Under the pieces are notes generated by a model. That model worked only from the letters and a program-made list of their open reading frames with translations, had not been told where the DNA came from and searched no databases. A DNA stretch of 64,000 nt, from IMG/VR virus record IMGVR_UViG_3300042695_001232; one strand, given 5' to 3'. Origin of the DNA: an uncultured virus (IMG/VR IMGVR_UViG_3300042695_001232). Lineage: Duplodnaviria; Heunggongvirae; Uroviricota; Caudoviricetes. Position 1 is the first letter of the stretch. Every line of letters starts with the position of its first letter. Made by a program: the position numbers and the translations under genes. This document shows, piece by piece, positions 1-64,000 of the stretch.

Positions 1-126
1 ATTCCATGTAATCCATTTAGTATTCATACCACTAAAGAACACGTTGGACACTCACAACCTGATAATTGTATGGGAGTTAATTTTGGAAAAATAGATATTG
101 AAAAAGTAAAAAAGGAAATAGAATGA
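1..126 (+). CDS. 3' end of a hypothetical protein (truncated by window edge)
   Basis: Frame 1 is open from base 1 (IPCNPFSIHTTKEHVG...KKEIE) to TGA at 124-126, overlapping the dUTPase ATG (ATGA coupling). Confidence 0.6.
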   Translation: MPCNPFSIHTTKEHVGHSQPDNCMGVNFGKIDIEKVKKEIE

Positions 127-698
127 ATATAAAAAAACTATCTGATAAAGCGGTTATTCCTAACAAAGGAAGCGTTGGTGCTGCTGGTTATGATTTGTAT
201 ACTACAGAATCATACGAACTAAAGCCGGGTGAACGTAAGGCTTTTAAGACCGATATTGCATTAGCTATTCCAGAAGGTTTTTATGGTCGAGTTGCACCTC
301 GTAGCGGACTTGCTGTAAAGTACGGTATCGATGTTCTCGCAGGAGTTATTGATAGTGACTATCGTGGAGAAATACTAGTTGCCCTTATCAATCTAGGTGA
401 TAAACCCGTTAAATTACCAATTATTAAGGATGATAAAGAAACCGCTATTGCTCAAATTATTATAGAAGGATGTGGCACCGCAGTAGGAGGTTTTATCGAG
501 GTTGATGATTTGAATTCGACTCAACGTGGTGTTGGTGGATTTGGAAGTACTGACATAAACAAGTCAACTACAACACCAACTACATCAGGAAAAACTATTG
601 AAGATTTGCTTAAAATAAAAGAAGCAAATTTTGATACTAACATTAAAAAATATAGTGAAGTGATTAAAGAAAGAGACAACAAACTTTTTGGAAATTAA
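123..698 (+). CDS. dut: trimeric dUTPase with C-terminal extension
   Basis: Motifs AGYDL, PRSGLA, GVIDSDYRGEI, IAQII, RGVGGFGST. Confidence 0.97.
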   Translation: MNIKKLSDKAVIPNKGSVGAAGYDLYTTESYELKPGERKAFKTDIALAIPEGFYGRVAPRSGLAVKYGIDVLAGVIDSDYRGEILVALINLGDKPVKLPIIKDDKETAIAQIIIEGCGTAVGGFIEVDDLNSTQRGVGGFGSTDINKSTTTPTTSGKTIEDLLKIKEANFDTNIKKYSEVIKERDNKLFGN

Positions 699-699
699 T

Positions 700-2019
700 A
701 TGAGTAAACCGTTATGTGTTATACAAGGACCAGTCTTTAGTCGAAGTGGCTACGGTGACTGGGCAAAAGATGTTGCTAAAAGTATTCTACGTTACGATAA
801 GTACGATTTAAGAATTGCAAACACCAAGTGGGGTGCAAATCCCGTGAAACGTTTTCAAGATGATTTGGATTATAACGATCCACTCAACCTTGCGTTATTT
901 GATAAGATGTTGAAAGAACCTATTAACCGTCAACCAGATCTGTTTATTCAAATATCAATTCCAAATGAGTTTAAACCTATTGGCAAGTACAATATTGGAA
1001 TGACGGCTGGAATTGAAACCACGGCAGCTGCAGGAGAATGGATTGAAGGTCTAAACAAAATGGACATGAACATTGTTACATCTCGTCATTCCAAGAAGGT
1101 ATTTGATGATGCAGACTATACTAAGGAATATAAAGACGGAAGTGGACGTAAAGAACAACTACGTAACATAAAACCCATGGAAGTGTGTTTCTGGGGAGCC
1201 AATACTGATCTATATAAAATTACGAATGAAAAAGTTCAATCGGTTGAACAAATTATGTCAACAATTCCAGAGTCATTTGCATTTTTGTTTGTTGGTCAAT
1301 GGACACATTCGAATCCATATCATGACCGCAAAGATATTGGCAACTTGATTAAAACCTTTATTAACGTATTTAAAGATCGTATTCAAAAACCATGTTTGAT
1401 CTTAAAAACAAGTGGTGTTAATTATTCCAAGATAGATAAAGATGAAATATTAAATAAAATCAAATCAATTGAATCACAAATTAAGGGTGATAAGCCTAAC
1501 ATATATTTGATTCATGGAGAACTTACTGACACTGAAATGAATGCACTTTTCAATCATGAAAAAGTGAAGTGTCATATAAATTTTACACACGGTGAAGGAT
1601 TTGGGCATCCTCTGTTGTTAGCCTCGCTCAGTGGTAAACCAATTCTTGCATCTGATTGGAGTGGACATTTGGATTTCTTGAATTCCAATAAAGAATGTTT
1701 ATTGCCGGGTAAAGTTGATACAATCAATCCGGCATCTGTAAATCAATGGTTAATCAAAGAATCAGCATGGTTTACAGTATCATATAGTTTGGCAGAAGAA
1801 CGTATGAAACAGATTTATTTTAGTCTGAATCACAAAACGAAAACAAACGCATTGGAACTTGCTAAACGAAATGCTGAATCTTTTTCTACACAATCTATGG
1901 ATAAAGTACTACATGGAATTCTTGACAAATACGTTCCTCAATTTGCAATTGAACAAAAAATTGTGATTCCACAATTAAAACTTCCATCACTTCCACCAGT
2001 TTCTAAGATATCGGTATGA
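700..2019 (+). CDS. glycosyltransferase, GT4-like (GT-B)
   Basis: SRSGYG N-terminal loop, FLFVGQW...RKDIG, GEGFGHPLLLASLSGKPILASDWSG. ATG at 700 preferred to TTG at 688. Confidence 0.85.
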   Translation: MSKPLCVIQGPVFSRSGYGDWAKDVAKSILRYDKYDLRIANTKWGANPVKRFQDDLDYNDPLNLALFDKMLKEPINRQPDLFIQISIPNEFKPIGKYNIGMTAGIETTAAAGEWIEGLNKMDMNIVTSRHSKKVFDDADYTKEYKDGSGRKEQLRNIKPMEVCFWGANTDLYKITNEKVQSVEQIMSTIPESFAFLFVGQWTHSNPYHDRKDIGNLIKTFINVFKDRIQKPCLILKTSGVNYSKIDKDEILNKIKSIESQIKGDKPNIYLIHGELTDTEMNALFNHEKVKCHINFTHGEGFGHPLLLASLSGKPILASDWSGHLDFLNSNKECLLPGKVDTINPASVNQWLIKESAWFTVSYSLAEERMKQIYFSLNHKTKTNALELAKRNAESFSTQSMDKVLHGILDKYVPQFAIEQKIVIPQLKLPSLPPVSKISV

Positions 2020-2669
2020 TACCATTTATATCTTATTTAGTTACATGTCATAATGAGGGTGCACAATTGCGCACCCTTTTATCTCTATTATTAAAGTACT
2101 CAGACGGAAATCAAATTGTAGTATTAGATGATTATTCTACCGATCCAATTACTTTAGAAGTATTACATGAATATCAATCAGTAGTTGGTGTTAAATTGGT
2201 TGCACACCATCTCAATAAAGATTATGGTGCACACAAAACTTATGGAACACGACAATGTGATGGTGAATATGTATTTCAAATAGATGCAGATGAACTTCCT
2301 AATGAAATATTGTTGGTAAACTTATACACATTATTAAAATCAAATCCATCATGTGAAATGTTTTGGGTTCCTAGAGTTAATGCATTTTATGGAGTTACTC
2401 AAGAAGATGTTAGAAATTACGGATGGCGAGTTGATGACAAAGGTCGTATTAATTGGCCAGACTATCAATCACGTATTTACAAAAACTTACCTAATATTAA
2501 GTGGGATCGTAAATTACATGAAACAATTGTAGGATTTAAAGAATTTACTCGTATTCCGGCTATGGAAGAGTTGTCATTGTTTCATAATAAAACAATTAAA
2601 AAACAGAGAGAAGATAATAAACGATATATCAGTGAATTCTCAACAGAAGACAATTACAGAGCAACATGA
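2016..2669 (+). CDS. glycosyltransferase family 2
   Basis: ISYLVTCHNE, LDDYSTD, FQIDADE, LHE motifs. Confidence 0.88.
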   Translation: MIPFISYLVTCHNEGAQLRTLLSLLLKYSDGNQIVVLDDYSTDPITLEVLHEYQSVVGVKLVAHHLNKDYGAHKTYGTRQCDGEYVFQIDADELPNEILLVNLYTLLKSNPSCEMFWVPRVNAFYGVTQEDVRNYGWRVDDKGRINWPDYQSRIYKNLPNIKWDRKLHETIVGFKEFTRIPAMEELSLFHNKTIKKQREDNKRYISEFSTEDNYRAT

Positions 2670-3481
2670 TCACAATAACTATTGGAACGAATGGGCGGTT
2701 TGGTAATCAAATGTTTCAATACGCATCATTAATGGGTATTGCAACTAAACAAAACTGTTTATATGGAATTAATTACTATAATGGTAATAAAATTTCATGG
2801 AATGATTTTACAGACGACGAAGAAATCAATAAAAATACATTGGTTTTAACAAAGCCATTTCAATTGTCGGCCTTACATTGTGATGAAAAGTACAATATTA
2901 TCAATGAAGAATATTCTAACTATCATTTTATTCCCCAATTTTTTAACACGGGAGATAATGTACATTTAAATGGATACTTTCAAACGGAAAAGTATTTTAA
3001 ACACATTGAATCATCGGTACGTTCAGAATTCACGTTTAGACCAGAAATCATTAATACTGCAAATTCATATCTCAAAGATAAACAAGAATATGAAACGGTT
3101 GCAATCCATGTTCGTCGAGGTGATTATTTAAAATATAAACATCACGGCACATGTGATTTAAACTATTATACAAATGCATTAAGTCATTTCACGGATAAGT
3201 CGTACAATTTCATTGTTGTATCTGATGATATTGAATGGGCAAAGTCTACATTTGTAGGAAGTGATAACTTTTTTATATCAGAATCTCACAATCAGTTTGT
3301 TGATATGTGTCTTATGACACTATGTAATCATAACATTATTGCTAACAGTACATTTAGTTGGTGGGGTGCGTGGTTAAATGTAAATACAAATAAAAAAGTT
3401 ATTGCTCCATCACGATGGTTTGGTCCAAATGTTCCGTTAAACACAAAAGATTTATATGTTCCCGGTTGGATTGTAATATGA
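2666..3481 (+). CDS. alpha-1,2-fucosyltransferase-like (GT11)
   Basis: GRFGNQMFQYA, GYFQTEKYF, AIHVRRGDY, SDDIEWAK, IIANSTFSWWGAWL. Confidence 0.93.
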   Translation: MITITIGTNGRFGNQMFQYASLMGIATKQNCLYGINYYNGNKISWNDFTDDEEINKNTLVLTKPFQLSALHCDEKYNIINEEYSNYHFIPQFFNTGDNVHLNGYFQTEKYFKHIESSVRSEFTFRPEIINTANSYLKDKQEYETVAIHVRRGDYLKYKHHGTCDLNYYTNALSHFTDKSYNFIVVSDDIEWAKSTFVGSDNFFISESHNQFVDMCLMTLCNHNIIANSTFSWWGAWLNVNTNKKVIAPSRWFGPNVPLNTKDLYVPGWIVI

Positions 3482-4308
3482 AAATTCCGAAAGAAATTCA
3501 AACAATACAAAAAGCGAAAACAATCACAGATGGTTTAATTCCATTACAAGATTGTACATTTATCATACCCGTTTGTATTGAAAGTGAAGACCGAAAGAAA
3601 AACTTCACTATTGTATATGAATATTTACGTCGTAATTTTGAAACAAACATCATCGTATATGAATGTTCAAAAGAAGCGGTTATACCATCGGTAATCAAAG
3701 ATGACGTAACATACATTCATCAAAACGTACCAGATGACTCGTTTCATAGAACAAGATACTTAAACCGAATGTTATCGTTATCAAACACAACAATAACAGT
3801 TAATTATGATGCAGATGTAATTCTTCCAATAGAATCATATCTACAAGCGTACAAAAAGATCATCCGACAAAATCATGATTTAGTTTATCCATTTGCAATA
3901 GGCAAGTTTCAAAAGAAAGTTAACACATCTGGTAGAGAAAAGTTATTAAACCAAGGGTCACTTGTGGAACTTACCTCTCATGATTATTCGGATTGTATTT
4001 CGGAATACGGTCACTGTCAGTTCTTTAATACTTCCACATATAAAAAGTATGGTTGGGAGAATGAACATTTTATCTCATATGGTCCAGAAGATCGTGAACG
4101 ATATGAACGATTCAAAAAATTTGATACTATGGTTACCCATCTTGATAAAGGATTTGTATATCATGTTGAACATTGTCGTGGATCTGATTCCAGCGACAAA
4201 AACCCATACTTTAAATCTAACAACGATTTATATAAAAAACTGAGTGATATGAATCAAGATCAGTTAAATACCTATTATACAGATGTCAAGTATCTGACCA
4301 ATTATTAA
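3478..4308 (+). CDS. GT-A glycosyltransferase, galactosyltransferase (GT7 C-terminal)-like
   Basis: TFIIPV, NYDADV (DxD), GWENEHFISYGPEDRE, YHVEH. ATG at 3478 overlaps the upstream TGA. Confidence 0.75.
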   Translation: MKIPKEIQTIQKAKTITDGLIPLQDCTFIIPVCIESEDRKKNFTIVYEYLRRNFETNIIVYECSKEAVIPSVIKDDVTYIHQNVPDDSFHRTRYLNRMLSLSNTTITVNYDADVILPIESYLQAYKKIIRQNHDLVYPFAIGKFQKKVNTSGREKLLNQGSLVELTSHDYSDCISEYGHCQFFNTSTYKKYGWENEHFISYGPEDRERYERFKKFDTMVTHLDKGFVYHVEHCRGSDSSDKNPYFKSNNDLYKKLSDMNQDQLNTYYTDVKYLTNY

Positions 4309-4311
4309 GTT

Positions 4312-5022
4312 ATGAAGATTGCCGTTATTACGTTGGCCACAAATAAATATAAAACGTTTCTACATCCATTGTGGACTTCTATCCAAAAATATTTTATTCC
4401 ACATGTTCAAAAAGACTTTTACTTCTTTACCGATGAAAAATTAGACTGGTTTGATGATTCTATAAAGTGGTACAAGATCAATCATGAACCATGGCCATAT
4501 ATTACTCTCAAACGATTTGAATTTATATCCGAATGTTTAAAAGAGTTGTCTCAATATGATTATATTTTCTATATTGATAGTGATATGGAATTTGTAGATA
4601 CATTGAGTAATTTTGATGTTGGACAAAAGAAGTATTTTGCGGTTTGTCATCCGTCTGTGATTTTAAATCAAAAGTTCTGGCCAGTCGAGACTAATGTTAA
4701 TTCAACCGCATATATTCCAGAAAAACATAATTGTGTATACGTTCAAGGATGTGTATGGGGTGCAAAAGGAAGTCACATCGAATATATGGTCAATTTAATG
4801 AAGAATAACATCAGTACGGATCTTCAAAACAATATCATTGCAGTATGGCATGATGAATCTCACCTAAACAAATTTATAGTTGATCATCGAACCGATACGG
4901 CTATTTTAAGTCCTAGTATGTCATATCCAGAACATTGGGATTTGCCTGTTAACAAACTAATGGTTCATAAAGATAAAAATATGGTGGAATATCCACGATT
5001 TAAAGGAGCGTCACTCACATGA
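4312..5022 (+). CDS. family 6 glycosyltransferase (ABO/alpha-1,3-galactosyltransferase-like)
   Basis: IAVITLATNKY, FYFFTD, WPYITLKRF, YIDSDM (DxD), IAVWHDESHLNK signature. Confidence 0.92.
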   Translation: MKIAVITLATNKYKTFLHPLWTSIQKYFIPHVQKDFYFFTDEKLDWFDDSIKWYKINHEPWPYITLKRFEFISECLKELSQYDYIFYIDSDMEFVDTLSNFDVGQKKYFAVCHPSVILNQKFWPVETNVNSTAYIPEKHNCVYVQGCVWGAKGSHIEYMVNLMKNNISTDLQNNIIAVWHDESHLNKFIVDHRTDTAILSPSMSYPEHWDLPVNKLMVHKDKNMVEYPRFKGASLT

Positions 5023-5981
5023 AAATAGTTATTTGGGGTCATCCTCTTTATTCACATACTCATTCGTATGTTCATTCTTCATACTACAAAGCAGCGTCTC
5101 ATATGGGTCACGAAGTACATTGGTTTCATGACAAAGATTATCCCAAAGATTTTGACTATTCCAATTGTATTTTTATCACTGAAGGATTTGCTGATCAGAA
5201 CATTCCTCTAAATAATACAAGTACATACTTTGTGATGTATTGTCCGTCTCCAAAGAAGTATTTAGATGCAGGTGTTAAACGATATATTGATGTTAGATGT
5301 GTAGCAAAAAATCACAAAGATCACATTCATGAATATTCAGTTGACAAAAATACAACTCAAAAAGTTGGACCATCATGTTATTTTATTCCAAAAACCAACG
5401 ATAAAGTACGTATCAAAAACGATTATGTTGATTATACCATTGATGATTTTGACAAATTTTATTTGAGTTGGGCAACAAATCTATTACCACAAGAATTTAA
5501 TCTTGATGATGTTTATCTTCCTAGAGAAAACGCAATTTATTTCTGCGGAAGTCTTTCAAATTCAGGCGTATGTGAAAATATGAGTAATTGGTTTCCATTT
5601 ATACAACAATGTAAACACAATAACATTACGTTCTATCACAACGATCCATGGAAAAATCCAATATCAGACGACAAAGTAAAAGAACTTGTTCAAAAATCAT
5701 TGTTGGGTATTGATATTCGTGGACCGGAACACGTTAAGACCGGCATAATTACGTGCAGAATATTCAAAAACGTCAGTTATGGACATATTGGATTAACTAA
5801 TTCTCAAGAAATATACAATGAAATGGAAGGAAATTGTTTATACAATTCCGATCCTACCGAACTTTTTAGTATAGGTATGCAAAATCGTAAAAATTATGAT
5901 TTTATCAAAAAATCAATGTTGTACGTAAAAGAAAATCATACATATATAAACAGAATCAATAGTTTATTTTCAATTTTATAA
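5019..5981 (+). CDS. putative glycosyltransferase (GT-B-like)
   Basis: HTHSYVH N-terminus, CRIFKNVSYGHIG and HTYINR C-terminus typical of GT-B-like proteins; operon context. Confidence 0.55.
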   Translation: MKIVIWGHPLYSHTHSYVHSSYYKAASHMGHEVHWFHDKDYPKDFDYSNCIFITEGFADQNIPLNNTSTYFVMYCPSPKKYLDAGVKRYIDVRCVAKNHKDHIHEYSVDKNTTQKVGPSCYFIPKTNDKVRIKNDYVDYTIDDFDKFYLSWATNLLPQEFNLDDVYLPRENAIYFCGSLSNSGVCENMSNWFPFIQQCKHNNITFYHNDPWKNPISDDKVKELVQKSLLGIDIRGPEHVKTGIITCRIFKNVSYGHIGLTNSQEIYNEMEGNCLYNSDPTELFSIGMQNRKNYDFIKKSMLYVKENHTYINRINSLFSIL

Positions 5982-5984
5982 TTT

Positions 5985-6575
5985 ATGTTTAAATCAGACG
6001 CGTTTCAAGATCAATTTGTACACAAAATTCTAAACGGAAAACGTAATGGTTATTTCTTAGATATTGGAAGTTGTGGTGCAATTAACTCCAACAATACATA
6101 CTTCTTTGAGTCTCTTGGATGGAGAGGTATTTGTGTAGAAATTAACCCATCATACACACAAAGTTATGTTTCAAGAACATGTAAATTTATCAATCAAGAC
6201 GCATTGAAGATAAACTACAAAAATGTTTTTGAACAAGAAAATTTTCCAAAAACAATTGATTATTTGTCTTTAGATATTGATGAATTAAGTTTGGACGCTC
6301 TTTTGATTCTTCCCCACAACGATTATACTTTTAATGTAATTACTATAGAACACGATTTTTATATATATGGGGATAAATATAAAAAGAGACAACGAGAATT
6401 TCTATTGTCTAAGGGATATCATTTGGTTGGATCCAACGTAAAAGTTCCAAGAGGTAAAAATGGTAGAAAAGAAGAAAATGTTGGATTTGAAGATTGGTGG
6501 ATACATCCATCTCTTGAAAAAAATCATTATTATTTTGATAATTTATTTCCTGAGGATATTATTTCCAATCTATGA
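5985..6575 (+). CDS. FkbM-family methyltransferase
   Basis: QDQFV, FLDIGS...SNNTYFFE..GWRGICVE, IDYLSLDID, ITIEH, EDWW. Confidence 0.85.
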   Translation: MFKSDAFQDQFVHKILNGKRNGYFLDIGSCGAINSNNTYFFESLGWRGICVEINPSYTQSYVSRTCKFINQDALKINYKNVFEQENFPKTIDYLSLDIDELSLDALLILPHNDYTFNVITIEHDFYIYGDKYKKRQREFLLSKGYHLVGSNVKVPRGKNGRKEENVGFEDWWIHPSLEKNHYYFDNLFPEDIISNL

Positions 6576-6614
6576 AACTACTTCATTTAAAAACGTTATT
6601 CATAATATCGTGAT

Positions 6615-7361
6615 ATGACCATGTTTGGAGTTTTAGTTACATGTTATAATGAAGTACGTGCGGTAGAATATTCTTTAAAATCTTTTAGAGAAATATATCC
6701 GACAACAAAGATTTATCTTACTACCGAAAGTAAAACTTCGGATTATAGTAATTTACTTAAATTAAACCATATTAGTATCAATCATGTAGAAGATACAATG
6801 TATTTCATTCCTAAAATAACTCACGAAAATTTTTTAGAATATCATTTTCAGGAAAAAATATTAGTAGCAACTAACGCTTTTTTAAATCGTGTAAAACAAG
6901 CCATAGAATATTGTCAATCTGATTATTTATTATTGATGGATCCCGATACTCTTGTTCGTGGCGAATTGTCTTTTCCAGACGGTGCCAAATTGTTAGGATC
7001 AAGAATAAACGTCGGATTACCATGGACACTAAGAAAAATACTTCAAGAAACATCGGGTGCAATCGATATTGATTGTTGGGGAGCAACTCCCGCAATAATT
7101 CATTGTGAAACATTTTTGAAATCACATAAGTATGTGATGGAACAAGATCCAACTTTTTTACCACGTATTGCAAAAACTTTTTACGCTATTTTTGCGCATG
7201 ATGTGATTCTCCCAATTTTATTTGCATTGCAAGGAGAACAAGAAGTATTTAATAGTGAGATCGTTGAATGTAATCGAAATCCATATTGGCAAAAAACATC
7301 ACATCCACTCGTACATCAATTTAAATATTTCTATGACAACAATCGTAACAGCGTTGTATGA
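6615..7361 (+). CDS. putative GT-A glycosyltransferase
   Basis: VLVTCYNE and LLMDPD (DxD-like) motifs; operon context. Confidence 0.55.
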   Translation: MTMFGVLVTCYNEVRAVEYSLKSFREIYPTTKIYLTTESKTSDYSNLLKLNHISINHVEDTMYFIPKITHENFLEYHFQEKILVATNAFLNRVKQAIEYCQSDYLLLMDPDTLVRGELSFPDGAKLLGSRINVGLPWTLRKILQETSGAIDIDCWGATPAIIHCETFLKSHKYVMEQDPTFLPRIAKTFYAIFAHDVILPILFALQGEQEVFNSEIVECNRNPYWQKTSHPLVHQFKYFYDNNRNSVV

Positions 7362-8082
7362 CATTAATCGTGAAAAAAATGGTGATGGTAGGTCATTTCA
7401 AGATTATCTAAAATGGCTTCCAGAAACTTTATCATTGTCGTGTAATTATGTCATATATACAGAACAAGGTGTAGTTCCTTACATTCCTCAAAAACCTAAC
7501 ATTAAAGTTATTGTTACTACAACAAAACAAATTCCATTGTACAATAAATGTACAATGATTCAAAGTATATTAAAAAATTCAGAGTATCTACAAAAAATCA
7601 AAGATCCTAATAGAGTTGAATGTGTATTACCAATGTACAGTGTCATTCAATATTCTAAGTTTGAATGGTTAAAACGTACCATCGAAGAAAATCCATTTAA
7701 TTCAGACTATTTTTTTTGGATGGACGCTGGTTGCAGCAGATTCTTTGACGGATTACCATTAACGTTTCCGAATTCAAATAAACTACCCTCAAAGTTCTTA
7801 ATTCAAGGGAATATGAATACTAACCGTATTCCAATTGACGAAACCTACAAATGGATATCAGATTGTATTTTAGTTGGCACTTTCTTCGGTGGGCCACGTG
7901 AATATGTCATTCAAGTATCAGATTTAACACTTAAATTTTTACAAGAAGAAATGTTGGATCAAAATATGATTAACAATGAACAAATTGCATTAGCATATAT
8001 ATTTAAACGTAATCCCTATTTATTTAACATTTATGTAAGATTGAACAGTAAACATTTACCAATATTGAAATCTTTAATATGA
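7333..8082 (+). CDS. HtrL/WlaTC-like glycosyltransferase
   Basis: TIVTALYDI, YSKFEWL, NPFNSDYFFWMDAG, GTFFGG, NNEQ. ATG at 7333 preferred. Confidence 0.8.
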   Translation: MTTIVTALYDINREKNGDGRSFQDYLKWLPETLSLSCNYVIYTEQGVVPYIPQKPNIKVIVTTTKQIPLYNKCTMIQSILKNSEYLQKIKDPNRVECVLPMYSVIQYSKFEWLKRTIEENPFNSDYFFWMDAGCSRFFDGLPLTFPNSNKLPSKFLIQGNMNTNRIPIDETYKWISDCILVGTFFGGPREYVIQVSDLTLKFLQEEMLDQNMINNEQIALAYIFKRNPYLFNIYVRLNSKHLPILKSLI

Positions 8083-8855
8083 AAAAAATAGATGTAGTAA
8101 CTTCTTTTTATAATGACATTCACAACCTCACTTGGAAAAATTATGTTGAAAACTGTAATTTAATAATTTATAAAAAGAACGACGATTTAAACATAGACGA
8201 ATCATTTGTCAAGGATGGTTATATTAATATTCCAAATATTGGACGTTGTGATTATGCATTTTTGTTACACATTATCAACAACTACTATACATTGAATGAT
8301 GTAACTGTTTTTACAAAAATTCACTGGTATAATCCACCGCCTAGATTTGATTTTTCGTATATAATAAAAAATTGCGTCGAATATGATTATATAGAAATAG
8401 GGAGAGATTCAAGATGTTATAATTGGCACGATGGTACGGTCCCAGAAAAGTTATGTATCGATGTAAACATTAATAATGTCAAAGGCGTTCGTAAAGGATG
8501 GTACAAATCTAATTCTGATTCAAATATCGATTGGTACAATCATATATTTGGTAAAGGTAGTTTTCCGGGAAAAATATATACCAACGATCATGGTCCAACA
8601 TTCAGCGTTTCAAAAAAATTAATATATCAACGTCCTATATCGGTTTATCAATATCTATTAGAAAGATTTCATCCAAAATCAATGTCATGGGATCATGAAC
8701 TTGCAAAAAGTCAATGGCCAGAAAAATATGGAAATTGTGCTACTGAAAAACAAATTATGAATGAAATGGGTCGTCATTATCATGACGAACTGTTAAGATT
8801 TTGGAAATTATTGTTCACTCATAGAACTGACAAAAACCAATTTAAAATACATTAA
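8079..8855 (+). CDS. DUF3431-like putative glycosyltransferase
   Basis: IPNIGRCDYAFLLHIINNY...VTVF, F.VSK..I..RP..Y pattern. Confidence 0.65.
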   Translation: MKKIDVVTSFYNDIHNLTWKNYVENCNLIIYKKNDDLNIDESFVKDGYINIPNIGRCDYAFLLHIINNYYTLNDVTVFTKIHWYNPPPRFDFSYIIKNCVEYDYIEIGRDSRCYNWHDGTVPEKLCIDVNINNVKGVRKGWYKSNSDSNIDWYNHIFGKGSFPGKIYTNDHGPTFSVSKKLIYQRPISVYQYLLERFHPKSMSWDHELAKSQWPEKYGNCATEKQIMNEMGRHYHDELLRFWKLLFTHRTDKNQFKIH

Positions 8856-8890
8856 AATATAATTTACAACAGATAATAAAAAATAGTTAT

Positions 8891-9511
8891 ATGAACGAAT
8901 CATTTTTTGCAGAACATAAAGAAGATCAATTTTTAAGAGTAAAATACTTTCCTGATTATAGTTACAAGGGTACTATGATTGAAGTCGGTGGTGCAACTCC
9001 TGAGTTTATATCTGTATCTCGTCACTTTACATTAAACAAATGGAGAACTGTTATTGTAGAACCAAATCCGACATTTGCTAAAATGCATCGTGATATTGGA
9101 AATGAAATATATGAATACGCAGCGTCTGAAACTGATGAAGATAATGTAGATTTTACGATTGTTCACATCACTGGTGGTAGTGTTACCGATCACGCATTTT
9201 CATCATTAAAAATCAAAGAATCATACCAGTCAATATCGAATGGATGGGTAAATAAATTAAATAAAACCCAAATTAAAGTTAAACAACGTCGTTTAGATAC
9301 AATAATTAAAGAAGCGAATATCGAACAACTCGATATTCTTTCAGTTGATACTGAAGGTTGGGAGATAGAAGTCATGAAAGGACTTTGTTTACTCAAACCA
9401 AAAGTAGTTATGTTAGAAAATATCTTTAATGAAAACTCATATCGTGAATATATGACCGAGAGAGGTTATAAGTTTGATATAAGAATTAACGACTGTGACA
9501 TTTATATATGA
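8891..9511 (+). CDS. FkbM-family methyltransferase
   Basis: IEVGGA, IVEPNP, RRLDTI, DILSVDTEGWEIEVMKG, PKVVMLE. Confidence 0.88.
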   Translation: MNESFFAEHKEDQFLRVKYFPDYSYKGTMIEVGGATPEFISVSRHFTLNKWRTVIVEPNPTFAKMHRDIGNEIYEYAASETDEDNVDFTIVHITGGSVTDHAFSSLKIKESYQSISNGWVNKLNKTQIKVKQRRLDTIIKEANIEQLDILSVDTEGWEIEVMKGLCLLKPKVVMLENIFNENSYREYMTERGYKFDIRINDCDIYI

Positions 9512-10455
9512 AAATTTCAATTATTGGACCCGGAATTATGCCCATTCCTCCTAAAGGATGGGGTGCTGTAGAATCTCTGATATGGGATTATAACATCGAA
9601 TTAAAAAAACTTGGTCACGATGTACAAATTGTCAACACACAAAATCGTCAAGAGATTATTGATCAAGTTAATCAATATAATCCTGACTTTGTACATCTTC
9701 AATACGACGACTTGTTTGATGTGTTGCCGTATATCAAATGTAAACACAAAGCAGCAACCACCCATTATGGCTACCTAGAACAACCACATCGTTACGGCGG
9801 ATATGCTCGAATCTTTGACGCATTCCTTCGTGGAGACTTCAACGTCATCTGTTTGTCAGAAGGTATCAAAAACGTGTATAAACAATATGGTGCCAATGAA
9901 AATAGATTGTACGTAGTGTGTAACGGTGCAAGACAAGACATGTTCCGATATACATCAACGCCATCTAAACCCGAAAAGAGTGTTTATCTCGCTAAAATTA
10001 CAGATAGAAAACGTCAGTGGATGTATCAAAACATCAATAACATTGACTTTATTGGTAATAAAGATGATAACCGATTTAATTTCTCTCGTCCAAACTATAT
10101 TGGAGAATGGGATAAGTCTACATTGTATGACAATCTCACCAATTATGCCAACTTAATATTGTTAAGTGACGGTGAAGCAGATCCACTTGTAACTAAAGAA
10201 GCGTTGATTGCAGGTTTAGGTGTGGTTATTTCAGAATGTTCTATTGCCAATTTGGATTTGTCAAAACCATATATTAGTGTAGTACCAGAAAATAAAATTT
10301 ATGATTTGAATTATATCCGAGGTGTAATTGAAACAAATAGACAACAATCTTTGTTACACCGTGACGCAATTCGTGAATATGGAATCACAAAATTTGCATG
10401 GGAAAACGTCGTAAAACAATATATGAACGTGGTTAATCAAATTATCTCACAGTAA
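9508..10455 (+). CDS. GT4-like glycosyltransferase
   Basis: GPGIMPIPPKGWGAVE, DFVHLQY, GEADPLVTKEALIAGLGVV. Confidence 0.8.
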   Translation: MKISIIGPGIMPIPPKGWGAVESLIWDYNIELKKLGHDVQIVNTQNRQEIIDQVNQYNPDFVHLQYDDLFDVLPYIKCKHKAATTHYGYLEQPHRYGGYARIFDAFLRGDFNVICLSEGIKNVYKQYGANENRLYVVCNGARQDMFRYTSTPSKPEKSVYLAKITDRKRQWMYQNINNIDFIGNKDDNRFNFSRPNYIGEWDKSTLYDNLTNYANLILLSDGEADPLVTKEALIAGLGVVISECSIANLDLSKPYISVVPENKIYDLNYIRGVIETNRQQSLLHRDAIREYGITKFAWENVVKQYMNVVNQIISQ

Positions 10456-10477
10456 GTAATCACACACCTGTAAAACT

Positions 10478-11383
10478 ATGAAAGTACAAATTGTTACACA
10501 CCTTCTTCCCCACGAATTGGATGAATTTGAACGTCAGTTAACCGTATTGAGTCAAGAACTGATTGATTCACATGAAGTCATCTTGGATGTTACATTGAAT
10601 TTGAACACCGTTGATTGGAATAAAACAAAAATTCCAAAAGATTTCTTTATTGAGAAGTTCACATCGTTGTCAAAGTATGTTACTCACACCAGTTGGGCAA
10701 GAAACTATATCTTTGATATAGATGATCATGGTACCTGTAGAGGTATCAACGACAAACGTCGTAATAGCATACGTAAATACGGTAAAGATGTAGACGCATT
10801 TATATACTTGGATTCAGACTTGGTATTCCCTCCAGCAACTTTGTCATATTCGATACACTGTGCTACTCAGGTAAAGAACAAATATTATATTATTTCACCT
10901 CAGATCACCAAGATTTGGGATCAAACGTGGGATCATTTAGTAAATCACCAATTTATTAACAACAAATATGGAAGTGAACGCATTATCAATCCATATTTTG
11001 AAGTTAACCGTAAGTCATATAGTGGTAATGTCAACTTAATTAACTGTGATCCTACCAAATTTGGTGGTGGGTGGTTTAACCTTATAAGTTCCAATCTGTT
11101 GACGTTTACGGATATTCCAGACGTTCTGGGACCGTATGGTGTTGATGATACCTATGTTATGTTTGCGGCTCAAATAATGAAACTCAATAGAGTAGATTTT
11201 CAACAATACTTGATGGAGAATATTATTGTAGCTGAGAACTATTTATTGAGACACAATCCATATAAAAACTACATTACATATTTTGAAGACAGAAACAACT
11301 TTAAGAGCAATGCAGAGGCAGCGTTAGGCGACTGCCTGAGAGACTTTGTTAACAAAAACCAATACTCATTCAAATCAATATGA
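10478..11383 (+). CDS. putative GT-A glycosyltransferase
   Basis: FIYLDSDL (DxD), FGGGWF, GPYGVDDT. Confidence 0.55.
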   Translation: MKVQIVTHLLPHELDEFERQLTVLSQELIDSHEVILDVTLNLNTVDWNKTKIPKDFFIEKFTSLSKYVTHTSWARNYIFDIDDHGTCRGINDKRRNSIRKYGKDVDAFIYLDSDLVFPPATLSYSIHCATQVKNKYYIISPQITKIWDQTWDHLVNHQFINNKYGSERIINPYFEVNRKSYSGNVNLINCDPTKFGGGWFNLISSNLLTFTDIPDVLGPYGVDDTYVMFAAQIMKLNRVDFQQYLMENIIVAENYLLRHNPYKNYITYFEDRNNFKSNAEAALGDCLRDFVNKNQYSFKSI

Positions 11384-11724
11384 TAGACTTATTAAACTCA
11401 ATTTTCATGGGCGTGGCATTTTTAATTGTATGGTTTCATACTGAAGCATTTATTGAATACGGAAAGTTATTCAAACTATCTAAAATTCTAAAGATAAATG
11501 AATTTGAAACAGCACACAACAAAGATTTTACATTGGAGTATTTACCGTGGTTAAAATCGTCATATCCAAACTTTTTTACAAAACTAATTAACTGTCCATG
11601 GTGTATTGGTTTTTGGTTTACACTAACAGTCTCACTATTTTTATATACTATTTATATTTTTCCAGTAATTTATGTGGCAACTCTTGTTATATATCTACAA
11701 ATAGTAAAACAATTTTTTAGATAA
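11380..11724 (+). CDS. small membrane protein, DUF1360-like
   Basis: Hydrophobic segments and LINCPWCIGFW motif. Confidence 0.6.
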   Translation: MIDLLNSIFMGVAFLIVWFHTEAFIEYGKLFKLSKILKINEFETAHNKDFTLEYLPWLKSSYPNFFTKLINCPWCIGFWFTLTVSLFLYTIYIFPVIYVATLVIYLQIVKQFFR

Positions 11725-11725
11725 T

Positions 11726-12025
11726 ATGGTGACCATTCAAAATTTTACTGAGTTTTATACTCTACTTAAAACTCATCCAAATATAACGCAAACAATTTCC
11801 AGTTTATCAGAATTTATTTTTTTGGTTGAACGGTTTAAAAATACTTGTAGTTGCCGCAACAGTGAAAAACAACGGCTTAAACTAGAATGTGAAAGCCGTT
11901 ATAGAACATTGGTAAATACAGACGTGTTGAATAATATTAACCTATTCAAAACATCATTGAATGATCAACACTTAAAATTCATTCAAAACAATCAGTCAAT
12001 TATCAAAGAGTTTTATCCCTTGTAA
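11726..12025 (+). CDS. hypothetical protein
   Basis: 99-aa ORF closing the + strand operon, convergent with 12013-13338. Confidence 0.65.
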
Positions 12026-13338
12026 ATATACCTGTCTTTGGTCAATATAATTCTGGGATCTTCTCTTAGTGCATTACGATATGGCGTAAATGATATTTGT
12101 CGTCCCCAGTTGAGATGATTCAAGATTTCTCTCTTTGATACACTACGTTTTGACTTAATGTAATTTACAATATCAGTATACGATTTGCTACGTTTAATTC
12201 CTTCATACTCATTGAGAATGTCCCAGTTATTAAACCAAGAACTCACGGTATTCTTCCACTGAAGATCATTTACAATCTTCTTCAAAAGTGGCAAATAATT
12301 GTTCTTGAATGACTTGTCATCCAAAGCTGCTTCTAACTTATTCAAAAACTCAGCTTCGTTTTCATAAAATAATGGATAATCATGACCAACCATTTCTGGG
12401 TAACACAATTTCTTTGGCAACAAATAAGGTAGGCCACGACTCAAACCATCTGTAACTGACAATGACCACGCGGAATATGTTTGAAAGTATCCCACACCCA
12501 CATGCATTTGTTTGATGAAGTCATAGTATTTGTTACGTTCCAATTCGACTCTCTTGATATATGGACGACATTCATCTGCCAATGTTACATATACAGTAAA
12601 ATCCTGACGTTTTTCATACAACTTGTCCATAACTTTCAAAAAGTCATTCCATCCAGTATATTCATTTGGACGATGATTGAAGAAAATAGATTTGTTAATT
12701 AGACTCAATCCGTCAAAGTCACTATCGGTGCCAAGATAATGAGGTTGAATTATCTGATTCAGCTTCTTTACAACCGAAATATTAAATCGTTCTTCAGCTC
12801 TTTCAAGAACCAGATTTTTAAGCCATTGTGAGTTTACTCCACATTGTTCCATTTCAAGAGTTCCCAAAACATTCAAATCAAATACATTCTTAGGATATCC
12901 AGTATTTTCAGCCACTTCATACCAATGACAATATCCAACAATCTTTGGCTTAATACCAGCATTGTTGTACACAAAATTTGAAAGTTGAAGAGTATGTTCG
13001 GGAAGATGTGAATAAATTACATCATAGTCTTGGTTATATAAATCAAGAATATCTGCCACTTTAGCCACATCAAAATGAATTCGCATTGAATTCGGATACG
13101 TAGGCAATTTATAAAAGATCTGTTCAGTATTTTCATGTTGTAGCAATTTAACGGGGCCGGGTGTAACAATAGTCCAGAATATATCATTCCGTATCGAATT
13201 TAAACTACGAATAATATTGGATAATACAATTACATATGAATCCTTTTCAAGATCATCAGAGTATGTGATATTAGGCCAAACCAAAATTTTGTGTTTATAT
13301 TCCTTTTCGTCCCACGTCGTTTCAAAAAATTCACTCAT
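12013..13338 (-). CDS. GT-B glycosyltransferase with C-terminal helix-turn-helix-like tail
   Basis: [34 protein letters not shown]...YPEM; basic tail [22 protein letters not shown]. Confidence 0.7.
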
Positions 13339-14297
13339 AGATAACTGATAATAGTCTGTTTCAATGATTCTGTAAAGTTATAATATTGTAATTTACCAAA
13401 CTTTTGTTCATAGTCAAACATATCAATGGCATAACGTAAATCGTGACCTTTACGATCTGTTACATATTGAATGTAATCATAATCTACTTTTGTATTAGTA
13501 ACTTCTTCATATGCAATCTTAATGTTTTCAATCAATTCAAGATTGGTCATTTCATTATTTCCGCCAATCAAGTATTGATTTCCAACATCTCCGTTTTCAA
13601 GAACATTCCAAATACAATTTACATGATCTTTAACGTAAATCCAATCACGTATATTGGACCCATTTCCATAAACTGGAATTGATTCATTGTTTTTCAACTT
13701 TCTAATACACGTTGGAATCAACTTTTCAAAGTGTTGTCTTGGTCCAAAATTATTGCTACAATTTGTAATGATGGTTGGAAACTTGTATGTATGATAATAA
13801 CTACGAACCAACAAATCACTTCCAGCCTTTGTAGCAGAATATGGACTGTTGGGTCTATATGGACTATCCACAGTAAACGCAGATTCTTTTGTATTCAAAG
13901 ATCCATATACTTCATCAGTTGAAATATGAATAAACTTTTCAAGTTTATCATAATCAAATGCAGCTTTCATCAAATTAAATGTCCCAACAACGTTTGTTTC
14001 AACGAAAGCATCAGGAGAGTAAATTGAATTATCAACGTGACTTTCAGCAGCAAAGTGTACTACATGTGTAATTTGATGTTCCTTTAACGCATTATAAACA
14101 GCAACACTGTCGTTGATATCAACAATGTAATGTTTGTATCGTTCGTCTTTATGAAATTCCAATTCACGATTAGCAGCATATGTCATTTTATCAAAATTAA
14201 CAATACACCCAATGTCTGGGTTGTTTATTAACTTTTCAACAAAATGTGATCCAATAAAACCACATCCACCTGTGACTAATATGTTTTTTTTAGTCAT
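13335..14297 (-). CDS. rmlB: dTDP-glucose 4,6-dehydratase
   Basis: [55 protein letters not shown]. Confidence 0.96.
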
Positions 14298-15553
14298 ACA
14301 ATTTCAAATACAGGACAAGGTACAATAAAATGACCTCCACTCATTAGATATGGAGCCTCACGTCTCTTGAATTCATCAATGAAATGCCATGGCAATATCA
14401 AAAGATAATCTGGGTTAGCCTTTCTCATATCTTGTTCGGAATAAATTGTAATATCAGTTCCCACAGTCTTTAGTCCAAACTTATATGGACTACGTTCTGC
14501 TGCACCATCAATCAAAGTCTTATCCAATCCAAAATATTGAAGAAGAGTATTTCCCTTGGTTGATGCGCCATAGACCCAAATGCTCTTACCCTTTTCTTTT
14601 TCTTGTTTGATAAAGTTATATGTTTTTTCCTTCAACTCCTGAAGTTTCTTATAGAAATTCATATAAAACTCAACTGTATTTGCTCCAATCTTGTTTTCAT
14701 ACTCCAAAGTAGAGTTAATACGATAACGTGCAACATCACGGTATGGAGCAGTTGCAAATGATGTAACCTTAGCAATATCTTTCTGTAAGTATACTCGGAA
14801 AGATCCACCATTAACATCATTCAACTCACAATCTACAATCTTAAACTTGGCTTTTTCTATAACATGTTTAAATGAATGTAACGAGTAATACATCAAATGT
14901 TCATGACAAATATTGTCAAATGCCATTTGTTGAACCATCAACGGCGTATAACTCATTTGTACTACAAACAAACCTTCATCGTGTAACACATCATATACAT
15001 CATTTAGAAAAGCAACTGGATCCGGAAGATCATAAAACATTGCGATACATGTAATCACATCACACTTTCGTCCTTTAAAAATACTTCGATCAAACGTATT
15101 CTTTGAAAAATACTCCTGAACTACTTGATCAGCAAATTTAACACTTTCTTTGGTATAAGAATCGTCGGCGGGATCAATACCCAAACGTGAATATGGTGAT
15201 GGTACATAACTCAACAATGTTCCATCATTACACGCAATATCTAACCATAGTGGATTATCAGTTGGAGTATGAACCATCATACAACTATCAACCACGTTCT
15301 TAAGTTGATTACGCATCGTCTGATTCGTACCGGAACGGTACCAATATTGGCCATACATTTTGTTAGGATCTGCGCCTTGTTCCAACTGAACCAACTTTGA
15401 TGTAGGAGAATACATCAATTTCATTTCCGACCTATAGTCATCCGATGGTTGGTCCTTGAGAAAGTTTGATATAAACAAATCGCCTAAAGTAAACAATGAA
15501 ACCAATGGGTCATTTGATACTCTACAACTTTTAACTTTTTCAGTGTATTTCAT
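14294..15553 (-). CDS. NDP-hexose C-methyltransferase (TylC3/NovU-like)
   Basis: LDIACNDGTLL, FDNICHEHLMYYS, NGGSFR, YGASTKGNTLLQY, YLLILPWHF, FIVPCP. Confidence 0.88.
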   Translation of the reverse strand: MKYTEKVKSCRVSNDPLVSLFTLGDLFISNFLKDQPSDDYRSEMKLMYSPTSKLVQLEQGADPNKMYGQYWYRSGTNQTMRNQLKNVVDSCMMVHTPTDNPLWLDIACNDGTLLSYVPSPYSRLGIDPADDSYTKESVKFADQVVQEYFSKNTFDRSIFKGRKCDVITCIAMFYDLPDPVAFLNDVYDVLHDEGLFVVQMSYTPLMVQQMAFDNICHEHLMYYSLHSFKHVIEKAKFKIVDCELNDVNGGSFRVYLQKDIAKVTSFATAPYRDVARYRINSTLEYENKIGANTVEFYMNFYKKLQELKEKTYNFIKQEKEKGKSIWVYGASTKGNTLLQYFGLDKTLIDGAAERSPYKFGLKTVGTDITIYSEQDMRKANPDYLLILPWHFIDEFKRREAPYLMSGGHFIVPCPVFEIV

Positions 15554-15554
15554 A

Positions 15555-16421
15555 TTATTCTTTCCAATTTTCTAAACAATTATCCAATGCTTCATCCACG
15601 GTTCTCATTTTAATTCCCACATTCAACAACTTTTGATTACTCATCACACAGTTTGAACGTGGTGTTTTTACAGCCGTTTTATAAAAGTCATCTTCATTGT
15701 CAAAAAACTCAAAGATCTTGTCTTTAGCAATTGTTTTTTGCATCTTTTCAATAACTTGTTTAGTAGTCACAAAACCAGTATTTGTAACATTATATGTTCC
15801 GTATGGAACCTTTTTAACAAGAGTTTGTACACAAGCGTTAACAAAATCTTGTTTATTAGATATAGAGTTTTCAGCATCCAAAAGTTTCTTATAATTCAAC
15901 ATCTTGGACAAATAGTTTCGAGGATTGTGTTTTTCTTCAAATGGAATACGTAGTCTCCAAATATAATGATTGCCCCAATTGTGTCGAATGACATCCTCAG
16001 CAAGTGCTTTAGTTCCGCTATAAAAACTACAATTGTTTTGTTCAAAACTAAAGTTTGGACGGTCGTTTTCAGTGAATGGCGTACCATCTGATCTACGTCC
16101 TGTATAAATACACCCAGACGATACATGTCCAAGTAAAATTCCGTTGTTACGGCAAAATATTGATAACATCTCTGGAACTACAACGTTTCCATAAATGGTA
16201 TTGTGTTTATCAGTTTCACAAGCATCCACATTTGGTTTGCCTGTATATCCAGCACAGTTAACTATAGTTGTTAACTTTAATGTTTTATGTAACAGATCCA
16301 AATGAGTATACGTCAACTCCTTGGTAGGAGTTGAACACGTTCTAACTGGAAGACCGTTTTGAAATAATTGTTTATTGAATTCGTGGCCAATATAACCAGA
16401 TGCGCCTAATAGTAAAATCAT
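15555..16421 (-). CDS. NDP-4-keto-6-deoxyglucose 3,5-epimerase/4-reductase (UER1/NRS-ER-like; RmlD-related)
   Basis: LLGASGYIG, AGYTGKPNVDACE, SSGCIY, SFYSGTKA, WRLRIPF. Confidence 0.8.
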   Translation of the reverse strand: MILLLGASGYIGHEFNKQLFQNGLPVRTCSTPTKELTYTHLDLLHKTLKLTTIVNCAGYTGKPNVDACETDKHNTIYGNVVVPEMLSIFCRNNGILLGHVSSGCIYTGRRSDGTPFTENDRPNFSFEQNNCSFYSGTKALAEDVIRHNWGNHYIWRLRIPFEEKHNPRNYLSKMLNYKKLLDAENSISNKQDFVNACVQTLVKKVPYGTYNVTNTGFVTTKQVIEKMQKTIAKDKIFEFFDNEDDFYKTAVKTPRSNCVMSNQKLLNVGIKMRTVDEALDNCLENWKE

Positions 16422-16436
16422 AACTGTTCATATATA

Positions 16437-17279
16437 TCATATGACAGATTCTAAATAATTTCTATATTCCGATTTTGGCGTTTTTTCTATCAATTTAACA
16501 AATTGTGTTTGATCGATAAATTTTTGATTTAAACACTCTTCTTCAATACATGCAATTTTACATCCTTGACGGTCTTGTACAGTCTGTACATAATTACTTG
16601 CTTGTCCCAATGTTGTTGGTGACCCTGCATCCAACCAAACCGTACCTTTTGGCATTTTTACTACATTCAAATTCCCCTCTTCCATATATCTACGGTTGAT
16701 ATCGGTGATCTCATATTCACCACGTTTGGAAGGTTTCAATATTCTAGAATATTCAATTACATTATTGTCGTAAAAATATAGGCCAGGAACCGCATATTTG
16801 CTTTTAGGCATCTTTGGTTTCTCTTCAATAGACAACGCTTTGCCGTTAGAATCAAACTCAATTACACCATATTCTTGAGGATTGTTTACTTTATAAGCAA
16901 ATATTACCGCACCGGTGAAATCGACCTTCATACGGTTGAATCCGTGAAACACATTGTCACCCAAAATCAAACAAACACTGTCGTTACCAATAAAGTCTTC
17001 AGCAATCAAAAACGATTGTGCAATACCATCCGGTTTTGGTTGTACCTTGTAGGTCAGATTCAATCCTAAATGTTCACCATCACCAAATAACTTTTGGTAC
17101 AATGGAAGAAAATCATATGATGATATGATGCAAATATCTTTGATTCCACAAGAAATTAATGTTGATAGTGGATAATAAATCATCGGTTTATCATATACCG
17201 GCAACAATTGTTTATTAACAACTGTTGTCAATGGATATAACCTAGATCCTGTACCGCCTGATAAAATAATACCTTTCAT
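16437..17279 (-). CDS. rmlA: glucose-1-phosphate thymidylyltransferase
   Basis: GIILSGGTGSRLYPLT, KQLLPVYDKPMIYYP, LGDN, EEKP, RGEYEITD, WLDAG. Confidence 0.97.
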   Translation of the reverse strand: MKGIILSGGTGSRLYPLTTVVNKQLLPVYDKPMIYYPLSTLISCGIKDICIISSYDFLPLYQKLFGDGEHLGLNLTYKVQPKPDGIAQSFLIAEDFIGNDSVCLILGDNVFHGFNRMKVDFTGAVIFAYKVNNPQEYGVIEFDSNGKALSIEEKPKMPKSKYAVPGLYFYDNNVIEYSRILKPSKRGEYEITDINRRYMEEGNLNVVKMPKGTVWLDAGSPTTLGQASNYVQTVQDRQGCKIACIEEECLNQKFIDQTQFVKLIEKTPKSEYRNYLESVI

Positions 17280-17941
17280 ACGGAAAATATACGTTCATAT
17301 ATAGGTGATATTATCTTATTTAATTGATCATCATTAATTATATCTTGATAAGTTTTACCTTCTGATTTTACATGAGGCCATTCGACAACATAATCAGCTT
17401 CAGCCTTAACCTTCGGATCGTTCCATCGTTCATGATCATTGACAGGTTCTACCCAAATCTTTTGATTTGTATTAGCAATATCACCACGAATACGTCTACC
17501 ATCAGTAGGGAAACCATATGTGTATTTTGATATGTGAATCAACTTACCGTTCAAATCATTGTTGATCCAATATACCTCATCTTTAGGATAAAAGTTATAA
17601 CGTATGTCAGTTATAAAAATAACATCAGAATCATCCTTTTCCATTTCAGATTGAAGCTTTTCAGTCCAATACCGTCCATGTGATTGTTTACGTTTGACAT
17701 CACCATACCAAACAAGCATTTCTCTAAAGATCTTTTTTTCTTCAGTCTCTTCTGTAAATACATCCAATCCCAATTTATCTTTGACAAACTCTTTACAATC
17801 GTTCTTTAAAGAAAATGCAAGTGCATATGAACTACATGTCAATCCATATTTTTCAGATATAATTTTCTTAGAAATGTCGCAAAACAGATTTTTTCCAGAT
17901 CTTGCTACTCCTGATATTCCAATATAAAGTTTATTTTTCAT
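17276..17941 (-). CDS. deoxynucleoside monophosphate kinase (T4 gp1-like)
   Basis: IGISGVARSGKN P-loop, ALAFSLK, REMLVWYG, IFITDIRY. Confidence 0.8.
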   Translation of the reverse strand: MKNKLYIGISGVARSGKNLFCDISKKIISEKYGLTCSSYALAFSLKNDCKEFVKDKLGLDVFTEETEEKKIFREMLVWYGDVKRKQSHGRYWTEKLQSEMEKDDSDVIFITDIRYNFYPKDEVYWINNDLNGKLIHISKYTYGFPTDGRRIRGDIANTNQKIWVEPVNDHERWNDPKVKAEADYVVEWPHVKSEGKTYQDIINDDQLNKIISPIYERIFSV

Positions 17942-18446
17942 TAGTCATTAACTTTTCTACTTCACCATCCGTCAAACCATATGCTTTACATATATTGATC
18001 ATTTCTTTGATTCCATCATCCGTTTGTCCAAGAATCTCAGAATATTCTTCTGCTTCTGATGATGAACATTCATACCACCTCGCCAATAGTTTGTAAAACT
18101 CGTCATCGTAATTGTTCTTAGCCGCTTTAATATACTTATGAAACTGATTGGTACGTGGTACTATAGCCGTCAATACAGTATAAAAATTTTCAGAGGGCAT
18201 ACTATCTTGATACTTTCCAATATAAGAAAGTGAATCAAGAGCATTACGATCCATTGACAAAAACTTCATCAACATCACATGAGTAAAACTCTTTTTATCA
18301 GCATCACTCAGTGTTGAAAAATATTTTGGGTTTTGTACACCACGAATGTGATTGACATGATCAAACAAACCTAATGCTTTTGGTACATTACTGTTGTCTG
18401 TCAATTCCTTTTTTGACTTCTTTACTGATGATTTTTTTGTTGCCAT
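17931..18446 (-). CDS. clamp-loader small subunit (T4 gp62-like)
   Basis: LFDHVNHI, FLSM, HKYIK, YECSSSEAEEY pattern recognised as gp62-like. Confidence 0.65.
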   Translation of the reverse strand: MATKKSSVKKSKKELTDNSNVPKALGLFDHVNHIRGVQNPKYFSTLSDADKKSFTHVMLMKFLSMDRNALDSLSYIGKYQDSMPSENFYTVLTAIVPRTNQFHKYIKAAKNNYDDEFYKLLARWYECSSSEAEEYSEILGQTDDGIKEMINICKAYGLTDGEVEKLMTNEK

Positions 18447-18705
18447 TCTTATGGTTTTTATTGATTTCGTTTCTTAACAGTTTAAGATCTGACAATAACA
18501 CTTTTTGATTGTTTAGTAAAGTTGTTATAACCTTATTAGTGTGAACTGTATTTTCATCAATAATATTTTTATTGATCAGTAACATCTTATCGACCTGTGC
18601 CAAATAAAATACCACCAGAATAAATCCCAGTGGTATCAGTGATTGAAACTTATAGGTTAACAAAGATAATATTACTAATAGTGTAATTATAATCTTTTTA
18701 AGCAT
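18388..18705 (-). CDS. small membrane protein
   Basis: Two hydrophobic helices after MLKK; ATG at 18705 overlaps the stop of the 48-aa ORF upstream. Confidence 0.6.
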   Translation of the reverse strand: MLKKIIITLLVILSLLTYKFQSLIPLGFILVVFYLAQVDKMLLINKNIIDENTVHTNKVITTLLNNQKVLLSDLKLLRNEINKNHKNGNKKIISKEVKKGIDRQQ

Positions 18706-18844
18706 ATTCTTCGTCGTCTTTTCCAGAAATACGATTTTTGTCAAATTTCATCGGTTTAGACTTTCCTTTGAAGTTTTCCATCCGATTTTTATTCTTACGC
18801 TTACGTTCAAAAGAATCCGAATTGCGTCTATAAGTCTTTCCCAT
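18698..18844 (-). CDS. 48-aa basic hypothetical protein (not in ORF track)
   Basis: Hand translation: MGKTYRRNSDSFERKRKNKNRMENFKGKSKPMKFDKNRISGKDDEEYA*; fills the gap and overlaps the next start. Confidence 0.65.
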   Translation of the reverse strand: MGKTYRRNSDSFERKRKNKNRMENFKGKSKPMKFDKNRISGKDDEEYA

Positions 18845-18863
18845 ACTCTCTATAATTTAGTGT

Positions 18864-19100
18864 TTACTTCTTAACGTTCTTACGAGTACGAACACCAGCA
18901 ACATTCTTACTTGCATCAAGTACTTCACGAATTGCTCGAATCTGACGACCGTTAAGATCCAATCGAGTCTTTCCCGACTGAATAGTCATACGAGTCGCAC
19001 GATGTGCGCCATTCGTTGGGCCAGCAATATAAGTGTTAATTGTTGTATTCTTTCGTTGAACAAAATACGTCTTACGACGTGAATCATTAATAATCTTCAT
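18864..19100 (-). CDS. small basic hypothetical protein
   Basis: 78-aa Arg/Lys-rich ORF behind a sigma70-like promoter. Confidence 0.65.
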   Translation of the reverse strand: MKIINDSRRKTYFVQRKNTTINTYIAGPTNGAHRATRMTIQSGKTRLDLNGRQIRAIREVLDASKNVAGVRTRKNVKK

Positions 19101-19153
19101 ATAACTTTTATATTTTTTATTTATTTCATTAGTTTTAGAACTAACTTACCTCT

Positions 19154-19181
19154 ATCATATCATAACTATTGTCTTAGTCAA
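19154..19181 (-). promoter_or_regulatory. sigma70-like promoter TTGACT-N16-TATGAT
   Basis: Read on the minus strand upstream of 18864-19100. Confidence 0.6.
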
Positions 19182-20121
19182 CTAAATTCATTTTTTTATT
19201 GAATTCGATTTGAAACTTTTCAATAGCGTAATCTTTGGCTTTAAACTCCATTTCCAAATCCAACGGACAATTGGCATTATGAAATTCTTCGGGAAATGAC
19301 GTGACATAATATCCATGAGCACGCACGTTTTTTTCAGTGGGGTCGTTATCACTAAAATGAAACAACGGAACATATTGTTGCCATGTGTTTTTTGCCATAG
19401 AAATTGCTTCGTCGGCAGTTTGACGACCCGGATTACACCGAAAGTGCAAATTGTCGTAAGTAATGGGAATTCCAGTCTGTTGATAAACATGTTCATACAG
19501 TTGTTCCACATTCCAACTGTTAGGCTTGTCTTCGTTTTCCAAAACCAATCTACTCTTCACATTCACAGGAAGATCGTTGTATACGTCAATAAAACGCTTT
19601 GCGATGTCTTTTATATCAGCACCTTTGAAACAATTCATATGAATATTGATAGGTGCATCATAAGATTGTGGAAGTCCTAGATAATCCATCATTTTTCCAT
19701 GAGCTTTCAACTCAATAACAGATTTTTGAACTACATTGGGATTTGCGCTAGCAGGAACCACAAATTGATCGGGATGTGTCGAACAACGAATGTTATTTTG
19801 TTTGATTACAGATGCACACAATTCAAACTCACGTTTGATTTTGTCAAAGTTGTAAGTGGTTTCAATTGAAAGATTTGCTTCTGGAAGTGTTTCCAACGGC
19901 ATCATACCGCTACTGATACGGTAATTCCACTTACGAGACACACAATACTCTAGGGTTTTACGTGTTACAACTACGTTGTTTAGGGTCCGATCCGCAACAA
20001 TACGTTCGGCGTTGACTCGTTCCAATTGAAGGAAACGAGTTTTAGTCATGGTAGATGATTGAATTCCCTGTTCTTGAAGTTTGAGGGAAATACAACAAAG
20101 TCCGAAACGTAAATTACGCAT
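19174..20121 (-). CDS. uvsE: UV-damage endonuclease
   Basis: GLCCIS, YRISS, RCSTHPDQFVV, NIHM, RLVLENED, TYDNLH, FHFS, HG, EFKAKD. Confidence 0.93.
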   Translation of the reverse strand: MRNLRFGLCCISLKLQEQGIQSSTMTKTRFLQLERVNAERIVADRTLNNVVVTRKTLEYCVSRKWNYRISSGMMPLETLPEANLSIETTYNFDKIKREFELCASVIKQNNIRCSTHPDQFVVPASANPNVVQKSVIELKAHGKMMDYLGLPQSYDAPINIHMNCFKGADIKDIAKRFIDVYNDLPVNVKSRLVLENEDKPNSWNVEQLYEHVYQQTGIPITYDNLHFRCNPGRQTADEAISMAKNTWQQYVPLFHFSDNDPTEKNVRAHGYYVTSFPEEFHNANCPLDLEMEFKAKDYAIEKFQIEFNKKMNLVD

Positions 20122-20127
20122 GACAAT

Positions 20128-20156
20128 ACTTTATCATGCGTAAAGTTCTATGTAAA
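20128..20156 (-). promoter_or_regulatory. sigma70-like promoter TTTACA-N17-TAAAGT, probably giving a leaderless uvsE mRNA
   Basis: The -10 element ends 6 nt before the ATG at 20121; TG extension present. Confidence 0.6.
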
Positions 20157-20163
20157 GTATTTT

Positions 20164-20355
20164 TTATGAAAATACGCTCAACTCACCACGTTTCCATTGA
20201 ACGCCGTCGTAGACATAAATGTAATTTTCACAAACAATAATCTGTCCAAACGTACCAGCAGTACTTGGTGTAGGTGTACAAGAACCCGGATCATTCACAA
20301 TTAATGTTGTGATTGTCGCAGTTCCCGCTATAATTTCATCACATGTGTCTGCCAT
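20164..20355 (-). CDS. small fibre-tip-like protein
   Basis: C-terminal AGTFGQIIVCENYIYVYDGVQWKR, paralogous to the next ORF; ATG at 20355. Confidence 0.55.
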   Translation of the reverse strand: MADTCDEIIAGTATITTLIVNDPGSCTPTPSTAGTFGQIIVCENYIYVYDGVQWKRGELSVFS

Positions 20356-20357
20356 AA

Positions 20358-20987
20358 TCAATAATAATTAGAAAGTTCAAAGCGTTTCCATCCAGCACTG
20401 TCGTAAATATATAAATAATTTTCACAAACTGAGATTTGTCCATACGTTCCAGCCGTTGATGGAGGACAATCTGTAGTGCTGTCTACAATCAACGTAGTAA
20501 CTCTCAATGTATTGATAGTCACAGAATCACCCAAATCACCACAACAATTTGGCAATGGATACGTAGGAATTGGATACGTAGGAATTATATATGTAACAAT
20601 AGGTGTTGCACATGGTGCTGAAGGTGCTATTTCACAAATAATACACTCTTGTACACTAACACCACGATTTGCCCACGTTTTATTAGGACTATTATCCGTT
20701 TTAATCCAAGTTACATTTCTATTAACCCCGCCACTTAATAACACCTCATATTTCTTACACAGTTTTTCTATCGAATTATTGGCATAATTGATAGTAGTAA
20801 AGTCAGAATCGCCTGGATATTTATATGAAAATACATTTCCTCTCTTTTGAAGAATTGTACCAGTTGGACTGGTAAACAAATCATTTGGAGAGTTATCTAC
20901 GTAAGACGTAGAAGTCACAGTAGTACGTACTGTGACTAAACGATCAATAAACGTATTGAATCTGTTATAAGAAATAAAGTCTAACAC
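20358..20987 (-). CDS. putative virion/fibre-associated protein
   Basis: C-terminal AGTYGQISVCENYLYIYDSAGWKR; TATTTATA motif upstream; IPTYP duplication. Confidence 0.55.
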   Translation of the reverse strand: MLDFISYNRFNTFIDRLVTVRTTVTSTSYVDNSPNDLFTSPTGTILQKRGNVFSYKYPGDSDFTTINYANNSIEKLCKKYEVLLSGGVNRNVTWIKTDNSPNKTWANRGVSVQECIICEIAPSAPCATPIVTYIIPTYPIPTYPLPNCCGDLGDSVTINTLRVTTLIVDSTTDCPPSTAGTYGQISVCENYLYIYDSAGWKRFELSNYY

Positions 20988-21023
20988 AAAAAATCCTGTT
21001 TCTTGTGCTATATAAATATAAAC

Positions 21024-22199
21024 TTATCTACCAACCTCTTGAAAAAAATTACTCTTAGCGGTGTTATATGACATATCCATTATAGAGTTATAGTACAATA
21101 TGTCCTTCTTAAGGTTATTTTCAGACTTCAATTTCAAATATCTATCTTTGGCTTTTACTTTCCACCAGTCCAAAATAGCCTTTTTATCATCAAAAAACAA
21201 CTTTTTCATCACCAGTTGGTCTTCATTTACCTTGTTTTGTAAGAATTCCTTGGTATTTTCATAAAAACTACTATAGTAGACACCACGCTCATACCCATGA
21301 ACATAATTTTGAGTTTTAATATTCAATTCCTGAAATATCATGCTTATAACTCGCTGTTTAGCACCTGTTACTGGTCCAGACACATCATCCTTTTGTGTCA
21401 TTTTCTTGGTATATTCCTCAGATTTGTTCTCCTTGATCCAATCATGCCAAATCTGATATACATGGTCGTCTGGCTTAATAGGTATTTTACCAGTACTTGT
21501 ACCACACTTGTGCCACCATTTCAAACTATTATACATACTATAACTACCATATAAACTAGTAGTAGTCATGCCAACCAAAGTTTGATTATAAAGTTTCTTC
21601 CAAACATCTCTAACCACAGATGATGTGACCAAACACGCAACCAACTTACCACCTAAAAAATTATATCCAAACGGCTGAGTACTCATAATACAACTTCCAA
21701 TCGCACTATGCGTCAATTTGCCCTCTTCCAACTTGTTCTTTGGAGTCCATCCAATATACTTGTCACGATCCGTAATGGTAATAACGTCACTTGATACAGA
21801 AACCGCTCCTAGGTACCGTGTGCGCTCACTGTTACCGTCTGTGATGAGAAACTTCAAAAACCTACCCGGAGTTTGACTAAACTCCATCGTATGACAAAAT
21901 ACACGCAACATCAACCAATCCAATTCTTGTTGTTCCGTTTCAACATGAACCATAGTAGGATTCAATTCATCCAATTCTTTCAACGTCAATTCTTCATTGT
22001 AAATATCAGTTGGCTTCCAGATTTTATACTTAACATCATCTGATCGGGACGCAAAGTTACGATATTCTCTGACCTCTTCCCATTTCTTATAAAACGTAGC
22101 TTCTTCTACGCTCATAGACTTCAAATAGTTCATATTGTCTATGAACTTTTGTTTTTCTACGTCATATGGAAAATCGTCTATTTGGAAAAATTGATTCAT
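21024..22199 (-). CDS. DUF4338 / Druantia DruA-like protein
   Basis: PGRFLKFL, RDKYIGW, QPFGYNFLGGKLVA, TTTSLYG..SMYN motifs recognised as DUF4338-like. Confidence 0.7.
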   Translation of the reverse strand: MNQFFQIDDFPYDVEKQKFIDNMNYLKSMSVEEATFYKKWEEVREYRNFASRSDDVKYKIWKPTDIYNEELTLKELDELNPTMVHVETEQQELDWLMLRVFCHTMEFSQTPGRFLKFLITDGNSERTRYLGAVSVSSDVITITDRDKYIGWTPKNKLEEGKLTHSAIGSCIMSTQPFGYNFLGGKLVACLVTSSVVRDVWKKLYNQTLVGMTTTSLYGSYSMYNSLKWWHKCGTSTGKIPIKPDDHVYQIWHDWIKENKSEEYTKKMTQKDDVSGPVTGAKQRVISMIFQELNIKTQNYVHGYERGVYYSSFYENTKEFLQNKVNEDQLVMKKLFFDDKKAILDWWKVKAKDRYLKLKSENNLKKDILYYNSIMDMSYNTAKSNFFQEVGR

Positions 22200-22480
22200 T
22201 AGGTTTTCTTTTTGTTTCGTTCTTCAAAGTCTATAGTAGTACCACGCTTAAAGTCAAACACTATCTTAGATGATGATATCTTAACATCTGTTAGTTCAGA
22301 ATAAGTCACAATTGGCATTTTACCGTTTTTATCTTTAGGAAGTTTAGTTACTGCATTCTTAACTTCACGTTCATCGCCAATAGAAAGAGGAGAATCTAAT
22401 TTTATTAGATTCTCCCCATCATATAAAAGATAACCATCTCCCTTAGCCAATTCAAAATAATAGTAATGTTTTCTCTTCAT
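22199..22480 (-). CDS. hypothetical protein
   Basis: 93-aa ORF, TAATG-coupled to the downstream gene. Confidence 0.65.
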   Translation of the reverse strand: MKRKHYYYFELAKGDGYLLYDGENLIKLDSPLSIGDEREVKNAVTKLPKDKNGKMPIVTYSELTDVKISSSKIVFDFKRGTTIDFEERNKKKT

Positions 22481-22537
22481 AGTAATGAGTTTTTACAACT
22501 CATATACATAGAAGAAAATGACACCACCATCTTTATT

Positions 22538-22948
22538 TTAAACAGTCTGAGGAACGTAGGTTTCTGTACGAACCGTGGTTTCAACACTCTCAGTAGTCTC
22601 AATCTCAGTTGGCTTAACATTAACAACATTCACCACATTAGGAATGTTATCCTCAAGGATAACTCCTGCAGTACGAGCGGCATCAATGGTTTCTTGAGAA
22701 ACAGGAGCGTTGGCAAAAACCAACTTAGGACGACCCTTACTTCCCTTGATTGTACCCAACTTAACAACTTGATTATCCTCAAGTGCGTTTGTGAGACGAA
22801 CCCGAAGCGTAATCAAAGCGGCAAAATGCCGGTTCTGATCCCAGAGGTTTGTAATGTTGGGGTGAGACTCACTGATATCCATGGTATAAAAACCATTAGG
22901 CCAGTTAACGCTGAGTCCTGTCTTATTCTGTCGATTTGTCTTTTTCAT
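22538..22948 (-). CDS. putative winged-helix DNA-binding protein
   Basis: ITLRVRL...GTIKGSKGRPKLVF resembles a wHTH wing with a GRP motif. Confidence 0.5.
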   Translation of the reverse strand: MKKTNRQNKTGLSVNWPNGFYTMDISESHPNITNLWDQNRHFAALITLRVRLTNALEDNQVVKLGTIKGSKGRPKLVFANAPVSQETIDAARTAGVILEDNIPNVVNVVNVKPTEIETTESVETTVRTETYVPQTV

Positions 22949-22975
22949 GTTATATATTTACCTTTCTATTTTTTG

Positions 22976-25027
22976 TTAAATTTTACTATTACTGCTCAAA
23001 AACATTTCATTCATTGTCTTAGCAACACTAATGATGTTAGTTACATCAATAAATCTTGCATCGGCGCCATACATTGTTTTGAAACAAACATACGGTCCAT
23101 AACTAGCACTGTCAACCTTTATTTTATTAATTGCTGTTTCTGCAATAAAATATGACAACACCTTATATCCCTTTCCACGAATCTTATTCACCTGTTTACG
23201 AGTATGAATACCTCCATTTTTGGGACCATAAGACATGTAGTTACCACTTTTATTATAACTATATGTGGGTTCGCCATCTGAAAAATTTAGGAAATAACAG
23301 TCTTCGTATTCGCCACATTCCTTGAGTAGATCCATAATGGCTTCATAACACAATCCTTCGGGGGTACTTCCGTTACAATAAAGATACGGAAAAATAGTAC
23401 GAACCTTGTTAAACGAATCCTTGGCAGAATCATACACCATAGCAATATATGGAAGACCATTCTGTCCAGTAGTTCTCATACTAACACTAACCCGAATGTT
23501 ACTGATCATGGATGCTGCCTTACAAATAGCAGTGACGCTGGTAATTGTATTAGTCCACTTATTAGCGTGTTGCATACTTCCACTAGCATCCATTGAAATA
23601 TGAATGAATCCTTTCTTATACTGATCTGTGTCAATACGATAAAAAACATTCTCATTATCAATACCCAAATCAGAAAGTACACGACGATCAATCTTACCAG
23701 TAGACTTTCTCATATACTTAGTAGTGTTAATTTCACTGCGAATACTAAGACGTTTTCCCAAAAGGTTACCAAGTTGAATGCCACGATTTACAGCATCAAC
23801 ATTCTTTGGAAATGGATTTTTATCCCTATCAACCAATACACAAGGACAACTATCTGACAAAGCAAATTCCTTGGTAAAATTCTTCACGACTACACAGTCA
23901 ACACCGTTAGTAATAACTGTAGTATCATCTAGATTGGCTCCTACATTCACAATAGTTACACCTGCCTTCTCCAAGTCTTCAAGAATACAATTTTCACGGC
24001 TGTTAACCTTCTTCTTCTTGATTTTACCAGACAAAAAGTCACGTTGTTTATTAAGAGCCTTCTCAATTGCTTTCAATTTGCTCTTGGAAATGCACGTCTT
24101 ATCATTGTCTTTCTTTGTCTTTTCTTCAGACTTGTCAGTACCAACTGGATTTGTTTCTGTTTCAATTCCACCAAAACCATCATCTGATCCGGAATTGACT
24201 ACAACCACAACTTGAGATTCATTACTGCTGCCACTGCCACTCATTTCCAATTGAGCAGACTCATTCTCTTTTTGTTGGTCATCAATACTAACATTCTCAT
24301 AAATCATTTCACAAACTTGCAACGCCACTTCGTAACGGTCCTTAGGAGTCTTAAGTCTGCTGATATTAGCAACATCAATGCACTCAGCAATCTTTCTAAA
24401 AGCAGGCAATGCATCCAAATCAGTATGAGGATTCATTAGATTGATCAGTCTCGCTTCATACGACTGAACCGTGGTAGACCGATACAAATCAGTAGTCAAC
24501 AGTGTCTTAACATGTGGACTATTAAAGTACTTTTCGTACAATGCCAAATAATAACCACGATATCCCGGAGCAGAATTGTAAACAAAGTTATCAATATACC
24601 TATCTTCAATAATATTCAATATAGTCTTAATATATGAAGCAACTTCCGTTTTGCTGAAACCTTTAGTCTCAGCAATATTATATAGACTACGAGGAACGTT
24701 CTGCCAAATATCAGCAATCAATCGAAAATCACTGAGCAAAATATGAGATCCCTCATGTAGGGCAAGTCCAACAGTACTGTCAAAGTCTTCAGCCTTTTCA
24801 ATATCAGCGGATAGATGAACAATATTTCCATTGGTTGCATTTACGTTTTCGTCGTTAAAAACGACAGGAATAGACTTGCTGGTGAGAATACTAACAAAAT
24901 TTGAAACAGCACGACGATTCATGTTGAGACGAATCAGACGAGTAGTATCGTCCATCGTAACGGAATCATCAAAGTCATCAAACTCATCCAACCAAAAGTC
25001 AGAGTGAATAGTAGATTTGTTTTTCAT
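22976..25027 (-). CDS. vWA-domain protein with N-terminal HExxH metallopeptidase-like domain (MoxR partner, CobT-like)
   Basis: GLALHEGSH, NIIEDRYI, acidic linker, GKIDRR, MIDAS DASGSM, GSTPE, FSDGEP. Confidence 0.85.
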   Translation of the reverse strand: MKNKSTIHSDFWLDEFDDFDDSVTMDDTTRLIRLNMNRRAVSNFVSILTSKSIPVVFNDENVNATNGNIVHLSADIEKAEDFDSTVGLALHEGSHILLSDFRLIADIWQNVPRSLYNIAETKGFSKTEVASYIKTILNIIEDRYIDNFVYNSAPGYRGYYLALYEKYFNSPHVKTLLTTDLYRSTTVQSYEARLINLMNPHTDLDALPAFRKIAECIDVANISRLKTPKDRYEVALQVCEMIYENVSIDDQQKENESAQLEMSGSGSSNESQVVVVVNSGSDDGFGGIETETNPVGTDKSEEKTKKDNDKTCISKSKLKAIEKALNKQRDFLSGKIKKKKVNSRENCILEDLEKAGVTIVNVGANLDDTTVITNGVDCVVVKNFTKEFALSDSCPCVLVDRDKNPFPKNVDAVNRGIQLGNLLGKRLSIRSEINTTKYMRKSTGKIDRRVLSDLGIDNENVFYRIDTDQYKKGFIHISMDASGSMQHANKWTNTITSVTAICKAASMISNIRVSVSMRTTGQNGLPYIAMVYDSAKDSFNKVRTIFPYLYCNGSTPEGLCYEAIMDLLKECGEYEDCYFLNFSDGEPTYSYNKSGNYMSYGPKNGGIHTRKQVNKIRGKGYKVLSYFIAETAINKIKVDSASYGPYVCFKTMYGADARFIDVTNIISVAKTMNEMFLSSNSKI

Positions 25028-25036
25028 TGTGTTAAT

Positions 25037-25065
25037 ATCCTACACCAGCATTATAACAAAGTCAA
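25037..25065 (-). promoter_or_regulatory. sigma70-like promoter TTGACT-N17-TAGGAT
   Basis: Shares TGGTGTAGGATA with the promoter at 26039-26066; ATG 9 nt downstream. Confidence 0.7.
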
Positions 25066-25074
25066 TGACTTTTT

Positions 25075-26022
25075 TTAGAAAGGAGGTTGATTCTTCTTCA
25101 ACGGATCGTTCATCAACGGATCATTTGTAGCTTCACTTGGAACATACTTTTGAACAACTTGTTTGATGTAAGTACGTTCACTATCAACTCCACCATCAGA
25201 AGAAAACTCCGGATAGATTACGCTTTCAGCAATTTCCTTAAGACTAAATCCATCCTTGGCAAGTTCAACCATTTCACAAACCGCTCGAGTTGAAACAAAG
25301 TTGGTAATCTTGCCATCTTCCTGGCGATATTGATCACGGGTATGAGCGGAAATATCACAGATAGAAGTAATCGTATTAACCAAATTCGTATCATTTGTAT
25401 CAATTCCAAATCGATTGATCATCAAAGTGAATTCGGACTGTTTGTCAAGAAAGTCCATTTCAATCTTAACAGAGAATCGATCCATAAGAGCACGGTCCAT
25501 AACACGGGTAGCAGTATATTGATTGCCAATATTAGCCGTTCCAATGAAACATACACCAGATGCAACATTAACAACTTCACTGTCCTTCTTTTCATCCAAT
25601 CGAAGATATCGTTGAAGAGTATCAAGTACAGTCATCATGATGTTTGCAGCGTCGTGATGAGCACGACTAATTTCATCCAACAGAATAACAGCGTTTGGAG
25701 TTTGAATTGCCTTTACAAAAGTAGATTCACTGAAAATTGTTCCCGTTTCCTTTTCAAAGTGAGTATTACCAATAAGAGCACTACGAGCATCTTGGGTAGA
25801 CCCCATGTTGAAGTAAAAGAATGGACGGTTAAATGTCTTGGCAACTGTTTGGGCAGCAAGCGTCTTGCCACATCCGGTAGGTCCAACCATCAACACGTTC
25901 TTTCCATAAAGAACGGATCGAACGAGATACTTCCACTTGATGTCCGAAATAATAACATTATCCGGCTTCTTAGAAAGAGCAGAATCGAGGATTTGATTGA
26001 ATGACTTGTTAGTGTTTTTCAT
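25075..26022 (-). CDS. MoxR-family AAA+ ATPase (CbbQ/NirQ/CobS-like)
   Basis: GPTGCGKT, ILLDEISR, GTANIG..Y, DRALMDRF, STR sensor. Confidence 0.92.
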   Translation of the reverse strand: MKNTNKSFNQILDSALSKKPDNVIISDIKWKYLVRSVLYGKNVLMVGPTGCGKTLAAQTVAKTFNRPFFYFNMGSTQDARSALIGNTHFEKETGTIFSESTFVKAIQTPNAVILLDEISRAHHDAANIMMTVLDTLQRYLRLDEKKDSEVVNVASGVCFIGTANIGNQYTATRVMDRALMDRFSVKIEMDFLDKQSEFTLMINRFGIDTNDTNLVNTITSICDISAHTRDQYRQEDGKITNFVSTRAVCEMVELAKDGFSLKEIAESVIYPEFSSDGGVDSERTYIKQVVQKYVPSEATNDPLMNDPLKKNQPPF

Positions 26023-26038
26023 AAACTTAATTTTCTTT

Positions 26039-26066
26039 ATCCTACACCAACTTTAAAAGAAGTCAA
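26039..26066 (-). promoter_or_regulatory. sigma70-like promoter TTGACT-N16-TAGGAT
   Basis: Lies directly after a terminator; near-copy of 25037-25065. Confidence 0.7.
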
Positions 26067-26067
26067 C

Positions 26068-26097
26068 AAAAAAGCCGCTGTTTTTTTCAGCGGCTTT
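26068..26097 (-). terminator. rho-independent terminator
   Basis: AAAGCCGCTG-loop-CAGCGGCTTT stem with a T run on the minus strand. Confidence 0.8.
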
Positions 26098-26120
26098 CAA
26101 AGTAGTTTTTTGAATCAAAT

Positions 26121-26423
26121 TTAACGTCTATGTCCATGATGATGGTGACCACCACCAATCCAGATCGTAGGAGATGGATAATAAACTACCGGCGGTGGAG
26201 CAACTATAACCACTGGTTGTGGATACACTACATGTTGAACCACCGGTTGTTGGACTACGACCACTTGTGGCTGATAAACCACGGGAGCATAAACAACTGG
26301 TGGTGGACAATATACTGGTCCACCAAATCCAATGGAAACTCCCCAACTGAAGTGACCGGCATTAACAGAAAAAGTACTGAGTAATGCGGCAACTAACAAT
26401 GATTTAGTAATAATTTTTTTCAT
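26121..26423 (-). CDS. secreted Pro/Val/Tyr-rich protein (PXPV-repeat-like)
   Basis: Signal peptide MKKIITKSLLVAALLSTFSVNA, then GVSIGFGGP, PPPVVY repeats and a His-rich tail. Confidence 0.7.
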   Translation of the reverse strand: MKKIITKSLLVAALLSTFSVNAGHFSWGVSIGFGGPVYCPPPVVYAPVVYQPQVVVVQQPVVQHVVYPQPVVIVAPPPVVYYPSPTIWIGGGHHHHGHRR

Positions 26424-26477
26424 AGGTTTTATCCGACAGTGGTTTGACCATACAGACTGTACCCATATTCGATCAAC

Positions 26478-27161
26478 TCACTTAAACTTAACAGTCAAGT
26501 TGTCATCCTTTTGTTTAGGATACTTGTATTTGGCCTTTTCGCCCTTCAAAGAGTGATCAGATTGCTTTTCAACCTTCTTAAGATTCACATCTTGCATTGG
26601 TTTATCTGGCAAATCTTCTTCCTTTTTAACAGCATCCACCACTTTTTCATCAGTTTCTTGCGGTTTATCTCCTTGATTCTTCTTTTTTTCCTTATCAACG
26701 CTATTTTCTGCTGATTTGTTATATGCAGCATTAATATAATTTTCTTTATCGCTAGTCAAAAACGACTTTAGAAAGTCTTTTACTTCGTCATAATCACATC
26801 CAATCTTCTTAGTTCTATCAATTTTGTCTTTGTATGCCAAAATTTCAAAATTGTTGTTCCAACGTGGTCTAATATGAATGTGATATGGTTCACATCCACA
26901 TAATTCAAAGTTTCCAGCATCGTTTTTCTTAACACTATATGTTTTATTGATGCCTTGTGCCAATCTATTCAATTCTTCTTCCATCTGGACACATGTTTTA
27001 TCAAACTCTATTGTTTTTTCTTCAATTATTTCAGCAATCAAACTCTTTAACAATACAGAAAGTTTTTTGTTTTCATTTAAACGTTTCTTTTTTTCAGCAC
27101 GTTCTACAAGAACTTCCTTAATACTCTCAGAAATAAGTTGGCGGAATTGGTCAATTTTCAT
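26478..27161 (-). CDS. hypothetical late protein
   Basis: 227-aa charged ORF with TATTTATA just upstream of the ATG. Confidence 0.7.
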   Translation of the reverse strand: MKIDQFRQLISESIKEVLVERAEKKKRLNENKKLSVLLKSLIAEIIEEKTIEFDKTCVQMEEELNRLAQGINKTYSVKKNDAGNFELCGCEPYHIHIRPRWNNNFEILAYKDKIDRTKKIGCDYDEVKDFLKSFLTSDKENYINAAYNKSAENSVDKEKKKNQGDKPQETDEKVVDAVKKEEDLPDKPMQDVNLKKVEKQSDHSLKGEKAKYKYPKQKDDNLTVKFK

Positions 27162-27199
27162 ATTATACCTATAAATATACGAAGTTTACATATAATAAC

Positions 27200-27234
27200 A
27201 AAAAAAGAACACCCTTTTAGAGGGTGTTCTTTTT
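27200..27234 (-). terminator. rho-independent terminator after nrdB
   Basis: AAAAAGAACACCC-loop-GGGTGTTCTTTTT. Confidence 0.85.
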
Positions 27235-27249
27235 GACAATTGACCTCAA

Positions 27250-28308
27250 TTAGAGTTTAAATCCATCAAAAGCATCATCATTGATGGTATTATCCACTCC
27301 TTTGACATAACTACTCAATTCTGTTTCTTGAGGAGCAACTTGTAACTTTTTACTATCATAATAACTATCCAACCATCCAGATAGAGGATTTACCTTAGCA
27401 TTACTGTAAATCTTTTTGTATCCCATACTAGATAAACGATTGTTTGCCAACCATTCAATATAGTGTTTTAGACTTTCACTGGTCAAACCTACTAGATTAC
27501 CTTTACTGAAAAGATAATCAGCCCAGTCTTTTTCTGCATTAACTGCCATTTCATATGCAGCATAGATTTTGTCTTCGTTCTTCTTAACAATATCTTGGAA
27601 TCCTTCTTCTGGGTTATTAATCCAGTTCTTCATAATATTTTGGGTAATAGCCACGTGTAGATTTTCATCGCGGCTAATAAACTTAATAATCTTACTATTA
27701 CCCTCCATCTTTCCACGAAATCCAAAATAGAAACTACAAGCAAAACTCACATAGAAAATCAATCCCTCAGTGATCTGCGTAGCAAGAATAGCATCAAACA
27801 ACTGTTGTTTAACGTCATCTGATGGTGCCAATAGTTCGTCATACTTCTTACTAATAGCTTTAGCGCGTTTTACAATTTCTTCGTCTTCTAATACACTATC
27901 AAAGAACTTGGTAGCATCTGGATAAACATTGTTAAGAATGTATGTATAACTGTTACTGTGGATAGTTTCAAAAAACGACCAAGTATTCATACAAATTTCC
28001 AGTTCTGGATTTGTACAATGCTTCATCAATTCGTGAATACTACGACTCAACATACTGTCGGTCATGGTCTGAAACTTAAGATTGCTATCAAACACAAACC
28101 GTTCCTCATCAGACAACACCTTGTAGTCACTAATGTCCTTTACAAGGTTCACTTCTTGAGGACGCCAAAAAAAGTTGAGTTGTTGATCATAAAGATCATA
28201 GAACTTTTGATATTTGATTTTATCATATCTCTGAAGAGATAGATCTTCACCGAAAAACATTGGGTTTCTCAGTTGGTCGATATTCTTTTTATTCAATACA
28301 GTTTTCAT
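27250..28308 (-). CDS. nrdB: ribonucleotide reductase class Ia beta subunit
   Basis: FFWRPQEV, FFETIHSNSY, EGLIFYVSF, RDENLH, QVAPQETELSSY. Confidence 0.97.
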   Translation of the reverse strand: MKTVLNKKNIDQLRNPMFFGEDLSLQRYDKIKYQKFYDLYDQQLNFFWRPQEVNLVKDISDYKVLSDEERFVFDSNLKFQTMTDSMLSRSIHELMKHCTNPELEICMNTWSFFETIHSNSYTYILNNVYPDATKFFDSVLEDEEIVKRAKAISKKYDELLAPSDDVKQQLFDAILATQITEGLIFYVSFACSFYFGFRGKMEGNSKIIKFISRDENLHVAITQNIMKNWINNPEEGFQDIVKKNEDKIYAAYEMAVNAEKDWADYLFSKGNLVGLTSESLKHYIEWLANNRLSSMGYKKIYSNAKVNPLSGWLDSYYDSKKLQVAPQETELSSYVKGVDNTINDDAFDGFKL

Positions 28309-28311
28309 ATT

Positions 28312-30612
28312 TTACATAGCACAAGCCCCACTGGAACACCCAGTTGACTCTTCTTCAATTTTAGGTTCAATAACTTTAACGTTTTGTTTATTATCTTCCA
28401 TTGCAGTCTGTTTGTCACCGTCATCTGTATTAGCATAATACAGATTTTTGATACCATACTTGTATGCCAACAAAATATCCTTAATTACCTCTTGAACAGG
28501 AACTTTGTTTTGAGAATAACGTGACGGAACATAGTACGTATTGGTGCTGATGCTCATATCAGTAAACTTCTGAATAGCAGCTGCTACCTTAAGGTACCCA
28601 CTATTATCCGGCATGTCAAACGCAAACGTATAATTTTCACTATACTTATCGATGCCAGGTACCACTACCGGCAAAATGTTAGCCTTACTGCCCTTGTAAC
28701 TAATCAAACTACGTGGAGGTTCGATTCCATTGGTACTACTCTGAATAACACTGCTGGATTCAACAGGCATACAAGCAGTCAATGTACTATGACGCATTCC
28801 ATGTTGTTTAATCTTAACACGCAATCCTTCCCAATCCATGTGTAATGGTTCAGTAATGAATTCATTAATGTCCTTCTTGTATGTATCGATTGGCAAAATA
28901 CCTTTACTGAACTTAGTACGATCAAACTTTTCACATACACCACGTTCCTTAGCCATTTCAACACTCGCTTCAATCAAGTAGTAACTCATCTTCTCCATCC
29001 ACTTGGCAACAAAGTTTGGAGCATCCTTATCCCAATACTTCAAACCCTCTCTAGCAAGTAGAGCAGCCAAGTTACTCACTCCAACACCAAGACTACGACG
29101 CTTTTTAGCGAAGTTTTCAGCAGCAGGAACGAAATAGTTCTGGTGTTCAATCAAAGAATCCAACATACGAACGATAACGTCACAAACGTTCTTCATTTCA
29201 TCGTCATCCTTGATCTCCAACCAATTTACAGCGGCCAAAATACACACGCCAATCTCACCATTAGGATCATTCACATCCTCAATAGGAATCAAAGGATGAT
29301 TCACCTCAAGACAAAGATTGCTCGTATCAACTTGATCTAACCAACTACCGTGTTCATTTGCATGATCCACGAACATTGTGTAAATACGCCCGGTTTCAAG
29401 ACGTTCCTTAGCAAGAAGACCCATCAATTCACGAGCTTTGACCGTCTTCTTGAACTTGATGTTCTTGTTAGCTTCAGCCTTTTCATACTTCTCCTTAAAT
29501 TCGGGATATCCAAATGTGTTCCAGAGACTTGCACACTCATGATAACTGAACAATGTCACGTCCTTGTTTTCCAAGAAGCGTTCAAAGATCAACTTATCAA
29601 GACCAATACAGTAATCCAACTTACGAACACGGTTATCATCCGTTCCAGCGTTGTTCTTCAATACCAAAATATCCATGATGTCGTAGTGAAACCATGCAAA
29701 ATTGACTGTTGCACTACCGCCACGAATACCATTCTGGTGACAACACTTCACAGTAGACTCAAAAGCCTTGGCAAAAGGAATTGGGCCGGTATGAATCACT
29801 TCACCATTACGGATTGGGGCGTTTGTAGCACGCAAACGACTCAAATTGAGTCCGATTCCATAACGACTAGCGGTTGCAAATCCAACAGCAGTGTTGTTGC
29901 TGAAGATACTTTTGAGTGTATCATCAACGGTAAACAAACTGCATGAAGCATAACTCTTCATAACTGATCGAACACCTGCCATAATTGGAGTTGGAAGGTT
30001 GATCTTATGTTTGCTGAAGTAGTTATAGGCCTTCTTGACGTACTCAATACGGTTATCACTATAGTCCTTGAAGAAAGTCATTGCAATTAGCATATAAGCG
30101 AATTGCGGAGTCTCGTAGATCTCCTTAGTACTACGGTTTTGAATCAGATACTTGTCACACAACTGTTTGATTCCAGCATAAGAAAAATCAAAGTCACGAT
30201 CATGCTTCAAATATTCATCCAATTTGTCAAAATCCTTTTTGGAATACCAATCCAAGATAGCGTCATCGTACACCAACTTATCAATATTGGTCTTTAAAAG
30301 ATCATACAACTTAGGAGGATTCTTTCCTCCCCACACCTTTTTACGAAGTTGGTAGTTCATCAACCTTGATGCCACAAATTGATAATTTGGCTTTTCGATT
30401 GAAATCAAATTTGAGGCAGCTTCAATCAACATTGCATGAATTGCACCAGATGACATTCCATCAAAGAACGACAAATGTGCGTTCATTGCGACTTCTTCAA
30501 ACGAGACATTCTTAATACCTTCAGTTGCCCATTGTAAAACCTTGTTGATTTTATCAGCATTGAATTTTTCCAATAATCCGCTTCTTTTTTTAATAAAGAT
30601 TTCTTTTTTCAT
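28312..30612 (-). CDS. nrdA: ribonucleotide reductase class Ia alpha subunit
   Basis: ATP cone, PTPIMAG, ASCSL, SNLCLE, MPVESSS, NGIEP, LYY, C-terminal CSSGAC. Confidence 0.97.
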   Translation of the reverse strand: MKKEIFIKKRSGLLEKFNADKINKVLQWATEGIKNVSFEEVAMNAHLSFFDGMSSGAIHAMLIEAASNLISIEKPNYQFVASRLMNYQLRKKVWGGKNPPKLYDLLKTNIDKLVYDDAILDWYSKKDFDKLDEYLKHDRDFDFSYAGIKQLCDKYLIQNRSTKEIYETPQFAYMLIAMTFFKDYSDNRIEYVKKAYNYFSKHKINLPTPIMAGVRSVMKSYASCSLFTVDDTLKSIFSNNTAVGFATASRYGIGLNLSRLRATNAPIRNGEVIHTGPIPFAKAFESTVKCCHQNGIRGGSATVNFAWFHYDIMDILVLKNNAGTDDNRVRKLDYCIGLDKLIFERFLENKDVTLFSYHECASLWNTFGYPEFKEKYEKAEANKNIKFKKTVKARELMGLLAKERLETGRIYTMFVDHANEHGSWLDQVDTSNLCLEVNHPLIPIEDVNDPNGEIGVCILAAVNWLEIKDDDEMKNVCDVIVRMLDSLIEHQNYFVPAAENFAKKRRSLGVGVSNLAALLAREGLKYWDKDAPNFVAKWMEKMSYYLIEASVEMAKERGVCEKFDRTKFSKGILPIDTYKKDINEFITEPLHMDWEGLRVKIKQHGMRHSTLTACMPVESSSVIQSSTNGIEPPRSLISYKGSKANILPVVVPGIDKYSENYTFAFDMPDNSGYLKVAAAIQKFTDMSISTNTYYVPSRYSQNKVPVQEVIKDILLAYKYGIKNLYYANTDDGDKQTAMEDNKQNVKVIEPKIEEESTGCSSGACAM

Positions 30613-30709
30613 ATAGACAAAAAATAACTATGATACTTTCACTCTAAATTTTATATGTTGATGTTGATTTTTTATAATTTTTTTAATGTTTTCCGACTGT
30701 TACATACTA

Positions 30710-32095
30710 TCATTCATCATCATCATCTCCCATGTGAGTATTCCACTTGTTTGACAATGCCTTCTTAACCAAATTCTCACTGTCTCCCATTTCGTTAATA
30801 ATAGCCATACCATCCTTCGAATTTTCAGCAAAAATTTGAATATCACCACATCCAGCGTTCATTCTGGCAGGAAATGTCAGTCCATCAGGACCAAAACGAT
30901 TCTTAATAATATGAAACCGTGCAGTATTAGCAACTTTATCGGTAACTTTACGACTAAGTGACATAACAAAGTCAGCTGTCATGATCTTACGATATGAATC
31001 CGAAATATTGTTTGCCTGAATAATATCTTCATCCATAGCAGCACGATTACTCTGTGAAGCACTCCAAATAGGTACTTGCAATTCACCCGCAACACTACGA
31101 AGTTCCTCATATATACCACCTGCTTCACTGTAACTATTGCTATTACGGTCACTCTGATAAGGTCGTAGAATATCAGCATAATCGACGACAATCATATCAA
31201 TCTTACTTCCCAACATAGCAATACGTTCGACATGCATCTTCAAATGATGTGCACTGACAGTCTTAATTGGAAAATACTTGATGAACAACTTGCCAGGCAC
31301 TTGTTCGATCTTCTTACGGACAATATCTACATTGTTACGAATATTTTGGAAATCAATTCCGGTAAAACAACTATCATAACGAAGACCCACATAGTTTTCA
31401 TTCAACTCAAGAGTAAAATGAACTACGTTCTTACCTTGTTTCATCGCCTCAGCCCCCATCTTGGCAAGAACCCAACTTTTTCCAGCACCAGCACAAGCCG
31501 TAATAATTCCAAGTTCACCAGCCGCCAGTCCACCGTCCATAATGGTATCAACCTCGTTCCAGTTGGTCTTTACCGTGTTACGGGCCATAACACTCATACG
31601 TTTTTCAACTTCAGTCATATAGTCATGACCAATATTACGTTCCATTCCAGCCTTCATTGCATTGTCAACCAATGCTTTGACTTGTTCATAATTACCCTGT
31701 TTCAGATAATTAACACTGTCCATAATTGCACTCTTGAGTTTTTGACTCTTACAAAATTCAAGATACTGTTCTTTAACAAACTTCAAATCACTATCTGTGA
31801 TTTTTTGATACACATTACGAAGTTGTGAAACAACACTTTCCTTCAATACGTTGTTTTCAATTCCATCCACCTTTATCTTAAATACATTAAGTGTAGGTAG
31901 ATCTTTATAATGCATAAAGTACGATACAGTTTGTTTTACAATCCATTGATGTGCATCTGATTCAAATGAAGTTGGATCAATGATATCAGAAAGTCTCTCC
32001 AAGAAAGTCTTATCGCTAAGAATTCCAGATATGCATTTGATTTGGAATTCAGATCCAAACTTCTTCAAATTGTCTATAATGTGATTTTCACTCAT
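30710..32095 (-). CDS. replicative DnaB-like helicase (T4 gp41-like)
   Basis: ACAGAGKS Walker A, FTLEL, VVDYAD, WSASQSNR, KNRFG. Confidence 0.93.
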   Translation of the reverse strand: MSENHIIDNLKKFGSEFQIKCISGILSDKTFLERLSDIIDPTSFESDAHQWIVKQTVSYFMHYKDLPTLNVFKIKVDGIENNVLKESVVSQLRNVYQKITDSDLKFVKEQYLEFCKSQKLKSAIMDSVNYLKQGNYEQVKALVDNAMKAGMERNIGHDYMTEVEKRMSVMARNTVKTNWNEVDTIMDGGLAAGELGIITACAGAGKSWVLAKMGAEAMKQGKNVVHFTLELNENYVGLRYDSCFTGIDFQNIRNNVDIVRKKIEQVPGKLFIKYFPIKTVSAHHLKMHVERIAMLGSKIDMIVVDYADILRPYQSDRNSNSYSEAGGIYEELRSVAGELQVPIWSASQSNRAAMDEDIIQANNISDSYRKIMTADFVMSLSRKVTDKVANTARFHIIKNRFGPDGLTFPARMNAGCGDIQIFAENSKDGMAIINEMGDSENLVKKALSNKWNTHMGDDDDE

Positions 32096-32167
32096 AATTA
32101 ATAATATTTTACTACATAACCAGTGTAGGTTATATTTTCCTATTTGTATACTTATTTTATTGATTTA

Positions 32168-33232
32168 TTATCTCACCAACGTGGTCAACTTACCAAAACA
32201 TTCATTGAGCCATATTTGGTAATTGGGAATGTTACTCCACATTTTATCTTCAGTGACCAATTTAGAAAAACTAACTCGGTCCAGCTTCTGTGTTGGCTTA
32301 TCTAGTATTTCATTAATACGGAGTTGTGAGAAACTTTGAACCTCCGTGTCTTTCAACTGCATCAACGTATAGTTACGTTCTACAACATCTTTGTTTTCAA
32401 GTATGGTACGATACAATTTATACTTACTTTGATTATTTTCACAGTAATTATAAATCTCGTCTAGTTCTACATGTCGATTCTCGGCAAAAAAAGGAAAACA
32501 CTTGATGACCGTTTTTAAGCCAGCTCCTTGTATGCCGTCGATATTATCAGATACGTCTCCTTCTAAAACTCTATACCAAATATAATTTTGACAACTAACG
32601 CCGTATTCATTTAGAATCTCAGCACATCCATATAGTTTCTTTTTAGTAGGACTCCAAATCTTGACTTTTTCACTGGCTAATTGTAGAAAATCTTTGTCAG
32701 CGCTCATTATAGTAACATTACTATCCTTGCAGTATTGTTGCGCAATATAAGCAATAGTATCGTCTGCTTCAATGTGGTCAATTGCCATAGTTGAAACTGG
32801 CAAACAATCCAAATAATGAACTGACCTCAACAATTGAGATTTCATATTCTTTTCTTCTACGTCAGATGTAGACAACTCTGAATATGCTCTGTTAAGACGA
32901 ATTTTTGTGTGTCGTTTATCTTTGTATTGTGGATAAATCTTACGACGCTTCATGCTTCCACCATTACCATCAAATATAACAACACATCGGGTAGGGTTAA
33001 GCAATTTAATTGCATATCCCATACTTTTAAGAAATCCGGCAATGCCACCCGTATGAAGACCATCTTCATTCATGGATGGCATTACCGAATAAGCACGAAT
33101 AAATGTATTGAGCGCATCGATCAAGAGAATATCGGAATTTTGATTTCGATTAGATACTTTATTCTTATCTTCTTGTGAAATATTTTCAAAGATAGAGAAC
33201 AATCTCTTTTTTTCGTCTTGATTAAAACTCAT
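32168..33232 (-). CDS. 5'-3' exonuclease / RNase H (T4 rnh, PolI 5'-nuclease family)
   Basis: LIDALN, FDG, YKDKR, EADDTIA, SADKDFLQL, GDVSDNIDGIQGAGLKT. Confidence 0.93.
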   Translation of the reverse strand: MSFNQDEKKRLFSIFENISQEDKNKVSNRNQNSDILLIDALNTFIRAYSVMPSMNEDGLHTGGIAGFLKSMGYAIKLLNPTRCVVIFDGNGGSMKRRKIYPQYKDKRHTKIRLNRAYSELSTSDVEEKNMKSQLLRSVHYLDCLPVSTMAIDHIEADDTIAYIAQQYCKDSNVTIMSADKDFLQLASEKVKIWSPTKKKLYGCAEILNEYGVSCQNYIWYRVLEGDVSDNIDGIQGAGLKTVIKCFPFFAENRHVELDEIYNYCENNQSKYKLYRTILENKDVVERNYTLMQLKDTEVQSFSQLRINEILDKPTQKLDRVSFSKLVTEDKMWSNIPNYQIWLNECFGKLTTLVR

Positions 33233-33238
33233 ATATTA

Positions 33239-34435
33239 TTATTCTTCAGCTTCTCCACCAACTTCTTCTGCATCTTCAGAAGAATCTACTTCCACATCCT
33301 CACGAATTTCACTGTCAGGTGACTTATACTTCATGATCGTAACATCAGCAATCTTTTGATACAGCTCCTCACGAAGTTCGTTATCAACCTTTACGTCCTT
33401 AGCAAACGTCTTGGTATCGATCTTAACAATTTCACCATTGTTCTTAGTATAAGAATATGGTGATTTCGCTCCTGTAATAATTGAGTGTTTCTTCAACACC
33501 TCAATCCAGTTACCATAATTATCAATGCCACTATCAAAGTAGATATTAAAGTCAGCAAATCTCATAGGCGGACCCATACGATTCTTTACAACGACTGCTC
33601 GTGTCTTGACACCAATATGGGCTGGTTCACCATTCTGAGTAACCTTCAGTGCTCCCATACCCTTCAAACGAAGACGAACACTAGCATGATACTGAATAGC
33701 CTTACCACCACTAGTAGTATACTTGTCTCCAAACATTGCTGCCTGAAGATTTACACGTAGCTGATTAGTGAAAATCAACGCAATACGTTGTCTACCAATC
33801 ATATCGTTAATCTTACGCATCGCCTTAGAAATGATAATTGCCTTACCAGTAGCAAAACCATCCTTACCATGATCTGCTTCCAATTCTCCCTTGGTTGATG
33901 CAGCAGCAACACTATCAACAACGATTGTAACAAGACGATCTCGATTTGACTTACGAACATGAGCAATCAGTGTTTCAATCTTTTCAAAGATGTCTTCTAC
34001 CGTGTGAGCATCAACATACAACATCTTTGGTACGTTAACTCCAATTGCAGCCAAAAAGTCTTGTGAAACTGATTGTTCTGTGTCAATAAACACTGCAAGT
34101 CCGCCCTTCTTTTGAGTTTCCGCAAGCAAATGAGCTGCCAACAAACTCTTACCCGATGCTTCAAGTCCAGTAACTTCGGTTATACGTCCAACTGGAATAC
34201 CTGCATGTGGACGATTTGAAATTGCGAGATCCAATATGTCGCAACCTGTACTGATCCAATCCGTAATCGTGGATGGATCTTCCTTTTGATCCAAGAAAAA
34301 CGCACACTTGCCTGCGTCTTTATTGGCCTTGTTTAGAACATCAGCGAGAGACTCAACTAGTTCATCTCGTTGTGATTCAACTTCATGAGTTACATGAGTT
34401 GATTTCTTTTTCTTTTTTTGTGTATCTTCTGTCAT
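33239..34435 (-). CDS. recA: RecA/UvsX recombinase
   Basis: ISTG, GRITEVTGLEASGKS, FIDTE, VVDSVAA, FTNQLR, GGKAIQYHASVR, KNRMGPP. Confidence 0.93.
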   Translation of the reverse strand: MTEDTQKKKKKSTHVTHEVESQRDELVESLADVLNKANKDAGKCAFFLDQKEDPSTITDWISTGCDILDLAISNRPHAGIPVGRITEVTGLEASGKSLLAAHLLAETQKKGGLAVFIDTEQSVSQDFLAAIGVNVPKMLYVDAHTVEDIFEKIETLIAHVRKSNRDRLVTIVVDSVAAASTKGELEADHGKDGFATGKAIIISKAMRKINDMIGRQRIALIFTNQLRVNLQAAMFGDKYTTSGGKAIQYHASVRLRLKGMGALKVTQNGEPAHIGVKTRAVVVKNRMGPPMRFADFNIYFDSGIDNYGNWIEVLKKHSIITGAKSPYSYTKNNGEIVKIDTKTFAKDVKVDNELREELYQKIADVTIMKYKSPDSEIREDVEVDSSEDAEEVGGEAEE

Positions 34436-34451
34436 AACTTTTTTGAAAACT

Positions 34452-34488
34452 AAAAAGGAGAGGTGACAGTTTGCCCATCACCTCTCCT
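34452..34488 (-). terminator. rho-independent terminator after SSB
   Basis: AGGAGAGGTGA-loop-TCACCTCTCCT stem with a T run on the minus strand. Confidence 0.75.
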
Positions 34489-34499
34489 ATTGTGATTTA

Positions 34500-35369
34500 T
34501 TAATTACTGAACAAATTATCAAACGCCTTTGTTAGGTCTTCGGTGTTTGACTTTGCTGAACTAGCACTTGGAGACTTACCAGTACTTGCGGGCTTACTAG
34601 GAGTTGGAGACTTAGTACTCACATCGTCCGACTGAGCAATAGCTGCTACAGCGACTGGTTGAGTATCCTCTTCGTCAACAACTGAGTTAGTGACGGTCTC
34701 AGACTGAGCTTCCTCTGGATTTAGCCATGCATTCATAACCTCCTTAAGTTCATCATACTTAGGTTCTGGGAACAAATCAAGAATGTCTGGCTGACTCTTG
34801 ATTGCCTCAATCATCTTAGTATCCTTAGGATCAACAGCTGGTGTAGAGTTAGGCTTTACACGAATTGAAGTTTCCGGATAACTCTTACCACTGTCATCAG
34901 CGGTACGAAACTCAACAACGATATCACGTCCTGACGATAGATCACTAATATCACCGTAATCTGGGTCAGCCATAACCGATAGAATCTCTTGATAGACCTG
35001 CTTTCCGAATCCCCAGAACTTGACACCTTCATGTTCTTCACCACGAACGATCACTGGCGCGAAAGTACGCATCTTGGGTTCCATCTTACGTCCGGTCTGC
35101 CAATCTTCCTTGGAGCCAGTCTTCTTGAGTCTATTGCTAAACTCGACGATAGGATCAGGACGATTAAAGCTATCAGGCGATAGATAAGTCTTGTTATTGA
35201 TGCCGTAATGGAACTTGAGTTCAATAAACGGGGTATCTGGTTGATATCGATAAGGTACGATACGAATAGTTTGCTTACCGGGCTTTGGCTTCCAAATAAT
35301 TTGAGTCTTATTATTTGTGTTTGAAAGGGAGTTCAAACGGCTCTTGATTTTAGACAAGTCGATTGCCAT
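34500..35369 (-). CDS. single-stranded DNA-binding protein (T4 gp32-like)
   Basis: WKPKPG..IRIVP, PFIELKFHY, DPIVE, VKFWGFGK, GRDI, acidic tail ending AFDNLF. Confidence 0.85.
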   Translation of the reverse strand: MAIDLSKIKSRLNSLSNTNNKTQIIWKPKPGKQTIRIVPYRYQPDTPFIELKFHYGINNKTYLSPDSFNRPDPIVEFSNRLKKTGSKEDWQTGRKMEPKMRTFAPVIVRGEEHEGVKFWGFGKQVYQEILSVMADPDYGDISDLSSGRDIVVEFRTADDSGKSYPETSIRVKPNSTPAVDPKDTKMIEAIKSQPDILDLFPEPKYDELKEVMNAWLNPEEAQSETVTNSVVDEEDTQPVAVAAIAQSDDVSTKSPTPSKPASTGKSPSASSAKSNTEDLTKAFDNLFSN

Positions 35370-35455
35370 AATTATTTATTTATTAATTGTTAAGTAGTAA
35401 TTAGTATATAGTTCGATTTCACTCGAAATCAAACAGTGTAACTAATTCTGGTATA

Positions 35456-35484
35456 ACTATAGTGAACGTACTCGAAAAAGTCAA
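35456..35484 (-). promoter_or_regulatory. sigma70-like promoter TTGACT-N17-TATAGT for SSB
   Basis: The -35 hexamer contains the TGA stop of the upstream gene. Confidence 0.65.
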
Positions 35485-35873
35485 CTTATTACGTCAAAAA
35501 TCTTCAAAGAAATTATTTTAACCGATACCTCATTTGTTATAATTAATGAGTTTTTATAATACTCCCAATTTAACTGATATGACTTATCAAAAACGCCATT
35601 GTTTTCTTCAGTAATCAACTTATTCATGGCATTTAACGTATACAAAGTATTGGTTTGTTTTTTACGATGTATAGAAATAGTATTAGGCAGTTTTTTTAAA
35701 CCGGACTCTGTGTAAACAATATTATAAGTCAAATATAACTCATTATTGTTTTTTTCATTATTAAAAACAAAAATCTTATTGTTTGATAATTTATAAAAAG
35801 ATTTGATCTGTTCCAATATCAACTTATATTCAGTTGGTATAGAAAACGTACAAAGTAATTGTGTATCTTTCAT
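35481..35873 (-). CDS. conserved phage hypothetical protein
   Basis: 130 aa; LLCTF, IHRKKQTNTLYTLNAMN. Confidence 0.7.
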   Translation of the reverse strand: MKDTQLLCTFSIPTEYKLILEQIKSFYKLSNNKIFVFNNEKNNNELYLTYNIVYTESGLKKLPNTISIHRKKQTNTLYTLNAMNKLITEENNGVFDKSYQLNWEYYKNSLIITNEVSVKIISLKIFDVIS

Positions 35874-36571
35874 CTTGTGGACAATATTGTGGTTTTTTGG
35901 CTATTTACATTATACCATTCGTAACCAACTAATAGTCCGTCAGAATTATACCAACGACCTTTGTTTTTGATCCAGTTGTTATTTACAGCCTCTTCCAACG
36001 TAAATTCTGTCGTTAGGATTTTTTCGACTTCTTCGGCGTCTTTTTCTTTTTGATCGGCACTTCTGGTTTCGAGATCGGTTGTGTCAACTCCGGATTGACC
36101 TTGACTGGTGGATTGACTGGTTGACTGATCGGTTGTACTGATGTTTTGTTGAACAGTTTGTTGATTAGGTTCTTGAACACCTGGCTCAATTTCAATAGGT
36201 TTTTCATTAGATGATGTCGGTTCTTGTTGTATTGTTTGTGATGGTGTCGAAAAATCCAAATTGTGTTGACCCTTTGTAGGATCTTCTTCAAAATGTGTTC
36301 CACGACGTATCGCACGTTGTTTATATTCAGCGTTAGGAAACGTAACCAAAATGCCCTTGGCATTATATGCCTGACGTTCTGGATACTTACCTTCGATAAC
36401 TTTATTGGCTAATTCAACAATTTCATTTGATGGAATTTCCATTTCTGCAAGTTTTTCTCGCAAAATATCCATGTGGTTATTGTTGAAAATATCAAATGTG
36501 CCATCATGAACTCGTTTGTCTAAACAAAGTTCGGATAACAACTCAGAAATGTTCTTATAAATCTTTTTCAT
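35870..36571 (-). CDS. hypothetical protein
   Basis: 233-aa ORF with a low-complexity Q/S/T linker. Confidence 0.7.
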   Translation of the reverse strand: MKKIYKNISELLSELCLDKRVHDGTFDIFNNNHMDILREKLAEMEIPSNEIVELANKVIEGKYPERQAYNAKGILVTFPNAEYKQRAIRRGTHFEEDPTKGQHNLDFSTPSQTIQQEPTSSNEKPIEIEPGVQEPNQQTVQQNISTTDQSTSQSTSQGQSGVDTTDLETRSADQKEKDAEEVEKILTTEFTLEEAVNNNWIKNKGRWYNSDGLLVGYEWYNVNSQKTTILSTR

Positions 36572-36573
36572 TT

Positions 36574-38187
36574 TTAACTTGCAAGATTAATTGCCTTTGG
36601 AGCAATCTTAGCTGCTGGAATGACTACGATTCTGGCTCTCATGAACATATATCCATCACCATTGTAATTCGTAGTAAACTGTTCGTTTGTTCCACTTCTA
36701 AAATACATCACCGGTTTGTACTTTTGAAATGGATCTTGAGCGTTCTTTGGCAAAGGAAGATTTGGATTGAACAACACGTGTCCGTTTTCATCTGTTCTAA
36801 TCAACAATTGTATATTTTTCTTTGACTTGCTAGGAATTCTCGACATAATCAAAGGAGTTCTTGATTGCATCAAAATACTACAATTTTGACGACTAAATGG
36901 CTTGCTCTTATCCAAAGTGAAATCGGTACCATAAATTGCTTTTCCTGCAATTTCTTTGGTCTTTGGTGATCCATCCAAGAAATCCAAATAAGCATCAAAG
37001 TTGTTCATCATGTACAGATACTTACGTTTAGTGTTAGGATCTGTAACAAATCGATAAAATCCCTTCTTAAATGCACCAATCAATAGATTGTACATTTCAC
37101 CTTGACCCTTTAGTGATTCAATGGCGGGAACACCGTTAAAATTAACAAGATTGCCCTTTTCATCAAATGTAGTAGTCTTTGGATTGACTTCAATACGATT
37201 TGGATAGTTCTTAACAATACCAGATACCATCTTTGATTTGACACTCAACCATACTTTGTCAGTCTTATAAATGTCATCCAATCCAACGAATCCACCATAT
37301 TGTGGAAAATCAACATTTGCCAATTCACTGGTACTCATTCCCTCCTTGAAATCACCACCCTTGAAGGAAATCCAAAATACTTCACGCCCACGTTCCAACA
37401 TGGCAATGTCTGCCTTTTCTCCAGTACCCAATTGTAGGTGTATAGCAGAATCAACTTTTACACCAGTGTTAACGTGTTCTCCCTTGTCCCAAACATGAAG
37501 ATCAAATACAACTTTCTCTGGATTGTTTTCTTTGAGCCACTCGTTAAGTTGATCAGCCTTGATCTTTTCTTGTTCAATGCCACTTGCCTTAACTGTCTTT
37601 GATTTCAACAAATCACCAAGTGAACGGTACAATTGCAAATACAACAAAACAGATCTCCAACCGGGAGTGCCAATTTTCAATCCCTGTGGCACGTTGATCA
37701 TTGAGACCAACTTGGGTCCAAACTTAAGTCTTAACTTTGTGTTTGAATTTGTGAAATTTAATTCAAGGTTTTCAGGGATTCCATACTCTTTGCGTTTTTC
37801 TGGATTTGAAACCAAGTCAACCATTTCGTCGTAGGTCAAACCATTGGGTACATGAACATCGCCCGGAAAACGTTCTGCTGGCTTGTTATAAGCCAAACTT
37901 AGATCAACTTGCTTCAAATCATTGTCATTGAAATCACCAGCACGTCTCAATGGTCCAACCATGACGTTGAACGATTTAATTTCATCATCGGTCAAATATT
38001 TCGAAGAACCGATCTTTGTGTCAGCCTCAACAATCTTCTGAACAGTTGTTGGTGAAAAATACTCACTATATCCACAGTTTTCAATAGCGGTTAATAACTT
38101 GTCAGCATCAACTTTGGAGATTCCACCATCTTCAACTAATAACGCATACTCAGTTAGAATATCTTTTATAATTTTATTTTTATTCAT
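36574..38187 (-). CDS. putative PD-(D/E)xK-like nuclease
   Basis: E..KADIA...FWISFK...FPQYGG resembles a restriction-endonuclease-fold active site with S at the D/E position. ATG at 38187 preferred. Confidence 0.5.
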   Translation of the reverse strand: MNKNKIIKDILTEYALLVEDGGISKVDADKLLTAIENCGYSEYFSPTTVQKIVEADTKIGSSKYLTDDEIKSFNVMVGPLRRAGDFNDNDLKQVDLSLAYNKPAERFPGDVHVPNGLTYDEMVDLVSNPEKRKEYGIPENLELNFTNSNTKLRLKFGPKLVSMINVPQGLKIGTPGWRSVLLYLQLYRSLGDLLKSKTVKASGIEQEKIKADQLNEWLKENNPEKVVFDLHVWDKGEHVNTGVKVDSAIHLQLGTGEKADIAMLERGREVFWISFKGGDFKEGMSTSELANVDFPQYGGFVGLDDIYKTDKVWLSVKSKMVSGIVKNYPNRIEVNPKTTTFDEKGNLVNFNGVPAIESLKGQGEMYNLLIGAFKKGFYRFVTDPNTKRKYLYMMNNFDAYLDFLDGSPKTKEIAGKAIYGTDFTLDKSKPFSRQNCSILMQSRTPLIMSRIPSKSKKNIQLLIRTDENGHVLFNPNLPLPKNAQDPFQKYKPVMYFRSGTNEQFTTNYNGDGYMFMRARIVVIPAAKIAPKAINLAS

Positions 38188-38237
38188 GACGACACAATAT
38201 CTAATAAATATTGTGTATCTTACCAAAACTGAACTTT

Positions 38238-39578
38238 TTAAATAGTTACAGTTTGCATGTCATGATAATTCTGTCCAAAATAACACTTGGTGGGAAATCC
38301 TTGATTTTGCATTAATCTTGTAATTTCCATCAACACCGTTGTTCCTTCAAACTTATTTACGTCAAACAAAATTGAATCATACGTATACAGAACCGGTTTT
38401 GTCAGTTTGTCTGTTAAATATCGATTGATATCCATCAAACTTTGAACTGAAAACTCAGTTTCAGACGCTTGTAGAATGTAATTAAACAATTTATTTGGAT
38501 TTGCGTCTTTCAAGTGATTCTTGGTAATCGGTCTCTTGAAAATTGGCGTTTCAATGTACCCAAATTCATTAAAAAATTCCCATCGATGTTGAATATATTC
38601 ACGAATCTTCGCAAAATAAGGAATTTTAACATATTCTTCTGAAATGGACCCATATAATTGTTGAAACGTTAACGTTTTCGACTTCTTCAACTGATCTTCG
38701 GAAAGATCTTCAGTTTTGAAATAATATTGACCCAAATAACGATAAATATTTACTCCTTCCGGAAAATTGTATCGAATCAACTTTCCAATGATATGTGGAT
38801 GATACGCACTATAGTCCAACATCACCAATAATCCATCATTGCCGTGTCGCGATACAAAACTTTTACGACATTCATTGTCTTTATTGAGTGCCGAATAGTT
38901 GATACCTCCAAATCGATTACTTGGCCGTCCAGTTGATGTAAAAATATTATACTCGGTATATACTTTATTATTTATAACCAAGTGTTTCCTTTCTGGAAAG
39001 TGTTTCTCAAATTGTTCCGAATCAATTTGCAATCCGTGTGATTCAATTGATTGAAGAGTTTCAATAATTGCACTATTTACAACATGGTATGAATCGTCAT
39101 ATTTCTTTTTGACATAAACTTTAACGTCTTCACACATATCCAGAAACCGTGATATGTGATTGTTGGCTGGAATAATTTTATTTATCTCATTGTGGTTTTG
39201 ATATTTGTTTTTAAAAAACAAATGTGATGACGTGTCATAGTCATCCTGTTCAATAGTGTCACCTTGTTCAATAAAACAAACCAGAGATAAATCCAAAAGA
39301 TTATTGACGTTTAGTTGATGCAAAACCTTTCGTTTTGAAAAACAAAAAATACGTCCACGACGTTTATTCAAAAATTGTTCAATTTCACTTTTTTTGTAAC
39401 ATGTAAAGTCATCATAACTGTCGATATGAAGACAGTAAAATTGATCAGTGAGTACTATCTTAATCAGAACCAAACACGGTTGTGTAACCGTAGGATGCGT
39501 AGATTCCGATAACGGAATAACATCCATAATAATATCTTTTTTTCCTATTTCAGATGAAATTTTTGTCAATTGGTTCAC
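38238..39578 (-). CDS. short, divergent family A DNA polymerase-like protein
   Basis: TSTGRPS, motif A LDYSAYHP, motif B KTLTFQQLYG, NYILQASE, motif C LYTYDSILF. Confidence 0.8.
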   Translation of the reverse strand: MNQLTKISSEIGKKDIIMDVIPLSESTHPTVTQPCLVLIKIVLTDQFYCLHIDSYDDFTCYKKSEIEQFLNKRRGRIFCFSKRKVLHQLNVNNLLDLSLVCFIEQGDTIEQDDYDTSSHLFFKNKYQNHNEINKIIPANNHISRFLDMCEDVKVYVKKKYDDSYHVVNSAIIETLQSIESHGLQIDSEQFEKHFPERKHLVINNKVYTEYNIFTSTGRPSNRFGGINYSALNKDNECRKSFVSRHGNDGLLVMLDYSAYHPHIIGKLIRYNFPEGVNIYRYLGQYYFKTEDLSEDQLKKSKTLTFQQLYGSISEEYVKIPYFAKIREYIQHRWEFFNEFGYIETPIFKRPITKNHLKDANPNKLFNYILQASETEFSVQSLMDINRYLTDKLTKPVLYTYDSILFDVNKFEGTTVLMEITRLMQNQGFPTKCYFGQNYHDMQTVTI

Positions 39579-39586
39579 TTGACAAT

Positions 39587-39615
39587 AACATATCGTGATC
39601 TTTTCAAAAAGTCAA
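39587..39615 (-). promoter_or_regulatory. sigma70-like promoter TTGACT-N17-TATGTT
   Basis: GTG start 8 nt after the -10; the -35 overlaps the upstream TGA. Confidence 0.6.
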
Positions 39616-39989
39616 CTTTTAAATCCTGCCAAGTATTTTTCACTAATTCTCATTGTTAACCCCGGCATGTATTTTTCTGCCAACTTAACTTGTTTACGAT
39701 TATACTCGTAAGCGCCTTCTTGTATCACCTTGCCATCATTAATGACACTACGTTGAATTCCTGAAACTTGCCAGTTGATACTCACTTTTTGATAGATATT
39801 ATCTGGTACATTTTTAAAATTGTCACCCTCAACCTCAATAACATCGTTATCGTTGACCTTTTTTACAAAATAACGACGAGTGTATGGAATGCTATAATCA
39901 ATGTCAGAAGATGAAAACAAATATGCACGTGGAAATACTGGAGGTATTACGTTGCCTGCCAAATTAATATATTTACTTAGTTCAATCAT
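39612..39989 (-). CDS. hypothetical protein at the end of the baseplate operon
   Basis: 125 aa; RYFVKKVND..VIEV; coupled to the upstream gene. Confidence 0.65.
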   Translation of the reverse strand: MIELSKYINLAGNVIPPVFPRAYLFSSSDIDYSIPYTRRYFVKKVNDNDVIEVEGDNFKNVPDNIYQKVSINWQVSGIQRSVINDGKVIQEGAYEYNRKQVKLAEKYMPGLTMRISEKYLAGFKS

Positions 39990-42439
39990 GATTTAACGTT
40001 TAATCCTTTTGTAGGACGTATACCAGCAGTAATAGTAGTAGTCCATTGACCATTACTTTGTAAACTATGTTTTACATCTTCTATCTGAAACAATATGTCT
40101 TTATCGTATGGTTCTGGCAAATTGTCAATTCCAAAAATTTGAAATGTTTTTAGTCCCCCAATTCCTGTCACCGTAATTTCCGCTTTTATTCCCGGTTGTG
40201 GAAACGAATTGATCGAACCATTATACGGATCTTTATCATTAACCAATAAAGTCAATAAGTCTTTTTGAGTCAGTACCAACTTACGAATATAAGTCTTTTC
40301 TTCACCATTTTCACGGGTAACAACACCATAAATGTACGCACCATCCTTTACATCACGTTCCTTTTTAATAGCATCTTGACGTTTTTCATCCAACCGTTTA
40401 CGTTCCAATTCAAGATTTTGTTTATCTTTAATTAAAGTTTGTTGATCTTTCGGAGACAAATACGATGCGTCGTTTATAGTCTTATAGAATCTATCTCTTA
40501 TTACAAATCTAAACGGATTCTTCAAAGGAACAGATGTTTTATTATCATTTGGTGAATTAAACATGACCGAAGTAGCAACCTTATCACTTAATTTAACACT
40601 AAAATTCAATGCCTGAATATTGTTTCTACTGGCTCTATTTTTGAAGAAATACAAATACGGCCGCTTATCCGAATTCAATTCTTGTAAACGTTTCAAACTA
40701 AAACAATCGGTATCAATAATGGATAACAAAGAATTAGAAGGTCCAAATTGAATAAGGTTAAACTTCCAAAGGCCGTTGACAGATTCGGAAATCTTATTCA
40801 GAACGAAGTTCAATATGTCGGTAATCGTTTCTGATTTTTCAACCGCTTTTATAACGACATCTTTATGAATATACAAGTTCTCCAACTTGCCCAAATTATA
40901 ATCATATTGTTTTGATGGAAATTCAACATCAGCAGGATTTTTGCCACCGTTCTTTATTCTAAAATAGTTAACAATTTCATTGAGATCTTGTCTTGTTGTA
41001 CTATTGAATATCGACTGTAGAGTTTTATCCGCCTCGCTAATTGCAGATGGATCCTTACCGTCCTTTTGCGTGTCAGGTGTTGTATAGTTTTTTGAGTTTC
41101 CACGATCTTCAACAGATGGTGAAATATTAGGTGCCTGAGAATTTGGTATCAACAATACCTTACCATCAATACTTATTAGATTTTTATGTCCGCCAATCCA
41201 CGATGATTTGATGTCAACTTGATTAAATGTAGCGCCAGTTTTCTGTGACTCTGCTGTGCAGAACTTGTTAATCAAGTCTACAAATAAACCCATAGTAATC
41301 CAAAACTCATCGTTTGCACCAGAGTCAAAACTGTATTTTGTTACATTATCAATTTTTGTACGTGGATCATTAGAAGTATCCAAGTTACGTGGAATAAATA
41401 CACGGGTTTCTGGTCCCGGCCATCCCGTAATAGGGAATAGTGGAGTATTACCATTCAAACCGGTTAATACGGTCTTTGGTAACGATTTAAAGTCATTCTG
41501 GATGTATTCTTTGAGAGTCTTAACCGGTTCTGGCTTTTTGTTTCCTTTACTATCAGCCGGTGACGTTGATGCCATAGCGTTACTACGAGTTTGAACGCCA
41601 CTATATATGAAGCTATTGCTCTTTACCTCCGTGGTACAGTCGTATGAACCATCTGGTTGTAAAGAATAATCAAAATTACTTATAATACCACAAGTTAAAT
41701 CATACAGACCTTTACCGTCTTCAACAATCAATTGTTGTTCCAATGGATCGGTGTAAATTCCCAATAAACCAAATCCTTTAGTCTTTCTGGGATCTTCAGG
41801 ATCTCCAGATGGTCCGGGTGTTTTATCGTCAACAGACTCCTTCATTTTTGCTGGTTGACCAATATCGGTTAAGTTTAACAAACACTTGGGATTATAATGA
41901 TTCCAACCCCATTCAATAAACATTGAAACGCCAGGGGACATAAAGTACGGCGTCATGTAATTCAAATGATCTTTAGAATAACACTTCCACTTGATAGTAA
42001 TCTGACGATACATCGACTTTTGCATTATAGCATCGATGCTGATAATACCCGGTGGTGGAACATGTTTATTTATAATTCCATTTTGATTGTTTTCACCGAC
42101 AATACTATGTTCAACTCCAGACGGAGTAAATCCCAATACAGTTTCAGTTTTGTTGTAAGTTGTTGGATCAAATCCGTAGTCTTTATAAAAACCATTTGCA
42201 CCACCCATTACAAAACCTTCTTTGGAACCATATTTTTCTTCACCAATACCATTGGAACATACACGAACCCAACAACGCATTGGTCCTTTGTATGTATTCC
42301 AGTTACCGTCATCATCCCAACTAGCAATAGTGTTGGAAATAAAGTTCATTCCAATATCTTTTTCACGACGTTCTAGTTCGTCACGAATGTATTTTGGAAA
42401 CGGTTGAATTTCAAATGGCGCTACGAATCGAGTAGACAT
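39986..42439 (-). CDS. baseplate hub-like protein
   Basis: PPPGIISI, MSPGVSMFIEWGW, G.ISNFDYS..PDGSYDCT, C-terminal GIGG...FQIEDVKHSL..WTTTI; position after the LysM gene. Confidence 0.6.
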   Translation of the reverse strand: MSTRFVAPFEIQPFPKYIRDELERREKDIGMNFISNTIASWDDDGNWNTYKGPMRCWVRVCSNGIGEEKYGSKEGFVMGGANGFYKDYGFDPTTYNKTETVLGFTPSGVEHSIVGENNQNGIINKHVPPPGIISIDAIMQKSMYRQITIKWKCYSKDHLNYMTPYFMSPGVSMFIEWGWNHYNPKCLLNLTDIGQPAKMKESVDDKTPGPSGDPEDPRKTKGFGLLGIYTDPLEQQLIVEDGKGLYDLTCGIISNFDYSLQPDGSYDCTTEVKSNSFIYSGVQTRSNAMASTSPADSKGNKKPEPVKTLKEYIQNDFKSLPKTVLTGLNGNTPLFPITGWPGPETRVFIPRNLDTSNDPRTKIDNVTKYSFDSGANDEFWITMGLFVDLINKFCTAESQKTGATFNQVDIKSSWIGGHKNLISIDGKVLLIPNSQAPNISPSVEDRGNSKNYTTPDTQKDGKDPSAISEADKTLQSIFNSTTRQDLNEIVNYFRIKNGGKNPADVEFPSKQYDYNLGKLENLYIHKDVVIKAVEKSETITDILNFVLNKISESVNGLWKFNLIQFGPSNSLLSIIDTDCFSLKRLQELNSDKRPYLYFFKNRASRNNIQALNFSVKLSDKVATSVMFNSPNDNKTSVPLKNPFRFVIRDRFYKTINDASYLSPKDQQTLIKDKQNLELERKRLDEKRQDAIKKERDVKDGAYIYGVVTRENGEEKTYIRKLVLTQKDLLTLLVNDKDPYNGSINSFPQPGIKAEITVTGIGGLKTFQIFGIDNLPEPYDKDILFQIEDVKHSLQSNGQWTTTITAGIRPTKGLNVKS

Positions 42440-42444
42440 AACTG

Positions 42445-42741
42445 TTATGAATTAAGAACGGTATAATTATTTAAAATTGTAGTCACGTTTATAGGTATAC
42501 GTAGTTGTAATCCAGCAGGCACCGACAATTTTCCTTTTCCAATATTATTTGCTTGAGCAATAATCCACCACAATGAAGGATTCTTATAATATTTGAACGC
42601 TAAATTATCCAACGTGTCACTTTCGTTTGTTACAACATACATATCAGATGAAGTGACTGGAATATTTGGATACAATCGTGTACCAAAATATCTTTTACCA
42701 TCCCATCTTTTCTTTATGTTGACACTTTTGTCATATCTCAT
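42445..42741 (-). CDS. LysM/tail-X-like baseplate protein
   Basis: DTLDNLAFKYYKNPSLWWIIAQANN...GLQLRIP. Confidence 0.85.
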   Translation of the reverse strand: MRYDKSVNIKKRWDGKRYFGTRLYPNIPVTSSDMYVVTNESDTLDNLAFKYYKNPSLWWIIAQANNIGKGKLSVPAGLQLRIPINVTTILNNYTVLNS

Positions 42742-42751
42742 ATATCAATAA

Positions 42752-45376
42752 TTATACACGATTAACCGTTAAGGCTTCTGAAAACTCATTATTAAATCCT
42801 CCAACCAATCCAATGTTCTTAAGATCTCTTGGAGCATGTCCAAAGTTTGCCATTCCAGTGACAGGTCGTTCTTTGAACAATGGTGTCAAATCAACTGATA
42901 TTTCAACTTCTCTTGGAAATTGAGCAACTTTTCCTTTTGAACCAGTCCATGTAATAATGTTATTCAAATATGACCAATCTTGTTCCGAGTTTTCACTCAC
43001 AGTTTCCCACGACGCACCTTCTGGTATGGTAAGTCCTACACGATTAATTATAATGGGTTGTTCTTTATACATATCACCTAACGTCAACAAAACAAATGAT
43101 GGAATCATAAACTGATTCTCACTGCCATCTTGTTGACTTGGTGCAGATGTGTAATTAGCAGGTAATGTTAATCCACACAAATAATTAATACGTTTCCACA
43201 TTGGAAGCAATTCTTTAATGCTATTAGCAATTACCTTGAAACTAAAACTTAATTGACGAGTAACACCATCGTACACATATAGTTTGTCAGCACGACCAAT
43301 ATATTTGTAATTTGCCCAGTCTGCTTGAAAACTATCATTGATTCCGGTTACACTTGCTCGAAATGGTATATGTTTTTCATTTACCATGTCATAAAAGTAG
43401 AAAGCAATCAAATCATCATTATATGGTTCGTATACATTCCACCCAGATATATCTGTTTCATCAATAATCCTACGTTGTTTATCCAAAATAGTCAACTTAT
43501 TGAGATCATCACCTTTGTAAGTCCCAGACATTTTACGACTGTTCTTACGTGAATTATTAAGACCGTCTAATAATTGGGTACTTTCTTTATAATTGTCTGA
43601 ATATTTTTTATCGGTGATGTTTGTTTGTTTTAACTTCTCTATACCATATACAGTCGAGTCGGGGCTAGACATAACTCTAGTATCAACATTTGAAAATGAC
43701 ACCGAATATCCCGCGTTTTTGATTTTTGTGACCAATTCTTTAAGATTATCAACACGTTTTGCATTAATTGGATCTTCTTTCTTGGTTTGAAGCGTTGCAT
43801 TGATTCGATCTGGCAAATCAGTGACTTCGGAAGGTACATTTTGAAGTTTATTGTCCTCCATGTTCTTCAAAAACTCGGAAAGATTACCATTTCCACCAGC
43901 ATCTTTACGATTTTTCGAATATGTTCCATCAACTAAGTATGCTGATCGATTTTCGTCACCACTTCCTTGACGTGTTGGTATATTTGGCATCGTTTTGATG
44001 ACAAAAACCTGAGGAATCGTGTCGAATCCGTATTTTTTGAAGAAATTTTTCTGTGATAGTATGATAGTTGGTTCATCCGCATTGGTTAAGTCCAACGGAG
44101 GACCATCCATTTTGGTTGGAAAACGGTTTGTCTTGTCGATAAACTTTTTATAGTTCATCAACATCACAGAAAACTTGAAATTATTTGAACTGTCTTTACG
44201 ATATGGCTCTATACCAACTGATTTTCCGTATTTTTCAACATTATCTACATCTTTTTCAAACTTAAATCCAGTCGTTCCACCGTTTATTGTTGGACCACTT
44301 ATGTCGGTACCTGAAATTTTTTGTTCTGTACCGTCCACAAACACAATTTTACGATTTTGTGGCACTTCATTGCCATTTTTTCTAATATTCTTTTCTCCAC
44401 CATCGCTGCTTCCAGCGATCCATAATTGGTTTAATGGTATTTCTACATTGGTAATGACATTTCGTTTGGTAAACTTACCTTTGATATCCGAAATCATCAT
44501 TCCATATGCACCTTCATCCGCTCTATATCCTGTTTTTGACGGTTGATTTGTTTTAATTAATGAAGGAAATACAGATGAAACTATGGATTTTAGAAAACTG
44601 TTCTTATTTGCATTACCTCCCCAACGTGAAGCTAAAGAATTATATCCAGATGATGCGGTTTTTGCTCTCAAAAGACCTTTGCCACCGCCGATTGATTGTT
44701 TTGATAAAGGAGAGTTATCAGATTCATCTGGCTTTCCGCTTCCTACAGTACCCTTTGGTGACGATGTACCGTTATTTACACTAAAGCCTACAACACTTGC
44801 TAATGCACCTAAAATACCGCCACTCAAATCAATGTGTCTTGTTGGTCTTGGAAGTAACCCAAGCGATCCTGGCCGTAATGCAGCGACAATAGGCACGGCT
44901 GGATTGTATAACGCCGTTTCATTGAATGGTTGTAAATTTTGAATTAGTGCTTGTTTCAATAAAAACGTGACACCATTTCCAGATACAGTATATTTGGAGA
45001 TACGAACCACATCTTGTAATGTAGATCCAATTGGAAATGCACGACTGTCATATTTCTTAATTGCATTGGTTCCACCATTACCTTCATTTGGGTTATACCA
45101 AAGAAAGGGTTGACGTGGACCGAACTTCAACAAACTATTAGCATAATCAGTTTTTGCACTGAATCTTGTTAAAATTTGTTTATTGTTAGCAATATACAGT
45201 TTCTCAATTTTACCGGGAGCAGCACCAAGTGGATAATCTTTAGGTATCGTATTAATTGGTGGTACCATTCTACGACTATCTCTTGGTTCACTACCAGGCG
45301 TTGGTGAACTAGATGCGTTGTTATAACGAGTTTCTAGTGGAAACGCAATTGAGTTTCTTTGAATTTGATCAGCCAT
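42752..45376 (-). CDS. tail tube initiator/baseplate protein with large N-terminal region
   Basis: C-terminal FRASVTGINDS..ADW..YIGR..YVYDG..RQLSFSF, LTLGDMY; follows the tape measure gene. Confidence 0.6.
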   Translation of the reverse strand: MADQIQRNSIAFPLETRYNNASSSPTPGSEPRDSRRMVPPINTIPKDYPLGAAPGKIEKLYIANNKQILTRFSAKTDYANSLLKFGPRQPFLWYNPNEGNGGTNAIKKYDSRAFPIGSTLQDVVRISKYTVSGNGVTFLLKQALIQNLQPFNETALYNPAVPIVAALRPGSLGLLPRPTRHIDLSGGILGALASVVGFSVNNGTSSPKGTVGSGKPDESDNSPLSKQSIGGGKGLLRAKTASSGYNSLASRWGGNANKNSFLKSIVSSVFPSLIKTNQPSKTGYRADEGAYGMMISDIKGKFTKRNVITNVEIPLNQLWIAGSSDGGEKNIRKNGNEVPQNRKIVFVDGTEQKISGTDISGPTINGGTTGFKFEKDVDNVEKYGKSVGIEPYRKDSSNNFKFSVMLMNYKKFIDKTNRFPTKMDGPPLDLTNADEPTIILSQKNFFKKYGFDTIPQVFVIKTMPNIPTRQGSGDENRSAYLVDGTYSKNRKDAGGNGNLSEFLKNMEDNKLQNVPSEVTDLPDRINATLQTKKEDPINAKRVDNLKELVTKIKNAGYSVSFSNVDTRVMSSPDSTVYGIEKLKQTNITDKKYSDNYKESTQLLDGLNNSRKNSRKMSGTYKGDDLNKLTILDKQRRIIDETDISGWNVYEPYNDDLIAFYFYDMVNEKHIPFRASVTGINDSFQADWANYKYIGRADKLYVYDGVTRQLSFSFKVIANSIKELLPMWKRINYLCGLTLPANYTSAPSQQDGSENQFMIPSFVLLTLGDMYKEQPIIINRVGLTIPEGASWETVSENSEQDWSYLNNIITWTGSKGKVAQFPREVEISVDLTPLFKERPVTGMANFGHAPRDLKNIGLVGGFNNEFSEALTVNRV

Positions 45377-45385
45377 ATTCTATAA

Positions 45386-48211
45386 TTATGAACTTGCAAT
45401 AGCAAGTTGTTCACTTACTTTTCTACCATCAAGATTTACAGCAATACCACCGTTCATCATTAAACTGATAAGAGTATCAAGTTTTTGATTGGTTTGTTCT
45501 ATTGCAGCAATCGTATCAGATTGTGACGTGTTACCCGCTTCAACACCCCCACCGATTCCTCCAGTATCAACTCCTATTAGTTTGCCTACAATCTTGAATG
45601 GCACACTCAATACGTTTTGTACGAACGTTGCGATTGACGTAAATCCTGTCATAATCATTTGAAATATAAATTCAAAGGGAGACGTAAAGATTTTCAATAT
45701 TGCAGTTCCAACGCCAATCAATCCTTTGATAATTCCATTACCCAGTGTGGAATTACTTCTACCAACAAACAAATTTGATATAAAATCCCAAGCATCGACC
45801 CATGGTTGAATGAATACTTTATACAACACGGATCCAAATGATTTAAGTATAGAAACTACGTTTTCAAACATAGAAGGAAACATACCAAATAAACTTTTAA
45901 TTGATGATTTAATAATTGGAAATACTGCAAGTAAGGGTTTAAATAAATCACCGATAATCGGAATCTTAGTTAAAAGTTCTACTAACATCTCAAATGGTCC
46001 AACAAAGACATCGTATAGTGTTTCACCCAACGCATCGAATATTCCCATTCCTTTACTGATACGACTAAATAATCCCCAAACAGCTTGTAGTACAGTGATA
46101 ACCGTTCCAACAATCGGTATAGCTTTTCCAGCAGTTCCCAAAAGACCAACGATACGACCAACATTTCCAAATCCGGATGCAAACTTTCCAACCACTCCAC
46201 CTGCACTTCCAAACGCACTAATTATTCCACTTATCGGACTTAATAAGCGACTTGCTCCCGAATTAATCATTGAAAATATTCTACCAATTCCTTTAAATAC
46301 CAACTCAATTGGATTTAGAAATGTTTTGAACATAGCACCAAACAACATTATCGCAGAATTAATTTTTAAGAACACTACCCCAAAATCAATTCCCTTTTGT
46401 ACAATTTCCTCGATAAATTTATTTGCACCATCTAACGAGTCACTAAATGATTGAACCAACGGTTCAATTGGTTCCCACATTTTATACAATGCATTAGCAA
46501 GAACCTTTATTGGTACTAACAATAAGTTGAAAACCACCAAAGCGATTTTCAATGCTGGAATCAATAACTTGACAGCAACATTTACAACCGGTGTCAAAAT
46601 ATCAGCAAGTATCTGTTTGAAAGATTTGAACGTATTACTCAATTGTGCCATAGCACTTTGCATTTGAGTCTTCATCAACAGGTCTTTTCCTGTTTCTTCA
46701 TTCTGTTCTTTCATTGCTTCAAGTGCTTTTTCATATGAAGCCTTTTCCTTGTCAGACAACTGTGCAAGTTTCTCTTCGTTCTTCAACATCTTGGTCAACT
46801 CAACTGCACTATATCCAGTTGCCTTAGCAAGTGCTTCTTGTTGGAAGACATTCATCTTATTGAAATCTCCCATCGAACGCACTTGATTCAATATTTCTTT
46901 TTGTGCACCAGCTACGTCTCCTTGGAATGATAGTTGACGTGCTGCATTGAGATTCAAGTTCTTACCCAATAATACACTAGCTTCCATTTCATCAGATACA
47001 CTCTGAGTAAAGTTCAATAGTCCTTTTGCAGAACTTGCAGACTTATCAAGACTTACACCCATTTGTTTTGCTTGAATTGCGGCCATGGTCATTTGTTTGA
47101 CATTGCCTCTCATCAAGGTAACCGTATCGTCAGATGCGTTTGCCACATCTCTCATCACTTCATCCAAATTAACTCCTGCTGCATTTGCAAGGTTAGCAGT
47201 AAACCCAGCCATTGCACTGGCTTGTTTATCTGTCATTCCTCCAATAGATGACATCTTTTGTAAGAATCCAGCAGCGTTACCTTCAGATACACCATAATTT
47301 GCAGCCAAAAGAGCAGTGGTTTGTGCAAGTTCTTTATTAATCAATAAAGCGGTTCCAAATTCTTTACCAATTGCTTTTAAAGAAGCGTATGCACCTTCAA
47401 TGGTTACGCCTAAACTTACAAATTGTTGATTTAATTGAAGTGCAGTTTGTTCCAATCCTCTTGCAATATCTCTTCCCAATCCAAGTTCTTTACGAAAATC
47501 AGCCGCTGCTTTATCCAACTCAACAAAACGATCAAAAGCGTCACCAAATGCTGCAATAAATTCTTTAATAACACCTGCAATTGCTTGTTGTTTTTTAAGA
47601 TATTCTTCGGCCTTTTCAATTTTCTTCTTTTGATCTTTTATTGCTTCATCATCTAATGACCCGCCTTCTTTTTGTTTAGTAACTTTTTCACCCTCTTTCT
47701 TAATTTGGTCTTCAAGTGATTTTATTTTACTATCATCACACTTTGTTACCTTATCACAAAAATCTTTTTCTTTCTTTAACTTCTCTTCCAAATTCTTTAC
47801 AGAATCTTCTCCGATTGCAATATCCTTTTGTCTTGCCTTCTCCAAATCCGCCAATATTGCTTTTTCTTTGTTTAATTCGTCGTTGACTTTCTTAAGTGGT
47901 TCATCAAACATTAATCCTGCAATTGCACTGAACGTTTTTAACAAATCTTCACCCGAATTTACGCCATTTTGCAAAAATCCTGAGAACGTTTCCGCCGGAT
48001 TATAAAAAGCTGTAGTTACTATATCAATATCTTTGTATAATTCTCTGGCTTGTTTTGATGCCATCTTTGCAGCAGCCGCAAGATGATCGTAAGCATTATT
48101 AAGAATTTTAACTTGATCAGAAGTCATTTGCGCGGTTTTAGCACCACGTCGAAAACTTTCGTTCAACTGGTCCTGAATCTTTCGTGCTTGATCTACAGTA
48201 TCATCTGCCAT
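45386..48211 (-). CDS. tape measure protein
   Basis: 941 aa, helical Ala/Gln-rich region, hydrophobic Gly-rich repeats, C-terminal VNLDGRKVS; position after tube and chaperone. Confidence 0.8.
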   Translation of the reverse strand: MADDTVDQARKIQDQLNESFRRGAKTAQMTSDQVKILNNAYDHLAAAAKMASKQARELYKDIDIVTTAFYNPAETFSGFLQNGVNSGEDLLKTFSAIAGLMFDEPLKKVNDELNKEKAILADLEKARQKDIAIGEDSVKNLEEKLKKEKDFCDKVTKCDDSKIKSLEDQIKKEGEKVTKQKEGGSLDDEAIKDQKKKIEKAEEYLKKQQAIAGVIKEFIAAFGDAFDRFVELDKAAADFRKELGLGRDIARGLEQTALQLNQQFVSLGVTIEGAYASLKAIGKEFGTALLINKELAQTTALLAANYGVSEGNAAGFLQKMSSIGGMTDKQASAMAGFTANLANAAGVNLDEVMRDVANASDDTVTLMRGNVKQMTMAAIQAKQMGVSLDKSASSAKGLLNFTQSVSDEMEASVLLGKNLNLNAARQLSFQGDVAGAQKEILNQVRSMGDFNKMNVFQQEALAKATGYSAVELTKMLKNEEKLAQLSDKEKASYEKALEAMKEQNEETGKDLLMKTQMQSAMAQLSNTFKSFKQILADILTPVVNVAVKLLIPALKIALVVFNLLLVPIKVLANALYKMWEPIEPLVQSFSDSLDGANKFIEEIVQKGIDFGVVFLKINSAIMLFGAMFKTFLNPIELVFKGIGRIFSMINSGASRLLSPISGIISAFGSAGGVVGKFASGFGNVGRIVGLLGTAGKAIPIVGTVITVLQAVWGLFSRISKGMGIFDALGETLYDVFVGPFEMLVELLTKIPIIGDLFKPLLAVFPIIKSSIKSLFGMFPSMFENVVSILKSFGSVLYKVFIQPWVDAWDFISNLFVGRSNSTLGNGIIKGLIGVGTAILKIFTSPFEFIFQMIMTGFTSIATFVQNVLSVPFKIVGKLIGVDTGGIGGGVEAGNTSQSDTIAAIEQTNQKLDTLISLMMNGGIAVNLDGRKVSEQLAIASS

Positions 48212-48271
48212 AAAAATCTATTGTACATTATAAATATAAAATTCATACAGTTATTGTTCGATTTTCTATGG

Positions 48272-48469
48272 TTATTTACCTTTAGGTTTTGATGCTTTTT
48301 CCATCTGTTCGTTTTCTTTTTTCCGAACTTCGGCCAATTTACGCAGGTAAAAGACACGCAAGTGTACAGGCAAATTGTACACTATTTCATGATTGAAAGC
48401 ACCCTCCGAATAATACGCCAAATCAAAGATTTGTGTATGTAACGATATCTTATCCTCCGGAGTCAGGCC
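48272..48469 (-). CDS. frameshift extension of the tail assembly chaperone (65 codons, no own ATG; not in ORF track)
   Basis: Hand translation of the +1 frame after T7: GLTPEDKISLHTQIFDLAYYSEGAFNHEIVYNLPVHLRVFYLRKLAEVRKKENEQMEKASKPKGK*. Confidence 0.7.
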   Translation of the reverse strand, partial: GLTPEDKISLHTQIFDLAYYSEGAFNHEIVYNLPVHLRVFYLRKLAEVRKKENEQMEKASKPKGK

Positions 48470-49328
48470 AAAAAAACTGTGCCGTCATCGGCACCGAAAC
48501 CCTTTCCTCATGCGAACATTCATCACATCCAAAATCAAACGTCATATCCAAATCAGGAGTTTGTTCACGTACATGTTGTCTAAACGCCAAACTATCTCTC
48601 GATGGCATTTCTTGTGTTACAAACTTCTGAATAAACGCTCTATCTGAATTACCATCAATCGATAAAATCATGTTACGCAAACGTGTGGTAACGTCACTAC
48701 TTGCATTCTTATTGATCTTGACCATAGCCTTGATTTCAGCATCAATTGTCATTTCATCACGGTGTGTTAATAACTTGTACTTAACAACCTTCTTGGTATA
48801 TGGTAAAAGAAATTCAAACTCGTTCTGACCCTTAGGGTACACAGTTAAATCCAATTCCTTAGACTTCATCAGACTAAGATCAATCTTTCGTTCACACTCA
48901 GTCTGACACTTAGGACACGTAATCTTGACGGGACCATAAACATCACCGTAGGCAAGTCGTCTTGCCGCAAAAAACGCTGCGTTCTTGTCACCAATAAGAA
49001 TATCATCAATTTTAACCTGAGTTACAATCAACGATTCAAGAAGTTTATCCAAAACGACACCTTTACGAATTAGATTCTGATTGGTGAGAATATCTTCTTC
49101 CTTTGCAGTCATCATTTTCAATTCCAAATGTCCATCTGAAAGAGGATGACCTTCTGGATAAAAATGACCCTCACTTGGCAATTCAATTGTCTCAGTTGGA
49201 AACTTGCTAACAACCTTTTGGGGAATATCAGTTTGATTAAACGGAACTGACATTGATGGTTGACGTGCAATAGGTGGACCGCCAACAATTGTCGATGGTC
49301 GTGTAATGGAAATATTTTCTTCACTCAT
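48450..49328 (-). CDS. tail assembly chaperone / T4 gp26-like hub assembly protein
   Basis: ELPSEG, MTAKEEDIL, GDK, CPKC and CDEC zinc motifs, ends QFFWP. Confidence 0.75.
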   Translation of the reverse strand: MSEENISITRPSTIVGGPPIARQPSMSVPFNQTDIPQKVVSKFPTETIELPSEGHFYPEGHPLSDGHLELKMMTAKEEDILTNQNLIRKGVVLDKLLESLIVTQVKIDDILIGDKNAAFFAARRLAYGDVYGPVKITCPKCQTECERKIDLSLMKSKELDLTVYPKGQNEFEFLLPYTKKVVKYKLLTHRDEMTIDAEIKAMVKINKNASSDVTTRLRNMILSIDGNSDRAFIQKFVTQEMPSRDSLAFRQHVREQTPDLDMTFDFGCDECSHEERVSVPMTAQFFWPDSGG

Positions 49329-49392
49329 AATAACTCTTTAATGTAACAATATATAGTATCTCAATAAAACTTTTTGTTATTTTAATTAAGTA

Positions 49393-49740
49393 TCAAGATC
49401 CACCTTTTTGTGCAGCTTTCAAACTATCATTTGCTGCATCTAGACCATCTCTGGATTTTTTTGTATTTTCCTTTGCCGTATTTAATGCTTCTGTTTCTTT
49501 TGATTTGTCTTCTCCACGATTTTCTGCAGCATCAAGTGTATCGGACGCGGTTTGTTCACGTTCTAGTGACTGCGCAACAAGTACTTTAGCGATATCAACA
49601 CCTACTTTTGCTACTTGTACCTTTAATCCTTGTTGTTTTTTCCTCAAACCATCCAATGTTTTTGTGAATTTATCGGAATCAACCACTTCAGACAATACTT
49701 CGTTAATGATTGATTTCAATTCTGATCTGGTAATCTTCAT
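49393..49740 (-). CDS. hypothetical coiled-coil late protein
   Basis: Starts MKITRSELKSIINEVLSE; TATTTATA immediately upstream. Confidence 0.7.
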   Translation of the reverse strand: MKITRSELKSIINEVLSEVVDSDKFTKTLDGLRKKQQGLKVQVAKVGVDIAKVLVAQSLEREQTASDTLDAAENRGEDKSKETEALNTAKENTKKSRDGLDAANDSLKAAQKGGS

Positions 49741-49763
49741 ATCGTATAAATAGTATACCGCAT

Positions 49764-49797
49764 AAAAAACCTCCCAACTGTTTGAGTTGAGAGGTTT
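49764..49797 (-). terminator. rho-independent terminator after the tail tube gene
   Basis: Minus strand AAACCTCTCAACT-loop-AGTTGGGAGGTTTTTT. Confidence 0.75.
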
Positions 49798-49818
49798 GAA
49801 TACAATAGATGTTTTATA

Positions 49819-50310
49819 TTAAAATTGAAGTATAGCGTAATCGTAGGCGAGGTTCAATGTAATATTCAATGAATCTCCCATATTTGACCAATCAACACTA
49901 CCGAACTCTGCACTTACAATTTGTGCACCCTTCAATACCCACTCTTCAACCTTGTCACCTACTGGACCAAGAATTGAAATGGCGCAATCCTTCTTATAAA
50001 AGTCAAGATAACCATCACGGCCAGTTACAGATTCGTGATGCAAACGTACCCATTCCATAACAGCCTGAGCACCAGATGGTGCAATTGGGTCATAAAGTTC
50101 AAGACTAATGTCGTTCCAAACGCTCTTACCTTTATAGTAACGTTGTGTATTGATATAATCAATGGTCTTCTTTTCTTGATTCAACTTTGGACGATCCGTC
50201 TTTTTGATGATGAAAGATGGAATACCGTCAACACTGAAAATGAAACGGTTTTGAACTTTTGGTTCAAATACGGTGTAAAACATTTCGTTTGGATTTAGTA
50301 GATCTGCCAT
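49819..50310 (-). CDS. tail tube protein (gp19-like)
   Basis: FEPKVQNRF, YYKGKSVWNDI..YDPI, VMEW, YKKD, EEWVLKGA, LAYDYA. Confidence 0.9.
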   Translation of the reverse strand: MADLLNPNEMFYTVFEPKVQNRFIFSVDGIPSFIIKKTDRPKLNQEKKTIDYINTQRYYKGKSVWNDISLELYDPIAPSGAQAVMEWVRLHHESVTGRDGYLDFYKKDCAISILGPVGDKVEEWVLKGAQIVSAEFGSVDWSNMGDSLNITLNLAYDYAILQF

Positions 50311-50371
50311 ATATTTTTATTATTAGGTCTTGTATATAAATAGTTTTAGTTTTCGATTTTTTCTAAAAATC

Positions 50372-51058
50372 TTATGATTCTTTTAATGAATTTTGCGTAT
50401 CATAAACTTTATTAACAGCAGTTTTCAAATTATCAACGTGATTACGAGTACGAAGTAATTTGAAAACAATGTTTTCCACACTGAATTCACCACCTTTACT
50501 TAAACCAGCTTCACGCATATCGTATACTGATTTTAACACACGTTTTAAATCTGTTAAGTTATTTGACTTGATAGCATTTTTAATTTGTACCACCATATCT
50601 GTGTATTTTTGTTGAATTACGTTCTTATCCAAATTCAAATTCAACTTCTGTGGTACTTTTATCCACTTATTGTTCAAAATACTGTATATTCCTAATGCTC
50701 TATTGGTTTCTTTAATATCCTGAATATACAACTCTACTCGGTGACCATGAATACGTATGTCATGATTTTTATTCCAATTGGCTTTAATACTATCTACCAT
50801 TTTTTTTACAAGATCGTGTTCCAATCCAAGTTTATCAAAATTGATCAAAATATGAAGATCAATATCACTTGTTGGACCCCAATTGTAATTTGCAGCACTT
50901 CCCAACATGTACACATCTTCAATTGGTGCTGACAATTCTGTCTCTTCATAAAAGTCCTGAGCAACTTTTAGTAAAGCGTCACGAACATCTGGCTGTATTG
51001 TTTTATCATTGTTCCAGATATTGGGATTGAGTGTATTGTTATAAATTACCGCTTTCAT
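50372..51058 (-). CDS. Pol-beta-superfamily nucleotidyltransferase
   Basis: GSAANYNW..SDIDLHI, VELYIQD, GEFSVENIVFKLLR. Confidence 0.8.
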   Translation of the reverse strand: MKAVIYNNTLNPNIWNNDKTIQPDVRDALLKVAQDFYEETELSAPIEDVYMLGSAANYNWGPTSDIDLHILINFDKLGLEHDLVKKMVDSIKANWNKNHDIRIHGHRVELYIQDIKETNRALGIYSILNNKWIKVPQKLNLNLDKNVIQQKYTDMVVQIKNAIKSNNLTDLKRVLKSVYDMREAGLSKGGEFSVENIVFKLLRTRNHVDNLKTAVNKVYDTQNSLKES

Positions 51059-51059
51059 A

Positions 51060-51686
51060 TTATATATTTGACCAACTATATCCGTAACTTTCTTGTGTTA
51101 TTCCTAAAATTCTTTTTAATTCAGGTATAGTTGATTCCGCTTTTTTGTGTTCAATTGCAGTTCCACCTTTTGCTCTCCATTGAGATATATTCGAAGGCAA
51201 ATCATCAATTAATATATGATTTGGTCCTAACGCATATTGTTGCTTAGCTTCTGAACTATCAACTAGTATTATATTTTCGTCTTTAGGTGTTGGAGTTAAA
51301 TTGGTTGATAACCACTTACGTTTACCAATTTCAGCATTATTAGTTTTTGACCTTCTGGAAGATGTACTACTTAAAATTTTGACCGGTACTTTTAATGATG
51401 TTATAAACTTCCAAAGAACATCACAATCTTCCATTTTTGGCAATATTGACCACCACGTAATACCATGATCCGGTGGAGCGCTCCATATTAGTCTCCAAAT
51501 TTCACTACTTTGATTTCTTTGATCAAATTCAGCAGCAGATACTCCATTGGATAACTTTTCAAATCCCTTATCAAAATCAGCTAAAACTCCATCCATGTCA
51601 CAATAAATGACCGTTGAATTTTCATCATCAGTCTCCAATAGATTATGATCAAAAACTTCAAGAAGAGTTTGTTTTAATTGTATCAT
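51060..51686 (-). CDS. HAD-family 5'(3')-deoxyribonucleotidase-like protein
   Basis: YCDMDGVLADF, ILSS, GKRKWL, ILIDD...W..KGG. ATG at 51686 preferred. Confidence 0.85.
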   Translation of the reverse strand: MIQLKQTLLEVFDHNLLETDDENSTVIYCDMDGVLADFDKGFEKLSNGVSAAEFDQRNQSSEIWRLIWSAPPDHGITWWSILPKMEDCDVLWKFITSLKVPVKILSSTSSRRSKTNNAEIGKRKWLSTNLTPTPKDENIILVDSSEAKQQYALGPNHILIDDLPSNISQWRAKGGTAIEHKKAESTIPELKRILGITQESYGYSWSNI

Positions 51687-51767
51687 TTGAGTATAAATAT
51701 CAAGAAAATTCAATAAGATCTTGACAATGTGAGAAATTACCTATAAGCATTGCTGCGCAATAATCAA

Positions 51768-51980
51768 TTAATCACTTTTTTCACTTTTTAAAAAATCTAT
51801 AACTTTAATTAGTAGTTTTGAACTGCTTGAATCGCAAAAACATATCTGCTTATATTCTTTTGAGTTTTCACAACTCCAAGCCAAATCAGTATCTCCAGTC
51901 TGGCCATAATCAGGCGCAGCAATCACATGATTTAGTTTATTATCATCATAAACCTCAAATTTATCATTGTTTGTTTCCAC
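51768..51980 (-). CDS. small hypothetical protein
   Basis: GTG start at 51980 (METNNDKF...) directly after a TATTTATA motif. Confidence 0.5.
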   Translation of the reverse strand: METNNDKFEVYDDNKLNHVIAAPDYGQTGDTDLAWSCENSKEYKQICFCDSSSSKLLIKVIDFLKSEKSD

Positions 51981-52013
51981 ATATATAAATATCAATATAC
52001 AGCAATACAAAAC

Positions 52014-52044
52014 AAAAAACCTCACCTAGAAATAGGTGAGGTTT
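52014..52044 (-). terminator. rho-independent terminator
   Basis: AAACCTCACCTA-GAAA-TAGGTGAGGTTT with an A run on the + side. Confidence 0.85.
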
Positions 52045-52047
52045 GAG

Positions 52048-53835
52048 TTATTTTCGTGTCCATTCAAACTTAAAGTGTCCACAGTCCCATATGCGATCAT
52101 AACCATTAATTTGCATGTTCTGCCATTCACTCAAACCACTATCAAACTTTTCTAAGATTCTATTAAGCTTGTGTTTTTGAAAATGAGTTCTATTCATTGG
52201 AATACCGTTATTTTTATGAAAATAATGATAACCACAGGGAGTATTTTTCAACCTCCGCATACCCAACCTTTCGTAAACTTTTCCTGTAAATAAACGTTTA
52301 TCGCTGTAAGTCACAACTGAACTCACATCATAATTTTTAATAAAATGCGTGAATAACTTAGAAGATCCTCCCACAATATTTGTGTTTAACAAATTGCAAT
52401 ATCTAGATAGTTCGTATTGATATTTTTTATCGTATCTGGATTTGACAAATGTCATTATAGAAACCAATGCGTTGTTATGATATAACCCTAATCGTACTGA
52501 TGACGTATCATCTCCCTGTATATGATTGTCTTCCAAAAAGGTTGATTTATCTTCATTTGACACTTCTTTAACCACACATTTTCGTGCATAAACTTTCGCA
52601 GATTTACCCATCTTATTAATCAAAATACTTTTAATTATAGAGTTTTTGCACCGCCATTCCCAATCCCATATGTGCATCAATTGAATATTTTTATCAAGTG
52701 ATAACTTAGTTTTGTTTAAATGATAGTGTTTATCTTTACCGCCAACAAGTTCACTATGCCAGTATATTCCGTTATATTCGATACCCAAATTTAAGTTTGG
52801 TATTAAAATATCAATTTCTTGTCCATTTAATGTATTTCTATCATTCTCTATAATTTCAGCATCACAAATTGTTTTTATATAAGATAAAATTTCTTTTTCT
52901 TCACTTGAAATATTACTTGTTATTGGATTACAAATTCTGCAAATAGGCGAACTACCATTACACATATCATCTACAAAAATATTAGAACATCTTAAACATT
53001 CAAATTTATATTTTTTATATTCATTCACACCAACATATTCATCTTCTGAAAATAAAAATTTAACAATTGATGAATATTTTTCTTCTAATCGTTTAAATGA
53101 TTTTTTTAATAAAATATTTGAATATGACCCATATTTTTCTATAGTTGTTTTTTTAGCTTTGTTACTAAAGTTTTTAGTGCCATATCTGTCTAATTTTGTT
53201 TTGTTTGCTTTATTACTAAAATCTAATGTACCATATTTATCTAGTTTAGTCCGTTTTGATTTATCGTTTACATTTAAAGTACCGTACTTTTTTAATTTTG
53301 TTTTGTTTGCTTTATCACTAAAATCTAAAGTTCCATATTTATTTAATTTTGTTTGTTTAGCAATCTCGTTATTATTAAAATATTCATGTCCATATTTATT
53401 TAATTTTGTTTTTTTAGATTTTTCTTGTACCTCTTTCAACGAAAAAATACTTTCTACGCCGTATTTTTCTAAATTATTTTGAATTAATGTATTTTTTCGT
53501 TTGTCGTTTCTTTCACTTGATTTAGCATGAAACGTTTCACATTCAGGTGAACATAATTTTTTTCTTTTAGAACTTCTCGTAACTACAAAAGTAGTATTAC
53601 AATAGATGCAATTTCTATTTTCTAAATTTGTTTTTTGTTGATGCTTATTATGACACACAGTATTACAAAAAATTTTATTTTTAATTGTAGACTGTTTTCC
53701 TAATAGGACGTTGCAAAATTTACAAAAAATATCTGATGAATTTACATACAAATTTTCACATATAATATTACAAAAAAAATTACTATGATTATCGCTCAAT
53801 CTTTTTTTACATTGATTACATCTTTTATAAGGCAT
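52048..53835 (-). CDS. free-standing putative homing endonuclease (Zn-finger N-terminus, KYG repeats, PD-(D/E)xK/Vsr-like domain)
   Basis: Several CxxC motifs, ~17-aa KTKLxKYG repeats, EIDILIP..GIEYNGIYWH, HIQG/ELSRYC/GGSSKLF/YSD C-terminal domain; markedly AT-rich. Confidence 0.75.
   Translation of the reverse strand: MPYKRCNQCKKRLSDNHSNFFCNIICENLYVNSSDIFCKFCNVLLGKQSTIKNKIFCNTVCHNKHQQKTNLENRNCIYCNTTFVVTRSSKRKKLCSPECETFHAKSSERNDKRKNTLIQNNLEKYGVESIFSLKEVQEKSKKTKLNKYGHEYFNNNEIAKQTKLNKYGTLDFSDKANKTKLKKYGTLNVNDKSKRTKLDKYGTLDFSNKANKTKLDRYGTKNFSNKAKKTTIEKYGSYSNILLKKSFKRLEEKYSSIVKFLFSEDEYVGVNEYKKYKFECLRCSNIFVDDMCNGSSPICRICNPITSNISSEEKEILSYIKTICDAEIIENDRNTLNGQEIDILIPNLNLGIEYNGIYWHSELVGGKDKHYHLNKTKLSLDKNIQLMHIWDWEWRCKNSIIKSILINKMGKSAKVYARKCVVKEVSNEDKSTFLEDNHIQGDDTSSVRLGLYHNNALVSIMTFVKSRYDKKYQYELSRYCNLLNTNIVGGSSKLFTHFIKNYDVSSVVTYSDKRLFTGKVYERLGMRRLKNTPCGYHYFHKNNGIPMNRTHFQKHKLNRILEKFDSGLSEWQNMQINGYDRIWDCGHFKFEWTRK
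53130..53470 (-). repeat. imperfect ~51-bp coding tandem repeats (DFSxKANKTKLxKYGTL)
   Basis: About six KxTxxxKYG units in the translation. Confidence 0.75.
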
Positions 53836-53910
53836 ATATTGTCATGGTGTTACTATGATATACTATAAATATAGTATAAAAAACTAGAATTGTAAAATTA
53901 TTTTTTAAAT

Positions 53911-53944
53911 AAAAAAACCCCACCTATTTCTAGGTGAGGTTTTG
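53911..53944 (-). terminator. rho-independent terminator after the tail sheath gene
   Basis: Minus strand AAAACCTCACCTA-GAAA-TAGGTGGGGTTTTTTT. Confidence 0.85.
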
Positions 53945-53962
53945 ATTAATCGGTTACTTTAA

Positions 53963-56900
53963 TTAAGCACCGAACGATGCACCCGTAGGCAAGATGTTGA
54001 AATCAAGAATAATGAATTCAGCAGTCTTGGTTGGTTGTAGGAAGATTTGACCATAAAGGATATTTCTATCAATCAAATCAGGTGTATTATTTGTTTCATC
54101 CATCTTCACTTGGAAAGCGTACACACCACTACGTTGTTGAACCTGTTCAAGGTAAGGATTTACAATACTCAAGAAACGGTTACGTGTATTTGCGACGTTC
54201 TGTTCGAAAATCAAGAAACGTGAACTTGAAGCAATAAACTTCTTCAAGTTGATCATCAAACGACGAACATTGATACGATCCAATGCACTTGGGGCAATTT
54301 GAAGAGTTTTTTGACCCCATACACAGATACCCTGACCGGGGAATGCTGCAATTGGGTTCACACGACCTTCATAGAGGGTATCACGTTCACCGTGTGTCAA
54401 ACGATCCAACACTTGAACTGCTTGTGTAATACCACCACGGTTTAAACCAGCTGGAGCAAACCATTCAGCAGATGCTTTATCGTTTGCTGCGTAGATAGCA
54501 GGTAGAACAACTGATGGTGGAACACTAACAATCTTGTTCAAATTGGTATCAAGAATCTTGACCCATGGATAGTATGTAGCAACGTAACTGCTGTCAATTG
54601 TAGCAGCCACATTAATAGCAGCATCAATCAATCCAACGCTTTGATTGCTCTTAGGGAATACCACGTTATCCATGATATAGAAACAATCACCACGTGCTTC
54701 ACACATATCAATTGTCAACTGTGCCACATAACTGTGGTGTTGATAGAAGATACCCGGAGTCACAATCAAGTTAATATCAAACTCGTCAGCATTACCTAGT
54801 GCACCAATACATTGTCTGTAAGCAATACTGCCTGGACTTGTAATACTAGTACAGTTCAAACCTTGCGTGTTGCCTGGAATGATATCAGATCCAACGTTGA
54901 TTGGAATTGCTGGTGATTGACCATCAAATCCACCTTGGAATCCAAGTATAAACTTACGCATCTTCACACGGGTTGATTCGTATGCAGCGTCATAAGTTGA
55001 TGGAATACCAGCACTGTCGTTTTGAACATCTGGTTGTTTAGAACCAACTGGATTGTATGTATCACCTGTTTCAAGGTCAAATACAACATTGTTGCCAATT
55101 GAACTAAATCCTTCATAAGAAGGCAATGGAGCAAAGTATTGAATATTGTCGTTATATACACTGTATACACCAAGTGATGATGTAGGATACAATGCCAACA
55201 AATCATCAGCTGCACCAATTGGTGGTTCACCGAATACAATACCAGATGGATATCTACCCGGAGCAGTTGAATATGTTGATGCGCGACTGAATTGAACTGG
55301 TGGCAAATATCCACCGACGTTACCACCAAGTGGTGTAGCAAGAGCATCAAATCCGTAAGGAACTGCTGATATTGGATACACGTTCTCGGTCATTTCAATA
55401 CGAATATTCTTACTCAAATTGGAATACGTACCAAACTCAATAATCTTACCGGAGTAAGAAATATAGTTGTAACGATCACCAATACGACGAGCAATGAAGT
55501 TGCTGCTATCAGGATCAAGATTCAAGTTTTGGAAACGTTCCAAATACTTAGGATTCTTATCAGTATCACTAAACTTACGTACTGCCAATGTAAATGAACC
55601 ATAATCACTACCAGTAACGGTACCAGCGAGTTTTACATCACTGATTTCGATCTTGTATGACGTGTTCATATTGGTTCCGTCAGCAAGAGTGTGAACACGG
55701 AATAATGGGAAACGTTGTGGTTGTGCAGTTACATCTGATGTACCAGTAAATGGTGCAACTTGTTGTGAGTTAATCCAAGGTGTTGATGCCCACTTCAAAC
55801 TAAAATCACTATCACCAGTTGTTGGTGCGTAACCGTAGTCGTCAGTAAACTTCATTGGATTACCATTAAAGGTAAGTTCATTTGCACCCCCAGATGGAAC
55901 ATATGGAGCTGAACTACCAACAATCAACCATCCATCAGATGGATCTGTTGCTTCTTGAACAATACGTCCAATTGTATCCTTGAAGATCTTATATAAATAA
56001 GCAGCTTCAATCTTTTGACCAGCAACTTGTTTTGCTGGATCACCAGCAGTTGGATCAGATCCAAACACGTTGGTAATATAATTAGAACTTGCTGGATCCA
56101 ATGAGAATTCATAGATTCCGTAACTTCCACTTGTACCACCGATGTTATAACGCAAATCAAGAACAAAGTCTTGTGCGGTCGGATCAATACTACCACTGTA
56201 CAATCCTGATGTTGCAATCTTCTTACTTAAAGCAGAACCCTCAAATCCATATACAACTTGTGCCAATTTGTTATTGGCATCAGATTGAATGGCTGCATTT
56301 TGTGTATTTGCCAATACAGCTAAAACTATAGACTCACGAGCAACACCATCATTACAAGGATCTCCACCAGAAACCGTAGTTTCAACAAATGAAGTGTATT
56401 TACCAAAACTACCGCTAATGTTACATGTCAATTGAATTTGAACACCACAGCTATTAGCTGGACGATATTTAGCAAAACTGATGTTATTGATAATAACTTC
56501 AGATGCGGTACCAGACACAGGGAAATCATCACTCAACTTAACCAAACTGCTGCTTGTTGCCAAACTTCCAGAGAACTTTCCGGTTTGTTCAGCAAGAGCA
56601 CGCAACAACTTAGCATCTGCACTAAGTGATCCGTCACCTTGATAACTTGAACTGATTTCAAAGTGCGCAGCATCAAATGTAAAATGTACATCACCGATGT
56701 AACGAGTGGTATATGTCTTGTTGCCTGGTGTTCCCGGTGGGTTGTACACTGAGAATGAACTGGTTTCAAAGTTTGCGTACAAACTACCAGTAATCGTCAA
56801 TGTTTCAGTTGCACTAGAACTGACATATTGAATATTGACCATGATATCATCAGGATCAAGAGCAATATATGATGAATCAGCAGTTCCCAAAGCGGTAAAT

Positions 56901-57268
56901 GAACCACTTTCGGTGGCACGATTATAATAACCCGGAATTGCGTAAATCACAAACGGATTATCTTGTTCGTAACCTGTTAACGCACCTACACGACACACAG
57001 TCACAAGACCTTGTTCTTGTAGATATTGTTTAGCAGTGTAAGGACCGTAATATACTCCGTCCGCTACACCAAATTTTTCTTCTAACTCAGCAACGCTGGT
57101 GACAACTGTTGGAGCAAAACCCGGTCCCTTTGGAAAGGGAGCGACAATTGCTCCACCAATATCAGCAACACCCTGAGCGAGACCTGATAGGTCGTTTTCA
57201 CGACTAAAAACGCCCGGACTCACTATTGGATTATGTGGAGTAAATGTACCCCCTTCTGTAATTGGCAT
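53963..57268 (-). CDS. contractile tail sheath protein (gp18-like), enlarged
   Basis: VSPGVFSRE, KGP, YYPWV, WFAPAGLNRG, LYEGRVNPI, WGQKTL, DRINVRRL, PTKTAEFI. Confidence 0.95.
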   Translation of the reverse strand: MPITEGGTFTPHNPIVSPGVFSRENDLSGLAQGVADIGGAIVAPFPKGPGFAPTVVTSVAELEEKFGVADGVYYGPYTAKQYLQEQGLVTVCRVGALTGYEQDNPFVIYAIPGYYNRATESGSFTALGTADSSYIALDPDDIMVNIQYVSSSATETLTITGSLYANFETSSFSVYNPPGTPGNKTYTTRYIGDVHFTFDAAHFEISSSYQGDGSLSADAKLLRALAEQTGKFSGSLATSSSLVKLSDDFPVSGTASEVIINNISFAKYRPANSCGVQIQLTCNISGSFGKYTSFVETTVSGGDPCNDGVARESIVLAVLANTQNAAIQSDANNKLAQVVYGFEGSALSKKIATSGLYSGSIDPTAQDFVLDLRYNIGGTSGSYGIYEFSLDPASSNYITNVFGSDPTAGDPAKQVAGQKIEAAYLYKIFKDTIGRIVQEATDPSDGWLIVGSSAPYVPSGGANELTFNGNPMKFTDDYGYAPTTGDSDFSLKWASTPWINSQQVAPFTGTSDVTAQPQRFPLFRVHTLADGTNMNTSYKIEISDVKLAGTVTGSDYGSFTLAVRKFSDTDKNPKYLERFQNLNLDPDSSNFIARRIGDRYNYISYSGKIIEFGTYSNLSKNIRIEMTENVYPISAVPYGFDALATPLGGNVGGYLPPVQFSRASTYSTAPGRYPSGIVFGEPPIGAADDLLALYPTSSLGVYSVYNDNIQYFAPLPSYEGFSSIGNNVVFDLETGDTYNPVGSKQPDVQNDSAGIPSTYDAAYESTRVKMRKFILGFQGGFDGQSPAIPINVGSDIIPGNTQGLNCTSITSPGSIAYRQCIGALGNADEFDINLIVTPGIFYQHHSYVAQLTIDMCEARGDCFYIMDNVVFPKSNQSVGLIDAAINVAATIDSSYVATYYPWVKILDTNLNKIVSVPPSVVLPAIYAANDKASAEWFAPAGLNRGGITQAVQVLDRLTHGERDTLYEGRVNPIAAFPGQGICVWGQKTLQIAPSALDRINVRRLMINLKKFIASSSRFLIFEQNVANTRNRFLSIVNPYLEQVQQRSGVYAFQVKMDETNNTPDLIDRNILYGQIFLQPTKTAEFIILDFNILPTGASFGA

Positions 57269-57487
57269 ATGTTAAATTTCCTTTCAATTAGTTAAGTTGC
57301 ATGAAAAACATACAAAAAACTCTAAATATAAATATTTCTAAAAATTTGAAAGACAACATATTTATATTTTAAGTCTACTTTTTAAAGAAATGTCATATGC
57401 ACACTCATACTGACGTTTAGTACCCTATAATATGGGTATTAAACATCTTCCCAATTAACCACTAAAACATACCCCAATCAATTGATT

Positions 57488-59584
57488 TCAAGAGGTGCGT
57501 ATACTTTCAGTCTTAATAAGGTCATTGATTTTATCTATAACCATTTGAGAACTAATTTGTTTAGAACACTCAAACTGTCTATCAGTACCCTTTTGTCGAG
57601 GGCACCAATTCCAATCACCCTTATCAAAATCACAATCATTCCAACAACCATGACACACGTCTTTGTTAATAACACGGTAAGGTGTATAAAACTCACTCTC
57701 TGGTAAACTAAATCCACTCACCAAAACCGTTGGCTTATTCAATGCCCATGACAACCATGATAACCCCGATCCAATTCCAACAAAGAATTCACAGTTATAC
57801 AACAAATTTATAGTTTCGTGTATATCCTTTGCACCAGACTTGTTAATAATATTAGTAATATCATTCTTTTCTTCCAACTGAATCAACATTGGTTTCAAAC
57901 CAATACTATTCAAATAATCACACATTTCCTGCCAACCAGTAGGATTATTCCAAAACTTAGCCTGCGAAGTAGAATGTGTGGCAAAACAAACATAACGATC
58001 TTCAACAAGACGATTCTTATTTCTAACAGAAATTTTTGGTTTAATGTCTGTATGATCAAGTCCCAATATCGAAGATGACAATTTCTGTAATGTAACCTCT
58101 TTATATGTATAAAATGAACGATGTTTATCAGGATAACAACCAATTCGGTAAACGGCGTAAAAATCACCATGCCATTCTAATCCACAAAACTTAATGTCAG
58201 GATAATTGTCTTGAAACAATGTGCTCCAATTTGTTGCACACGTGATATTGCACCCATGTTTCTTTCTAAACTCCTCTACATACGGAAACCAAGCAATACA
58301 ATCACCCAATGATCGTGTATCCAAACAAATCAACACGTTTTTGTTTTTCAAATCTAACTTACTATCCAAAATTAATTTTGACCCCGAACTAATTTTAATG
58401 TTGTACGGAATAAAACGCTTCACAAAACACCGAGACCATTCATTTGATTTTAACGTGCCACCAAATAATGAAGTACCAGTATTTTCATCAACAAAATCAA
58501 AATCGTACTTAGTTGATGGATCGCCACCGTTTATAGAAATATAAGCTCCATCACAATAATCAATTGTGATCTTCGCACTCTGGTGTTGCTTGACATTCAT
58601 AAGTGTTTGATCATAAACATCGTTCAGTTCGTTTTTCATACGATATTCATCCACTTTTCTATACTCTTTGATCAAATCATCAACAACAAAGTTCCAATCA
58701 TTCGATTTAGCATATGTTAACGCATCTCGTCGCAATTGCTGCCAGTTATTCATTACAGTAGATATTCCTTTATATACTGATTCAACATTACGTTCTATCT
58801 TAACCATGCCTGGCAAAGCATCAGTATCATATGTAGAAACTACCGGAAGTGCACATGACATAGCTTCAACCAACGTCAAATTAGGATGACCGGCCTCAAC
58901 TGACGATGGATGTAGAAAAATAGTATGATCACGATAAACTTCAACCAAATCTTTTTCGTTCAAATCATACAAAAATTTCACTTTGTCATACGGCTTGAAA
59001 TCTTTGTTGGTTTCAAAAAACTCTTTATTAGCAGATGGACCAGCAATAGTCAATTCAAGATCATGCTTACGAGCTGCCTCAATTGCATAAACAAACCCTT
59101 TACGGTCAAATGACATGTTTGCATGTAATCCGTTTCTTCCAACACACAACAACTTATGTTTTTTATTATTAGGATCACCCGGAGTAAAAAATGATGTGTT
59201 AGCACCATGACGCAAATACTTTACACGTCTACTATTAAAATACGAAACCAAATGAGTGGCAGGAACAAAGGAAATTATAGACTTTTCCATCGCCTCACGA
59301 TTCTGATTATATAATGCAGACTGATCACCATATACTTCAGTATGATGATCGTGCATGGTAAACACATAAGGAATTTTACGTTCATGTGCAAGTAAAGCCA
59401 AATTAGCAACATGAATATGAACTACATCATAGTTTTCAACTTTAACATCATCCAAATATTTAATGTCACAAACATGACCCATTCTTTCCAATGATTGCTT
59501 ATATTCCCATATAATCTTTTCTATAGCTCCCCAACCATTTGGTGGTATCGATATCAATCCCGGTGTAACTTGACAAATTCTCAT
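57488..59584 (-). CDS. GT4 domain fused to an autotransporter O-heptosyltransferase (TibC/Aah-like) domain
   Basis: N-terminal IPPNGWGAIE...EAGHPNLTLVEAM; C-terminal SLGDCIAWFPYVEEFRKKH, STSQAKFWNNP.GW, FVGIGSGLSWLSWA, SGFS..SEF, CHGCWND...WCP...FECSKQI. Confidence 0.85.
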   Translation of the reverse strand: MRICQVTPGLISIPPNGWGAIEKIIWEYKQSLERMGHVCDIKYLDDVKVENYDVVHIHVANLALLAHERKIPYVFTMHDHHTEVYGDQSALYNQNREAMEKSIISFVPATHLVSYFNSRRVKYLRHGANTSFFTPGDPNNKKHKLLCVGRNGLHANMSFDRKGFVYAIEAARKHDLELTIAGPSANKEFFETNKDFKPYDKVKFLYDLNEKDLVEVYRDHTIFLHPSSVEAGHPNLTLVEAMSCALPVVSTYDTDALPGMVKIERNVESVYKGISTVMNNWQQLRRDALTYAKSNDWNFVVDDLIKEYRKVDEYRMKNELNDVYDQTLMNVKQHQSAKITIDYCDGAYISINGGDPSTKYDFDFVDENTGTSLFGGTLKSNEWSRCFVKRFIPYNIKISSGSKLILDSKLDLKNKNVLICLDTRSLGDCIAWFPYVEEFRKKHGCNITCATNWSTLFQDNYPDIKFCGLEWHGDFYAVYRIGCYPDKHRSFYTYKEVTLQKLSSSILGLDHTDIKPKISVRNKNRLVEDRYVCFATHSTSQAKFWNNPTGWQEMCDYLNSIGLKPMLIQLEEKNDITNIINKSGAKDIHETINLLYNCEFFVGIGSGLSWLSWALNKPTVLVSGFSLPESEFYTPYRVINKDVCHGCWNDCDFDKGDWNWCPRQKGTDRQFECSKQISSQMVIDKINDLIKTESIRTS

Positions 59585-59586
59585 AT

Positions 59587-62019
59587 TTATTTAGCCAATG
59601 ACTTAGTTGTAAAAATTTTGATATAACTATGCAAATCAGATAATGATCCAATTGTTTTAAATTGATGCAAATGATTATTATTAATCACATACACATCCAC
59701 ATTCTTTTTGCTAGACTTGTAATACGGACTCATGCCAATATAAGGAGTATCACCAATAACCAAACCAAGAACGGATTCATGGTTATCAACCAAATACTTG
59801 TGAGCCTGACGAACACTCTGAACAAACTCTTCAGACTTTACATTCAATTGAACATTCTTAATTACCACATTTATATTGTTGTTATAATTAAACAAATTGT
59901 TCACCACATCAATCTCAGAACTTTGAATGTAATTACGATAAACACATTTATGCGCACTTAGTTCTGATAAATCATTAAACAAAATATCGTTTGGATTAAC
60001 ATGGTGTATATTAATCGTGTTCGACGCATTCACTGCCGAACGAGGCATCAATGTAAACTTACCATTGTCTCGTATCTGATTAATATCACTAAATTCAATG
60101 TTCCTTCTATCAATAACCTTCAAATCAGAATTATATTCTTCCAACATAACAAGGTATTTACTTCCAGTCTTATATTTGACCGGTTGATAAAAAATACCAT
60201 TCATTAACTGTTGATAAGCAACTTTTAATACTATCTTGTTATCTTCATATACTCTGATACTCACCGACTTGTTATCAACTACATTATTAGAACTCTTCCA
60301 AATATAAAAACTAGACAAATCATCGTTTGGTACCACTGAGAAATATTCTACCCTAGAAAACGCATTCAAAGAACTATTCGGAAATATCTTCTCTTCCTTG
60401 TCTTTAGTCAAAGTAAAACTGCTCAAATCATTCTTTAATACATTATAAACATAATTCTCCAAACCATTCGACGGAGAATTATATTTCACAAGACTAGCAT
60501 TATACTCACTCTCAGTATCAACCCTCTCAAACTTTTCTATGAAATAATCATTGTCAATTACAAAAAATACAGTTTTTAACGTGTCTCCTTCACCCATAAC
60601 TTCATGGATAAAATACCCCTTGCTCTTAGACACTTCCAAATCATTAACAATAGTACCAATTACACTCAAATCACCGCCACTCAATACTATATCATAATTC
60701 AAACATACACTGTACTTATAACCCAACTCCTTAGACTTACGTATACCATTCTGATAATTGGTCCAAACAGCCAACCCATGATAATTATCATTGTCGTTCT
60801 TCTTCAAATTCAAATCAAAGTCAAACACATTATCACGATACCAATACTTACAATAAAAATTATGCTTGATTATAGGATTACTAACATCATACACAACACT
60901 ATTAGCTATAGTGTTAAACTTCTCATAATCAGAATGATGGGTCGTCAATATAGTCTCCGAATCACTCAAAGCATTCAAACACTGTACTGTAGTATCAAAT
61001 TCAACAGATGTCGTTGGATACGTCGAAACAACATAAGCATAGTTACGCTTTTTATTCTGAATATTCAAACACGACTTGATCTTTTTAACATTGTCATTCA
61101 AATCATTCGACAAATAAGAAATATTTGAATATCTGTTATACATGTTCAAATATACAGGCAAATTATATATCAACGATGGTATCTTATAACTAATCGCCTC
61201 TCGTATTACAATCGGACTAGTCTCTTTATCATTCTCACTTCCACGACTCGTAAACAAAAACAAATCCATACAACTGTAAAACGTATCAACATCATTACGT
61301 TCACCCCACGCCTTACAGTTCTTTGGCAAATTCTTAAGCAACGGTGACCAATATGATTCAAAATTTCCAGCGGTGTTTCCAACAAAATGAAACTGCACCG
61401 GACAATCTAACATCTTATTAGCATATTCAATAATTTCACCCTGATTCTTACGACGCGACCACAAACCAACATTAACAATATGCAACAACGACGGATCCAA
61501 TCCCAACTTTCTAAGAACTTCATCACGATTGCTCGCCTTATCCTTAATGTATATTGGATACTCAATTACATGTGAAGGTACATTAAGTACACTCAATGCA
61601 TTTTTTTGATAGTTGCTAACAAATACAAACCGATCCGGAAAAAATCGCTTGTTAGCAGAATTAAAACTGCTGTCGTGGGATGTCTCAACAATATGATACT
61701 TACGTTCATTGTTATACACCTTCGCAGTAACATCATCCGACATAAAATACTCTGGCATCTCCTCCAAATGTATTATGTCCGGTTGAATATCATCTATAAT
61801 CGATAACAATTGATGCTTGTTATCTCCCAATACATGATAACAATCACCAAGCAGTTCACGTACTTGAGTCTTTTGTACTATGAACCACTCACCGTAATTG
61901 TTATACTCAACACAATATAACTTATGTGTATCTTTTAATACATTCAGTTTCTTCAAAAGATACTGCGGACACCCCCCAGTAGATAAATGAGGAGTGATAT
62001 ATAAAATTTTATAACTCAT
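59587..62019 (-). CDS. multidomain glycosyltransferase (GT4 N-terminus plus an uncharacterised DxD-like domain)
   Basis: PHLSTGGCPQY, NVGLWSRRKNQ, DLFLFTS...ETSPIVIREA; second half contains LNYDIV. ATG at 62019 preferred. Confidence 0.75.
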   Translation of the reverse strand: MSYKILYITPHLSTGGCPQYLLKKLNVLKDTHKLYCVEYNNYGEWFIVQKTQVRELLGDCYHVLGDNKHQLLSIIDDIQPDIIHLEEMPEYFMSDDVTAKVYNNERKYHIVETSHDSSFNSANKRFFPDRFVFVSNYQKNALSVLNVPSHVIEYPIYIKDKASNRDEVLRKLGLDPSLLHIVNVGLWSRRKNQGEIIEYANKMLDCPVQFHFVGNTAGNFESYWSPLLKNLPKNCKAWGERNDVDTFYSCMDLFLFTSRGSENDKETSPIVIREAISYKIPSLIYNLPVYLNMYNRYSNISYLSNDLNDNVKKIKSCLNIQNKKRNYAYVVSTYPTTSVEFDTTVQCLNALSDSETILTTHHSDYEKFNTIANSVVYDVSNPIIKHNFYCKYWYRDNVFDFDLNLKKNDNDNYHGLAVWTNYQNGIRKSKELGYKYSVCLNYDIVLSGGDLSVIGTIVNDLEVSKSKGYFIHEVMGEGDTLKTVFFVIDNDYFIEKFERVDTESEYNASLVKYNSPSNGLENYVYNVLKNDLSSFTLTKDKEEKIFPNSSLNAFSRVEYFSVVPNDDLSSFYIWKSSNNVVDNKSVSIRVYEDNKIVLKVAYQQLMNGIFYQPVKYKTGSKYLVMLEEYNSDLKVIDRRNIEFSDINQIRDNGKFTLMPRSAVNASNTINIHHVNPNDILFNDLSELSAHKCVYRNYIQSSEIDVVNNLFNYNNNINVVIKNVQLNVKSEEFVQSVRQAHKYLVDNHESVLGLVIGDTPYIGMSPYYKSSKKNVDVYVINNNHLHQFKTIGSLSDLHSYIKIFTTKSLAK

Positions 62020-62078
62020 TATATTAAAATAGTGATCAATGACCACTAAAATTTATTTTAATTTTTCAATCGTTATTC

Positions 62079-64000
62079 TCAGGTAAATATTGGACTGTAC
62101 GACCATCCATTTGTTGAGTCATAAACGTACAAACGTTTTTCATCGGCATCCCAATACATAGCAGCACGGTTGGCTGTCAAAGTAAGAGCTTGACCATCAT
62201 TGAGGAGATCGCCCGTTGGTGCACCTGCATCACATGGAATCCAAACAAACCCATATGTCATAGCGGCGAAACCGGTAGTTGCACTGTACAAATCACCCAA
62301 GGACTCTGCCCAAAGAGATCCAGTGATTGCCTTGCCACTGGTGTCATCCCACTTGACTAAGTAGTCTTGGAAACCACTTGCTTGTCCAGTTACGTCACCA
62401 CCACCACCAGCGCCTGGTGCACCTTGTGCACCCGATGTACCCGAGGTTCCACTTGTACCTGAAGTACCTGAAGTACCTGAAGTACCAGATGTTCCACTTG
62501 TACCGTTTCTACCCGATGTACCCGAGGTTCCACTTGTACCAGATGTACCAGCGGCACCCGATGTACCGGTTGTACCAGATGAACCACTGCCACCCGGAGA
62601 ACCCGCACCTGATGTACCAGATGTACCGCTTGGACCTTGTGCACCCGAAGTACCTGACGTACCCGATGTACCCGAAGTACCACTTGTACCTGATGTACCC
62701 GAAGTACCTGACGTACCCGAAGTACCACTTGTACCACTTGTACCACTTGTACCTGATGTACCAGTTGTACCCGATGTACCGTTTCTACCTGATGTACCAC
62801 TTGTACCTGATGTACCTGAAGTACCACTTGTACCACTTGTACCCGAGGTTCCACTTGCACCTTGTACACCCGAAGTACCCGAAGTACCAGCTGCCCCAGC
62901 TCCTCCAGATTCACCAGAGAAACTAAATGTCAAATTCTGAACAGTACCCCATGTATTATCTCCATTACCAGATCCAAGACCAGTGATACCGAAAACCCAA
63001 TATCTTTTCAAATTAAAATAAGCAGCACTAGTAATTTTATAGATCTGCCATGTTGTAGGATCATCTTTTGCTGTTACTGTAACGACTGCTTTTGTAGGAT
63101 TATTAACGTTATTTATTGTATTAAATAAGTCAAAATAATTATTTCCCGGAGCAACAAATGGATATGAGTATTCTGATATATACAAACTTCCACTGACGGC
63201 ACCGGCTGAACCACTAGCCACAGTTGTTACGTTTGGAGCGGAATCACGAATGTTTGTATCGTACAACCACTGTATAACGTTAGACGCGTTCTGACCTGCT
63301 GCACCCGATGTACCACTTGTACCTGATGTACCTGATGTACCCGATGTACCCGATGTACCCGATGTACCCGATGTACCCGATGTACCACTTGTACCTGATG
63401 TACCACTTGTACCCGATGTACCACTTGTACCTGATGTACCTGAGGTTCCACTTGTACCTGAGGTTCCACTTGTACCCGATGTACCCGATGTACCCGATGT
63501 ACCCGATGTACCCGATGTACCCGATGTACCCGATGTACCCGATGTACCCGATGTACCCGATGTACCCGATGTACCACTTGCACCATTTGCTGTCCATGTC
63601 ATAACCAATCGATCAGCGGGTTCAGCAAGATTGTCGGTGAATGGATCAATCGATGATGACATAACTGGAGTACCAGTTATTTGGAAACCTACAAACGGAC
63701 TAGATGCAAACTCTTGTACGGATGTAACTTTAGTGATTACGAATCTACTAGAACTGAAAGCGTGACTGACTCTTAAATATCCAGGCACAGATGCCGATAC
63801 AGATTGCCACCATTTTGTTACATTCGTCGTTGGTGTTATACTAAAATCACCTGGCGGATATAAAGTCATTGATCTGTAATCAACGTTAATAACACTACCG
63901 AACGAAGCAGTTGGGAAACATGCTTCTGCTGCGAAGACTGGATAATAATCTGGATCCTTAGCTACGCTTGCGTATCTATACAATACTGAATTACCGCCAA
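62079..64000 (-). CDS. collagen-like (Gly-Thr-Ser)n fibre protein; 5' end beyond window
   Basis: Frame open to the window edge; two long G-X-Y blocks dominated by GTS; C-terminal MYWDADEKRLYVYD..W fibre-type motif. Confidence 0.8.
   Translation of the reverse strand, partial: GGNSVLYRYASVAKDPDYYPVFAAEACFPTASFGSVINVDYRSMTLYPPGDFSITPTTNVTKWWQSVSASVPGYLRVSHAFSSSRFVITKVTSVQEFASSPFVGFQITGTPVMSSSIDPFTDNLAEPADRLVMTWTANGASGTSGTSGTSGTSGTSGTSGTSGTSGTSGTSGTSGTSGTSGTSGTSGTSGTSGTSGTSGTSGTSGTSGTSGTSGTSGTSGTSGTSGTSGTSGAAGQNASNVIQWLYDTNIRDSAPNVTTVASGSAGAVSGSLYISEYSYPFVAPGNNYFDLFNTINNVNNPTKAVVTVTAKDDPTTWQIYKITSAAYFNLKRYWVFGITGLGSGNGDNTWGTVQNLTFSFSGESGGAGAAGTSGTSGVQGASGTSGTSGTSGTSGTSGTSGTSGRNGTSGTTGTSGTSGTSGTSGTSGTSGTSGTSGTSGTSGTSGTSGTSGAQGPSGTSGTSGAGSPGGSGSSGTTGTSGAAGTSGTSGTSGTSGRNGTSGTSGTSGTSGTSGTSGTSGTSGAQGAPGAGGGGDVTGQASGFQDYLVKWDDTSGKAITGSLWAESLGDLYSATTGFAAMTYGFVWIPCDAGAPTGDLLNDGQALTLTANRAAMYWDADEKRLYVYDSTNGWSYSPIFT
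62410..62900 (-). repeat. 9-bp-period coding repeat (GTS)n, block 2
   Basis: Degenerate gtacccgat/gtaccactt/gtacctgaa units. Confidence 0.9.
63302..63585 (-). repeat. 9-bp-period coding repeat (GTS)n, block 1
   Basis: Includes 11 perfect gtacccgat copies at 63472-63570. Confidence 0.92.

Follow-up and report, generated by a model that had tools for sequence, protein, structure and literature searches.

A large lake-water phage, of which a stretch of 64,000 nucleotides (the window) was analyzed here, raises the question of whether it glycosylates one of its own virion proteins and, if so, which one. On the minus strand, it encodes in this order a collagen-like fibre (P0001), two multidomain glycosyltransferase (GT) proteins (P0002 and P0003) and the tail sheath. 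The first-pass annotation had described these genes as a fibre, a GT4 multidomain protein, a GT4::heptosyltransferase fusion and the sheath, and every ORF was found in its place:

62079-63998 (feature 62079..64000), minus strand: fibre ORF P0001, 5' end open, 3' part of the gene, 639 aa in the window
59587-62046, minus strand: P0002, 819 aa, multidomain (GT4, GT-A fold and two more domains)
57488-59584, minus strand: P0003, 698 aa, GT4::TibC/Aah-type fusion
53963-57268, minus strand: tail sheath, 1,101 aa (Phage_sheath_1, Phage_sheath_1C, and phrog_23 at 3.2e-69)
53914..53943, minus strand: terminator-like hairpin directly past the sheath stop, 13-bp stem followed by a T run (consensus scan)

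Two nucleotides separate the stop of P0002 from the start codon of P0003, and the sheath starts 219 nt after the P0003 stop. Translation of P0002 begins either at a GTG at 62046 or at an ATG at residue 10, where its Atlas record begins. The terminator scan, which was based on consensus only and found 8 sites versus 5.3 expected, detected no site of equal strength in the fibre-to-sheath interval, and the four genes, judged by their arrangement, are apparently co-transcribed.

The fibre and the neighbouring glycosyltransferases

The long GTS blocks noted earlier in the fibre ORF are present as three (GTS)n blocks (63288-63584, 62601-62915 and 62397-62594) with 68 GTS triplets in the window; the ORF itself is incomplete there, and its full length is far greater. 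Truncated by both the window and the contig start, the gene encodes at least 769 aa in its own record, and a longer contig, 100% identical over 16.9 kb, extends the fibre to at least 5,275 aa, 4,405 of them collagen-like. The 639 aa in the window, which include 115 Ser, 110 Thr, 124 Gly and 22 Pro, matched Pfam Collagen with an E-value of 2.6e-32 (110.8 bits vs. a cut-off of 27.2), and the GTS repeat may form a triple helix, which sugars might stabilise. Globular domains lie between the (GTS)n blocks and the C-terminal domain comprises 105 aa; a Pfam search of the globular parts of P0001 matched no family.

P0003 is composed of the following parts:

58655..59584, minus strand: N-terminal GT4 domain (residues 1-310; Glycos_transf_1, 52.1 bits, residues 160-284)
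57488..58588, minus strand: BAHT (TibC/Aah-type) domain (residues 333-698; beta-barrel 338-409, catalytic GT-B 416-698)
58301-58303, minus strand: catalytic Asp428, equivalent of TibC Asp-110
57566-57655, minus strand: four-Cys iron-finger motif CHGCW...WCP...C (residues 644-673)

The model of the GT4 domain (pLDDT 86.7) gave Foldseek matches to MshA, BshA and PimA at a target-normalised TM of 0.6-0.7, and a low-confidence linker (residues 324-334) follows it. By sequence and predicted structure, the C-terminal half of P0003 is a bona fide member of the BAHT family, which bears out the TibC/Aah identity proposed in the first-pass annotation; neither of the findings named there as refuting it, a missing BAHT match or loss of the catalytic Asp, was observed. 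The NCBIfam profile TIGR04414 (hepto_Aah_TibC) matched with an E-value of 4.6e-100 and 335.2 bits (cut-off 200), over profile positions 6-373 of 374, and Pfam Glyco_transf_9 matched residues 522-645 with 27.4 bits. The PDB match was TibC (4RAP, E 7.9e-70), with which the P0003 model aligned at a TM of 0.85-0.87 and 35% identity. Both motifs highlighted earlier in the fusion are present, SLGDxIAW as SLGDCIAW at residues 425-432 and the Cys-rich motif as listed above. The key TibC residues Asp-110, Thr-226, Lys-230, Trp-305 and Cys-339/342/358/370, as named in PMC4358343, correspond to D428, T539, K543, W610 and C644/647/661/673 of P0003, all four Cys being kept. Across 45 unique viral BAHT domains, Asp and Trp were found in 45/45, Thr or Ser in 45/45, and Lys and each Cys in 44/45. 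Such near-invariance of the catalytic Asp, Lys-230, Trp-305 and the four Cys in domains only 36-45% identical to that of P0003 argues for a selected enzyme.

Other positions differ from TibC. Arg-286, which contacts heptose according to PMC4358343, is replaced by Thr in P0003, and only 12 of the 45 viral domains have Arg there. At the Pro-300 position, P0003 has Gly (of the 45 domains, 29 have Gly, 15 Ser and one Pro), and the thumb, which is required for the TibC dodecamer, is shortened. The Arg-286 and thumb changes speak against glycosylation of the fibre by P0003, and all three would fit a BAHT domain that is catalytically altered or inactive (e.g., a lectin-like or chaperone-like fibre assembly factor) or that uses a non-heptose donor with chemistry unlike that of TibC. 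The conservation just described points the other way, and we consider such an altered domain improbable.

P0002, previously read as a GT4 multidomain protein, indeed contains a GT4 domain; a GT-A-fold domain has to be added:

61027..62046, minus strand: N-terminal GT-B/GT4 domain (residues ~1-340; Pfam Glycos_transf_1 33.5 bits vs. 26.4, residues 175-336)
60355..61029, minus strand: GT-A-fold domain (residues ~340-564; predicted model, pLDDT 82)
59587..60354, minus strand: beta-sandwich and C-terminal alpha/beta domain (residues ~565-819; predicted model)

No sequence family was assigned to the GT-A domain by Pfam. VIA-align matched its model to B4GALNT1, POMGnT1, hyaluronan synthases, GnT-I and TarP (Z 10-11.4, rmsd 3.0-3.7 over 153-174 residues) and to PBCV-1 A64R (Z 9.5). 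Extra GT domains that could extend a glycan, as anticipated earlier, are present in the form of GT4 (Pfam) and GT-A-fold (model) domains.

The presence of a TibC relative, fused to a second GT and encoded directly after a giant proline-free GTS collagen-like fibre, suggests that the phage probably sugar-coats its own fibre. On these sequence grounds, we see about an even chance that P0003, together with P0002, glycosylates a virion structural protein, most likely the giant (Gly-Thr-Ser)n fibre, and thereby produces a dense glycan coat. P0003 would be a late product, expressed along with fibre and sheath. Inside the infected cell, the BAHT domain of P0003 would use a nucleotide sugar as donor and place a first sugar on hydroxyl groups of Ser, and perhaps also of Thr, in a virion structural protein. 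The likeliest acceptor would be the collagen-like fibre encoded just upstream. Extension of this first sugar would then fall to the fused GT4 of P0003 and to P0002 with its GT4 and GT-A domains. The product would be a densely glycosylated, proline-free fibre, whose glycan may serve stability, protease or immune shielding, or adhesion.

Linkage of BAHT domains to collagen-like and sheath genes

Glycosylation of the fibre is favoured by family membership, conserved residues, gene order and a statistical linkage in many phages. BAHT relatives were found in 144 viral contigs (IMG/VR), of which 80 loci were examined and dereplicated at 80% identity into 40 clusters. With thresholds chosen for this analysis (at least 10 triplets and, for Ser/Thr-rich ORFs, Ser/Thr at 0.6 or more of the X/Y positions), a collagen-like ORF was detected in 51/80 loci, on the BAHT strand every time, and in 24/40 clusters, with none in view in the other 16. 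As the first-pass annotation had predicted, BAHT genes in other phages are linked to Ser/Thr-repeat proteins: a Ser/Thr-rich collagen-like ORF (at least 60% of X/Y, Pro ~0) was present within 10 kb in 18/40 clusters, the smallest BAHT-collagen gaps being 20-30 bp (L016, L048/49, L064), and in 2/78 sheath-matched control loci without BAHT, or 2/18 of those with at least 6 kb upstream (Fisher p 1.7e-8 and 0.016, respectively, values that overstate the evidence since the compared loci are phylogenetically non-independent). In a Gly-Pro-X collagen control (80 loci, 69 contigs), BAHT occurred in 2 loci, and the same 2, but no others, carried a Ser/Thr-rich collagen ORF (2,846 and 2,645 aa; Fisher p 4e-4, with the same non-independence of loci). 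Among 64 contigs picked out by a GTS DNA pattern, 7 had BAHT within 10 kb. The pairing was observed in the sheath-adjacent lineage, in clusters without that sheath and in the 735-kb megaphage LR756501, and our literature search did not find it in print.

Several observations weigh against the fibre as acceptor and weaken the earlier claim that the GTS repeat is the substrate. In the closest relatives (L009-L011, BAHT 72-73% identical), the collagen is GAQ-dominated with scattered GSS/GTS, as judged from the small visible part of the fibres (the last 183-286 aa). The same GT pair directly precedes the sheath in L239 with no fibre within 4.8 kb upstream, and the 16 clusters without collagen count in the same direction. 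Most Ser/Thr-rich collagen ORFs are without BAHT, as in 57 of the 64 contigs from the GTS DNA pattern search. Among 38 BAHT-negative contigs with Ser/Thr-rich collagen, for which 136/168 neighbouring ORFs were scanned, GT genes lay within 4 kb in 2 (L115, L134) and a sugar-kinase-like gene in a third (L101), so that most have no recognisable GT nearby. Moreover, known BAHTs recognise, through the iron finger, a beta-helix strand-loop-strand motif and not a collagen-type chain, according to PMC4358343.

The GT pair may therefore modify another virion protein, either the enlarged, Ser/Thr-rich outer domains of the sheath or globular/beta-structured parts of fibres, the collagen fibre being merely a tail-module neighbour. 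The sheath has a long, Ser/Thr-rich N-terminal and insert region and directly follows BAHT in 16/40 clusters (gap 55-1,238 bp), which makes it an equally adjacent acceptor candidate. In L239 and L242 alike, a P0002-like gene, GT4::BAHT and the sheath follow one another in this order, and no collagen is in view. In clusters such as L027, L028, L030, L047, L068 and L085, BAHT lies beside a fibre of ~2,000-2,470 aa, most of which is not collagen-like. The beta-helical nature of the known BAHT acceptors is also in line with such a target, as are the mycobacteriophage glycans on capsid and tail-tube subunits mentioned in PMC12619734. However, 78/80 sheath-matched loci were without BAHT, 24/40 BAHT clusters were without this sheath type, and sheath length did not track BAHT (576-1,311 aa beside BAHT; 782 aa in L251 and L306, the BAHT-less loci that were measured). 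The Gly-Pro-X control also singles out Ser/Thr-rich collagen. We regard another virion protein as an unlikely target.

Sugar supply and candidate host targets

The heptose genes gmhA and rfaE were not found in 126 kb of phage genome (~40% complete). Together with Thr at the Arg-286 position, this result weakens the earlier assignment of heptose as the sugar; heptose is possible as the P0003 donor, not supported in this genome. The same result would suit an altered BAHT domain, against which stand the incompleteness of the record and a host that may supply ADP-heptose. In the L028 group and L030, an rfaE-domain-I-like kinase lies directly beside BAHT, and the Arg-286 position is Val. As these kinase-bearing loci are also without Arg, Arg-286 is not a reliable donor marker, which further counts against altered catalysis.

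Glycan synthesis is a heavy investment of this phage, which carries at least 10 more GT-like genes as well as pathways for dTDP- and GDP-sugars, including:

2016..11383, plus strand: glycan island (GT2, GT11, GT6, GT4-like, HtrL-like, DUF3431, FkbM methyltransferases)
13335..17279, minus strand: dTDP-sugar pathway (RmlA, 390 bits vs. a cut-off of 360.65; 4,6-dehydratase, sugar C-methyltransferase, RmlD-like reductase)

The glycan island may supply or extend the glycan of the fibre module, and the dTDP-sugar pathway might conceivably be linked to that module as well. The large glycan islands lie apart from the structural module, which would suit enzymes that act during infection on host-cell targets (surface proteins, envelope glycans). 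In that case, superinfection might be prevented or the cell remodelled, and the virion would not be the target. Bacterial BAHTs act on cell-surface adhesins and phage GTs that change the host serotype are known, as stated in PMC4358343 and PMC12619734, respectively. However, the P0002 and P0003 genes lie inside the tail module on the strand of the fibre and sheath genes, no autotransporter-like gene was seen in this phage record, and host targets would not account for why BAHT is linked specifically to Ser/Thr-rich collagen ORFs encoded by phages; we consider them very improbable. Collectively, the BAHT identity, the linkage and the extra GT domains of the first reading hold, and its choices of heptose and of the GTS repeat as acceptor have lost ground.

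Comparison with known systems

P0003 belongs by sequence and fold to the same family as the enzymes of the E. coli TibC-TibA and Aah-AIDA-I systems (BAHT; TIGR04414; PDB 4RAP/4RB4; PMC4358343). TibC and P0003 share the N-terminal beta-barrel, the catalytic Asp, Thr-226, Lys-230, Trp-305 and the four-Cys iron finger, and in both systems the gene adjoins a long, repetitive, hydroxyl-rich protein, a surface protein in E. coli. P0003 differs in being phage-encoded and fused behind a GT4 domain, with a shortened thumb, Arg-286 changed to Thr and Pro-300 to Gly, and its neighbour is a Gly-X-Y collagen-like fibre whereas that of TibC/Aah is a beta-helical autotransporter.

Mycobacteriophage GTs O-glycosylate their own capsid and tail-tube subunits, and shielding of the virion has been ascribed to these glycans (Freeman et al., 2023, Cell Host Microbe, as cited in PMC12619734), which by analogy offers a precedent for glycosylation of the fibre. 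As described there, these systems use other GT families, with no BAHT-type enzyme, and their acceptors are C-termini of capsid or tail-tube subunits and not a collagen-like fibre. Mimivirus, according to PMC9614988, encodes low-proline collagen-like proteins together with an enzyme, L230, that glycosylates them. L230 hydroxylates Lys and glucosylates hydroxylysine (GT-A domain, eukaryote-type collagen pathway), whereas the candidate chemistry of P0003 is direct Ser/Thr O-glycosylation by a GT-B BAHT of a bacteriophage.

Among the 50,697 phage records searched, Microcystis phage Mel-JY01 (PP395634) is the only cultured phage with the module, and our literature search found no paper on it. Its tail sheath is 44% identical to that of the present phage, and its BAHT domain (42% identical) closes a multidomain protein of 1,226 aa, joined, unlike that of P0003, to other GT domains and to FkbM-type domains. 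Upstream of this protein are encoded a (GTS/GSS)n ORF, at least 1,016 aa long, and a structural protein rich in Ser. In the Mel-JY01 record, hypothetical proteins are annotated over the collagen region on the wrong strand, and the enzyme is named 'methyltransferase FkbM'.

Outside phages, the Bacillus exosporium protein BclA reportedly has a collagen-like region with Thr O-glycans. In Riftia cuticle collagen, glycosylated Thr is reported to stabilise a triple helix without hydroxyproline. The repeats of BclA and Riftia are Gly-Pro-Thr or Gly-X-Thr with proline, and their enzymes are unrelated to BAHT, whereas the phage triplet is Gly-Thr-Ser with almost no Pro.

Gene order and the collagen-like fibre

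The window corresponds to bases 391-64390, minus strand, of a 126,384-base IMG/VR virus record estimated to be about 40% complete. The virus is a myovirus with genes for sheath, tube, baseplate hub and tape-measure, and it carries a T4-like replication set consisting of DnaB, UvsX, a gp32-like protein and RNR, with PolB located outside the window. A 391-aa ORF in the replication region (21024-22199, minus strand) fell into Pfam DruA, which represents the defence protein of Druantia (E 7.6e-23; 81.5 bits, threshold 27). The first-pass annotation had described a fibre with Gly-Thr-Ser repeats followed on the same strand by two glycosyltransferase (GT) proteins and the tail sheath. All of these elements were found at the coordinates that it reported, and the arrangement is confirmed as follows:

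62079-63998, minus strand: collagen-like fibre (P0001), 5' end open
59587-62046, minus strand: multidomain GT protein (P0002), 819 aa
57488-59584, minus strand: fusion of a GT4 and a TibC/Aah-type (BAHT) domain (P0003), 698 aa, start codon 2 nt past the P0002 stop
53963-57268, minus strand: tail sheath
53943-53914, minus strand: terminator-like hairpin with a 13-bp stem, after the sheath
52048-53835, minus strand: homing endonuclease, 595 aa (phrog_3339, E 4e-107), in a 27% GC stretch directly past the sheath terminator

The homing endonuclease has probably entered the tail module as a mobile element. A scan for promoter-like sites returned 32 sites, versus 39.6 expected.

Within the window the fibre comprises 639 aa, with 68 GTS triplets arranged in three blocks and only 22 Pro residues. 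It matched Pfam Collagen with 110.8 bits (cut-off 27.2), and several PHROG tail-fibre families as well. The ORF leaves the contig at its start and has at least 769 aa in the full record. A longer IMG/VR contig (G001; 134,428 bases), 100% identical to the record across 16.9 kb, adds 13.5 kb that belong in their entirety to the same open frame. In G001 the fibre reaches at least 5,275 aa with its 5' end still open. The repeat number behind this length may be wrong, as it was assembled from short reads across 9-bp tandem repeats, and contigs of the phage and of related phages as a rule break off inside the fibre gene. Gly-X-Y runs make up 4,405 of the 5,275 residues, the longest being of 2,397 residues, and 1,142 of the 1,467 triplets are GTS, giving a composition of 29% Gly, 26% Ser, 26% Thr and 0.7% Pro. 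Five globular domains of 124-171 aa are intercalated between the collagen-like runs, and a domain of 105 aa forms the C-terminal end. Three of the globular segments matched no Pfam family at E values up to 5, and the Atlas yielded only unnamed viral clusters.

A collagen triple helix extends 0.286 nm per residue. By analogy, the collagen-like part of the fibre, whose repeat may be triple-helical, would reach about 1.26 μm if it adopted that structure. Two ORFs of 174-182 aa inside the 9-bp repeat region (62378-62926, plus strand, and 62390-62914, minus strand) are not genes, they are by-products of the tandem repeats opening other frames and the other strand. The fibre C-termini of the related loci L009-L011 and L013, as well as that of the giant fibre of L030, end in a TSDRRLKKNI-type segment, such as characterises the intramolecular chaperone that cleaves itself off endosialidase-like fibres; the window fibre ends in its different 105-aa domain.

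The phage is common. Nineteen DNA runs on lake or other freshwater samples, from 19 coded studies, contain its GT region nearly complete, with 83-100% of the sampled words; seven of these runs may be sources of this assembly. A contig of 7,996 nt from an independent run (X14) spans 54473-62063 with 41 differences. In the contigs from X14 and from a further run (X19) the GT genes match at about 99.5% and are followed past 62063/62064 by unlike sequence, with at least two different continuations; these strains have conserved GT genes and a divergent 3' end of the fibre gene. The C-terminal module of the fibre seems to be swapped between strains. Five short contigs from an RNA run (X20; 172-251 nt, 0-5 differences) fell on P0002 and P0003, where DNA carry-over is possible.

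Glycosyltransferase domains of P0003 and P0002

The assignment of P0003 to the TibC/Aah-type heptosyltransferases, made in the first-pass annotation, held when the family profile was applied. TIGR04414, whose curated cut-off is 200 bits, matched P0003 across nearly the whole profile (positions 6-373 of 374) with 335.2 bits (E 4.6e-100), and a six-frame search of the record gave 337.3 bits. The BAHT domain occupies residues 333-698, and TibC was its sole match in a phmmer search against the PDB (E 7.9e-70). An AlphaFold model of P0003 (pLDDT 86.7, from a 14-sequence alignment) predicted beta-strands at 338-409, corresponding to the N-terminal beta-barrel of TibC, followed by a catalytic GT-B domain, and so reproduced the fold of the TibC protomer. 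Foldseek aligned this model with TibC structures 4RAP and 4RB4 at E values of about 1e-34, with target-normalised TM scores of 0.85-0.87, rmsd of 3.2-4.1 Å and 35% identity. Membership of P0003 in the BAHT family is secure.

Functional residues were mapped by pairwise alignment of P0003 with TibC, using the residues named in PMC4358343, which gives Asp-110 as the catalytic base, Thr-226, Lys-230, Trp-305 and Arg-286 as sugar-binding residues, and Cys 339, 342, 358 and 370 as the iron-finger motif. The catalytic Asp is retained as D428, and Thr-226, Lys-230 and Trp-305 correspond to T539, K543 and W610, so that four of the five named sugar-site residues are kept, the Arg-286 position being Thr591. 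Across 45 unique viral BAHT domains these positions hold Asp in 45, Trp in 45, Lys in 44, Thr or Ser in 45 and Arg in 12. The four Cys of the motif align with C644, C647, C661 and C673, which may form a similar iron finger; each of these putative ligands is a Cys in 44 of the 45 viral domains.

The GT4 domains of both proteins exceeded the Glycos_transf_1 gathering score of 26.4, that of P0003 with 52.1 bits and that of P0002 with 33.5 bits. In Foldseek, the N-terminal half of P0003 resembled MshA, BshA and PimA (TM 0.6-0.7), consistent with a predicted GT-B fold. As judged from its model, P0002 would consist of four parts: GT4, a GT-A-fold domain, a beta-sandwich and a further alpha/beta domain. 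The 480 C-terminal residues of P0002 showed no Pfam match at E values up to 5, and Foldseek with the whole C-terminal model yielded only partial matches of low TM; the putative GT-A domain emerged from a wide VIA search, in which the middle domain (model residues 1-225) aligned with many GT-A enzymes at Z 10-11.4 and with nucleotidyltransferases of the same fold at Z 9-10. Taken together, P0002 and P0003 contain three clear GT domains and a probable fourth one. No match to the GT region was obtained by megablast against 50,697 phage records.

Linkage of BAHT genes to Ser/Thr-rich collagen-like fibres

The proposal in the first-pass annotation, that a phage BAHT-type enzyme glycosylates the adjoining (Gly-Thr-Ser)n fibre, was examined through the co-occurrence of both genes. 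We analyzed the best 80 of 144 viral contigs with BAHT relatives, taking up to 10 kb on each side, and scored ORFs as collagen-like when they had at least 10 Gly-X-Y triplets and as Ser/Thr-rich when at least 60% of X/Y positions were Ser or Thr, both thresholds being our own choice. Of the 80 loci, 51 contained a collagen-like ORF, which invariably shared the strand of the BAHT gene and could lie as close to it as 20-30 bp (L016, L048/49, L064). After clustering at 80% identity, 24 of 40 BAHT clusters had a collagen-like ORF, which was Ser/Thr-rich and essentially Pro-free in 18. The BAHT genes themselves were stand-alone (about 380-410 aa), fused to GT4 (about 700 aa) or part of forms of 911-1,273 aa.

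For a lineage-matched control, a profile built on the C-terminal domain of the sheath was used to collect 80 loci, in which this domain is 61-85% identical to that of the window. BAHT was present in two of these loci (L239, L242), and among the other 78 only two (L251, L306) had Ser/Thr-rich collagen, or two of 18 when at least 6 kb were available upstream of the sheath. The co-occurrence in phages was thus borne out, with Fisher p values versus the BAHT clusters of 1.7e-8 (2/78) and 0.016 (2/18), although here and below the loci share ancestry and the p values are not those of independent events. A generic collagen control of 80 loci (69 contigs), selected with a Gly-Pro-X DNA pattern, had a median Ser/Thr share of 0.16 over 156 collagen-like ORFs; only two ORFs reached 0.6, and they were in the sole two BAHT loci (L318, L332; Fisher p 4e-4). 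In the reverse search with a Gly-Thr-Ser-type DNA pattern, BAHT lay within 10 kb in 7 of 64 contigs, versus none of 67 Gly-Pro-X contigs lacking Ser/Thr-rich collagen (p 0.006). These results support a specific linkage of BAHT to Ser/Thr-rich collagen-like fibres. The pairing was also found in the 735-kb megaphage LR756501 and was absent from LR756504.

A scan of bacterial genomes retrieved nine loci, with single-protein patterns that reach close relatives only. One of them (L452), on a 254-kb contig of an uncultured Bacteroidetes MAG, encodes a 924-aa BAHT fusion with a GTS/GSS/GSN collagen-like ORF 6.8 kb upstream, and in this resembles the phage cluster L069. The contig probably stems from a jumbo phage and was placed in a bacterial bin, or else it hints at the host. 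In L456-L459 the ORFs adjoining BAHT are large and rich in Gly, Ser and Thr without Gly-X-Y periodicity.

Of the cultured phages among the 50,697 phage records, Microcystis phage Mel-JY01 (PP395634) alone has a BAHT domain. The domain forms the end of a multidomain protein of 1,226 aa, ahead of which lie a (GTS/GSS)n ORF and a structural protein rich in Ser. The former is a single open frame of at least 1,016 aa (1-3052, plus strand) with collagen-like repeats and a globular C-terminus. On the minus strand of this stretch the GenBank record annotates WWT39286 and WWT39287, both hypothetical proteins containing repeats of the VPEVP type; they seem to be artefacts of reading the collagen-like repeat in antisense. 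No NCBIfam model matched the Mel-JY01 cytidylyltransferase like protein or its neighbours, and a literature search found no paper on this phage. With the same module present in a phage in culture, the idea of a glycosylated fibre is directly testable.

Sugar, acceptor and comparison with known systems

For dTDP-sugars the record encodes RmlA, whose score exceeds the cut-off, an RmlD-like reductase, a sugar C-methyltransferase and a 4,6-dehydratase, together with a GDP-mannose dehydratase, a DegT aminotransferase, a GNAT protein, three more nucleotidyltransferases, and GT genes of families GT2, GT6, GT11, GT25 and others. A search of the 126-kb record, some 40% of the genome, with Pfam (74 ORFs), TIGR02199 and TIGR00441 found neither gmhA, rfaE (including domain II), PfkB nor SIS; ADP-heptose could come from the host. 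In two phage clusters, the L028 group (L028, L053-L056; 11460-12212 in L028) and L030 (11471-12214), a kinase-like protein of about 250 aa is encoded after a stand-alone BAHT gene, at a distance of about 380 bp. We call it rfaE-domain-I-like (similar to heptose-7-phosphate kinase) because the query used to find it, an ORF of L101, gave 115.7 bits with the model of rfaE domain I, for which the cut-off is 345. The position of this kinase makes heptose plausible for some phage BAHTs and hints that some phages bring part of the heptose pathway. Since the BAHTs adjoining it have Val at the Arg-286 position, Arg-286 was rejected as a marker of heptose use. Outside the window, an ORF of 402 aa (G000:C1:71558-72766; L004:7559-8764) immediately precedes a nucleotidyltransferase gene. 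In Pfam it matched the catalytic domain of the RuBisCO large chain (E 6.5e-28; 98.3 bits versus 30.1), and it may encode a RuBisCO-like protein recruited to sugar metabolism.

The acceptor and the biological role of P0003, like its sugar and the triple helix of the fibre, are inferences. Against the fibre as acceptor stand the closest relatives, L009-L011 (BAHT 72-73% identical), whose fibres, seen over the last 183-286 residues present on the contigs, consist mostly of GAQ triplets with scattered GSS and GTS. In L239 a P0002-like gene and a GT4::BAHT gene directly precede the sheath, with SbcC-like and FkbM genes and no fibre upstream. The sheath directly follows BAHT in 16 of the 40 clusters, and in one group of clusters the fibre beside BAHT, about 2,000-2,470 aa long, is for the most part not collagen-like. 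BAHT was not in view in 57 of the 64 Gly-Thr-Ser contigs. Among 38 BAHT-negative contigs, GT genes occurred within 4 kb of the collagen ORF in two (L115, L134) and an rfaE-I-like kinase in L101, as determined over 136 of 168 neighbouring ORFs (excluding 8 of two near-duplicate loci, 18 of less than 175 aa and the 6 longest). Because GT genes were near in so few, Ser/Thr-rich collagen needs no neighbouring GT, and the notion that such fibres are generally GT-flanked was rejected.

We regard as unlikely, if worth setting out, the broad proposal that lake phages build micrometre-scale Pro-free fibres in which nearly every triplet is O-glycosylated by BAHT and extended by the fused GTs. The sugars of such a "glyco-collagen" would replace hydroxyproline as stabiliser and form a virion glycocalyx, and BAHTs would be general modifiers of repetitive fibres instead of autotransporter specialists. 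The reading of P0003 as an enzyme that glycosylates the fibre would, if it holds, bring viruses into the BAHT family and add collagen-like Gly-Ser/Thr repeats to its substrates as a new class, and it would explain the stability of proline-free triplet repeats thousands of residues long. It would also suggest a glycan coat on many aquatic jumbo phages, with possible effects on adsorption, on resistance to proteases and on grazing or immune recognition. P0003 could also serve as a tool for site-dense O-glycosylation of designed Gly-X-Ser polymers. A literature search on Riftia collagen, cited in the first-pass annotation as a parallel, found nothing, and no paper linking BAHT-type enzymes to phages or collagen-like proteins was found in the literature searched.

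The known targets of BAHT enzymes are autotransporter adhesins of Gram-negative pathogens, and to our knowledge very few systems for virion protein glycosylation exist in phages. As described in PMC12619734, such glycosylation is established for capsid and tail-tube proteins of mycobacteriophages, and PMC9614988 describes Mimivirus L230 as a virus-encoded collagen-glycosylating enzyme whose chemistry differs from the BAHT type. According to PMC4358343, BAHT enzymes are established for autotransporters only, and TibC recognises a beta-helix via its iron finger, a further point against the collagen-like fibre as acceptor. Known BAHT genes adjoin an autotransporter adhesin, whereas the neighbours of P0003 are a collagen-like fibre and the tail sheath, and no autotransporter gene was found in the record of the window. 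P0003 also differs from TibC in the retaining-type GT4 domain (residues 1-310) fused in front via a flexible linker, and at two positions: the heptose-contacting Arg-286 is Thr, and Pro-300, the stereoselectivity position (Ser-294 in AAH), is Gly605. Finally, the beta-hairpin thumb that holds together the ring-shaped dodecamer of TibC is shortened in P0003, by 8 residues in the pairwise alignment; its clade lacks about 10-16 thumb residues found in other viral homologues in the multiple alignment, and the P0003 model has no long hairpin at 568-587.
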